Assembly (NCBI GenBank): GCA_001552015.1
Contig: CP010514.1
Span: forward strand, 90,001 to 122,000
Length of the DNA: 32,000 bases
Direction of reading: 5' to 3'
From: Candidatus Nanopusillus acidilobi
GTDB taxonomy: Archaea > Nanobdellota > Nanobdellia > Nanobdellales > Nanobdellaceae
Numbering within the stretch: position 1 is the first letter of the stretch; the number at the start of each line of letters is the position of its first letter. A program made the position numbers and the translations under genes. Below the pieces are notes generated by a model, which ran no database searches, was not told where the DNA came from, and saw only the letters and a program-made list of their open reading frames with translations. Shown here in pieces: positions 1 to 32,000 of this stretch.

Positions 1-1330
1 TATTTTTATTAATATCTCCTAAGTAAACTAAAGGACATTCTTTTCCAACAATAATTCCATTTACATTTTGTATATTATCATATACACCAGTTGGGCAATT
101 TATTGTATCTCCGTTTAAATTATATTCACAGAAAGGATCTGCTGCTAAGAATACATAATCTGGTTCTCCGCTTGTATTTAAAAATGAAATATATAATCTT
201 ATTACCTCATGCCATGGATAATCAATGAATACTTGCTGACAATTTGGTGGTATATCTACTACACCTCTATAAAATGCTCCAACAATTAATTCCTGATTAC
301 CCGGATTAGCCTGATTACCTTCGCAAAGAGAATTGCCTATATAATATGTACCAAATTCTTCTTGGCATGCTTCATTTAAATATTGTTGTGGGATTATAAA
401 TTCTGCTAATCTATTTATATCAGTAGCAGTTCTATAAATAGGAGGACCTTGATAATAATAAGGTATAGATGTTAGATATTGATTATAAGTTTCAGGGCAT
501 TGTTCTGTATTATAAATACATAAATATCCGGAAAAGAAATTAGGCAAACTAGAGTTAGGTTGTGCTGGCGTACTATCTCCGCCTATATAATTTGGAAATA
601 AATTCCATTCATCCTGTGGACAATATACAGAAGCGTTTGTAAAATTATAATTTGGAAATATTTCCGTTAATGGCGTACAGTATCCATTTTGTACGGCTTG
701 AGATTGAGATAGATCATTATATAATGCTGGTAAGCCCCATAAACTTACTGACGCAGATTGATGAAATGGCGCTGTTGCATTTACCCATCCTGCTCCATAT
801 AAAGTTTGACTTACCGGTATATTAATATTTTCTGTATAATTATTTACAAAGAAATATGTATAATTCCATTCATACCATTGTGTACCGTCAGGATCCGGTG
901 GAGGATTCATTGAACAAGGATCCCAATTTCCAATATTACCAGCTACTATAAACATTTGAACAATCCATCCTGTTACTGGTGGGATAAAATATATTGTAAG
1001 GTTCCATCTATTTCCATATATATTATCAAAGTAATTTATCAAATCTTCTGATATGTTTGTACATGTATTTTGATTTATACAATATGTATCATTTCCAGAA
1101 GATGAAAAATATGATAATAAAAATGCATAGGATAAATTAACATTATTGTCATAAATATATGGTAATAAATCAAGGCTATTTTGAATTGTTAATGTATATT
1201 GATTTTCTACATTATATGTTTGTGTTATTTTAGAGTTAGAGCTAGTAGTTAATAGATAAACTAAAAGAATTGATAAAATTATTATTGAAATAATAATAAC
1301 AAATGTTAATGTATTTATCTGATTTTTCAT
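1..1330 (-). CDS. Cys-rich secreted or membrane-anchored protein of unknown function; 5' end complete, 3' end beyond the window (about 443 codons visible)
   Basis: ATG at 1330..1328 overlaps the TGA stop of the upstream ORF (ATGA). My manual translation (MKNQINTLTFVIIISIIILSILLVYLLTTSSNS...GIIVGKECPLVYLGDINKN) stays open to position 2. It is absent from the ORF track, apparently because it is edge-truncated. It has an N-terminal hydrophobic helix, many Cys and many N-x-S/T sequons. No family recognised. Confidence 0.6.
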   Translation of the reverse strand, partial: MKNQINTLTFVIIISIIILSILLVYLLTTSSNSKITQTYNVENQYTLTIQNSLDLLPYIYDNNVNLSYAFLLSYFSSSGNDTYCINQNTCTNISEDLINYFDNIYGNRWNLTIYFIPPVTGWIVQMFIVAGNIGNWDPCSMNPPPDPDGTQWYEWNYTYFFVNNYTENINIPVSQTLYGAGWVNATAPFHQSASVSLWGLPALYNDLSQSQAVQNGYCTPLTEIFPNYNFTNASVYCPQDEWNLFPNYIGGDSTPAQPNSSLPNFFSGYLCIYNTEQCPETYNQYLTSIPYYYQGPPIYRTATDINRLAEFIIPQQYLNEACQEEFGTYYIGNSLCEGNQANPGNQELIVGAFYRGVVDIPPNCQQVFIDYPWHEVIRLYISFLNTSGEPDYVFLAADPFCEYNLNGDTINCPTGVYDNIQNVNGIIVGKECPLVYLGDINKN

Positions 1331-2151
1331 TTTAGATAATATAAAAGTATAATTAGGCCTATTATTATAATTACTATTACTATTGCTGCTGGCAAAATCA
1401 AATTGACGTTATTTATTTTATTACTTACATTTGGTTGTGGATAAATTAATTGTTGGGTACTATTTGTTAAATTTACTTCAGTTTGATTTATGCATTCAAA
1501 TACTCCTGTACATGATATATATACAATATTTGGTGGTGGACATTGCTGTAAAAATTCTTGATATAACTGATTTAATGAATAATTATATGGACATCTAAAC
1601 CAATCTCCTTCAAAAGATAAGTTTTCTGGGCAATATCCGCATTGATATTCTATTTTATATACATTCAATACTGATTGATATGATTCATTATTTGTTAAAT
1701 AAGATTGAGGTATATATGGAGGATTAAAACATGGATAAATCTGATTTGAACATGGTTGATAATACCATGGTGTATTTGAACAATTTAGTAAACTATTACA
1801 TAATGTTGGTACAGGTATAATTATGTCTTGATATGCTGATGGAGGAATTAATGCATATGGACTAACTAATGTTCCATTTGGATATTCGCAATAACTACTA
1901 TTTACATATATTAATCCATAATGGGCGCAAAAAGAATATTGGGGTGATACATTATTTTCATAATATTGTAAAGCATTAAAGTATGTACCATTTATAATAC
2001 AATAAGAACCTGTACTATTTGTATAATATGTTCCTCCTCCGTATTCACAATAAACTGCAAGTGGATTTCTCATAGAATATATATTATAAGATAAAATTAA
2101 GAAAGAGATTATAGATAATATTACTAAATATTTATTGTGAAAGAGTGACAT
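1327..2151 (-). CDS. Cys-rich (14 Cys), sequon-dense exoprotein with an N-terminal signal/anchor and a C-terminal TM anchor
   Basis: 274-aa ORF. N-terminus KYLVILSIISFLILSYNIYS; C-terminus LILPAAIVIVIIIIGLIILLYYLK. About 15 N-x-S/T sequons. It overlaps the upstream protease gene by 20 nt and the downstream gene by 4 nt. No family recognised. Confidence 0.6.
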   Translation of the reverse strand: MSLFHNKYLVILSIISFLILSYNIYSMRNPLAVYCEYGGGTYYTNSTGSYCIINGTYFNALQYYENNVSPQYSFCAHYGLIYVNSSYCEYPNGTLVSPYALIPPSAYQDIIIPVPTLCNSLLNCSNTPWYYQPCSNQIYPCFNPPYIPQSYLTNNESYQSVLNVYKIEYQCGYCPENLSFEGDWFRCPYNYSLNQLYQEFLQQCPPPNIVYISCTGVFECINQTEVNLTNSTQQLIYPQPNVSNKINNVNLILPAAIVIVIIIIGLIILLYYLK

Positions 2152-3583
2152 TTTGGATTGCGATTATATAGTAGGGAAATGTTAGGCCATAAGGAGATTG
2201 ATCAAATGGTACATACATATATCCATCTTGTATCCAATAAACACCTCCACATTCTACTTCTGTTGTGTTAAAAACCGATTGTAGATAATTATTACAATCC
2301 TGATAATTTTTATATAGTTCACCGCATAGACTAAGATTGTCTGGTCCAAGCGCTGGTACTCCGTTTGTAGTAAAAACTATACAGCCCGTAATATTTCCCC
2401 ATTGATTCTCAAATATCCAACAATCCTGTGTTCCATATACTTCTCCGCATAGTTGAGAATATGCAGTATCGCCAGTAGTATAGCCAACTAATAACATGGC
2501 ATGTCCAGAATTGGATGCTATTTGACTTGGATATGGCCCACCGCTTCCTGCTAGAAATCCAGCAGCTACTAATGGTCCATAGCATAATAAGTCCTGGATT
2601 ATCTGTTGATCTGATAAGGGTCCATTTTCAGATAAGTAAATAACGCCTTCTGGGTAATATAGTGGAAAAGTAGGTCCATTATAATTGTGATTACATACAT
2701 CACCTGGATAGCTTTGATTAAAGTTCTGTGAACAATTATATAAAGTAGAATCATAATAGTTCCATCCTTGATCAGGTGGAATTCCATATTGAGATGCAAA
2801 AAATATAGCAGAGTATGGATCACCTTCATTACAACCTTCGTTTATACTACAATATCCTGGAGTATTTGGATAACCATTATTACATTCTATTGCTAAATAT
2901 GCTGGAGATAATGTTAATTCTTCATTAGGTTCATTATTTCTTATCATATATATTGAAGCAATTCCATTTGAAGATGCAAATGCCCAACAATCTCCGCATT
3001 CTCCCTGATCTCCTATTGGAGGTAAATAGTCATTTCCATTTACATCACCCCAGAAAAAGCTTGTTTGTCCATTATATGTAAATAAACATTGTGAATTTTG
3101 ATTATTATTTGGAGAGTTTTGATTATTTTCTGAGGTTATATATACAAGAGTTCCACTTGGTAAATATTGATTAAATATATTAATTGAATTTTGAAGATTT
3201 GTTGTAATAAAAACAGTATTATTTGTACTAACAAGGTATATATAATTATTTGGATATAGAAAACTCACATTTTGATTATTATATAATGTTATATTCTTGT
3301 AAAAATTAATTGTATAATTATTGTTATCATATTGTATTATCAATTCTGTACCATTTGTATATAATAAAACTCCATTTGGTATATTAACTTTTATATAATA
3401 TGTACCTTGAATACTATTTATTGTATTTTGTAAATTCTGTAAACTGTTAATAAAATTTTCAAATATATATTCTTCCTGTTCTTTTTTAATATTTAAAGAA
3501 TATTGATAATATATTAGGAAAGATAATGATATAATTACCAATATTATTGCTATTGAAAGTAAATTTAATTGATTCTTTTTCAT
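2132..3583 (-). CDS. N-terminally membrane-anchored papain-family (peptidase C1) cysteine protease
   Basis: 483 aa. TM helix LLSIAIILVIISLSFLIYY, a beta-rich domain of about 130 aa, an N/Q/S linker (NNQNSPNNNQNSQ), then C1 motifs. These are DQGECGDCWAFAS (Gln193, Cys199; compare papain NQGSCGSCWAFS), SGHAMLLVGY (His361) and WIFENQWG (Asn393). The segment GCNEGDPYSAIFFASQYGI matches the papain GCNGGYP...GI region. Confidence 0.8.
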   Translation of the reverse strand: MKKNQLNLLSIAIILVIISLSFLIYYQYSLNIKKEQEEYIFENFINSLQNLQNTINSIQGTYYIKVNIPNGVLLYTNGTELIIQYDNNNYTINFYKNITLYNNQNVSFLYPNNYIYLVSTNNTVFITTNLQNSINIFNQYLPSGTLVYITSENNQNSPNNNQNSQCLFTYNGQTSFFWGDVNGNDYLPPIGDQGECGDCWAFASSNGIASIYMIRNNEPNEELTLSPAYLAIECNNGYPNTPGYCSINEGCNEGDPYSAIFFASQYGIPPDQGWNYYDSTLYNCSQNFNQSYPGDVCNHNYNGPTFPLYYPEGVIYLSENGPLSDQQIIQDLLCYGPLVAAGFLAGSGGPYPSQIASNSGHAMLLVGYTTGDTAYSQLCGEVYGTQDCWIFENQWGNITGCIVFTTNGVPALGPDNLSLCGELYKNYQDCNNYLQSVFNTTEVECGGVYWIQDGYMYVPFDQSPYGLTFPYYIIAIQNVTLSQ

Positions 3584-3618
3584 TATGATCTAATAATATT
3601 TAAAAATTTTAAAAAATT

Positions 3619-4059
3619 TTAACTTGGATTTTCTATATAAATTGTTACCTGTGTTGGAGATGTTTTTTCGACAAGTAATGGAATTTTTTCATTTGGATTT
3701 CCATATGATAATTCATAAAATAATCCTGAAGTATAATATTGAATCATATTATTTGTTGTATTTATTATTACATTGCATGGTATTGTATAATTATAATATT
3801 TATCATATATATAACAACTTAATAAGTTGTTATTACTGTAAATATAATTTAAATATTTGTTTATTTCAATGTTAATATATACTCCTGTTCCATTGTTAGA
3901 ATAACATACTTCTTCAACTGTAGAATATAGATTTTGGCATGAATATATATCTTGATATAATAATTGGGTCTGATTATTTATATTAGCAAATTTAAAATAT
4001 AAATATATAGATAAACCAAAAGCAATGATTGTTACAACTATCCAAAACCAATTTTCCAT
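3619..4059 (-). CDS. Small N-terminally anchored Cys-pair protein (pseudopilin-like candidate), paralog 4
   Basis: 146 aa. N-terminal helix WFWIVVTIIAFGLSIYLYF. 4 Cys arranged as SCQ-x10-C and SCY-x13-C. It sits in the coupled operon. Confidence 0.55.
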   Translation of the reverse strand: MENWFWIVVTIIAFGLSIYLYFKFANINNQTQLLYQDIYSCQNLYSTVEEVCYSNNGTGVYINIEINKYLNYIYSNNNLLSCYIYDKYYNYTIPCNVIINTTNNMIQYYTSGLFYELSYGNPNEKIPLLVEKTSPTQVTIYIENPS

Positions 4060-4061
4060 TT

Positions 4062-4475
4062 TTATCCCTGGACATTAATATAGACATAATTTCCTGCCGA
4101 ATATACTAATATATATTCTCCAGTATTTATATTATAATTACAATTTTGCATTACTACATTTGGATCTATACTACTTACATTATTTATTAAATCCTGACAT
4201 GTAAATGGGTTTCCCTGATAGTTAATTAAATAGCAAAGACCCCGGGCTTTTTTATAATAACATGATACTACATCCATTGCAACATCTTGTATTGAAGTTA
4301 CATTTGTTTCTACTACAGTTTGTGTATTATTATATTTTGGCATTATACTACTAATGTAAGAAGTTATATTTCCTTTTAATAAAAATATTATTCCTAAAAT
4401 TACCAATGTAACAGTTATTCCAATAATTATTAAAAATGTATAATTTATTGGAAGTTCTTGTGACTTTATTGCCAT
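4062..4475 (-). CDS. Small N-terminally anchored Cys-pair protein (pseudopilin-like candidate), paralog 3
   Basis: 137 aa. MAIKSQELPINYTFLIIIGITVTLVILGIIFLL. 4 Cys (SCY-x8-C, TCQ-x19-C). There is a 2-nt gap to the next gene. Confidence 0.55.
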   Translation of the reverse strand: MAIKSQELPINYTFLIIIGITVTLVILGIIFLLKGNITSYISSIMPKYNNTQTVVETNVTSIQDVAMDVVSCYYKKARGLCYLINYQGNPFTCQDLINNVSSIDPNVVMQNCNYNINTGEYILVYSAGNYVYINVQG

Positions 4476-4945
4476 ATTACAATATAACTATTGTTGTATA
4501 TTATAAATATGCTATTATATGGATAAATATTTCCATTATTATTATTTAAATGAAATATAATATTATTTGGATTAAATTCAGTATAATTTTGCACATATTG
4601 AATTAATATTGATGAATTCAAAGTAATATTTTCATCTATATAAACATCATAACATACATTAAATAATTTATCTGTATTTACATTATTATTATAGCAATTT
4701 AATATTAATCCTATTATATCTGAATAAATTGTATCATTGCTTTCATTTGTATAAATAATATTTATTGAAGAAGGATAATATTTTTCACATGATGGGGAAA
4801 AACCACCTTGTGATATTAATGTTTGACAATAATATGCTTGAGAATTACTAAAAAATTTTGTATAAATAATATCTAATATAACTACAACAGATATTATCGC
4901 TATTATTATTATAAATATGGTATCTATTGTTATATCGTTCTTCAT
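4466..4945 (-). CDS. Small N-terminally anchored Cys-pair protein (pseudopilin-like candidate), paralog 2
   Basis: 159 aa. MKNDITIDTIFIIIIAIISVVVILDII. 4 Cys (YCQ-x12-C, NCY-x14-C). It overlaps its neighbours by 10 nt and 4 nt. Confidence 0.55.
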   Translation of the reverse strand: MKNDITIDTIFIIIIAIISVVVILDIIYTKFFSNSQAYYCQTLISQGGFSPSCEKYYPSSINIIYTNESNDTIYSDIIGLILNCYNNNVNTDKLFNVCYDVYIDENITLNSSILIQYVQNYTEFNPNNIIFHLNNNNGNIYPYNSIFIIYNNSYIVIWQ

Positions 4946-5226
4946 ATATAATTAATACTTCCATTATAAATATATATAATTCTATAGCCAGAGGGAATTG
5001 TTATTCCATTTATTGTACAATTTTCACTAAGAAATACTTTAATATTTATTATTTCCTGAAAACTTTTATTATATAGGTCTTCTAGTTGTTGACAATTAAT
5101 AATTTGTATACTATTTCCTCCCAAATTATTTTTTACATTATAAATATAATAAAAAGAAAATAAACCGGCAATTATAATTAATATAAAGGTTATTATAATC
5201 CAATATATTGATTGCTGTAATCTCAT
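4942..5226 (-). CDS. Small N-terminally anchored Cys-pair protein (pseudopilin-like candidate), paralog 1
   Basis: 94 aa. MRLQQSIYWIIITFILIIIAGLFSFYYIY. 2 Cys (NCQ-x24-C). ATGA overlaps on both sides. Confidence 0.5.
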   Translation of the reverse strand: MRLQQSIYWIIITFILIIIAGLFSFYYIYNVKNNLGGNSIQIINCQQLEDLYNKSFQEIINIKVFLSENCTINGITIPSGYRIIYIYNGSINYI

Positions 5227-7193
5227 AATTGTATATTTATTGGTAAATATGGGCCAAATACTGTATATACTATTAATATTCCTATTATTGAAAATATTAC
5301 ATAAAATATTGTTCCAAACAATAAGTTTTTACCTATATAATATGATGTCATTGTTTTATCAAATCCATATTTTATTCCTGCGCTCATATATGAAGTTATT
5401 ATTACATATTCTATAAAAAATATACCAATTATTGCTTCAAAGAATGTTGGTGGTATTAAATTATATAGATTAAAGGTATTTGCAACGAAATTATATAGAT
5501 TAGCTCCACTACCTAAACCAAAGGATTGATCTATTAATTGAAAGAAATATGCAAGTGCAAAAAGCATTGAAACTATTCCGTTATTAAAAACTGTAACCAT
5601 TGCAGAAATTAATGGTACTAGATTTTTTGATGTAATATCTATCAATCCAATTACTTCATTTAATATCTTTCTTACATTATATCTTATGCTATCTACATTT
5701 TCTAAATTTGTTGATATATTATATGCAATCTTTGATAAAACTTCAGGACCTTTTGATGAAGAAGTAACTAAAAGTTGCATGGATTCCCTTACTAATTTTG
5801 ATGGATATAGATTTAATGAACCAATTTTTGGATCAAATATAGAAGTATTTAAATCATAGCCTCTTCTTAAATTATATAATGTTGTTTTTAGGAAATTTTC
5901 CATAACTCCAGAGGATTTTATTATTCTATAATTATAGTATGTTTTTTCAACTACCATTTCAAATGGATAGCCATCTTCTAATAATGATGCAAACTCATAT
6001 ACAACAATTGGGAATTCATTTTCTATTTCTTCAATTTGATATATTTTCTTAACTCTTTGGAAAGATGTTAAATAATAATAGGATCCTATACCCAAACCCA
6101 ATCCTAAAGGTAATGCTAAAGTTAAAACAGAATATATTAATGCTCTATCTTGATAAACTATATTTAAATAATCACTTAAGAATCCTTGTGGAATAGATGT
6201 AATTTTTATAGCTAAAGAAATTAAATGATATATTCCTAAAATTGCAATTGATCCCAATATTATTGAAATTATTATTGCTGGAATTTCATTATCTCCAATT
6301 TTAAATCTTCCAGGTTTTGGTAGATCTCTTGCTAAAGATAAATCTGGAACAGAAAATGCAAATGGGTTCTTTGATAAAAAGTTCTGAATTATTAAAAATG
6401 TAATAACTGGTAAAATTATTATATATGAAAATGCTATGAAATAGAAACTTACAGTATTTAATAAAAATACAGATATTATTGGTAACATAATCAAGCTAAC
6501 TATTGGAAGCATTACTAAGAAAGATACAATAACTGTTGCTGGTTCTTTTAAAGCATCTACATATAATTGAGATTTTTCTAATGATTTCTTCAATACCCAT
6601 CCTAATATTCTATCTAATAATTTGTTTATATCATCAATAGAATTCTTATATTTAATATTTACAATATGAGTCATTGCATATACAAAATCTGGGCTTAGAT
6701 AAAACCATCTTCTTTGATAATATTCTAATGCAGATTCAATATCATTAAATTTATTTGTTTCTAAATTATATAATAATGATTTAAAGTCTGTTGCAATATA
6801 ACCCTTCATATAATATGCTACATATTTTATTCCATTTTCCAAATTAGGATTTCTTTTTAGATATAATGATAAATATAATATTATCCATATAACTTCTGAT
6901 GTTACTTGTATTCTAACAATTTGTGTATAGAATATTGGATAATATGCAAAATAAAATGATAATATCAATAAAGAAATTAATAAAGAAAAAGCTAATTGAA
7001 AGCTAACAAAACTTAAAATAAAATATATAATTATAGAAAATAATGTTAGGGTTATTACAGAAGAAAATATATTATCTGGATTTGTATTTAGTCTATTTAA
7101 CCATAAATGAAATGCATATTTTTTATATATAGAATCAGGGGCTTTTAATTTTATTAAATTAAAATTATTATAAAAATATTCAAAAAAACTCAT
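5223..7193 (-). CDS. Polytopic membrane protein, candidate type IV pilus / T2SS / archaellum platform protein (PilC/TadC/FlaJ-like, two T2SS-F-like repeats)
   Basis: 656 aa with many TM helices. Two soluble helical segments follow the remembered T2SS-F pattern. They are EVIWIILYLSLYLKRNPNLENGIKYVA...DIESALEYY...SPDFVYAM and EFPIVVYEFASLLEDGYPFEMVVEK...LYNLRRGYDLNTSIF...YPSKLVRESMQLLVTSSSKGPEVLSKIA. Each is followed by TM helices. The gene lies directly downstream of a pilin-like gene. The assignment rests on pattern recognition only, not on an HMM score. Confidence 0.5.
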   Translation of the reverse strand: MSFFEYFYNNFNLIKLKAPDSIYKKYAFHLWLNRLNTNPDNIFSSVITLTLFSIIIYFILSFVSFQLAFSLLISLLILSFYFAYYPIFYTQIVRIQVTSEVIWIILYLSLYLKRNPNLENGIKYVAYYMKGYIATDFKSLLYNLETNKFNDIESALEYYQRRWFYLSPDFVYAMTHIVNIKYKNSIDDINKLLDRILGWVLKKSLEKSQLYVDALKEPATVIVSFLVMLPIVSLIMLPIISVFLLNTVSFYFIAFSYIIILPVITFLIIQNFLSKNPFAFSVPDLSLARDLPKPGRFKIGDNEIPAIIISIILGSIAILGIYHLISLAIKITSIPQGFLSDYLNIVYQDRALIYSVLTLALPLGLGLGIGSYYYLTSFQRVKKIYQIEEIENEFPIVVYEFASLLEDGYPFEMVVEKTYYNYRIIKSSGVMENFLKTTLYNLRRGYDLNTSIFDPKIGSLNLYPSKLVRESMQLLVTSSSKGPEVLSKIAYNISTNLENVDSIRYNVRKILNEVIGLIDITSKNLVPLISAMVTVFNNGIVSMLFALAYFFQLIDQSFGLGSGANLYNFVANTFNLYNLIPPTFFEAIIGIFFIEYVIITSYMSAGIKYGFDKTMTSYYIGKNLLFGTIFYVIFSIIGILIVYTVFGPYLPINIQL

Positions 7194-7198
7194 TACAT

Positions 7199-7960
7199 TT
7201 AGCTTGTTACACTTGGTATATTATTTAACTGAGAATATGGTACCTGCAATAAGAATTGACATAATGGCATTCCATTAACATTATTATTTATACCCAATGC
7301 TGTGCAATTTCCAGTTACTGTTAATATTCCATTACTAACTGTTAAATTCAAATTACATCCATCTGCAGTATTATAATAGTTAGCAATATCCAATAATGCA
7401 CCAAATACCTGATTTGTAATCCATGTTGGTAATTGTGCAGAACATTGTACTGGACCTGGATTTAATATTTGTGATGGAGAAGAAATATAAATATTTTCTT
7501 GTCCATTTGTTACATTAAAATATGTAGCAGAAGAATAATTTCCAAATACATAACTTGTTGCTTGTTCTGGATTATAATATAAATTATCAATATAATTCTG
7601 GCATTCTAAATACATGCAATCAAGAGGTGATATAGAATATCCTTCATATTGACATTGACTAGAAGAACCTCCATATAATTGTAATACTACACTACATGGA
7701 ACAGCATTTGAACAAACATAATATCCAGGACTTGTTTGTACAAGTCCATTTCCTATATCTTCATACTTTGTACAAAATGTATATGGGCTTGAACAATAGC
7801 TTGAACAATCTGAAACTGCCTGTTGTATTTGAGTATTTGATATTTGGCTAATCTTTGAAGATTGTTGCTGGAATAATTTAATTACAATCACTGCCACTAC
7901 TAACATTATTATTATTACAAATATTATTTCTACAGCCATATCTATACCTCTCTTTTTCAT
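7199..7960 (-). CDS. Type IV pilin-like protein with a class III (prepilin-type) signal peptide and a Cys-rich (12 Cys) globular domain
   Basis: 253 aa. N-terminus MKKRG|IDMAVEIIFVIIIMLVVAVIVIKLF: a basic stretch, Gly, then a hydrophobic helix with Glu at about +6. First gene of the operon. TTTATAAA lies about 23 nt upstream of the ATG. Confidence 0.6.
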   Translation of the reverse strand: MKKRGIDMAVEIIFVIIIMLVVAVIVIKLFQQQSSKISQISNTQIQQAVSDCSSYCSSPYTFCTKYEDIGNGLVQTSPGYYVCSNAVPCSVVLQLYGGSSSQCQYEGYSISPLDCMYLECQNYIDNLYYNPEQATSYVFGNYSSATYFNVTNGQENIYISSPSQILNPGPVQCSAQLPTWITNQVFGALLDIANYYNTADGCNLNLTVSNGILTVTGNCTALGINNNVNGMPLCQFLLQVPYSQLNNIPSVTS

Positions 7961-7996
7961 AATTAAGGATAAATATTTTATTCTTTATAAATATTT

Positions 7997-8404
7997 TTAA
8001 TAATATATTACAAATTCCATATCCTTTTCTTTCCTCAATTCTTCTATTAATTTTCTGTCAATATCAATAGCACTCTTATTTGAATTTATTGCCAAAGTTC
8101 TATCGTCAATATAATTACTCTTTCTTATAACAATACTTCTATCATTTGTTAATAATAAATTTTTTGAACCATATGCAATTATATCATCTATCAAATCATC
8201 AACTTTAATTACAATCTTTATTTTTCCTTCATTTAATAAATGATATTTAAGATCTTCTGGTAGATCTTTTACAGAATAATTTGCATTTATCCCAATTATG
8301 CAATCTCCTCTTTCAGTTAAAAAATTATCCTTAGTAATTTCTAGAGTACTTTTATGTGTTGCTTTTATTAATTTATTTCCCCTAGCTTTTATTACTAATT
8401 TCAT
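7997..8404 (-). CDS. Conserved archaeal protein, DUF371-like
   Basis: 135 aa. The motif THKSTLEITKDNFLTERGDCIIGINA matches my recollection of the DUF371 signature (H..T.E.TKD..LT..GDCIIGV). Not verifiable here. Confidence 0.45.
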   Translation of the reverse strand: MKLVIKARGNKLIKATHKSTLEITKDNFLTERGDCIIGINANYSVKDLPEDLKYHLLNEGKIKIVIKVDDLIDDIIAYGSKNLLLTNDRSIVIRKSNYIDDRTLAINSNKSAIDIDRKLIEELRKEKDMEFVIYY

Positions 8405-9233
8405 TTAAGTAATTTAATATTTCTCTTGTAACATTTCTATTTAAATATTTGTCAAATCCTTCATATTGAAATATATGATGTAAATCTATTAAATAATATT
8501 GATTGTCTTTTAATAATAGATCAAATCCAAATATTTGTAAGTCGCATTTTTCCATAATTTTATATCCAATATCTATTATTTCTTCATCCAATTCATATGG
8601 TCTTCCATATCCTCCCTGACTAATATTTGCCTTAAAACTATTTTTATTAATTCTCTGCATTGCACCAATTGGTTTTCCTACAAAAATTACCCTTATATCT
8701 CTCTCATAAGGTATATATTTTTGAAATATTAGATGTTTTAAATTTATTTTCTTTTCTAATAAATATTTTTCCAAAAAATTATATAATTCTTTTTCATTAT
8801 CTATTTTGTGTACAAATTCTCCTCTATGAGCAAACTGATGCTTTATTACCATTGGAAATCCTATTTTATTTATTACATATTCTATGTTATCTATTGAGTA
8901 TATTTTCACAAATTCTGGAATCTTTACATATTTATTAAGAATGCTATAAAATAAAGTTTTTGATATTATAGATTCTTTAGTATGTATGCTATTTATTACT
9001 TTTTTTCCATTTTTTTCAAGATATTTTGCTAGAAAGTGTATATCTGATAAAAAAGTTGATCCAATGAAAAAGTAATATACATCATAGTTTAATATTTTTT
9101 CATTATATGGAAATATATTGTCCTTTTCTATATCAATAATGCTAATGTTATTATAATTTTTTATTTCCTCTTTCAATCTTATCATTCTATAATCTTCTAA
9201 ATCAGTTTTTACGAATATGGCTACTCTACCCAT
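8382..9233 (-). CDS. ATP-grasp ligase, RimK/LysX-like
   Basis: 283 aa. GFPMVIKHQFAHRGEFVHKI (compare PvVvKP..GS.G.GV), DIRVIFVG..IGAMQR...FKANISQGG (compare DiRv.vvG..v.am.R...fr.N...Gg) and IFGFDLL. It overlaps the DUF371 gene by 23 nt. Confidence 0.65.
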   Translation of the reverse strand: MGRVAIFVKTDLEDYRMIRLKEEIKNYNNISIIDIEKDNIFPYNEKILNYDVYYFFIGSTFLSDIHFLAKYLEKNGKKVINSIHTKESIISKTLFYSILNKYVKIPEFVKIYSIDNIEYVINKIGFPMVIKHQFAHRGEFVHKIDNEKELYNFLEKYLLEKKINLKHLIFQKYIPYERDIRVIFVGKPIGAMQRINKNSFKANISQGGYGRPYELDEEIIDIGYKIMEKCDLQIFGFDLLLKDNQYYLIDLHHIFQYEGFDKYLNRNVTREILNYLNEISNKS

Positions 9234-9283
9234 TTTTAATATCTAGGAGGTAAAGTTATAAGTTTTTATGAAAAATTAAATAA

Positions 9284-9598
9284 ATGGGTAAATCTACTAA
9301 AAGGTCTAAATCTAAAAAAACTTCTAAAGTTAATAAACCTAAAAAAGATTTAAGGGAATTATCTGAAATTGATATAACAAAACATTATTTAGTACCAAAA
9401 CATATAATATTATCTGAAGAAGAAAAGAAGGAATTATTGGAAAAGTATAAGGTATCTTTATTAGATTTACCAAAGATCAAAATCTCGGATCCTGCATTAA
9501 AGAATCTAAATGCTAAGCCAGGGGATGTTGTTAAGATTATAAGGAATAATCCATGGATTGGGGAAGAAGTATATTATAGAGTTGTTGTTGAGGATTAA
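9284..9598 (+). CDS. rpoH: DNA-directed RNA polymerase subunit H (Rpo5), with a basic N-terminal extension
   Basis: 104 aa. [57 protein letters not shown]...YRVVV is the Rpb5/RpoH C-terminal domain. It sits at the head of the rpoB/rpoA operon. Confidence 0.85.
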
Positions 9599-9630
9599 GC
9601 TTATAAGGATATCATATATATAAATAAAAA

Positions 9631-11148
9631 GTGGCTAATAATAATATAGATAATTATATCTTATTCTATAAATACTTGGAGGAAAATGATCTCTTAGGAG
9701 TACAACTAAGGTCCTTTGAATACTTCGTTGATGTAGAAATGACAAAGATTGGAAGGGAATTGGGAACATTTTCTCCAAGATTATTGGCTCCAGGATTAAG
9801 AGATTTACAATTTAAAATAGAAAGATTGTGGTTGGGGAAGGCAGATTTTATGGAGAAAGAAGGGGTTTCCAGATTAATATATCCAATAGAAGCTAGAATT
9901 AGAGGACTTACATATGCTGGAACAGTATATATGGAATTTTCTGTATATGAAAACGAAACATTTAAGAGTAAATATCAAGTAGCTATTGGTAGATTGCCAA
10001 TAATGGTTAGATCAAAATATTGTAATACTTATGGATTATCTGAAGAGGAATTAATAAGAATTGGAGAAGATCCGACAGATAGAGGTGGATATTTTATTAT
10101 TAATGGAAATGAAAAATTAATTATATTGTCTGAAGAACTTGCTACAAACAAATTTTATGTTCAAAAAGAATCTGGTTCTATAAAATATAGTGGATATTTA
10201 TTATCAGAATCTTTAACTCAATTAAAGGCTCATAGAATGGAAATGACAAAAGATGGTTTATTATATTTATCATTTGAGAAATATAAAAGGATTCCTTTAA
10301 TACCTTTAGTAAGGGCTCTGGGTTTAGAAAAGGATGTTGAAATAAATCAACTAATTTCTGAAGGGGATGATTTTGAAGAAGTATATATTAATTTATTGGA
10401 ATTCCAAGATATAAAAACTTCTGAGGATGCAATAAGATATTTGGCTGATAAATTAAAATTAACAGGATCTCCAGAAGTTAAAAAAGAAAAATTATTATCA
10501 ATACTAGATAATTTATTATTACCGAATATTGGAACATCACCGAATGATAGATTATTAAAGGCATACAATTTATTGAAGATGGCAAGAAAGTTATTATTAT
10601 TAGCTCATGAAAAAATTGATGAAGATGTAAAAGATCACTTTGCAAATAAAATAGTTAGAACACCTGGAGAACTAATAAGAGAATATTTCTTAGTTACTTT
10701 AAGAACATTGATGACAGATGCAATGTATCAATATGAAAGGTTGGTGAAAAGAGGGAAGATACCTTCATATACATCTATATTTAGATCAAAAATATTTAGT
10801 GAGAGATTTGAAAATGTAATGGCTATTGGAAAATGGACAAGGAATAGAACTGGAATTGCGCAAGCTTTAGATAGAACAAATAAAATTTCTGTTTTATCTC
10901 ATCTAACAAGGGTTGTTTCTTCAATATCTAGTGAAGCTGAATTATTAGAAGCAAGAATGGCTCATGGTACTCATTGGGGTAGATTAGATTTAATAGAAAC
11001 ACCTGAAGGTCATGAAACTGGATTAAGAAAAAATAAAACAATATTAGCAAAAATAAGTTTTGAAGAGATTGATAAAAATGAATTAATTAGGAAATTGGAG
11101 GATATAGGATTAAGGCCAATAGTTAAAAATGTTTCAGATAAAAAATAA
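9631..11148 (+). CDS. rpoB2: DNA-directed RNA polymerase subunit B'' (N-terminal part of split Rpo2)
   Basis: 505 aa with a GTG start. Typical Rpb2 N-terminal motifs (GGYFIINGNEKLII, IETPEGHETGL). It is followed 2 nt later by B'. Confidence 0.9.
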   Translation: MANNNIDNYILFYKYLEENDLLGVQLRSFEYFVDVEMTKIGRELGTFSPRLLAPGLRDLQFKIERLWLGKADFMEKEGVSRLIYPIEARIRGLTYAGTVYMEFSVYENETFKSKYQVAIGRLPIMVRSKYCNTYGLSEEELIRIGEDPTDRGGYFIINGNEKLIILSEELATNKFYVQKESGSIKYSGYLLSESLTQLKAHRMEMTKDGLLYLSFEKYKRIPLIPLVRALGLEKDVEINQLISEGDDFEEVYINLLEFQDIKTSEDAIRYLADKLKLTGSPEVKKEKLLSILDNLLLPNIGTSPNDRLLKAYNLLKMARKLLLLAHEKIDEDVKDHFANKIVRTPGELIREYFLVTLRTLMTDAMYQYERLVKRGKIPSYTSIFRSKIFSERFENVMAIGKWTRNRTGIAQALDRTNKISVLSHLTRVVSSISSEAELLEARMAHGTHWGRLDLIETPEGHETGLRKNKTILAKISFEEIDKNELIRKLEDIGLRPIVKNVSDKK

Positions 11149-11150
11149 AA

Positions 11151-12953
11151 ATGGCATATGAGGTTTATGTAGATAGTATTTTTGTTGGATATGTTGATGA
11201 TGTTAATAAATTTATTGAAGAATTTAAGGAGAAGAGAAGAAAAGGTATTATTCCATATTTTGTAAATATACATTTTGATGAAACAAGGAATGTTATAGAG
11301 ATATTAACAAGAAAAGGAAGGATTTTAAGACCTTTGATTGTTGTAAAAGATGGAAAGCTATTATTAACAAAGGAGCATATTGAAAAATTAAAGAGAGGAG
11401 AAATAAAATGGTCTGATTTAGAAAAGGAAGGTATAATTGAATGGGTTGATCCTGCTGAAGAAGAAAATTTAAATGTTGCATTATATCCTGAAGATATAAA
11501 GGAAAATACAACTCATTTAGAGTTATCTTCTCTAGTAATATTTGGTATAGCTACATCTTTAGTTCCATTTTCAAATAGAAATCAATCTGCAAGATTAAAT
11601 AGAGGTGTTAGACCACAGAGACAGGCTCATGCTATATATTCATTGAATTTCCATAATAGATTCGATACTGATATATCAATTTTATATTATCCTCAATATC
11701 CGATTACTAGAACATTTTCTTTTAATATATTTAAGGATGATTATGCAATAGGACAAAATGTAATTGTTGCTGTAATGACACAGGAAGGATATAATATTGA
11801 AGATGCAATTATCATGAATAAAGGTTCAATAGATAGGGGTTTATTTAGATCTGTGTATTTTAGATCTTATGAAATAGAAAGATTAAGATATTCTGGAGGA
11901 TTACAAGATGAAATTACAATTCCAGATCCTTCTGTAGAATTATATAGAGGAAAAGATAAATATAAAAATTTAGAAGAAGATGGAATTGTTTCTGTCGAAT
12001 CATTTGTAAAGCCTGAAGAAGTTCTTGTTGGTAGGGTATCACCCCCAAGATTTATTGGTTTAACTTCTGAATCTATTGCAACAGGTTTAAGAAAGAAGGA
12101 TTCTTCATTAACTACTGGTAGTGGGGAAGAAGGGTGGGTAGATAAGGTTGTAATAACAGAATCTGATGATGGAAATTTATTAGTTAGGATAAAATTAAGG
12201 GACTTAAGAATTCCAGAACTTGGAGATAAATTTTCTGTAAGACATGGACAGAAAGGTGTTTTGGGAATGATTGTTGACCCATCAGATATGCCTTGGTCAT
12301 CTTCAGGTCTTGTTCCAGATATAATATTTTCTCCTGCTGGAATTCCTTCAAGAGAAACTGTTGGTTTATTATTAGAATTGCTTGCTGGAAAGATTGGTAG
12401 TTTAAATGGAAGGTATGTTGATGGAACTCCATGGTATGGAGAAAGTGAAGAAGAATTAAGGAAAGAATTATTATCTTTAGGATTTAGAGAAGATGGAACA
12501 GAAACATTATATAATCCTTTAACTGGAGATGAATTTAAAGTCAAAATATTTATTGGAAGTATTTATTATTTAAGATTAAAATATATGGCAAAGAACAAAT
12601 TACAAGCAAGAGCAACAGGTCCTGTTACTTTATTAACAAGACAACCAACAGAAGGTAAATCAAAGAAAGGTGGTTTGAAATTCAGTGAAATGGAACATGA
12701 AGTTCTTGCTGCTCATGGTGCTTCTATATTATTAAGGGAAATGTATTCTTCTGATGATACAACAATTTATGTTTGTGAAAAATGTGGTTCTCTTGCTGTT
12801 GAAGATAATATAAGAAATAGGGTTTATTGTCCTGTTTGTGGTGAAACTGAAAAAATATCAAAAGTTAAGGTTTCTTATGCATTCTACTTATTATTAAATG
12901 AATTAATTTCTCTTGGAATTTGGCCTAAGCTTAAGTTAAATTATAAGTTTTAA
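11151..12953 (+). CDS. rpoB1: DNA-directed RNA polymerase subunit B' (C-terminal part of split Rpo2)
   Basis: 600 aa. GDKFSVRHGQKGV, GGLKFSEMEHEVLAAHGA and the C-terminal Zn ribbon CEKCG...CPVCG. Confidence 0.92.
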   Translation: MAYEVYVDSIFVGYVDDVNKFIEEFKEKRRKGIIPYFVNIHFDETRNVIEILTRKGRILRPLIVVKDGKLLLTKEHIEKLKRGEIKWSDLEKEGIIEWVDPAEEENLNVALYPEDIKENTTHLELSSLVIFGIATSLVPFSNRNQSARLNRGVRPQRQAHAIYSLNFHNRFDTDISILYYPQYPITRTFSFNIFKDDYAIGQNVIVAVMTQEGYNIEDAIIMNKGSIDRGLFRSVYFRSYEIERLRYSGGLQDEITIPDPSVELYRGKDKYKNLEEDGIVSVESFVKPEEVLVGRVSPPRFIGLTSESIATGLRKKDSSLTTGSGEEGWVDKVVITESDDGNLLVRIKLRDLRIPELGDKFSVRHGQKGVLGMIVDPSDMPWSSSGLVPDIIFSPAGIPSRETVGLLLELLAGKIGSLNGRYVDGTPWYGESEEELRKELLSLGFREDGTETLYNPLTGDEFKVKIFIGSIYYLRLKYMAKNKLQARATGPVTLLTRQPTEGKSKKGGLKFSEMEHEVLAAHGASILLREMYSSDDTTIYVCEKCGSLAVEDNIRNRVYCPVCGETEKISKVKVSYAFYLLLNELISLGIWPKLKLNYKF

Positions 12954-15625
12954 TGATGGACGATATATTTTTCAAAAGAATTTCTGAAATTCAATATTCC
13001 CTATTAAGTCCAGATACAATAAGAAAAATGTCTGCAGCAAAAATAATTGTATCAGAGTTATATGATGAAGATGGAACCCCAATAAGGGGTGGATTAATGG
13101 ATTTAAGATTGGGAGTAGTAGATCCAAGTTATGTATGTGAAACATGTGGAAAAACTGCAGGAAAGTGCCTTGGTCATTTTGGTCATATTGAATTAGCAAG
13201 ACCAGTATTGCATCCAGAATTTTTGCCAATTGTTAAAGAATTAGTAAATGCTGTTTGTCATAATTGTGGTCATGTAAAATTAACGAAAGAAGAAAGAGAA
13301 TTTGCATTAAATAAAATAGAAAAGTATAAAAATGCAAAAAGATGGAATAAATTATATAAATTTATAGTTAAGTTTGTATATTCTAGAGCTAAAAAAAGAT
13401 CAAAATGTCCTGTATGTGGATATGAAAATCCAAAAGTTGAATTTAGAAAACCATTTCACTTTTATGTTAAGGATAAGGAAAATGAAAGAAGAATGTATCC
13501 TGTTGAAATAAGATCAATATTTGAAAAAATACCAAATGAAGATTTACCATTAATTGGATTTGATCCATCATCTTCTAGACCAGAATGGATGATATTAACA
13601 GTTTTACCTGTACCTCCAGTAACAATGAGACCTTCGATAGTTTTGGAAACTGGAGAGAGAGCAGAAGATGATTTAACTCATAAATTGGTTGATATTGTAA
13701 GAACAAATCAAAGATTAAAAGAAGATATAACAACAGGAGCCCCTCAAGTTATTGTAGATGATATATATAATTTATTACAATATCATGTATTTACATATTT
13801 CAATAATACCTTACCAAATGTCCCGAAGGCTCAACATAGATCTGGAAAACCATTAAAATCATTAGTTGAAAGAATCTCTGGAAAGGAAGGAATAATTAGA
13901 AGATATTTGCTTGGAAAAAGAATAAATTATAGTTCAAGGGCAGTTATTAGTCCAGATACGAAAATAAAACCAAATGAGGTTGGAATACCATTATATGTTG
14001 CAAAAACATTAACAGTTCCTGAAAGGGTTACTGAATGGAATATTGAAAAAATGAGGGAATATATATTGAATGGACCTGAAAAATATCCAGGTGCAAATTA
14101 TGTAATATCTCCGGATGGAAGAAAAAGAGTAATTACTGAAGAAAATAAAGAAACAATTGCCTCAATGATTGCACCAGGATGGATTGTTGAAAGACATTTA
14201 ATGGATGGAGATATTGTATTACTATTAAGATATCCTTCTTTACATAGATTATCAATGATGGGTCATTATGCTAAAATACTTCCAGGAAATACTTTTAGAA
14301 TAAATCCAATAATATGTAGACCTTATAATGCAGATTTTGATGGAGATGAGATGAATGTATTCTTACCAAGAAGTGAGGAAGCAAGAGCAGAAGCAGAATT
14401 TTTAGCAGAAATATCAAATAATTATATTACTCCAAGGTATGGGGACTTTATTGTTGGTATGATTCAAGAAATGATAACAGGATTATATTTAATAACGCAG
14501 GATGATGTAAAAATACCAATTAATCAAGCTGCACAGTTAGTATATATGTCTAATGCTAATGATAAAGATTTAGATAAATTATCTAATATTATTAAAAAAG
14601 CTAAAGAAGAAGGTAGAGATTATTTAACTGGAAAGGAAGTTGCTTCAATATTTTTGCCAGATGACTTTAATTTTGAAAATGATAAAATAAAGATAGAAAA
14701 TGGAATGATAGTCAGAGGATATCTTGATTCAAGTTTAATAAAGGCAGAAAAAGGTAGATTATTTGTTGTATTATATAAATTATATGGAAAAGAATATTTA
14801 ACAGATTTATTACAAAAATATAGCTTATTAGGAATATATTATCAATATAATTTAGGAATTACAATGTCTATTTCAGATTTTGATTTACCAAAAGAAGCAA
14901 AAGAAGAAATAAAAAAGATAGTAGATGATACACAAAAAACAGTGGATGATCTATATAAGCAATATACTGAAGGAACTCTTGAAAGGATTGCTGGTAGAAG
15001 TTTACAGGAAACATATGAATTAAAATCTATGCAGACAATATCTGAAAGTGTTACAAAAATACAAGATGTTCTTAGGAAATATATGAAAAAAGATACTGGT
15101 ACATATATTATGTCTGTAACTGGTGCAAGAGGTGATTGGCAGAATGCTGTTAGGATGGTTGGATCTTTAGGATTTCAAGCATTTAGAGGAAGATTTATAG
15201 ATTTTGGTTATAGAGGAAGGAATTTATCAATATTTGAAAGAAATGTATATCATCCAAAATATCATGGTTGGGTAATAAGTTCTTATAGAGATGGATTAAA
15301 ACCATGGGAAATGTTCTTCCATGCATTACCTGGTAGGGATTCTTTAATGGATACTGCAATAAGAACTGCTCAATCTGGATATTTCTATAGAAGATTAGTA
15401 TTAAGTTTATATGATCTACATGTAAATGATGATTTAACTGTTAGAGATGCCTATAATAGGATTGTACAATTTGTTTATGGAGGTGATGGTGTTGCAGTAC
15501 ATAAATCAATAAATGGAAAATTAGATGTAAATTTACTGGCCCAAATTTTAAAACCTTATGTCGAAAATAATAAAGATGGAACTACCAGAAAAAATAAAAA
15601 AGGATCTAGAAAAAATAGAAGATGA
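12953..15625 (+). CDS. rpoA1: DNA-directed RNA polymerase subunit A' (Rpo1N)
   Basis: 890 aa. The Zn site is CETCGKTAGKCLGHFGHIEL. The catalytic motif is YNADFDGDEMNV. TAATG overlap with rpoB1. Confidence 0.93.
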   Translation: MMDDIFFKRISEIQYSLLSPDTIRKMSAAKIIVSELYDEDGTPIRGGLMDLRLGVVDPSYVCETCGKTAGKCLGHFGHIELARPVLHPEFLPIVKELVNAVCHNCGHVKLTKEEREFALNKIEKYKNAKRWNKLYKFIVKFVYSRAKKRSKCPVCGYENPKVEFRKPFHFYVKDKENERRMYPVEIRSIFEKIPNEDLPLIGFDPSSSRPEWMILTVLPVPPVTMRPSIVLETGERAEDDLTHKLVDIVRTNQRLKEDITTGAPQVIVDDIYNLLQYHVFTYFNNTLPNVPKAQHRSGKPLKSLVERISGKEGIIRRYLLGKRINYSSRAVISPDTKIKPNEVGIPLYVAKTLTVPERVTEWNIEKMREYILNGPEKYPGANYVISPDGRKRVITEENKETIASMIAPGWIVERHLMDGDIVLLLRYPSLHRLSMMGHYAKILPGNTFRINPIICRPYNADFDGDEMNVFLPRSEEARAEAEFLAEISNNYITPRYGDFIVGMIQEMITGLYLITQDDVKIPINQAAQLVYMSNANDKDLDKLSNIIKKAKEEGRDYLTGKEVASIFLPDDFNFENDKIKIENGMIVRGYLDSSLIKAEKGRLFVVLYKLYGKEYLTDLLQKYSLLGIYYQYNLGITMSISDFDLPKEAKEEIKKIVDDTQKTVDDLYKQYTEGTLERIAGRSLQETYELKSMQTISESVTKIQDVLRKYMKKDTGTYIMSVTGARGDWQNAVRMVGSLGFQAFRGRFIDFGYRGRNLSIFERNVYHPKYHGWVISSYRDGLKPWEMFFHALPGRDSLMDTAIRTAQSGYFYRRLVLSLYDLHVNDDLTVRDAYNRIVQFVYGGDGVAVHKSINGKLDVNLLAQILKPYVENNKDGTTRKNKKGSRKNRR

Positions 15626-16676
15626 AAAATTAAGAAAAATTGTAGAAGATTTTTCATATAAATTTATAATAGATCCAGGTGAACCTGCTGGTATAGTTGC
15701 TGCTCAATCAATTGCAGAACCAACTACACAGATGATATTAAGATCATTCCACTTTGTAGGTATATCTGCTCAGCAGGTTTCTTTGGGTTTACCTAGAATC
15801 ACAGAAATTACTGATGCAAAAAAGAAAATGAAACAGAGATATATGATAATAAGGTTATTGGATGAATATAAAAATGATTTAAATGTAGTCCAAAATGTTG
15901 CAAAAAAGATAAAGGAATTATTATTGGAAGATCTCTTATCATCAATAACATTGGATGTATTTGAAAATAAAATAATTATTAGTTTGGATAAAGAAAAATT
16001 GAAGAATGAAGAATTAACATTTGATGAAGTATATAGAATATTAAAAAAGAAAATAAAGAAATATAAGGTTGAGAGTGATAAGCAAAATATATATGTAATT
16101 GCTTCAAAATTATCTGCTAGGGAATTATATTTGCTTAAAGAAATGGTAAAGAAAATATTAATAAAAGGAATAAAAGGAATTAAGGATGCAACTATATATA
16201 AGGATGAAAAAAATAACGAATATGTAATATATACTGTTGGATCTAATTTATTAGAAATTATGAAAATACCGGAGGTAGATTATACAAGAGTATATACAAA
16301 TGATCTAAGAGAAATAGAAAAGGTTTTTGGAATAGAAGCTACTAGAGCTGCAATATTACAGGAATTAGTTAAATTATATGAAGATCAGGGTCTTAGTGTA
16401 AATGTAAGACACTTTATGTTAGTAGCAGATATGTTGACATGGTATGGTACATATTTAGGTATAAATAGATATGGATTACATGCAGAAAAAGAATCTACAT
16501 TATCAAAAGCAGCATTTGAAACTCCAATTTCTATATTTGTTAGGTCTTCAATGATGGGACAGTCTGATAAGGTATTAAGTGGAATAGATAATGTTATAAT
16601 GAATCAACCAATATACTTAGGTACAGGTTTATATGATATATATTTTGTAGGAAATAAAAAGGAAGATAAGGAATAA
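15558..16676 (+). CDS. rpoA2: DNA-directed RNA polymerase subunit A'' (Rpo1C)
   Basis: 372 aa. GEPAGIVAAQSIAEPTTQMILRSFHFVG and FGIEATRAAILQEL. The start may be the later Met at 15576. It overlaps the 3' end of rpoA1 out of frame. Confidence 0.9.
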   Translation: MSKIIKMELPEKIKKDLEKIEDEKLRKIVEDFSYKFIIDPGEPAGIVAAQSIAEPTTQMILRSFHFVGISAQQVSLGLPRITEITDAKKKMKQRYMIIRLLDEYKNDLNVVQNVAKKIKELLLEDLLSSITLDVFENKIIISLDKEKLKNEELTFDEVYRILKKKIKKYKVESDKQNIYVIASKLSARELYLLKEMVKKILIKGIKGIKDATIYKDEKNNEYVIYTVGSNLLEIMKIPEVDYTRVYTNDLREIEKVFGIEATRAAILQELVKLYEDQGLSVNVRHFMLVADMLTWYGTYLGINRYGLHAEKESTLSKAAFETPISIFVRSSMMGQSDKVLSGIDNVIMNQPIYLGTGLYDIYFVGNKKEDKE

Positions 16677-16702
16677 AAATATTTTTTATATAGATAAATT
16701 TT

Positions 16703-16975
16703 ATGGTAACATTTGATGATTTAAGAAAGAAAATTGTTGATGAGAAAAAGATAGTTATTGGATATAATAGAACTTTGAAAAAGATTAAAAGAGGAGAGGT
16801 AGAAAAAATATTTTTAGCAAAAAATGTTCCTGAAAATATAAAAAAGGACATAGAATATTATCAGAAGTTGGGAAATTTTGAAGTAGAGGTATTAAATTAC
16901 TCAAATGAAGAAGTAGGTTTGCTATTGAAAAAGCCATTTAAAATTTCTGTTATATCTATATTAAAGAATGGCTAA
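16703..16975 (+). CDS. rpl30e: Ribosomal protein L30e
   Basis: 90 aa with the L7Ae/L30e-like pattern ([37 protein letters not shown]...[14 protein letters not shown]). It is in the canonical position after rpoA2. Confidence 0.8.
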
Positions 16976-17396
16976 TGGATTATTTGCTGCTAAGAAATTA
17001 GTTGAAAATAGAAAAAAATTTAGATGGAGTAAGAAAGAATGGAAGAGAAGAATATTGAAATTAAAAGAAAAATATGATCCTTTGGAAGGAAGTCCAATGG
17101 CATCAGGAATTGTATTAGAAAAAGTACAGATTGAAAAAAGACAGCCATATTCTGGAATGATAAAATGTGTAAAAGTGCAATTAAAGAAAAATGGAAAAAT
17201 TGTTACATCATTTGCTCCAGGTGATAAGGCAATAAAATATATTGATGAACATGATGAAGTATTAATAGTTGGAATAGGAGGACCAAAGGGAAGAACTATA
17301 GGTTCAATACCTGGAGTAAGATATAAGGTAATACTAGTAAATGGACAACCTTTGGAATTATTAAGAAAGGGTAAGATAGAAAAAGCTAGAAGATAG
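16968..17396 (+). CDS. rps12: Ribosomal protein S12 (uS12)
   Basis: 142 aa. [50 protein letters not shown]...[14 protein letters not shown]...IPGVRYKV. It overlaps the rpl30e stop by 8 nt. Confidence 0.9.
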
Positions 17397-17480
17397 TTTC
17401 TTATTTTAATAATTTTATATATGCAATTTTATTATAGAAAGAAGAAGAAATAGTTGCTATTTTCTAATAACAAAAACAAT

Positions 17481-17490
17481 ATTTATATAA
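17481..17490 (+). promoter_or_regulatory. Candidate TATA box (ATTTATATAA) 21-30 nt upstream of the ATG at 17511 (leaderless-type spacing)
   Basis: Sequence and spacing only. The AT-rich background makes chance matches likely. Confidence 0.3.
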
Positions 17491-17510
17491 TTTTATTACA
17501 TAAAAAATAA

Positions 17511-18326
17511 ATGGTATATAGCCTATTGGTAGCTATAGGTTATTATATTGGTTTTTTAGTAGTAGGTGGCTTAATAGGTTATTTTGTTGGATGGATAGTA
17601 TATAAAGTATTGGACTGGCTATTTGCAAAATATATAAAAATAGGGAATTTATATGAGAAATTAAAATCAACATTTAGCAAAATGCCAGAAATAAATGTAG
17701 CAAGCCTATTATCATATTTAGTTGGAATAATATTAGGAATATTAGTATTTAATGATATATTGTCATTGATGCCAAATGTATTAACAGCAACACAGTATTC
17801 TTATGTAACTAATGTATTACAATGGACAATGATGGTTTCTTCTTCATTATTGTTAATATCGATAGTTGTATTAATAATAGCAGCTGGTGTAATATTCTCA
17901 ATATTCTTTACATCATATCTATATATATTAATTGAAGGATATAATGAATATGTAGCAGAATTATTGAAACTATTACTATTTGTAGGATTTGTATGGATAA
18001 TAACATACTATTCTCTAGGATTATTAGGATTCCAATCTACATTATTTAATAATATAATAAGTGTATTTGTTGTATTATCAATTGGATTAATTGTAATGAA
18101 GTATATAACAGAAAATGTAAACGAAAATTCATATTATAAGAATGTAAAACCATTCATTCAAGTATTTATATATTCAATATTCGTTATATCATCGCTATCA
18201 GTATTAACTGTTGGATATTCAAATATTTCAACAAGTATAGAGAGCATATTTGCATGGGGCTTCGTAGTACTATTTGTACTAACACTAATACCAATTTTAG
18301 TTAAGGCAATAAGAGAATCAGAATAA
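17511..18326 (+). CDS. Polytopic membrane protein of unknown function (about 7 TM helices)
   Basis: 271-aa ORF, strongly hydrophobic throughout, with its own upstream TATA-like box. No family recognised. Confidence 0.6.
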   Translation: MVYSLLVAIGYYIGFLVVGGLIGYFVGWIVYKVLDWLFAKYIKIGNLYEKLKSTFSKMPEINVASLLSYLVGIILGILVFNDILSLMPNVLTATQYSYVTNVLQWTMMVSSSLLLISIVVLIIAAGVIFSIFFTSYLYILIEGYNEYVAELLKLLLFVGFVWIITYYSLGLLGFQSTLFNNIISVFVVLSIGLIVMKYITENVNENSYYKNVKPFIQVFIYSIFVISSLSVLTVGYSNISTSIESIFAWGFVVLFVLTLIPILVKAIRESE

Positions 18327-18357
18327 TTTTTTAATTTATCTTTTAATATTATTTTTA

Positions 18358-18963
18358 ATGGTAAATAATATTGATGATTTGAAATTTCTTGGAAGGTGGA
18401 AATATGAAATAGATGTAGAAGATGAAACATTAAGAGCATTTATGAATTTAAAACCATATGTTGTTCCAAAGACAAATGGTAGATATCAAAATAGAAGATT
18501 TGGAAGAAAAAATATGCCAATTATAGAGAGATTAATTGGTAGATTAATGACACCAGGTCATTATGGGGGAAAGCATAAGTTTACATCATATTATGCTTCT
18601 GGAGAATATCATAAAGTATTAAAAATATTAGTTGAGGCATTTGAAATAATTGAAAAAGAAACAAAACAAAATCCAATAAAAGTATTGACAAAAGCAATAG
18701 AAAATGCTGCTCCAAGAGAAGAAATAACAAATATAGAAATGGGTGGTGCAAGATATCCAAAAGCAGTAGATATTTCACCTTTAAGAAGAATTGATTTGGC
18801 TATAAGGCATATTGTTTGGGGAGCATATCATAGTTCTAGAAATAAAAAAGATATGGCAAGTGCATTGGCAAAAGAAATAATAAATGCGTATAATAATTCT
18901 GTAGAATCATTTGCAATACAAAAGAAATTAGAACTAGAAAGATTGGCATCTTCTTCTAGATGA
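18358..18963 (+). CDS. rps7: Ribosomal protein S7 (uS7)
   Basis: 201 aa. PIIERLIGRLM, NPIKVLTKAIENAAPREEIT..MGGARYPKAVDISPLRRIDLAIRHI. Confidence 0.88.
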   Translation: MVNNIDDLKFLGRWKYEIDVEDETLRAFMNLKPYVVPKTNGRYQNRRFGRKNMPIIERLIGRLMTPGHYGGKHKFTSYYASGEYHKVLKILVEAFEIIEKETKQNPIKVLTKAIENAAPREEITNIEMGGARYPKAVDISPLRRIDLAIRHIVWGAYHSSRNKKDMASALAKEIINAYNNSVESFAIQKKLELERLASSSR

Positions 18964-18998
18964 TTTGTTTATAAAGCTATAAAAGTAATTTTTATTTT

Positions 18999-19484
18999 AT
19001 GAGCCCGCGGAGTCTCGTACCGAAAAAAGTTTTCTTTACCTCTGGTATAGGTATAGCGGATGATCCACTATTAAGTTTTGAATATGCATTGAGAGAAGCA
19101 AAAATAGAAAAGTTTAATCTAGTTCCAGTATCTAGTATAGCACCACCGAATGTAAAAATTATAGATATAGATGAGGGATTAAAATATTTAAAGGCAGGTC
19201 AGATTGTATTTTGTGTTCTAGCAAGATTTACATCAAATGAAGAGGGTAAAGAAATATTCTCATCAGTTGGAGTAGCATTACCCAAGGATAAAAAATATAA
19301 TGGATATTTTACGGAATACCATGGATATTATACTGGAAAAGAAGAAGGATATGCAAAAAATATGGCGAAAAATATGCTAGAGTCTATGTATAATATAGAA
19401 ATAGATAAGGAATTTGAAATATTTAGAAAAACAAAGGTAGAAAAATATAGTACTGTTATATCAGCAGCTGTATTTATTCTTTAA
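18999..19484 (+). CDS. pdaD: Pyruvoyl-dependent arginine decarboxylase
   Basis: 161 aa. LVPKKVFFTSGIG...LLSFEYALREAKIEKFNLVPVSSIAPP contains the self-cleavage Ser-Ser site typical of PdaD. Confidence 0.85.
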   Translation: MSPRSLVPKKVFFTSGIGIADDPLLSFEYALREAKIEKFNLVPVSSIAPPNVKIIDIDEGLKYLKAGQIVFCVLARFTSNEEGKEIFSSVGVALPKDKKYNGYFTEYHGYYTGKEEGYAKNMAKNMLESMYNIEIDKEFEIFRKTKVEKYSTVISAAVFIL

Positions 19485-19520
19485 ATAAATTTTTTAAATA
19501 CATAAACCATAAACATTTTT

Positions 19521-20882
19521 ATGTTACCTGTATATGATATTAATAGGATTGTTTTTGCATCATCTCTTGCTATACATATTATAATAGCATCAATTACAAT
19601 TGGAATGCCCTTTGCAATTGGAACATTAGAATTATATGGAATATTAAAGAAAGATGAAAGTATAAAAAATTTAGCTCAAAGAATATCGACATTAATATTA
19701 GTTTTATTTGCAATAGGAACATTGTCTGGTACAATTGTTGCTCTTGAAATGTATATATTATTCCCAAAATTTATGCAAATAGTGAGTAATACAGCAATTA
19801 TATCATTATATATAGAAATTTTAGCATTCTTCATGGAATCTTTATTTGTAGGTATATATTTCTACTCATTTAAAAAATATAATAATTCGATATTACATCC
19901 AATATTTATGTATTTAATTGGAATATTTGCAGCGATGTCTGGTTTTTTAATAATAACATTAAATGCTTTTATGAATTATCCTGTAGGAATTGAATATTTG
20001 AATGGTCAATATATTGATATAAATCCATATTCCATATTTTTTACTCCAATAGAATTTATTGAAGTATTTCATGGAATTTTAGCATCATTAGAATTTGGTT
20101 TATCAATATTTGTATTAGTTATTTCCTATAAAATATTGAAAGAAAAGGATATTGAAAATATAAAAATATATGGAAAAGCTTTGAAATTAGCAATTCTCAT
20201 ATTATTCTTATCAATATTATTATTAGGAGTATCAGGAATAAATTCAGCAGATACATTAGCAAAATATCAACCAGTTAAGTATGCAGCATTAGAGGGCAAT
20301 TTGAATGGAAATATTTCTAATGCACCTGAAAATTTATTTGGAATTGTTACAAACAATTATACATTAATTGATTCAATAAAAATTCCAAATTTGCAAAGTT
20401 TATTATTATATGAGAGTTTTAATCCAAATACAATTGTTCCTGGAATATATGCAAATGAGTCTTATATACCTTCACCAAATGATATTACTATAGCACATAA
20501 TTCTTTTGATATAATGGCAATATTTGGATTCTTAATATTCTTTATATCATTATATGGATTGATCTCTTTAATAATTTCAAAAGAAGATAAAAAAGATAAA
20601 AAATTTAGTTTAAATCCAAAATATACATTTTATATGAATAAATTATTATTATATGGATTAATATTATTATCTGTATTATCTTTAATTTCCTTGGAAACTG
20701 GATGGGTTGCTGCGGAAGTTGGAAGGCAACCATGGACAATATATGGAATACTATTAACAAGAGATGCTGCAAATTTAAATCCGGGAGTTGTTCCTATTGC
20801 AATAGCTTTTGAATTAATATATATATCATTATTTGTTTTATCTATATGGGCTATAAAAAGATATTTTATTAATAAATTATGA
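19521..20882 (+). CDS. cydA: Cytochrome bd-type quinol oxidase subunit I
   Basis: 453 aa, polytopic. The signature GWVAAEVGRQPWTIYG matches the CydA GW..E.GRQPW motif. Confidence 0.85.
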   Translation: MLPVYDINRIVFASSLAIHIIIASITIGMPFAIGTLELYGILKKDESIKNLAQRISTLILVLFAIGTLSGTIVALEMYILFPKFMQIVSNTAIISLYIEILAFFMESLFVGIYFYSFKKYNNSILHPIFMYLIGIFAAMSGFLIITLNAFMNYPVGIEYLNGQYIDINPYSIFFTPIEFIEVFHGILASLEFGLSIFVLVISYKILKEKDIENIKIYGKALKLAILILFLSILLLGVSGINSADTLAKYQPVKYAALEGNLNGNISNAPENLFGIVTNNYTLIDSIKIPNLQSLLLYESFNPNTIVPGIYANESYIPSPNDITIAHNSFDIMAIFGFLIFFISLYGLISLIISKEDKKDKKFSLNPKYTFYMNKLLLYGLILLSVLSLISLETGWVAAEVGRQPWTIYGILLTRDAANLNPGVVPIAIAFELIYISLFVLSIWAIKRYFINKL

Positions 20883-21775
20883 TAAACTATTCATTTTACT
20901 TTTATACATATATATTTTTAATTGCAGCGACAATCTTATTACTTATAGGAATAGAAATAGCCTTGGCATTATCATTCTTTATAAATAAGGATGTATATAA
21001 AAAATATGAAAATTTGTTTTTATCAATGTGGGAAATAACAGGTACATCAATTGTTTTCTTTGTAGTACAATATGAAGCTTTATTACCATCATTATTGGTC
21101 CCTGTTGCATATTCATTTTATCCACTAATATTTATTATATTATTTTTATTTATATTTAGAAATATTGGAATAGGGTTTTTTGAAGGAAAAAGTATAAATA
21201 AGGAATATAGTAAAAGAGATATATTAATATATTTATTTGGAACCTTGATAATGGCAATATTATTTCTTTCTATATTATCTGCAGCTATTACTGGTTATGG
21301 TATTAAAATTGTAAATGGAAATATTGTTTGGGGGCCTTCTATTATATTTAATTACTTTACATTATTATTGTTGTTATCAACAATATTATTTGTTTTAGGT
21401 ATTCTTGGATATATATTTAATGTAAAGAAGTTTAAAATATATGGATTAGTAGGATATTTGTTAGTATTCTTGGATATATATTTATATGAAAATACAATAC
21501 CTTATCTATTCTTTTTTCCACTAATAATATTACTAATATTAACATTTGTGAATTTAAAGGATATTGTACAAAGAATATTATTCATAATTTCTCATTATTT
21601 GAATGCAATGATATTATCAACATTATTATTTCCATATATATTTGGAACAATTAATATAAATTCATTATTATCTCAAAGCTTGCCATTATTATTTGCAGAA
21701 TTTATAGTATCAATTATAATAACAATAGTAGTAATTGGAATATATTATTTTGAAATAAAAACAATTTTAAGCTAG
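20879..21775 (+). CDS. cydB: Cytochrome bd-type quinol oxidase subunit II (divergent)
   Basis: 298 aa, polytopic. ATGA-coupled to cydA. Only weak motif similarity (LSMWEITGTSIVFF versus P.WdgNE.WL). The call is mainly by context. Confidence 0.55.
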   Translation: MINYSFYFYTYIFLIAATILLLIGIEIALALSFFINKDVYKKYENLFLSMWEITGTSIVFFVVQYEALLPSLLVPVAYSFYPLIFIILFLFIFRNIGIGFFEGKSINKEYSKRDILIYLFGTLIMAILFLSILSAAITGYGIKIVNGNIVWGPSIIFNYFTLLLLLSTILFVLGILGYIFNVKKFKIYGLVGYLLVFLDIYLYENTIPYLFFFPLIILLILTFVNLKDIVQRILFIISHYLNAMILSTLLFPYIFGTININSLLSQSLPLLFAEFIVSIIITIVVIGIYYFEIKTILS

Positions 21776-22602
21776 CTTTCAAAAACTTTATTATATATCT
21801 CTTTTAATTGGTTTGGAACAACGTGAGTATATATTTGTGTAATATTTAATGAGCTATGTCCTAGTATTTCTTGTATATATCTTATATCAACGCCTTTTGA
21901 TAATAATGTTGTTGCAAGAGAGTGTCTTAATACATGTGGAGTTACTTTTTTATTTATTCCAGCTTTCTTTGCAATATTTTTTATAATTCTTTCAACCTGT
22001 CTTGATGATAATGGAAATATATTTTCAGTATTTATTTTATTTATATAATCTTTTAATTCATTTAACAATCCTTTTGGTATTGGTACTATTCTTTCTTTAC
22101 CGCCCTTTCCATATACTTTTACAAAACCTTCTTCAAAGATTATATCATTCTTTTTTATTTTTATTAATTCGGAAACTCTTACTCCAGTATAAAATAGGAA
22201 TTTAATAATTAGTTTATCTCTATAATTTTCAGCATTTTCTAATAATCTATTTAATTCATCATATGTAATAAATTTTGGTAATCTTTTATCTACCTTTGGA
22301 GCTTTTATTTGCTTTGCTAAACTTTCATTATCTAAAAATTTTAAAAAAGATGATATAGCTCTAACATATAATCTTAATGAATTTGAATCTAGTTTTTTCT
22401 TAACCTTTAATTCAGCTAAAAATTTTAGAATTATATTCTTATCTAATGAACTACTAATAGATTTTGTATCTGTAATAATTATTCCATTATTTATTAGAAA
22501 TTCTAAAAATTTCTTTGTTATACTAGAATATGTTTTTATTGTATTTTTAGATTTTCCCTGTATTTCCAGCCATACTTTATATTCTTCAATAATTTCATTC
22601 AT
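21772..22602 (-). CDS. xerA: Tyrosine recombinase, XerA/XerC/XerD-like
   Basis: 276 aa. N-terminal SAM-like core-binding domain. Catalytic residues in TGVRVSEL, GKGGKERIVP, HVLRHSLAT, LGHSSLNITQIYTHV (R-K-HxxR-H-Y). Confidence 0.85.
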   Translation of the reverse strand: MNEIIEEYKVWLEIQGKSKNTIKTYSSITKKFLEFLINNGIIITDTKSISSSLDKNIILKFLAELKVKKKLDSNSLRLYVRAISSFLKFLDNESLAKQIKAPKVDKRLPKFITYDELNRLLENAENYRDKLIIKFLFYTGVRVSELIKIKKNDIIFEEGFVKVYGKGGKERIVPIPKGLLNELKDYINKINTENIFPLSSRQVERIIKNIAKKAGINKKVTPHVLRHSLATTLLSKGVDIRYIQEILGHSSLNITQIYTHVVPNQLKEIYNKVFES

Positions 22603-22661
22603 TTATATTTCAGAAACTTTGTGATATAAAAATTTTAAATAATAAAAATATTATAATTTTA

Positions 22662-22713
22662 TCCCTACCTGCCATGCACTGGGGATATATGAACCAGTTC
22701 CTCCAGGTAGGGG
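22662..22713 (+). ncRNA. GC-rich imperfect hairpin immediately 5' of the C/D box sRNA (unassigned structured RNA element)
   Basis: Outer stem CCCTACCTG (22663-22671) pairs with CAGGTAGGG (22704-22712). Inner stem ACTGG (22678-22682) pairs with CCAGT (22694-22698). There is an asymmetric internal loop and an 11-nt apical loop. Local GC is far above background. A TTTTAAATAA box lies at 22633-22642. Confidence 0.3.
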
Positions 22714-22715
22714 AG

Positions 22716-22772
22716 AAGAATGATGTGGTTGGCTTGAAACTGAAAAATGATGAATACGGCTACGCTGATAAA
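22716..22772 (+). ncRNA. Archaeal C/D box sRNA (2'-O-methylation guide)
   Basis: C box AUGAUGU at 22720-22726, a 13-nt guide GGTTGGCTTGAAA, and D' box CUGA at 22740-22743. Then a 3-nt spacer, C' box AUGAUGA at 22747-22753, an 11-nt guide ATACGGCTACG, and D box CUGA at 22765-22768. This is the canonical C-guide-D'-C'-guide-D layout and size. The element is intergenic. Confidence 0.65.
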
Positions 22773-22775
22773 AAT

Positions 22776-23405
22776 TTATAATATAATGCTTTCCATAATA
22801 TTTTTGGCTTTAGAAGCATATTTTTCATATTTTTCTGAATATTCATCAAATATATTATAAAGCAAGTCTCTATCATAACCATGTTTTCTCATTAAATAAG
22901 TTAGAATTCCTATATCATTTAAGTCTTTTTCTTCTTTTCTTCTTAAATAAGTAAATATTTTATCTACTAGTAAATATTCCATTCCAGCAACATATAATTT
23001 TATTATCTTTTTACCTAGCTTTAATTCTATTATATTATATGGTACTTCTTTATCTTTAAATAATATACTTATGCTTGGTCCATATTTATATTTAATTTCA
23101 ATTCCATCGTACCCAAATATTCTCCCCTCCTTAATTGATAAATCTGATAATTTTCCATATATTATTTCTTTTGCTTTTGTTTCCTGATTTTCATTTATTA
23201 TGAAATCTATATCTTTAGTTTCTCTATTATAATTTTCATTATAATATTTTGCATATGCAGCTACAGCCATTCCGCCTATTAATATTGGTTTTATATCATA
23301 ATCACTAGCAAATGCTTTTAATATACTTTCAAGGTTTTTTATTGTAAGCTTATCAGTTAATTTATAACTTTCCTTTGATATGTCTTGTGATGTTATATGC
23401 GGCAT
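22776..23405 (-). CDS. Predicted nucleotidyltransferase (MNT-fold; AbiEii / DUF2204-like)
   Basis: 209 aa. ILIGGMAVAAYAKYY...RETKDIDFII fits the GG-x(n)-[RK]-x-[ST]-x-D-[IL]-D NTase motif of AbiEii-type proteins. There is a helical C-terminal half. No partner ORF is adjacent. Confidence 0.45.
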   Translation of the reverse strand: MPHITSQDISKESYKLTDKLTIKNLESILKAFASDYDIKPILIGGMAVAAYAKYYNENYNRETKDIDFIINENQETKAKEIIYGKLSDLSIKEGRIFGYDGIEIKYKYGPSISILFKDKEVPYNIIELKLGKKIIKLYVAGMEYLLVDKIFTYLRRKEEKDLNDIGILTYLMRKHGYDRDLLYNIFDEYSEKYEKYASKAKNIMESIIL

Positions 23406-23562
23406 ATATAAAAATAAGTAAAGAAAAATTTATAAATGTTACTTATAAAGTATCTACTAAATAATAAAACAATATTAAATTCATACTATTTATAAATGAG
23501 GGGATTTTTTATGATAATTATATAGATAAAAAATAGCAAAAAGTTACTTAAAAATATCTAAA

Positions 23563-24426
23563 TTAGTCTTTAATATTTAGTTTTTCCTTTAATGTTGTAG
23601 ATCTTCTGTTTGTAATTCTTAATAAATCTTTTATTGTATCTTTTGTTGGTATTCCAGTATTTAGTGATAATTTTACTAAGTTTTGGTATGCTTTTGTTAA
23701 TAATATCTTTATATTTTCTTTTGTTGGGAATGCAATTTCTAATGTTAATGATATAGCTTTTCTAAATCCGGATCTTAATTGATTTATATATTCTTCTAAA
23801 GGAGTTGATAATATATCATATGTGTATAATGTTTTTCCATCATATACTACCAATAATTTTATCTTTACTGGTATTGGAGTTATATTAAATTTCTGTAATA
23901 ATGATACTAATTCACTGTCAACTTTTTGACCTTTCTTTGCTACTAATGTATCTTCAGTTATAACAATTTTTCCATTTTCAACCTTTGTTTTTATATTATA
24001 TTTCTTTAATTCAGTTAATACAGGACCTGGTGTTAAATTAGTAGGTCCAGCTCTTATTATTACATCTTCCTCTAATATATCTCCTTCCTTAGCAGATCTA
24101 TAACTTTTATTTTCTTCCAATATTTTATTTAATAAAAATGGATTTATATCATCTTTTGGTAATATTAATAAAACTGCAATTCTTTTATTTTCTTCAATTA
24201 TATCTATCATCTTTTTAATATTTGGATCATTAATCTTTTCTAAAGCTTTAATAAAGAGATTCTTTTTAACAACTTTTACATTAATATTCATTTCCTTTAA
24301 CTTTTTTCTAATTACTTGTAGAGAAGCTGTTGGAATATCCATTATATTTGCTATTCCAATTATCTTAGAATTAGATAATTTAGAATATAAATCATTTGCA
24401 TATAATATCTTTTGTTGGGATACCAT
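23563..24426 (-). CDS. rpl10: Ribosomal stalk protein P0 (uL10), lacking the usual acidic C-terminal tail
   Basis: 287 aa. The N-terminal uL10 pattern is IGIANIMDIPTASLQVIRKKLKE.NINVKVVKKNLFIKALE. It follows rpl1 after a 1-nt gap. It ends ...TTLKEKLNIKD. Confidence 0.8.
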   Translation of the reverse strand: MVSQQKILYANDLYSKLSNSKIIGIANIMDIPTASLQVIRKKLKEMNINVKVVKKNLFIKALEKINDPNIKKMIDIIEENKRIAVLLILPKDDINPFLLNKILEENKSYRSAKEGDILEEDVIIRAGPTNLTPGPVLTELKKYNIKTKVENGKIVITEDTLVAKKGQKVDSELVSLLQKFNITPIPVKIKLLVVYDGKTLYTYDILSTPLEEYINQLRSGFRKAISLTLEIAFPTKENIKILLTKAYQNLVKLSLNTGIPTKDTIKDLLRITNRRSTTLKEKLNIKD

Positions 24427-24427
24427 T

Positions 24428-25081
24428 TTACATTATTCTTATTGAATCACTCATTGTTAGCTTTATATAAACACTCTTTATGCTATTTTTATTCCCAGGA
24501 ACCCTATTAATAAAATATTCTAATACATGGTTTGCATTTTCCAATATATCTTCATATTTCATATCTTCAGTTCCAATTGGTATGCCAATAGTTTTGTGGT
24601 TCTTTACAACAATTCTAACCATATTTTGTAATCTATTATAAATTGATCTTAAGAAATCCTGGTTTGCATTATCTGGAATTATCATTCCATACTTTGGATT
24701 TGGCATTTTATTTTTTGTAGATAAGTATTTACCTAAATATCTTCCTACATCTGCCATAGTTGATGCCTGTGCTACAAAAATATAATATCTCCTAACTAAT
24801 TTTTTTGCTTCCCTTTTATTTTCAGCTATTTCCTTTATTTTATCCTTAACCAATACAAAATCAAATATTTCTTTTGCAGGTTTTTCTAATTCAGGTCCAA
24901 CAATTGCAGCAATTTTTATTTTCTTTCCTCTACCTTTAGGTAATTCAACATATTCTGTAAATCTATTTTCGCTTTTGTTTAAATCATATTCTTTCTTTAA
25001 ATTAATTATTAATTCTACTGTCTGTTTAAATCTTCTCTTTTTTGATTTTTCTATGAGAGATTGTATATTTTTAACATCCAT
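24428..25081 (-). CDS. rpl1: Ribosomal protein L1 (uL1)
   Basis: 217 aa. KRRFKQTVELIINLKKEYDLNKSENRFTEYVELPKGRGKKIKIAAIV. Confidence 0.88.
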   Translation of the reverse strand: MDVKNIQSLIEKSKKRRFKQTVELIINLKKEYDLNKSENRFTEYVELPKGRGKKIKIAAIVGPELEKPAKEIFDFVLVKDKIKEIAENKREAKKLVRRYYIFVAQASTMADVGRYLGKYLSTKNKMPNPKYGMIIPDNANQDFLRSIYNRLQNMVRIVVKNHKTIGIPIGTEDMKYEDILENANHVLEYFINRVPGNKNSIKSVYIKLTMSDSIRIM

Positions 25082-25112
25082 AGAAAAAAGAAATATAGAA
25101 AATATTTAAAAA

Positions 25113-25265
25113 TTATTTTTTAACAAATAACTCTATTATATCCTTTATTGATTTTTTAGATGAGAAATATTTCTTTATATAATGCCTTATAATCAGAAAA
25201 ATTATAATAATTGTTATAACTATCCCTAATATTAAACCAATAAAAAAACTTAAAATATCAAACAT
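25113..25265 (-). CDS. Possible 50-aa single-pass membrane micro-protein between rpl11 and rpl1
   Basis: Manual translation: MFDILSFFIGLILGIVITIIIIFLIIRHYIKKYFSSKKSIKDIIELFVKK*. The ATG lies 1 nt after the rpl11 TGA. It is below the ORF-track size cutoff. In an AT-rich genome this could be a chance ORF. Confidence 0.3.
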   Translation of the reverse strand: MFDILSFFIGLILGIVITIIIIFLIIRHYIKKYFSSKKSIKDIIELFVKK

Positions 25266-25266
25266 A

Positions 25267-25746
25267 TCATTTTAATAGACTATCATACAATCCCTGATCT
25301 ACTTCTTTTATTAATTCTTTTGGATTTCTATTATTTACCGTTAATCCCAAAGATAATGCCGTTCCTAGAACCATTTTTACTGCAGATTTTAAATCATTAG
25401 TATTTAAATCTTTCATCTTTACTTTTGCAACCTTTATTACTTGTTCCATTGTAATATTTCCAACTACTTCATCTGGTTTTGTCCTTTTTGCAATTTCTAT
25501 ATTTGCTTCCTTCTTTAATAATGATGATGTTGGTGGTAATCCTACCTCTATTTCATATTTTCTTGTTTCTGTATCTACTATTATTTTTACAGGTACCTGT
25601 AAACCTTTGAATTCTTTTGTAGCTTCATTTATTTTATTTATTACTTCTCCAATGTTTAATTTAAGTTGGCTCAATTTTGGTCCTATATTTGGTCCTGGTT
25701 TAGCATTTCCTCCTTCTACTAATAATTCTATAACTTCCTTGCCCAT
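25267..25746 (-). CDS. rpl11: Ribosomal protein L11 (uL11); start revised to the internal Met
   Basis: MGKEVIELLVEGGNAKPGPNIGPKLSQLKLNIGEVINKINEATKEFKGLQVPVKIIV is a full-length uL11 N-terminus. The 32-codon upstream extension in the ORF track is hydrophobic, has no uL11 counterpart and overlaps secE. Confidence 0.85.
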   Translation of the reverse strand: MGKEVIELLVEGGNAKPGPNIGPKLSQLKLNIGEVINKINEATKEFKGLQVPVKIIVDTETRKYEIEVGLPPTSSLLKKEANIEIAKRTKPDEVVGNITMEQVIKVAKVKMKDLNTNDLKSAVKMVLGTALSLGLTVNNRNPKELIKEVDQGLYDSLLK

Positions 25747-25758
25747 ATAGATTTGTTT

Positions 25759-25776
25759 TTTAAAATATATTTTAAA
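25759..25776. promoter_or_regulatory. Perfect 18-bp palindrome TTTAAAATATATTTTAAA; candidate twin divergent TATA boxes for rpl11 (-) and secE (+)
   Basis: It lies in a 40-bp divergent intergenic region. The palindrome centre is about 21.5 nt from the rpl11 ATG and 19.5 nt from the secE ATG, so each half sits at leaderless-type spacing. Confidence 0.35.
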
Positions 25777-25786
25777 GATTATATAG

Positions 25787-25972
25787 ATGGGTATCAGCGA
25801 TAGTATAAAGGAAATGAAGGAAGTATATGAAACAGCTAGCAAACCTACATGGGATGAAATAAAGAAATTGGTTTATGTTACATTATTATTCTTTGCATTG
25901 GTTGCAGCTATTGTATTGCCTATATTTATAAGCTTACAGTATAGTATAATGATATGCCAATATACGCCATAG
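25787..25972 (+). CDS. secE: Protein translocase subunit SecE / Sec61-gamma
   Basis: 61 aa. KPTWDEIKKLVYVTLLFFALVAAIVLPIFISL is one C-terminal TM helix preceded by a KP..E motif. It lies directly upstream of spt5. Confidence 0.6.
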   Translation: MGISDSIKEMKEVYETASKPTWDEIKKLVYVTLLFFALVAAIVLPIFISLQYSIMICQYTP

Positions 25973-26391
25973 TTGTAACATCTGGAAGAGAAGAACTTGT
26001 AGCTGATATTTTAGCAAATGAGGGAAAAAATGGAAAGTATGCTATATATTCTATAATGCAAATACCTGGTGTAAAAGGATATTTATTTGTTGAAACAACT
26101 AATTCTTTAGAATTACAAAGAGCAGTTTTAGGGATAAGGCATGTTAAAAGAGTATTACCTCAAGAAATTCCAATAGAAGATTTATTGAAATACTTTGAAG
26201 AAGAAAAAGTTAAATATGATATAAATGATATAGTAGAAGTATTATCTGGAGCATTTAAAGGAACTAGAGGAAAAATAATAAATATAGATGAAAAGAAAAA
26301 GGAAGTAACAATAGAATTAATTGATGTTCCAGTTCCTTTACAATTAAATGTACCTATAAATAGTTTAAAATTAATAGAAAAATCTAAATAA
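25954..26391 (+). CDS. spt5: Transcription elongation factor Spt5 (archaeal NusG)
   Basis: 145 aa. The NGN domain is IYAIVVTSGREELVADIL...GYLFVET. The KOW motif is DIVEVLSGAFKGTRGKIINIDEKKKEVTIEL. Confidence 0.85.
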   Translation: MPIYAIVVTSGREELVADILANEGKNGKYAIYSIMQIPGVKGYLFVETTNSLELQRAVLGIRHVKRVLPQEIPIEDLLKYFEEEKVKYDINDIVEVLSGAFKGTRGKIINIDEKKKEVTIELIDVPVPLQLNVPINSLKLIEKSK

Positions 26392-27457
26392 CTTCAATTC
26401 CAAGATCACTTTCTAGCTTTTTCTGTTCTTCTGGTTTTAATTCTTTTTCTCCAGATTTTATTCCTAATATAAATGATGGAGGTGCTTTTAATTTTGTAAT
26501 TGTTAATGATACTCTTACATAATTCTTTTTATCTTCTTCAAATGTAATACCTTGTATTAATTTTGCTTTTGGATCTAATACAGATTTTATTGTATCTAAT
26601 ATTTTATTTATATCTGTAGGTGTTACATCTGGTGATGCAACAATTCTTACTAATGCAGCTTTAGCTCCTGTAGCATCAACATCAACTAATGGGTTGTTTA
26701 GTGCTCTTTGAACAGCTTCTGCAGCTTTGTTTTCTGAATTTGATTCTCCAACTCCAAATATACCATATCCAGAGCCAACTACAATTGATCTAAAGTCTGC
26801 AAAATCTACATTTATATATCCTGGTTTTGTTAACAATTCTGTTAGATCTTTTAATGCATTTGCTAATAATGAATCTGCAACTTTAAATGCTTGCATCAAT
26901 GGAATATTTGGATATAAAGTTTGTAATTTATCATTTGGAATAATTACTAGTAAATCAACATTGTTTTCTAATTTTTCTAAGGAATATAAAGCATTATCCC
27001 ATATATTTGCACCTTCTACAGAGAATGGCCATGTACATATAGCAATTACCAGTGTTCCCATCTTTTTTGCAATTTCAGCAACAACCGGTGCTACACCACC
27101 TCCAGTTCCACCACCAAGACCACAGGTTATAAATATGACATCAGAACCTTCTATTGCTTTCTTTAATTCTTGTTCAGATTCTTTTGCGGCTTCTTCTCCA
27201 ACTTTAGGATCTTTTCCTGCACCTAAACCTTTTGTTAATTGTTTTCCTACCAATATCTTCTTGTGTGCTTTTGTTATTAACAAATGTCTAACATCAGTAT
27301 TTACTGCTATTAATTCTGGGCCTTCAATTCCCATACCATATAATGTAGAAATTGTATTGCTTCCACCACCGCCACATCCAATAACTTTTATCCTCTTTGT
27401 TGCCTGTGCTAGATATTCTTCCAGTTCTTTATCAAAAATTTCCGCATTATTATCCAT
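26384..27457 (-). CDS. ftsZ: Cell division GTPase FtsZ
   Basis: 357 aa. IKVIGCGGGGSNTI and the tubulin signature GLGGGTGGGVAPVVAEIAK. Confidence 0.93.
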   Translation of the reverse strand: MDNNAEIFDKELEEYLAQATKRIKVIGCGGGGSNTISTLYGMGIEGPELIAVNTDVRHLLITKAHKKILVGKQLTKGLGAGKDPKVGEEAAKESEQELKKAIEGSDVIFITCGLGGGTGGGVAPVVAEIAKKMGTLVIAICTWPFSVEGANIWDNALYSLEKLENNVDLLVIIPNDKLQTLYPNIPLMQAFKVADSLLANALKDLTELLTKPGYINVDFADFRSIVVGSGYGIFGVGESNSENKAAEAVQRALNNPLVDVDATGAKAALVRIVASPDVTPTDINKILDTIKSVLDPKAKLIQGITFEEDKKNYVRVSLTITKLKAPPSFILGIKSGEKELKPEEQKKLESDLGIEVI

Positions 27458-27521
27458 TAAATTTTTTTGAAAATAAAATTAATAAAATTATCTTTTTTAG
27501 ATAATCAAAAACTTTAAATAA

Positions 27522-27531
27522 TTTATATAAA
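27522..27531 (+). promoter_or_regulatory. Candidate TATA box (TTTATATAAA) 23-32 nt upstream of the ATG at 27554
   Basis: Sequence and spacing only. Confidence 0.3.
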
Positions 27532-27553
27532 CTTTATTTAGATTTTTTCATCA

Positions 27554-28132
27554 ATGGTAAAGTGGGTTGAGATCGAATATTCAATATATGATCAAGATAA
27601 TAGATTATTAGAAAAAACAAATGAGCCAGTAATAATGCCTTTAGGATATAATATATTGAATAAGGAAATTGAAGAAAAATTGGCTAATGCAGAATATGGG
27701 AAAGAATATAACTTTTTATTAAAAAGACCCTTTGGAGAAAGAGATCCAAGTTTAATTAAAATAATACCTATAAGTGAATTTTATAAAAGAAATATAAATC
27801 CAATACCAAATTTAGTTGTAAATGTAGATAATATGGTTGGTGTTATAAGATCTGTAAATAGCGGAAGAGTTGTTATAGATTTTAATCATCCATATGCTGG
27901 TAAAGATTTATTATATGTAATAAAATTAAATAGAGAAGTTACAGATTTAAAAGAAAAAATCTTAGGAATTCTAAGTATAACATATAATATTTCTAAAAAG
28001 AATATTGATGTAAATATTGATGAAAATAATAAGAAAATATCAATAAATGTTAAGGATTCAGATTTAACTAAAGAACAGAAAGAAATTATAAAGAATTTCA
28101 TACCAGAAGTAAAGGATTATAATATAGAATAA
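27554..28132 (+). CDS. FKBP-type peptidyl-prolyl cis-trans isomerase (SlyD-like, with insert-in-flap and C-terminal domain)
   Basis: 192 aa. VVIDFNHPYAGKDLLYVIKLNREV matches the archaeal/SlyD FKBP signature (DFNHPLAGK.L.F.v.v). FGERDPSLIKIIPISEF is the IF-domain junction. Confidence 0.7.
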   Translation: MVKWVEIEYSIYDQDNRLLEKTNEPVIMPLGYNILNKEIEEKLANAEYGKEYNFLLKRPFGERDPSLIKIIPISEFYKRNINPIPNLVVNVDNMVGVIRSVNSGRVVIDFNHPYAGKDLLYVIKLNREVTDLKEKILGILSITYNISKKNIDVNIDENNKKISINVKDSDLTKEQKEIIKNFIPEVKDYNIE

Positions 28133-28165
28133 TTTATAATTTCTTTTTATCATAAAATTTATATT

Positions 28166-28238
28166 GGGCCCGTAGCTTAGTTGGTAAAGCGTCGGGCTCT
28201 TAACCCGAAGATCGGGGGTTCGAATCCCCCCGGGCCCG
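28166..28238 (+). tRNA. tRNA-Lys (anticodon CUU)
   Basis: 73-nt cloverleaf. Acceptor stem GGGCCCG/CGGGCCC; D arm GCTT-AGTTGGTA-AAGC. Anticodon stem TCGGG/CCCGA with loop CTCTTAA (anticodon CTT). T arm GGGGG-TTCGAAT-CCCCC; discriminator G. No encoded CCA and no intron. Confidence 0.9.
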
Positions 28239-28311
28239 GGTTCGATTATCATGAATGGTTAAGGTTATTAACAATCATAGTTTTATATTGGACAATGTTT
28301 TCTAATATCTT

Positions 28312-31300
28312 ATGGATATAAAGAAAATATCATATTTTACCATAGTAAGCTTTCTATTGTTGATTTCTACGTTTAATATATATTCACAAGTCGGAGCAAA
28401 TGTTGTTGGAAGTAATAGTGCTCAAACAAATAGTATAGCATTACCTCAAGGAAATATATATTATTGTATTGCTGCATCAGATTCTGATGTATATCCTATA
28501 TTGATATCAAATACTCAAAATATTCCAACTCCTTCTCCATTCCAGCAAGATATAGCAGTATGTAATGGAAGTATAAATATTGGTAATAATTTTGCATATA
28601 TAAATAATGTAACATTATTTAATCAAATAGATTCAAATGGACAGAATGTATATTTTGTAAATAGTTCTGGAAATATTTTATATTCATGGTATGAAGGTCA
28701 ATTAAATTATAATGGAGTTACTTGTGATGTTTGGTGGATAAATATACCTCAAGGAATTCCAGCAAATTCAGGTGTAACTATTTATATGTATATAGGATCC
28801 AATAGTTCTAATTATTACCAACAATATTATCCATATGTTGGTGCACCTATACAAGTTTTAGGTACTTCTCAATATGATAATGGACAAAAAGTATTTAATT
28901 ATTATCAAAACTTTGGAAATTTGGGTTCCTTACCTTCACCATGGACTTATGTATATAATAATCAAAATAGTGCTTCTTTTTCTACAAATTATACAATTAT
29001 TCCATCTCCTTCTTCTGGTTATAACGAAGGTATTACTACTACAAATAATTATAATTTACAAAATAATATATTAGAAATTTATACTTCTGTTCCAACTACT
29101 AGCGGTACGAGTTGGGATTATACAGATTTAGGAGTAGGTGATGCAAATAATAGAAATACATATTTTGTTGGTGGCGGAGGTGGGCTTATAGCTGGTGGTA
29201 ATAGTAATGGTGCTGCATTTTCATATAGTAATATAGGAACCGCTGGTGAGTTTAAATTATTTGTAGGAACTTCTAATGTAGGAAGTACACCATATAGTTA
29301 TGTTCCAACAATATATGAAATTGGATTTTCTAGTAGTTATACTTATTTCTTAGTAAATTATACTCAAATATTAAGTACTACAACAATACCTGGTTCATTT
29401 AGTTTACCAATAACAATAGGGCAACAAAACTCAGGTAATAATATATACTTATATTGGGTTTTATTAAGATCATTGCCACCAAATGATGTAATGCCTTCAA
29501 TTTCTTTATTATCTAATACAATAACTCCAAACTTTAATGTATTAGTAGAAAATTCAAATTCTATAATAGGAGAATCAAATAATAATATATGCTCCTTTAA
29601 TTCACAAAATTTATATAATGTAATAGGAGGTATTTCAATAGATAATTATTCTACTCCAGTAATTTTATATAATTCAACATATACATATACAACAACAACT
29701 ACTCAGACAATATCATTTAATGTACAAAAGCAAAATGAAACAGTATTAATTTTATTATCATTATCGGGCAATGGGATAAATGGTGGATATATGAGTAGTG
29801 TAGCATTACCTACTGGATGTTCTCAATTATTCTTAACTTCTTCAGGAAATTCTGCTAGTGTATATGCTGCAGAATGTAGGGATTTATCTCCAGGTAGTTA
29901 TAGTGTTTCATATACTATTAATTCAAATCAAGGATCTTATGTTTCTATATTGGTATTAGGATTTCCAGTATTTACTTTTGATATTACAGGACCAAATAGT
30001 ATAGCTGTTTATACAAATTATAGTAATTCTACAACAATATATGTAAATCAATTAACAGGAAATACTGCTTTGCCAGTTACTCTTTCTTGTTCAACAAGTA
30101 ATTCAAATCTACAATGTTCATTATCTAATACCACTGTTACTCCAAATGCATCAGTAACTTTAACCGTTACTGCATCATCATCATCAATTACCCCAGGAAC
30201 ATATTCAGTAACAATTTCAGGTACAGCGCAAAATGGAGTTACGAATTCTACTACTATAACAGTTAATGTACAACAATTATATAATAACCCACAAATATAT
30301 ATTATATCCCCATCTAATAATTCAGTATCAAATTATTATCAACTAAATATATCATTCTATACAAATTATCCAAATGTAAATGTAACAATAAATGGACAAA
30401 CATATAATATAAATGTAACACCAGGTAATAATATTATTCAATTAAATTATGAAAATTCATCATATAATTTACCAGGATTATATAATATTATACCAAATGG
30501 AGGAAATATTACAATAGAATTATCAACATCGAATCCTGAGGGAATAACAAATTCAACAGGAATATATGTTTATACATTACCTTCACCAATATTTAATGTA
30601 TCATATACATATCCTACACCATCAAATGGTACACAAGAAAATATATGGTTATTAGAAGTTAGTGCAAATGTATATGATAATACTTTAGGTCAAGATTATT
30701 GTCAAATACAATTATTAAATCAAACAAGTAATCAATGGGTAACAATAATTAATTCATGTTCAGATATATTATATAATGGAATATTACAAGAATATGCAAA
30801 ATTAAATAGTAATGGATATTATTCAATATGGTATAAAGTATATGCATATAATAATTATGGATTAAATCAATATACAAATCCCCAGGTAATATATATATCA
30901 CAAAATGCATATAATGTATCAGTAATAAATCCAACATTAAGTAATACACAAATACAAGGAATAATAGATTCAGCAATTAATAGTTCTATACCTGTAGTAG
31001 TATTCTCTCCAGGAGTATATTTAGTAAACTTAATAATAAACCCACAAGGTCAAAATATAACATTATTAGGACAAAATACAATATTTGAACCTGCAAATCC
31101 AGGATTACCTGTTATAGATGTATTATCATCAAATGTAACAATACAGAATATAAATATTAATACAAATCTATTTGCAATAAATGTAGAAAATGGAACTATT
31201 AATTTAATAAATGATAATATAAATTCAGGATTGTTTGGAATAGATGTAAAGAATCCATCAGTAGTAAATGTATATAATTCTACAATAAATGGAAATATAG

Positions 31301-32000
31301 GAGGAATATATGGTTATATACAAAATTCAACAATAGAAAATACAAATATTCAATCATCAGTATGGGGAATATATGATGACAATCCATATAATGTAATAAT
31401 AAATAATTCAAATATAAATGGACAAATATTTGGAATAGATTTTGATGGAAATGCAGTAAATAATGTAATAGAAAATAGTAATGTAATATCTAACATATTT
31501 GGAATAAAGATAAATAATGGAAATAATAATAATATAATAAATAACAATATAGAATCAAATATATTTGGAATATATTTAACATCTTCAGGAAATAATATAG
31601 AAAATGATTATATAAAAGTAGGACAGGTATTTGGATTATATGAAACTGCTTATAATAATATAATAAATGTAACAACAAATGGAGGATTATTTGGATATTA
31701 TTTAACAGGTAATGCAACAAACATATCATTATATAATTCACAATTAGGTATTGAAATATATGGAAGTGGATATATAGATAATTTAACAACATCTACAGGA
31801 AGTGTAAATGTATATTATAATAATTCACAAGGATTCATAAATAGTTTAAGTAGTGTAATATCTAGTACGAATGTAAATAACACATTATATAATTATTATG
31901 AAGGAATATCAATAATAGGAAATATAAATGGAAATATTACATTTATTAATCTATTATCTGCTACTAGTTATATTGTAGAAAAGATAGTAGGAGGTAATGG
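28312..32000 (+). CDS. Giant secreted surface protein (S-layer/adhesin-like): signal peptide, DUF2341/LamG-like domain, Ig/FN3-like domains and a right-handed parallel beta-helix (PbH1/NosD-like). 3' end beyond the window (over 1229 codons visible)
   Basis: ATG at 28312 (MDIKKISYFTIVSFLLLISTFNIYSQ). I checked manually that frame 1 stays open from about 29521 to 32000. The track lists no terminated plus-strand ORF covering this region. DUF2341-like motifs: CDVWWINIPQGIPANSGVTIYMYIGSN and NIYLYWVLLRSLPPNDVMPS. Ig-like module: FDITGPNS...TPGTYSVTISGTAQNG...ITVNV. FN3-like motif: YYSIWYKVYAYNNYGLNQYTNP. Repeats of about 22 aa, N.I.N..IFGI, from about 31090. Extremely rich in N-x-S/T sequons. Confidence 0.75.
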   Translation, partial: MDIKKISYFTIVSFLLLISTFNIYSQVGANVVGSNSAQTNSIALPQGNIYYCIAASDSDVYPILISNTQNIPTPSPFQQDIAVCNGSINIGNNFAYINNVTLFNQIDSNGQNVYFVNSSGNILYSWYEGQLNYNGVTCDVWWINIPQGIPANSGVTIYMYIGSNSSNYYQQYYPYVGAPIQVLGTSQYDNGQKVFNYYQNFGNLGSLPSPWTYVYNNQNSASFSTNYTIIPSPSSGYNEGITTTNNYNLQNNILEIYTSVPTTSGTSWDYTDLGVGDANNRNTYFVGGGGGLIAGGNSNGAAFSYSNIGTAGEFKLFVGTSNVGSTPYSYVPTIYEIGFSSSYTYFLVNYTQILSTTTIPGSFSLPITIGQQNSGNNIYLYWVLLRSLPPNDVMPSISLLSNTITPNFNVLVENSNSIIGESNNNICSFNSQNLYNVIGGISIDNYSTPVILYNSTYTYTTTTTQTISFNVQKQNETVLILLSLSGNGINGGYMSSVALPTGCSQLFLTSSGNSASVYAAECRDLSPGSYSVSYTINSNQGSYVSILVLGFPVFTFDITGPNSIAVYTNYSNSTTIYVNQLTGNTALPVTLSCSTSNSNLQCSLSNTTVTPNASVTLTVTASSSSITPGTYSVTISGTAQNGVTNSTTITVNVQQLYNNPQIYIISPSNNSVSNYYQLNISFYTNYPNVNVTINGQTYNINVTPGNNIIQLNYENSSYNLPGLYNIIPNGGNITIELSTSNPEGITNSTGIYVYTLPSPIFNVSYTYPTPSNGTQENIWLLEVSANVYDNTLGQDYCQIQLLNQTSNQWVTIINSCSDILYNGILQEYAKLNSNGYYSIWYKVYAYNNYGLNQYTNPQVIYISQNAYNVSVINPTLSNTQIQGIIDSAINSSIPVVVFSPGVYLVNLIINPQGQNITLLGQNTIFEPANPGLPVIDVLSSNVTIQNININTNLFAINVENGTINLINDNINSGLFGIDVKNPSVVNVYNSTINGNIGGIYGYIQNSTIENTNIQSSVWGIYDDNPYNVIINNSNINGQIFGIDFDGNAVNNVIENSNVISNIFGIKINNGNNNNIINNNIESNIFGIYLTSSGNNIENDYIKVGQVFGLYETAYNNIINVTTNGGLFGYYLTGNATNISLYNSQLGIEIYGSGYIDNLTTSTGSVNVYYNNSQGFINSLSSVISSTNVNNTLYNYYEGISIIGNINGNITFINLLSATSYIVEKIVGGN
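31090..31800 (+). repeat. In-frame tandem coils of about 66 nt (about 22 aa) in the parallel beta-helix region of the giant surface protein
   Basis: Recurrent units: NLFAINVENGTINLINDNI / SGLFGIDVKNPSVVNVYNSTI / NIGGIYGYIQNSTIENTNI / SSVWGIYDDNPYNVIINNSNI / GQIFGIDFDGNAVNNVIENSNV / SNIFGIKINNGNNNNIINNNI / SNIFGIYLTSSGNNIENDYI / GQVFGLYETAYNNIINVTT / GGLFGYYLTGNATNISLYNS. Confidence 0.6.

Follow-up and report, generated by a model that had tools for sequence, protein, structure and literature searches.

DPANN archaea such as the Nanoarchaeota spend their lives attached to the cell of a host, and one operon of Candidatus Nanopusillus acidilobi raises the question of what a pilin-like protein, a membrane platform, an anchored papain-family protease and a series of Cys-rich exposed proteins might do together at such a contact, and what would power them. 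We examined the operon in a window of 32,000 nucleotides (contig CP010514.1, positions 90,001 to 122,000); positions given below are those of the window, and all features lie on its minus strand. Judged from its sequence, the operon is most likely an archaeal type IV filament system of a known kind, in a new form that includes a papain-type protease. All of its genes are currently annotated as 'hypothetical', and an operon combining a platform, a pilin, a papain protease and a Cys-rich surface protein was not described in the literature that we searched.

Layout and conservation of the operon

Re-examination of the window recovered nine minus-strand ORFs (O1 to O9), running from 7960 to beyond position 1, at the coordinates of the original prediction, with inter-ORF spacings from O1 to O9 of +5, -4, -4, -10, +2, +35, -20 and -4 nt. 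The overlaps claimed there, three of ATGA, one of 10 nt and one of 20 nt, were all reproduced, and on recount the Cys numbers and the TATA box matched exactly. The proposed nine-gene unit did not hold up: the operon runs on beyond window position 1 and comprises 12-13 genes in relatives, where the products after O9 are one of ~400 aa that is polytopic, one of ~410 aa containing 24 Cys, one of ~215 aa and, in some cases, another polytopic protein. Gene order, on whose conservation in relatives the prediction had turned, is kept in nine Nanopusillaceae lineages, down to 54% identity in the platform and 40% in the protease. Compared with YN1, the platform is 77% identical against 82% for RNA polymerase, that is, it evolves almost as slowly, and the exposed proteins diverge fastest, with the protease and O8 at 44-47% identity. 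The operon is present in cultivated co-cultures, namely YN1 and Nanopusillus/Nanobsidianus relatives. Strain YN1 itself carries it as YN1_4460 and neighbours.

The operon promoter is a TATA box, TTTATAAA (7984..7991), 23 nt upstream of the O1 ATG. The motif is not enriched overall in the window (6 copies observed versus 11 expected), and three of the six copies stand exactly 23 nt upstream of an ATG. A TATA box at -31 to -24 is kept in eight related loci, where the spacer has diverged. The 23-nt spacing between TATA box and ATG implies a leaderless or near-leaderless operon transcript. Between O6 and O7 lies a 35-nt gap (3584..3618) that contains an A/T box besides runs of six and five T's, a sequence that may act as an internal terminator or promoter and divide the unit into O1-O6 and O7 onward; in one relative (L011) this gap holds TTTATAAAA with the spacing seen at the O1 promoter.

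The pilin, the platform and the assembly ATPase

The first gene, O1 (7199..7960), encodes a pilin of 253 aa that has 12 conserved Cys; its class III-type signal, MKKRG↓IDMAVE, precedes a hydrophobic helix of 22 residues. In a motif-level test the cleavage motif [KR]R[G/A/S]↓[IVL][DE]MA was kept across nine lineages, position -1 was only G, A or S, and the N-terminal helix was almost invariant in all lineages. These results bear out the class III prepilin-type N-terminus proposed for O1, cleavage itself being predicted from the motif. The N-terminus also resembles the KRG↓Q pilins that come after a Woesearchaeota ATPase-platform pair (phmmer E=9e-7, small database); no sequence match to O1 was found in Pfam or PDB. 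By its sequence, O1 is the putative major filament subunit.

The 656-aa polytopic product of O2 (5223..7193; 0 Cys) had been called a T2SS-F-like platform, and that call stands on profile evidence, on transitive homology and on ATPase adjacency in distant homologs, but not on any direct sequence match. Because neither Pfam nor NCBIfam matched O2 directly, its assignment needed profile and context evidence. A family profile retrieved 1228 cluster representatives, the loci being DPANN wherever the source was named, and gave the GspF cytoplasmic domain as its best PDB match (E=5.8e-4). Twelve of 25 sampled family members matched PF00482 on both repeats (five above the gathering score), the internal repeat of O2 is in register (hhalign P=2.4e-4), and the T2SSF signature residues G408, P410 and E412 are invariant in the platform. 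The AF2 model is all-helical (pLDDT 85), and Foldseek with this model returned no similar solved structure. Homologs of O2 lie directly 3' of a T2SSE ATPase gene in three distant DPANN lineages (L003/L004/L005, L010 and L014; the L014 protein recurs on another contig, L015, where the upstream gene is without Pfam data), and in these lineages Cys-rich pilins with canonical class III signals come after the O2 homolog. We thus place O2, by remote and transitive homology of sequence, in the T2SSF/PilC/TadC/FlaJ family of platforms, as a divergent two-repeat member; its YN1 ortholog, YN1_4460, is annotated as hypothetical.

Our preferred reading, to which we give somewhat better than even odds, is that the locus represents, in Nanopusillaceae, a type IV filament (TFF) system that occurs across the DPANN archaea. 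The platforms of the ATPase-platform-pilin loci (L003/L004/L005, Woesearchaeota L010, L014/L015) are homologous to O2 at 26-29% identity (E about 1e-52 to 1e-65), and their pilins are rich in Cys, start with MKKRG or MKSQG and show a clear relationship to O1, O3 and O5. Unlike the operon, these loci have a ~770-aa T2SSE ATPase gene that overlaps the platform gene, as well as cleavable KRG↓Q or SQG↓L sites, and none carries a C1 protease.

The original prediction had no ATPase in view, and indeed the window contains none; at none of the nine Nanopusillaceae loci is there a T2SSE ATPase gene less than 10 kb from the platform. This absence is probably ordinary decoupling; relatives encode several T2SSE ATPases elsewhere in the genome, as does Nst1, with five secretion (T2SSE) ATPases (Makarova 2016 supplement). 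A census of archaeal type IV pili likewise found nanoarchaeal ATPases but not their pilins (PMC4858521). The window encodes no A24 prepilin peptidase, neither a GxGD motif nor a conserved Asp pair occurs in the polytopic proteins O10 and O13, and no A24 enzyme was recognised in two nanoarchaeal genomes (PMC4858521). Relatives assemble archaella, and class III processing must therefore exist (PMC11420986).

These gaps could also mean that the locus is a decayed relic that has lost its ATPase, its platform being a membrane scaffold or serving some other role and its remaining products being ordinary type II signal-anchored or Sec-secreted glycoproteins, with no type IV filament-style assembly. 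Such decay would fit the lack of an ATPase at the locus in nine lineages, the orphan platform found in another DPANN lineage (L013), the loss of the -1 Gly from most N-termini described below and the failure to recognise a prepilin peptidase in nanoarchaea (PMC4858521). It fits poorly with a platform that, in a genome of 0.6-0.8 Mb, is conserved nearly like RNA polymerase and keeps the T2SSF signature residues, with the G/A/S -1 site and near-invariant helix of O1 in all lineages, and with the class III processing that the archaella of relatives imply (PMC11420986), and we consider it unlikely. Under the preferred reading of a filament system, a type IV filament system can lose its ATPase linkage and most of its prepilin cleavage sites and yet keep its platform strongly constrained.

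The protease and the exposed proteins

The seventh ORF, O7 (2132..3583), encodes an anchored papain-family protease with 15 Cys, and its earlier identification as a peptidase C1 was confirmed by Pfam (PF00112, E=1.6e-17). The C1 domain (residues 166-483; 2135..3088) follows an Asn-rich linker of variable length and has the active-site context DQGECGDCWAF; all 32 homologs keep C199, H361 and N393, the oxyanion-hole residue Q193 is present in 30 of these, and Foldseek matched the model to cathepsin B/L and falcipain (E=3e-5). An I29 propeptide, which is typical of C1A zymogens and not defining for family C1, was not found in O7, whose N-terminal 165 residues consist of a pilin-like module and the Asn-rich linker. 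The module (residues 1-130; 3194..3583) starts with MKKNQ and a hydrophobic helix, and its AF2 model consists of a long α-helix (residues 3-57, 55 residues) and a β-domain of seven strands (62-127), with pLDDT about 80 at residues 70-110; the model of whole O7 is only moderately reliable (mean pLDDT 63). The module shares homology with the start of O9 and of O11 (hhalign 93.6% and 87.8%) and occurs as a free-standing ORF of 141-143 aa in YN1 and L008. Sequence and model together indicate that O7 is a true C1 peptidase whose catalytic residues are intact and whose N-terminal module is pilin-like.

The original prediction described the protease as hard-wired to the filament module. Its association with the operon holds in eight of the nine lineages and fails in one MAG, where the protease is deleted, and its N-terminal module is not fixed: a 579-aa protein of YN1 consists of O6, an Ig-like region, a Pro/Ser linker and Peptidase_C1 (residues 304-500). 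As this C1 protease exemplifies, an enzyme domain can move between pilin-like modules. Protease homologs formed 42 clusters, those with a source name being Nanopusillaceae-type with no other lineage named.

Downstream, O8 (1327..2151; 274 aa) is translationally coupled to the protease through the 20-nt overlap and has a Sec-type signal peptide, a C-terminal TM anchor, 14 invariant Cys and 13 sequons; its N-terminal domain is DUF333-like, by a sub-threshold match in six of eight family members. The partial O9 (1..1330), of which the window holds 443 of about 552 aa (the full length in relatives is 552 aa), is large and rich in Cys, begins like a pilin with MKNQI and is a putative adhesin or tip protein. 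The Cys counts of O1 to O8 (12, 0 in the platform, 2, 4, 4, 4, 15 and 14) reproduce the claim of even numbers, with the protease having an even number plus the catalytic Cys; Cys number and position are conserved, and the numbers even, in six genomes, and 31 of 32 protease homologs have an odd count. Cys makes up 3.42% of the non-platform proteins compared with 0.37% of ten housekeeping ORFs of the window, a 9-fold difference, and N-x-S/T sequons number 2.87 versus 0.62 per 100 aa. The extracellular proteins of the operon are thus probably disulfide-bonded and N-glycosylated.

The four small proteins between platform and protease each have an N-terminal helix. They are O3 (4942..5226; 94 aa, 2 Cys), a minor pilin-like or anchored accessory protein; O4 (4466..4945; 159 aa), with all four Cys invariant in six genomes; O5 (4062..4475; 137 aa, four invariant Cys), which has Glu for Gly at -1; and O6 (3619..4059; 146 aa, 4 Cys), which carries the protease domain in YN1. 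The O5 N-terminus reads MKSQE(L/M)P in Nanopusillaceae versus MKSQG↓LPM in the L003 pilins, and that of O3 reads MRLQQ in the window copy versus MKSQG in the YN1 ortholog, as in the canonical L003 pilins, so that both bear clear marks of descent from pilins of the MKSQG↓LP type. Across O3-O7, O9, O11 and O12 the start is mostly MK[NS]Q[ILFV], without a -1 Gly or Ala, and only O1 keeps a small residue. In studied systems, loss of the -1 Gly or Ala would block processing and filament assembly. Most of the small proteins, being without the -1 Gly, may therefore be uncleaved anchors and not filament subunits, and by sequence it is uncertain whether proteins of the O3-O6 type are pilins.

An alternative reading is a bindosome-like display, in which the platform and O1 would form, instead of a long pilus, only a raft or short pseudopilus that arranges functional proteins with pilin-type N-termini, such as the protease and Cys-rich binders, in the envelope. 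Non-pilin functional domains do sit on pilin-type modules, as in the C1 protease and in O9 and O11, both of them large; many different subunits accompany a single canonical pilin, and Bas of Sulfolobus provides a precedent for sugar-binding proteins, as a machine resembling a type IV pilus by which functional proteins, and not just fibre subunits, come to the cell surface via pilin-type N-termini (PMC3387779, PMC3047682). However, the sugar-binding cargo of Bas keeps a cleavable class III signal, which most of the operon proteins lack; BasE, the ATPase, adjoins BasF; and Bas has no protease. Any homology of the operon to BasABC or BasEF is conjectural, and O1 is a large (253 aa), highly conserved first gene product, as would be expected of a major filament subunit. 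We judge this display unlikely, if worth serious consideration.

A further alternative is a type II secretion-like exporter, in which O1 and the small proteins would work as the piston of a pseudopilus and so release the protease and Cys-rich exoproteins to the medium or the host. The genes for platform, pilin-like proteins and hydrolase do share one operon, in keeping with the logic of the bacterial T2SS, whose GspG-K pseudopilus exports hydrolases and whose GspF is matched by the O2 profile. The bacterial system, though, has a secretin, GspC/L/M and an outer membrane, whereas GspD, C, L and M were absent from Pfam and NCBIfam scans of the nine products, and the presumed cargo, the protease included, is anchored in the membrane by an N-terminal helix or C-terminal TM segment. 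Archaea have no outer membrane and no secretin, and we find an exporter highly improbable.

Known filament systems and a possible role in host contact

Among described systems, the clade-4 loci for archaeal type IV pili in Thermoproteales/Crenarchaeota resemble the operon in placing a TadC/T2SSF platform first and accessory genes downstream (PMC4858521; subsystems 4A-4E, 10.64898/2026.04.22.720090). Those downstream genes encode small, fast-evolving putative minor pilins, a large adhesin-like protein with a signal peptide and an S-layer-like protein anchored by a C-terminal TM segment, nearly all of them multi-Cys (PMC4858521). The operon differs in having no ATPase, a platform too divergent for Pfam and small proteins that mostly lack the -1 Gly, and in carrying a papain-family protease on a pilin-like module, which is absent from the reports of those surveys. 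An archaellum was considered and rejected, as no operon product matched a Fla/Arl family in Pfam or NCBIfam; YN1 has separate FlaBDEHIJF genes (PMC11420986).

We propose that, as a filament system, the locus would work as follows. A conserved TATA-box promoter would give rise to a leaderless operon encoding the canonical class III pilin O1, the divergent two-repeat platform O2 and then the series of extracellular proteins. These would be disulfide-bonded and sequon-rich, held mostly by pilin-type helix anchors (O3-O7, O9, O11, O12), with O8 anchored C-terminally and O10 and O13 representing one or two polytopic membrane proteins; one pilin-type module would bear the papain-fold protease on its flexible Asn-rich tether. 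With the assembly ATPase split from the platform and encoded elsewhere in the genome, a T2SSE ATPase would power O2 in trans, and O2 would pull O1 out of the membrane to build a short pseudopilus or a fibre on the surface, the base or tip of which the accessory proteins would form unless they remain anchored around it. Adhesins and protease would thereby stand on the outside of the cell, at the contact of this obligate ectosymbiont with the protein S-layer of its host. Assembly of a filament, the action of an ATPase in trans, a host-contact or degradative role and any effect on the host are inferences from the gene products, and the operon offers a concrete, conserved and testable set of candidates for the molecules of DPANN host contact.

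A functional analogy comes from the Saccharibacteria, ultrasmall obligate episymbionts whose type IV pili find and bind the host (PMC9894109, PMC12206443). Their pili are bacterial, with canonical PilB/C/D and no reported protease fusion, and have an experimentally established role, whereas the role of the operon is a prediction. Within the Nanobdellota, cryo-ET of YN1 and YN4 has revealed a cone-portal-filament 'attachment organelle' for which no genes were named (PMC11420986; 10.64898/2026.06.04.730037). More speculatively, the operon could encode the filament of this organelle together with a protease that opens the host S-layer, as a TFF-derived host-piercing device, an identification that we consider quite unlikely. 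The diameters reported for the organelle filaments, 6.6 and 8.2 nm, lie within the range of archaeal type IV filaments.

Layout, cysteine pattern and transcription of the operon

Re-derivation from the window (G+C ~25%) returned the nine predicted minus-strand ORFs (O1–O9, 7960 to <1) exactly as claimed, overlap sequences included, with successive spacings of +5, −4, −4, −10, +2, +35, −20, and −4 nt from O1 to O9. O1 encodes a 253-aa pilin, O2 a 656-aa platform protein, O3–O6 small helix-anchored proteins, O7 a papain-type (C1) protease, and O8 and O9 Cys-rich exoproteins. The nine-gene extent did not hold, however: O9 continues beyond window position 1 (full length 484–552 aa in relatives), and the clusters of relatives run on into O10 (~400 aa, polytopic, without Cys, with four conserved His in C-terminal helices), O11 (~410 aa, 22–24 Cys), O12 (~215 aa, 8 Cys), and sometimes O13, a polytopic paralog of O10. 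The cluster in one Nanopusillaceae-type locus (L011) ends at an arginase gene in the opposite orientation.

The predicted Cys counts were likewise reproduced (12, 0, 2, 4, 4, 4, 15, and 14 for O1–O8). Cys makes up 3.42% of the non-platform products compared to 0.37% in ten housekeeping ORFs of the window, and sequons number 2.87 versus 0.62 per 100 aa in the same sets. Across six genomes, the counts in O1, O3, O4, O5, O8, and O12 are unchanged, even, and nearly all position-invariant, while 31 of 32 protease homologs have an odd number. Even counts elsewhere with an odd count in the protease are the pattern expected of structural disulfides together with a single free catalytic thiol. The window derives from a Ca. 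Nanopusillus-type nanoarchaeon. Its O2 protein shares 93% identity with proteins of two Ca. Nanopusillus MAGs and 77% with YN1_4460 of the cultivated Nanobdellota strain YN1. Identity to YN1 is 81–85% for the large RNA polymerase subunits, 68% for O1, 58–70% for O3–O6, and 44–54% for the protease, O8, and O9, a gradient along the operon that would be expected were the distal products exposed to the exterior.

The box TTTATAAA at 7984–7991 is not enriched in the window (six copies versus 11 expected). In three of the six, an ATG follows exactly 23 nt downstream (that of the O1, arginine decarboxylase, or AbiEii-like gene), and the O1 box is kept at −31 to −24 in eight related loci despite a diverged surrounding spacer. 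This recurrent spacing and retention provide good evidence for a real archaeal promoter that would yield a leaderless transcript beginning at O1, and they argue against a unit beginning at the upstream RimK-like ATP-grasp and DUF371 genes. T6 and T5 runs occur in the 35-nt gap between O6 and O7, and in L011 this gap holds a TTTATAAAA box at the spacing of the O1 promoter, so an internal terminator or promoter is possible there. The proposed single transcription unit may be split at this gap. Scans for bacterial sigma-70 promoters and intrinsic terminators, which are irrelevant to an archaeon, gave chance-level matches only.

The RimK-like and DUF371 genes (7997–9233, minus strand) overlap one another and are the operon's immediate upstream neighbors, in the same orientation, in every Nanopusillaceae locus examined. 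They sit between the operon and the divergently transcribed rpoH-rpoB-rpoA cluster, a neighborhood that could reflect either a functional link or merely frozen synteny.

The platform family and candidate assembly ATPases

Direct family scans of O2 itself gave no Pfam or NCBIfam match, and a Foldseek search of its confident, all-helical AF2 model (pLDDT 85, pTM 0.83) against the PDB found nothing. A profile built from O2 homologs matched 1228 cluster representatives (E < 1e-30 for 501). PF00482 was matched by 12 of 25 sampled family members, with matches that cover both halves (residues ~106–246 and 398–513) and five that exceed the Pfam gathering score. When a broader O2-family profile was compared to the PDB, the top match was the GspF cytoplasmic domain (2vmb, E = 5.8e-4), in an alignment spanning the second-repeat G-x-P-x-E signature, whose G408, P410, and E412 are family-invariant; the two halves of O2 also align with each other in register (hhalign P = 2.4e-4). 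In each of three distant DPANN lineages (L003/L004/L005, Woesearchaeota L010, and L014), the gene before the O2 homolog encodes a ~770-aa T2SSE ATPase (PF00437), and the homolog begins at or within its stop codon; L015 carries the same protein as L014, with an upstream gene for which there are no Pfam data. Downstream of the platform, these distant loci encode many Cys-rich proteins whose class III signals are canonical (MKKRG|Q or MKSQG|LPM). The lack of a T2SS-F hit, named in the original prediction as refuting it, formally applies to the O2 sequence itself, but four independent lines of remote homology and genomic context make the assignment of O2 to the T2SSF/TadC/FlaJ family well supported.

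Two of the distant loci, L003 (7698–22046) and L010 (7507–16955), each encode a ~770-aa ATPase with a long N-terminal extension, plus the platform. In L003, these are joined by a 1092-aa, 34-Cys protein bearing a class III-type signal and then by a tandem array of roughly twelve small, Cys-rich pilin paralogs (MKSQG|LPM...). A Pfam scan of canonical pilins from the DPANN loci L003 and L010 found no family.

None of the nine Nanopusillaceae loci has an ATPase within 10 kb of the platform. A platform without an adjacent ATPase also occurs in another DPANN lineage (L013), where we considered an upstream fragment as an ATPase C-terminus and rejected it. A homolog search with the L003 ATPase returned no Nanopusillaceae among the best 120 of 4564 hits. 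For the close relative Nst1, five secretion ATPases have been listed, of which three belong to clade 2, one to clade 4, and one to the archaellum (Makarova et al. 2016 supplement, PMC4858521), and the cognate pilins of a nanoarchaeal ATPase could not be identified in that study (Makarova et al. 2016, PMC4858521). Jarett et al. 2018 described two T4P systems plus an archaellum, with four FlaJ/TadC homologs (PMC6142677); O2 may be among these four or may be a further, unrecognized homolog.

Pilin-like N-termini and the tethered protease

The class III prepilin-type character ascribed to O1 is supported by its N-terminus, which in nine lineages reads [KR]R[G/A/S]|[IVL][DE]MA[VI][EQ] and leads into an almost invariant 22-residue hydrophobic helix. 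The putative −1 residue was always small in the related lineages sampled (G in three, A in three, S in two), and the N-terminus matches that of the KRG|Q pilin in the Woesearchaeota locus. O1 has no Pfam family and its family profile had no match in the PDB; archaeal pilins usually have no sequence relatives in either database.

The N-termini of O3–O7, O9, O11, and O12 clearly come from one common stock. In YN1, O3 begins with MKSQG; O5 has MKSQE(L/M)P versus MKSQG|LPM in the L003 pilins; and O7, O9, O11, and O12 begin with MK[NS]Q[ILFV], the −1 Gly having been mostly lost across the whole set. Profile–profile comparison supports relationships only between O9 and the O7 N-terminal module (93.6%) and between O9 and O11 (87.8%), and among O1, O3–O6, O8, and O12 significance was limited to the N-terminal helices. 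Prepilin peptidases reportedly need Gly or Ala at −1, a rule attributed to Albers et al. 2003 and to FlaFind. Small proteins without the −1 Gly would stay uncleaved, and this loss, combined with the peptidase specificity, suggests that O3–O7, O9, O11, and O12 may serve as base or alignment components anchored in the membrane instead of as filament subunits. The loss also fits the absence of a recognizable A24 peptidase in two nanoarchaea (PMC4858521). Some processing activity must be present, given that relatives assemble archaella (PMC11420986).

We rejected O10 and O13 as the missing prepilin peptidase because they lack both a GxGD motif and a conserved Asp pair. These paralogs lie at 17596–18807 and 20748–21818 in L007, with equivalents in L008, L009, L011, and L012. 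Cys is almost absent from them (most copies contain none), and no Pfam family covers them. O13 is ~350 aa long, and the conserved His of O10 (LHTR, GIH, IIHG, and YxH in C-terminal TM helices) recall bis-haem membrane proteins.

The C1 domain of O7 resembles cathepsins and falcipain in sequence and fold. Its catalytic context is QGECGDCWAF, H361 and N393 are invariant in 32 homologs, and an I29 propeptide was not found in O7. The C1 homologs formed 42 clusters, seemingly of one family; all those with a named source are Nanopusillaceae-type, and one is an Nst1 protein annotated 'Peptidase C1A'. The AF2 model of O7, moderate as a whole (pLDDT 63), places a 55-residue N-terminal helix before a seven-strand β-domain (residues 62–127, pLDDT ~80), the predicted 'lollipop' shape of a classic pilin. 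An Asn/Gln/Gly low-complexity linker follows (window 3088–3194, residues ~131–165; alignment A5 columns 150–260), an indel hot spot whose length varies from ~10 to >100 residues among close homologs; such shifts would alter the reach of the tethered enzyme.

Seven lineages (the window, L006, L007, L011, L012, L016, and L017) have a free O6 and the O7 N-terminal module fused to the C1 domain. In YN1, O6 is instead joined to an Ig-like region, a Pro/Ser linker, and the C1 domain, and the O7 N-terminal module is a free 141-aa ORF. MAG KM4331-08 (L008) has lost the C1 domain except for its C-terminal tail, which is fused ahead of O8. The protease, said to be hard-wired to the module, is indeed a conserved operon member, but its C1 domain stands on O6 in YN1 and is lost from L008.

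O8 (1327–2151) is always translationally coupled to the preceding gene, which is the protease where present. Its N-terminal Cys domain (NPxAVYCEYGGG...) gave sub-threshold DUF333 (PF03891) matches in six of eight family members, and this domain is duplicated as a separate 172–175-aa ORF in YN1 and L008. An O8 paralog (O8′) occurs in L008/L009. O8 could conceivably act as a partner, inhibitor, or substrate.

A candidate surface assembly module and other genes of the window

The operon is best read as a surface assembly module that derives from type IV filaments, would use an ATPase in trans, and would place accessory proteins, including a tethered papain-type protease with intact catalytic residues, at the cell surface. 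Crenarchaeal clade-4 loci share this overall plan, in which a platform goes with small Cys-rich proteins, one protein anchored at its C-terminus, and a large adhesin-like one (Makarova et al., PMC4858521), and the Sulfolobus bindosome is a precedent for functional domains mounted on pilin-type N-termini. Three features seem new: the mounting of a protease on a pilin-like module, with shuffling between such modules; the loss of nearly all cleavage sites beside a strongly conserved platform; and the cryptic platform family itself. We found no description of any of these in the literature searched; Wurch 2016 and two YN1-type papers mention neither pili genes nor a protease. The earlier observation was confirmed overall, but its interpretation was supported in part only. 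A host-contact role is plausible for an obligate ectosymbiont of S-layer-bearing Sulfolobales/Acidilobus hosts, and YN1 has the operon; a link between the operon and the cone-portal-filament attachment organelle of YN1 is speculative, and we consider it improbable.

Elsewhere in the window, an open frame of >1231 aa (28306–32000, plus strand) runs off the right end. It begins with a Sec signal peptide (MDIKKISYFTIVSFLLLISTFNIYS|Q) with the same NIYS end as in O8, is very rich in S/T/N and has numerous sequons, and carries Ig-like stretches ahead of parallel β-helix-like NxxxGI repeats. The product is probably a giant surface protein of the S-layer or adhesin type. Cytochrome bd oxidase subunit I is encoded at 19521–20882 (plus strand; Pfam E = 1.1e-90), and its gene is overlapped by a 298-aa ORF (20879–21775, plus strand) that has no Pfam match and is presumably a divergent subunit II. 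The source organism is not known to make quinones. Cytochrome bd without known quinones was already remarked for terrestrial Nanoarchaeota by Jarett et al. 2018 (PMC6142677). At 21772–23405 (minus strand), a tyrosine recombinase (Phage_integrase, E = 4e-43) adjoins a gene resembling AbiEii-type nucleotidyltransferase toxins, which is preceded by a TATA box of its own at 23-nt spacing. The pair, which may be a small integrated element or defense island, sits between cydAB and the ribosomal protein L10/L1/L11 genes.

What the first reader, a model, noticed from the sequence alone, without database searches (positions are those of the whole stretch)
2132..3583. Papain-family cysteine protease carrying a pilin-like N-terminal anchor and an extra N-domain
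The C-terminal 300 aa carry the full C1 catalytic set: Gln193 and Cys199 in DQGECGDCWAFAS, His361 in SGHAMLLVGY, and Asn393-Trp in FENQWG. Instead of a signal peptide plus an I29-type propeptide, the N-terminus has three parts. These are a short basic stretch and a TM helix (MKKNQLNLLSIAIILVIISLSFLIYY), a beta-rich domain of about 130 aa that resembles the small neighbouring proteins in composition (IKVNIPNGVLLYTNGTELIIQY...), and an N/Q/S linker. Papain-like peptidases are uncommon in archaea as far as I know, and I have not seen one embedded in a pilin/platform operon. The odd Cys count (15) fits 7 disulfides plus a free catalytic thiol. A possibility is that the protease is displayed on, or delivered by, the filament or pseudopilus.
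Basis: partly seen in the sequence, partly recalled or inferred. Interest (0 to 1): 0.65.

Follow-up and report, generated by a model that had tools for sequence, protein, structure and literature searches.

The report
Pilin-like cysteine protease of nanoarchaea
A tiny parasitic archaeon of hot acid springs encodes a papain-type protease joined to a pilus-subunit-like stalk, inside a conserved gene cluster for a surface filament machine, which makes it a candidate tool for working on the host cell surface.

Summary
ORF 2132-3583 (-) encodes a 483-aa protein with a true papain-family (C1) domain: Pfam PF00112 E=1.6e-17, cathepsin-like fold, and Gln193/Cys199/His361/Asn393 conserved in 38-39 of 39 relatives. 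There is no I29 propeptide.

The N-terminus has a short basic leader, a predicted 55-residue helix, a small beta sheet and a variable N/Q/G-rich linker.

The window comes from a Nanopusillaceae nanoarchaeon. The gene sits at a fixed place in a 12-gene cluster that keeps its order in every relative examined. A 656-aa protein in the cluster is a probable, very divergent T2SSF/TadC/FlaJ-type platform.

- In strain YN1 the N-domain is a separate 141-aa protein, and the C1 domain is fused to the homologue of the neighbouring 146-aa protein. The N-part is therefore an exchangeable carrier module, not a propeptide.
- The overlapping downstream gene encodes the counterpart of the DUF333 region that precedes the catalytic domain in half of the closest other C1 peptidases.

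"Pilin" is supported by architecture and context only. There is no Gly/Ala cleavage site, no fold match to solved pilins, and no ATPase or prepilin peptidase in the cluster. Display on a filament and action on the host surface are inferences. I rate it a new variant of a known kind, of moderate interest.

The parts
2132..3583 (-). Whole gene: 483-aa modular protein made of a pilin-like carrier module, a linker and a C1 (papain-family) peptidase.
   Evidence: ORF. PF00112 E=1.6e-17. 42 homologues, all in Nanopusillaceae-type archaea. AF2 model with pLDDT 69.6.
3500..3583 (-). Residues 1-28: short basic leader MKKNQ followed by a 20-residue hydrophobic helix. Gln5 is invariant.
   Evidence: Read from the sequence. 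Q5 is invariant even in relatives at 27-46% identity, including the stand-alone N-domain proteins. No Gly/Ala cleavage site is present.
3413..3499 (-). Residues 29-57: amphipathic continuation of the N-terminal helix. The helix 3-57 is the length of pilin alpha-1.
   Evidence: AF2 gives helix 3-57 in both models. The N-domain model has pLDDT 88.8.
3164..3412 (-). Residues 58-140: small beta-sheet head (7 strands) plus one helix. Contains no cysteine.
   Evidence: Mean pairwise identity is 80%, higher than the catalytic domain. No structural neighbour in PDB.
3089..3163 (-). Residues 141-165: N/Q/S(G)-rich flexible linker.
   Evidence: pLDDT below 50 for residues 141-164. Length is 24-77 aa among relatives.
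2135..3088 (-). Residues 166-483: C1 catalytic domain with Q193, C199, H361, N393 and W395, 15 Cys, and a hypervariable helical insert at 401-445.
1327..2151 (-). 274-aa protein whose gene overlaps the protease gene by 20 nt. It has a signal peptide, a DUF333-like region, a Cys-rich part and a C-terminal membrane anchor. It is the counterpart, encoded separately, of the pre-catalytic region of related C1 peptidases.
   Evidence: DUF333 below threshold (E 0.0042; 3.4e-4 and 4.8e-4 in orthologues). hhalign of the family against the DUF333 pre-region of DUF333-C1 fusions gives prob 96.5%, E=7.4e-10 over 83 columns. BLASTP against P0054 gives E=8e-4.
3619..4059 (-). 146-aa small protein with an N-terminal hydrophobic helix and 4 Cys. 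In strain YN1 its homologue carries the C1 domain.
   Evidence: 59% identity, E=7e-60 to residues 1-142 of the YN1 579-aa C1 protein. Weak profile similarity to the protease N-domain: prob 55%, E=1.2e-4.
4062..4475 (-). 137-aa small protein. Its N-terminus MAIKSQELPINYTF is a degenerate class III (prepilin-type) leader.
   Evidence: hhalign against the MKSQGLPMQ-type N-termini that lie next to an ATPase/platform pair in L007 gives prob 92%, E=6.9e-7 over 29 columns. Glu replaces the Gly at -1.
4466..4945 (-). 159-aa small protein with an N-terminal hydrophobic helix and 4 Cys.
   Evidence: Position conserved in all loci.
4942..5226 (-). 94-aa small protein. N-terminus MRLQQSIYW followed by a hydrophobic helix.
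   Evidence: Position conserved.
5223..7193 (-). 656-aa polytopic membrane protein. Probably a very divergent T2SSF/TadC/FlaJ-type platform protein.
   Evidence: Distant homologues at 26-29% identity, E 1e-55 to 1e-75. Two of them hit PF00482: P0201 residues 153-281, E=3.6e-5, 24.2 bits against a cut-off of 25.2; P0200 residues 400-527, E=0.054. A third, P0202, directly follows a T2SSE ATPase. The best PDB hit of the profile is the GspF cytoplasmic domain, E=0.41. The window protein itself has no Pfam hit.
7199..7960 (-). 253-aa first gene of the cluster. N-terminus MKKRG|IDMAVE followed by a hydrophobic helix. 12 Cys. It is the only cluster protein that keeps Gly/Ala at the expected -1 position.
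   Evidence: The sequence in four loci has G or A after K/R-K/R-R. No family hit.
1..1330 (-). First 443 residues of the next cluster gene (542-aa family). N-terminus MKNQINTLTF. Cut by the window edge.
   Evidence: Three further cluster genes (about 400 aa polytopic, about 410 aa with 24 Cys, 215 aa) lie beyond the window in relatives.

Best explanation
The gene encodes an active, extracellular papain-family cysteine endopeptidase, rich in disulfides and N-glycosylation sites, built on the plan of a modular pilin.

**Architecture.** An N-terminal carrier module is joined by a flexible linker of variable length to the catalytic domain. The carrier has a short basic leader, a helix of about 55 residues whose first half is hydrophobic, and a small beta head.

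**Context.** It is one subunit of a 12-gene surface apparatus derived from type IV filament (TFF) machinery and specific to Nanopusillaceae-type nanoarchaea. The other parts are a divergent TadC/FlaJ-like platform, several small proteins with the same kind of N-terminus, and Cys-rich glycoproteins.

**Proposed sequence of events.**
1. The hydrophobic helix inserts the protein into the membrane with the enzyme outside.
2. The catalytic domain folds and forms up to seven disulfides. It is possibly helped or kept latent by the DUF333-like domain of the membrane-anchored protein encoded by the overlapping next gene. That domain is the counterpart, encoded separately, of the region that precedes the catalytic domain in related C1 peptidases.
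3. The carrier module is built, together with the other small subunits, into a short fibre or pseudopilus by the platform and an ATPase encoded elsewhere. This places the protease at or beyond the S-layer.
4. There it cuts surface proteins, most plausibly of the host at the contact site, or it cuts peptides for uptake.

**Shown:** the C1 identity and catalytic residues; the absence of an I29 propeptide; the modular and exchangeable nature of the N-part; the conserved cluster; the homology of the downstream gene to the pre-catalytic region of related peptidases; the probable platform.

**Inferred:** secretion topology, disulfides, action of the DUF333 protein in trans, assembly into a filament, and the substrate.
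For: - **C1 domain, catalytic residues and fold:**
- **N-domain is an independent module.** In YN1 it is a stand-alone 141-aa protein (E=1e-32), and the C1 domain (44% identity, E=1e-74) is fused to the homologue of the 146-aa neighbour (E=7e-60).
- **N-domain is more conserved than the enzyme.** 80-81% against 71-73% mean identity, as expected for an assembly interface.
- **Predicted N-domain shape.** Helix 3-57 plus a beta head, pLDDT 88.8.
- **Shared N-termini.** M-[KR]-x-(x)-Q followed by a hydrophobic helix recurs in 6 other cluster proteins. One has a canonical K-R-G/A site.
- **137-aa family.** Its N-terminus matches canonical MKSQG|LP leaders of a related ATPase/platform locus (prob 92%).
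- **Gene order.** Conserved in six lineages.
- **Platform.**
- **Downstream gene.** Homologous to the DUF333 pre-catalytic region (prob 96.5%, E=7.4e-10). 72 of the 141 closest non-family C1 proteins carry that region a median of 60 residues before the catalytic Cys motif, and none of the Nanopusillaceae family does.
- **Precedents in the literature.** Archaeal class III signals occur on substrate-binding proteins and proteases (PMC2910488). Bacterial modular pilins include peptidase modules (PMC8179133). Cysteine peptidases of the transglutaminase family are linked to archaeal T4P loci (PMC4858521).
Against: - No Gly/Ala at a -1 position in the protease leader, and no Pfam or NCBIfam pilin model hits.
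- Foldseek of the confident N-domain model finds no pilin (best E 0.2). The profile search of PDB finds nothing either.
- The N-domain profile does not match the canonical pilin N-termini of L007. Similarity to the 146-aa family is weak (prob 55%), and similarity to the other small proteins is limited to the hydrophobic helix.
- The cluster contains no T2SSE ATPase and no A24 prepilin peptidase in any locus. Nanoarchaea were reported to lack an identifiable prepilin peptidase (PMC4858521).
- The window's 656-aa protein has no T2SSF hit of its own. The link runs through distant homologues with hits below threshold. An internal repeat is not significant (E 0.17).
- No expression, localisation or activity data exist. 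The Nanopusillus acidilobi paper does not mention this protein or pili.
Confidence: 0.55

Rival explanations
1. It is a plain membrane-anchored ectoprotease. The N-terminal hydrophobic helix is only an uncleaved signal anchor and the N-domain a stalk. The enzyme stays in the membrane under the S-layer and digests peptides for a parasite that cannot make amino acids. The cluster is just a co-regulated set of surface proteins, with no filament assembly.
For: No Gly/Ala cleavage site. No pilin fold match. No ATPase or prepilin peptidase in the cluster. Nanoarchaea lack an identifiable prepilin peptidase (PMC4858521). The cultures are grown on peptone and yeast extract, and the organism depends on imported amino acids (PMC4935971).
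Against: This reading does not explain four things. The N-domain is more conserved than the enzyme. The N-domain exists as a stand-alone protein. The C1 domain was moved onto another small cluster protein in YN1. The gene keeps a fixed place directly after a platform-like gene and four small proteins with the same N-terminal plan in all lineages.
Confidence: 0.3
2. It is a maturation or turnover protease for the apparatus itself. It trims or activates the Cys-rich glycoproteins or small subunits of the same cluster on the outer face of the membrane, as has been proposed for the transglutaminase-family peptidases linked to other archaeal T4P loci.
For: Strict co-occurrence with the cluster. The published precedent is a genomic association only (PMC4858521).
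Against: The leaders of pilin-type proteins face the cytoplasm, so an extracellular enzyme cannot remove them. No conserved cleavage motif was looked for or seen in the partner proteins. A long flexible linker of variable length (24-77 aa) fits reach to an outside target better than a fixed processing site.
Confidence: 0.1
3. The N-domain is an unusual inhibitory propeptide or intramolecular chaperone that is removed to release a soluble secreted protease.
For: It occupies the position of a propeptide, and the enzyme has no I29 domain.
Against: It is encoded as a separate gene two positions away in YN1, where the C1 domain is instead preceded by an unrelated module. It has a membrane helix. 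It has no similarity to I29 or to the cathepsin C exclusion domain. The real counterpart of the pre-catalytic region of related enzymes is the DUF333-like domain of the next gene.
Confidence: 0.03
4. The C1 domain is a non-catalytic binding module: a pseudo-protease used as an adhesin.
For: One of the 39 relatives (P0038) has lost Gln193 and Trp395.
Against: Cys199 and His361 are invariant in 39 of 39. Gln193 and Asn393 are kept in 38 of 39, including in relatives at 27-44% identity.
Confidence: 0.02

Closest known systems
Prokaryotic DUF333-C1 peptidases (uncharacterised; often labelled 'C1A family cysteine protease' or 'putative hemolysin')
   Same: They are the closest catalytic domains outside the family (E about 1e-17 to 1e-10). 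72 of the 141 nearest hits carry a DUF333-containing region a median of 60 residues before the catalytic Cys motif. The same region is found here in the overlapping downstream gene (prob 96.5%).
   Different: Here that region is not part of the protease polypeptide. It sits on a separate protein with a C-terminal membrane anchor. The catalytic domain is instead preceded by a helix-plus-beta-head carrier module. The function of DUF333 is unknown; the DUF333 literature search found no paper on its function.
Modular type IV pilins of bacteria (e.g. Streptococcus sanguinis PilB; PMC8179133)
   Same: A small pilin-type module (N-terminal hydrophobic helix of about 50 residues plus a beta head) is linked to a bulky functional module. 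Many architectures are catalogued, including predicted peptidase modules. The gene lies with the filament machinery.
   Different: Those proteins have a canonical class III leader ending in Gly, are processed by PilD, and have a recognised pilin signature (IPR012902). Here the Gly is absent, no pilin model or fold match was obtained, and the organism is an archaeon. The peptidase module reported for bacteria is a different family (IPR030392), not C1.
[quoted passage not shown]
   Same: Functional extracellular proteins use a pilin-type N-terminus and a FlaI/FlaJ-like assembly system with small pilin-like helper proteins to be positioned at the cell surface. No visible pilus is required.
   Different: Bindosome substrates carry a cleavable PibD site and only the signal, not a full helix-plus-head module. 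The cargo there is a binding protein. The Bas operon includes its ATPase.
Eukaryotic C1A zymogens (papain, cathepsins L, B, C)
   Same: Catalytic Gln/Cys/His/Asn-Trp set, the papain fold (Foldseek E 1e-8 to 1e-5) and conserved disulfide-forming cysteines.
   Different: No I29 propeptide and no exclusion domain. Extra cysteines (15 in total). A hypervariable helical insert in the R-domain. A membrane or filament anchor. Sequence relationship is distant (PDB phmmer E about 1e-5).
Transglutaminase-family (papain-like fold) peptidases linked to archaeal T4P loci (arCOG02164, arCOG09555, arCOG03450; PMC4858521)
   Same: A cysteine peptidase of the wider papain-like superfamily that is genomically tied to an archaeal type IV filament locus, with unknown role.
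   Different: A different family (transglutaminase-like, not C1), different lineages (methanogens), and not reported as fused to a pilin-like module.

Membership tests
Peptidase family C1 (papain family; Pfam PF00112, MEROPS C1A-like) | Significant match to the family profile above the curated cut-off | tested here: met
   PF00112 E=1.6e-17, 64.8 bits against a cut-off of 20.7, residues 186-399. All 42 homologues carry PF00112.
Peptidase family C1 (papain family; Pfam PF00112, MEROPS C1A-like) | Catalytic Cys25/His159 dyad with Gln19 and Asn175(-x-Trp177) in the conserved motifs | tested here: met
   C199, H361, Q193, N393 and W395 align with the falcipain motifs. They are conserved in 38-39 of 39 relatives. 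Codons verified.
Peptidase family C1 (papain family; Pfam PF00112, MEROPS C1A-like) | Papain fold (L and R domains) | tested here: met
   Foldseek against PDB finds cathepsins C, B, X, L and S at E 1.5e-8 to 2e-5, prob 1.00. The model has moderate confidence (pLDDT 69.6).
Peptidase family C1 (papain family; Pfam PF00112, MEROPS C1A-like) | I29-type inhibitory propeptide. This is typical of C1A zymogens but does not define the family. | tested here: not met
   No I29 hit. The N-domain has no structural neighbour. The counterpart of the pre-catalytic region of the nearest relatives is in the next gene.
Peptidase family C1 (papain family; Pfam PF00112, MEROPS C1A-like) | Thiol-dependent, E-64-sensitive peptidase activity | not testable with these tools
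   Needs expression of residues 166-483 and an enzyme assay.
Type IV pilins / archaeal class III signal peptide proteins | Short hydrophilic, positively charged leader followed by about 20 hydrophobic residues at the very N-terminus | tested here: met
   MKKNQ followed by LNLLSIAIILVIISLSFLIYY. Conserved in all relatives.
Type IV pilins / archaeal class III signal peptide proteins | Gly or Ala at position -1 of the prepilin peptidase site | tested here: not met
   There is no G or A before the hydrophobic stretch in any of the 39 relatives. Invariant Gln5 is followed by Leu/Ile. Canonical leaders in a related locus read MKSQG|LP. The 137-aa neighbour has Glu in place of that Gly. Only the 253-aa first gene keeps G/A.
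Type IV pilins / archaeal class III signal peptide proteins | Alpha-1 helix of about 50 residues protruding from a beta-sheet head ('lollipop') | tested here: inconclusive
   AF2 predicts helix 3-57 and 7 strands with pLDDT 88.8. Foldseek finds no solved pilin or archaellin (best E 0.2), and profile searches find none.
Type IV pilins / archaeal class III signal peptide proteins | Encoded with, and assembled by, a platform protein, a secretion ATPase and a prepilin peptidase | tested here: inconclusive
   A probable platform lies five genes upstream. No ATPase or peptidase is present in any of the six loci. Assembly itself cannot be tested here.
T2SSF / TadC / FlaJ platform proteins (for the 656-aa neighbour) | Match to PF00482 (two cytoplasmic T2SSF domains) | tested here: inconclusive
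   The window protein has no hit. Among distant homologues, P0201 hits residues 153-281 at E=3.6e-5, 24.2 bits (cut-off 25.2), and P0200 hits residues 400-527 at E=0.054. Five of 14 members hit at E<=1. The family profile's best PDB hit is the GspF cytoplasmic domain, E 0.41. The internal repeat is not significant.
T2SSF / TadC / FlaJ platform proteins (for the 656-aa neighbour) | Gene adjacent to a T2SSE-family ATPase | tested here: inconclusive
   Met for the distant homologue P0202, which starts at the stop of a 764-aa PF00437 protein. Not met in the window or in any close relative.
DUF333-C1 fusion peptidases | DUF333-containing region N-terminal to the catalytic domain in the same polypeptide | tested here: not met
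   None of the family members contains it. The homologous region is at residues 27-109 of the next gene's product. This is a split variant of that architecture.

The most novel reading that the evidence does not exclude
The 12-gene cluster encodes protein parts of the 'attachment organelle' or intercellular filament that cryo-ET showed in the relative YN1, whose components are explicitly unknown (PMC11420986). YN1 carries the same cluster (L005 = AP031373). In this reading the C1 protease fused to a pilin-like module is the tool at the tip or flank of that filament. It opens the host's S-layer so that the filament and cytoplasmic bridge can form. The membrane-anchored DUF333 protein keeps it latent or protects the parasite's own surface.
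Probability: 0.12. Interest if true: 0.85.

Novelty: new variant of a known kind. Interest (0 to 1): 0.55.

Why it matters
How nanoarchaea and other DPANN parasites attach to a host, breach its S-layer and draw on its cytoplasm is an open question. The papers on Nanopusillus, Nanobdella and YN1 all state that the proteins involved are unknown (PMC4935971, PMC11420986).

This finding gives a short, conserved and lineage-specific list of candidate genes, one of which has a clear and assayable biochemical activity. A recombinant catalytic domain can be tested on host S-layer preparations. Antibodies against the protease or its carrier module can be placed in tomograms.

It also shows two pieces of protein evolution of general interest:
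- An enzyme domain is moved between different pilin-like carriers within one operon.
- The pre-catalytic (DUF333) region of a prokaryotic C1 peptidase clade is split off into a separate membrane-anchored protein. This gives a first functional lead for DUF333.

If the ordinary reading is right, it is simply a membrane-anchored feeding protease of a parasite that needs peptides.

Tried and rejected
**Searches and comparisons that found nothing useful**
- Foldseek of the N-domain model against PDB: no pilin, no I29, no cathepsin C exclusion domain.
- Profile searches of PDB sequences with the N-domain and with the 274-aa family: nothing.
- NCBIfam on eight cluster proteins: nothing.
- Pfam on the other cluster proteins and on the small proteins of L007: only chance-level hits.
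- phmmer and a 4-sequence profile of the 656-aa protein against PDB: nothing. Only the deeper profile put GspF first, and weakly.
- Internal duplication of the 656-aa protein by hhalign: right register but not significant (E 0.17).
- The 401-aa polytopic protein as a second platform: no similarity.
- hhalign of the N-domain against the 137-, 159- and 94-aa families: only the hydrophobic helix aligns.
- hhalign of the N-domain against canonical pilin N-termini of L007: nothing.

**Ideas considered and set aside**
- Recent horizontal transfer of the C1 domain. GC3 is 0.17 against 0.09-0.15 elsewhere. The higher total GC comes from codon positions 1 and 2, that is, from amino-acid composition. 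There is no clear signal.
- A formal phylogeny was not attempted. The nearest outside relatives score only about 60-80 bits.

**Limits of what was done**
- Literature: no paper links Nanopusillus or Nanoarchaeota to a cysteine or papain-type protease. The DUF333 search found no paper on its function; the one paper opened matched DUF3335.
- The genome scan used patterns from the N-domain only, so it reports close relatives only.


Full report
**1. What is at the coordinates**

The ORF 2132..3583 on the minus strand encodes 483 residues. Pfam places residues 186-399 in Peptidase_C1 (PF00112) with E=1.6e-17 and 64.8 bits, against a cut-off of 20.7.

A sequence search of PDB finds falcipains, cathepsin C, cathepsin L, papain and cathepsin B at E about 1e-5 to 1e-3. 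The printed alignments put CGDCWAF on CGSCWAF, SGHAMLLVGY on NHAVILVGY and ENQWG on KNSWG. An AlphaFold2 model built on 39 relatives (pLDDT 69.6) matches cathepsins C, B, X, L and S in Foldseek at E 1.5e-8 to 2e-5.

I verified the codons of Gln193, Cys199, His361, Asn393 and Trp395. Across 39 full-length relatives, Cys199 and His361 are invariant. Gln193, Asn393 and Trp395 are each kept in 38. The 15 cysteines all lie in residues 166-483, and 13 are invariant.

The last 85 residues are not an extra domain. They are the final strands of the C1 R-domain, interrupted by a helical insert (401-445) that is the most variable part of the protein, at 41% mean identity.

**2. Where the window comes from and how the gene is distributed**

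The window has about 25% G+C and a split rpoB. All 42 homologues come from Nanopusillus, Nanobsidianus stetteri, 'Nanopusillaceae archaeon' or unnamed hot-spring metagenomes. One is already labelled 'Peptidase C1A subfamily [Candidatus Nanobsidianus stetteri]'.

A profile search of 1.84 billion representative proteins shows an isolated family. A few members score down to E=1.5e-30. The next hits are ordinary C1 peptidases at E about 1e-17. A scan of species-representative genomes found the family only in Nanopusillus, Nanobsidianus and Nanopusillaceae genomes. That scan used N-domain patterns, so it reaches only close relatives.

**3. The N-terminal part**

Both structure predictions give one continuous helix from residue 3 to 57. 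Seven beta strands (62-127) and a short helix (130-139) follow. For the N-domain alone the confidence is high: pLDDT 88.8, pTM 0.71.

Residues 8-28 of the helix are hydrophobic and the rest is amphipathic. The segment 141-165 is low-confidence and ranges from 24 to 77 residues in relatives, filled with N, Q, G and S.

This is the outline of a type IV pilin: a leader, an alpha-1 helix of about 50 residues and a beta head. That definition is taken from PMC8179133.

The resemblance is one of outline only:
- Foldseek finds no pilin or anything else (best E 0.2).
- A profile search of PDB sequences finds nothing.
- No pilin family model hits.
- The leader MKKNQ has no Gly or Ala at a cleavage position in any relative. 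Gln5, however, is invariant down to 27% identity.

**4. The N-part is a module, not a propeptide**

The representative search returned two proteins of 141-142 residues that match only profile positions 3-132. It also returned a C1 protein whose N-terminus is different.

Both belong to strain YN1, whose complete genome is AP031373 (PMC11420986). In YN1:
- The homologue of the N-domain is a separate gene (48% identity, E=1e-32).
- The C1 domain (44% identity, E=1e-74) is fused, through an extra Ser/Pro-rich stretch, to the homologue of the 146-aa protein (59% identity over residues 1-142, E=7e-60). In the window that protein is the gene just upstream of the protease.

The catalytic domain has thus been moved between two small proteins of the same operon. 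This rules out an obligatory intramolecular propeptide. It shows that the small proteins are interchangeable carriers.

The carrier is also more conserved than the enzyme, at 80-81% against 71-73% mean pairwise identity. By profile comparison, the N-domain resembles the 146-aa family weakly (prob 55%, E=1.2e-4 over 86 columns). It resembles the other small families only in the hydrophobic helix.

**5. The surroundings**

All on the minus strand, and mostly overlapping or a few bases apart, lie genes of 253, 656, 94, 159, 137 and 146 aa. The protease follows, then 274 aa, then a gene cut by the window edge.

In relatives the series continues with about 540, 400, 410 and 215 aa. The order is identical in six lineages, including those whose protease is only 27-44% identical. 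The series always lies between RimK/DUF371 and an arginase gene. Apart from C1, no cluster protein has a family assignment.

*The 656-aa protein.* It has no Pfam hit of its own. A profile of its orthologues finds homologues at 26-29% identity (E 1e-55 to 1e-75). The evidence linking these to platform proteins is:
- P0201 matches T2SSF over the whole model at residues 153-281 (E=3.6e-5, 24.2 bits against a cut-off of 25.2).
- P0200 matches at residues 400-527 (E=0.054).
- A third, P0202, begins at the stop codon of a 764-aa T2SSE ATPase (PF00437, E=9e-16). It is followed by a row of small proteins starting MKSQGLPMQTIV..., MKAQGLSMQFIV... and similar. From general knowledge of archaeal prepilins, these are canonical class III leaders.
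- The family profile's best PDB hit is the cytoplasmic domain of GspF, but only at E 0.41.

I take the 656-aa protein to be a very divergent TadC/FlaJ-type platform, and I mark that as probable, not shown.

*The N-termini of the cluster proteins.* The 137-aa family starts MAIKSQELPINYTF. This aligns with the MKSQGLPMQ leaders (prob 92%, E=6.9e-7), with Glu in place of the cleavage-site Gly. Five others, including the protease, start M-[KR]-x-(x)-Q followed by a hydrophobic helix. Only the first gene keeps K-R-G/A.

These look like class III leaders that have lost the cleavage residue. That fits the report that nanoarchaea lack a recognisable prepilin peptidase and that their pilins could not be identified (PMC4858521). 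No ATPase or peptidase lies in the cluster.

Published work says Nanoarchaeota have an archaellum, two T4P systems and four FlaJ/TadC homologues (PMC6142677). An ATPase encoded elsewhere is therefore plausible, but I did not test this.

**6. The downstream gene**

The 274-aa product has a signal peptide, a Cys-rich body and a C-terminal membrane anchor. Its start overlaps the protease stop by 20 nt.

Its N-terminal region gives DUF333 hits below threshold: E 0.0042 here, and 3.4e-4 and 4.8e-4 in two orthologues.

The nearest C1 peptidases outside the family turned out to be DUF333-C1 fusions (DUF333 E 1e-16 to 1e-20). An HMM of their pre-catalytic region finds it in 72 of the 141 closest non-family hits. 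Apart from one protein lacking the motif downstream, it lies upstream of the catalytic Cys motif, at a median of 60 residues. It is found in none of the Nanopusillaceae proteases.

A profile-profile comparison of the 274-aa family with that region gives prob 96.5%, E=7.4e-10 over 83 columns. Pairwise BLASTP gives E=8e-4.

So the catalytic domain belongs to a prokaryotic clade whose usual N-terminal partner is DUF333. Here the partner is encoded separately. Whether it acts as chaperone, inhibitor or something else is unknown. The DUF333 literature search turned up no paper on its function.

**7. Mechanism and rivals**

*Preferred reading (about 0.55).* This is an active extracellular C1 peptidase carried on a pilin-like module. 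It forms part of a filament-derived surface apparatus specific to this lineage, and the DUF333 protein is its partner in trans.

*Main rival (about 0.3).* The helix is merely an uncleaved signal anchor, and the enzyme is a feeding protease under the S-layer. The missing Gly, the missing pilin fold match and the missing ATPase speak for this rival. The conserved carrier, its stand-alone form, the domain swap and the fixed place behind a platform-like gene speak against it.

*Other rivals.* A role in maturing the apparatus itself is possible (about 0.1). The propeptide and pseudo-enzyme readings are nearly excluded.

*The substrate.* It is not known. Others have speculated that thermopsin-like peptidases of Nanobdella degrade the host S-layer (bioRxiv 10.1101/2023.10.27.564410). 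This C1 enzyme is not mentioned in any paper I could find.

**8. Comparison with what is known, and novelty**

- The enzyme is a member of family C1.
- The architecture works like a bacterial modular pilin (PMC8179133). It also works like the archaeal class III-signal proteins that are not filament subunits, such as the Sulfolobus bindosome proteins and the FlaFind-predicted proteases (PMC2910488).
- It fails the defining cleavage-site test for pilins, so I do not file it as one.
- It is a split variant of the DUF333-C1 architecture.
- The gene is already annotated as a C1A peptidase in public records.

What I could not find described is the carrier module, the exchange of that module within the operon, the separately encoded DUF333 partner, and membership of a conserved platform-containing cluster. 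I rate it a new variant of a known kind.

**9. The most novel reading not excluded**

YN1, which carries this cluster, builds a large attachment organelle with a 6.6-nm intercellular filament that enters the host. Its proteins are unknown (PMC11420986). The cluster is a reasonable candidate to encode parts of that organelle, and the protease a candidate for opening the host S-layer.

Nothing here tests that. I give it about 0.12.

Noticed in passing
window 28312-32000 (+), runs off the window end: A very large open reading frame of more than 1229 aa. It begins with a signal-peptide-like N-terminus (MDIKKISYFTIVSFLLLISTFNIYSQ) and has no Pfam hit. It is probably a giant surface or S-layer-type protein. 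The ORF list does not show it because it is cut by the window edge.
   Followed up: partly
window 19521-20882 (+) and 20879-21775 (+): Cytochrome bd oxidase subunit I (PF01654, E=1e-90), followed by an overlapping 298-aa ORF without a Pfam hit that may be subunit II. N. acidilobi was described as lacking any respiratory chain component (PMC4935971). Yellowstone Nanoarchaeota single cells were reported to carry a fast-evolving cytochrome bd oxidase (PMC6142677).
   Followed up: partly
window 21772-22602 (-) and 22776-23405 (-): A tyrosine recombinase/integrase (PF00589, E=4e-43) lies next to an AbiEii-like nucleotidyltransferase toxin (E=8e-7). This may be a small integrated element or toxin-antitoxin remnant in a very reduced genome.
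   Followed up: no
window 1327-2151 (-); L005:7153-8004 and L005:8439-8957: DUF333 is a domain of unknown function that is often annotated 'putative hemolysin'. It appears to be the habitual N-terminal companion of a large prokaryotic C1 peptidase clade (72 of the 141 nearest hits). YN1 has two DUF333-like genes in the cluster, the second a short 172-aa version.
   Followed up: yes
L005:5417-7156 (YN1), residues 143-284: The YN1 fusion protease has an extra stretch of about 140 residues between carrier and enzyme. It is Cys/Ser/Thr-rich and ends in a long (S/P)n linker. Neither is present in the window's protein.
   Followed up: no
L007/L008 7707-21929: A different DPANN genome has a full TFF-type locus: a 764-aa T2SSE ATPase, a 681-aa platform homologue, a 1092-aa protein, and more than ten small proteins with MK(S/A)QG|LP leaders and Cys-rich heads. 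None is recognised by Pfam pilin models.
   Followed up: partly
window 3584-3618 (-), between the 146-aa gene and the protease: This 35-nt spacer is the only sizeable gap inside the cluster. It contains TTTTTAAATA about 17-26 nt before the ATG. That could be an archaeal TATA box for a leaderless transcript, but such strings are common at 20% G+C.
   Followed up: no
window 9284-15625 (+), 16703-17396 (+): A standard archaeal transcription/translation block lies divergent from the cluster: rpoH, split rpoB (9631-11148 and 11151-12953), rpoA', then L7Ae/L30e and S12. The same neighbourhood is kept in all relatives. tRNA-Lys(CTT) is at 28165-28239.
   Followed up: partly
P0038 (relative, 62% identity): One family member has lost Gln193 and the Trp of the Asn-x-Trp motif while keeping Cys, His and Asn. 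It also has an unusually long Gly/Ser linker. It may be a degenerate or specialised copy.
   Followed up: no
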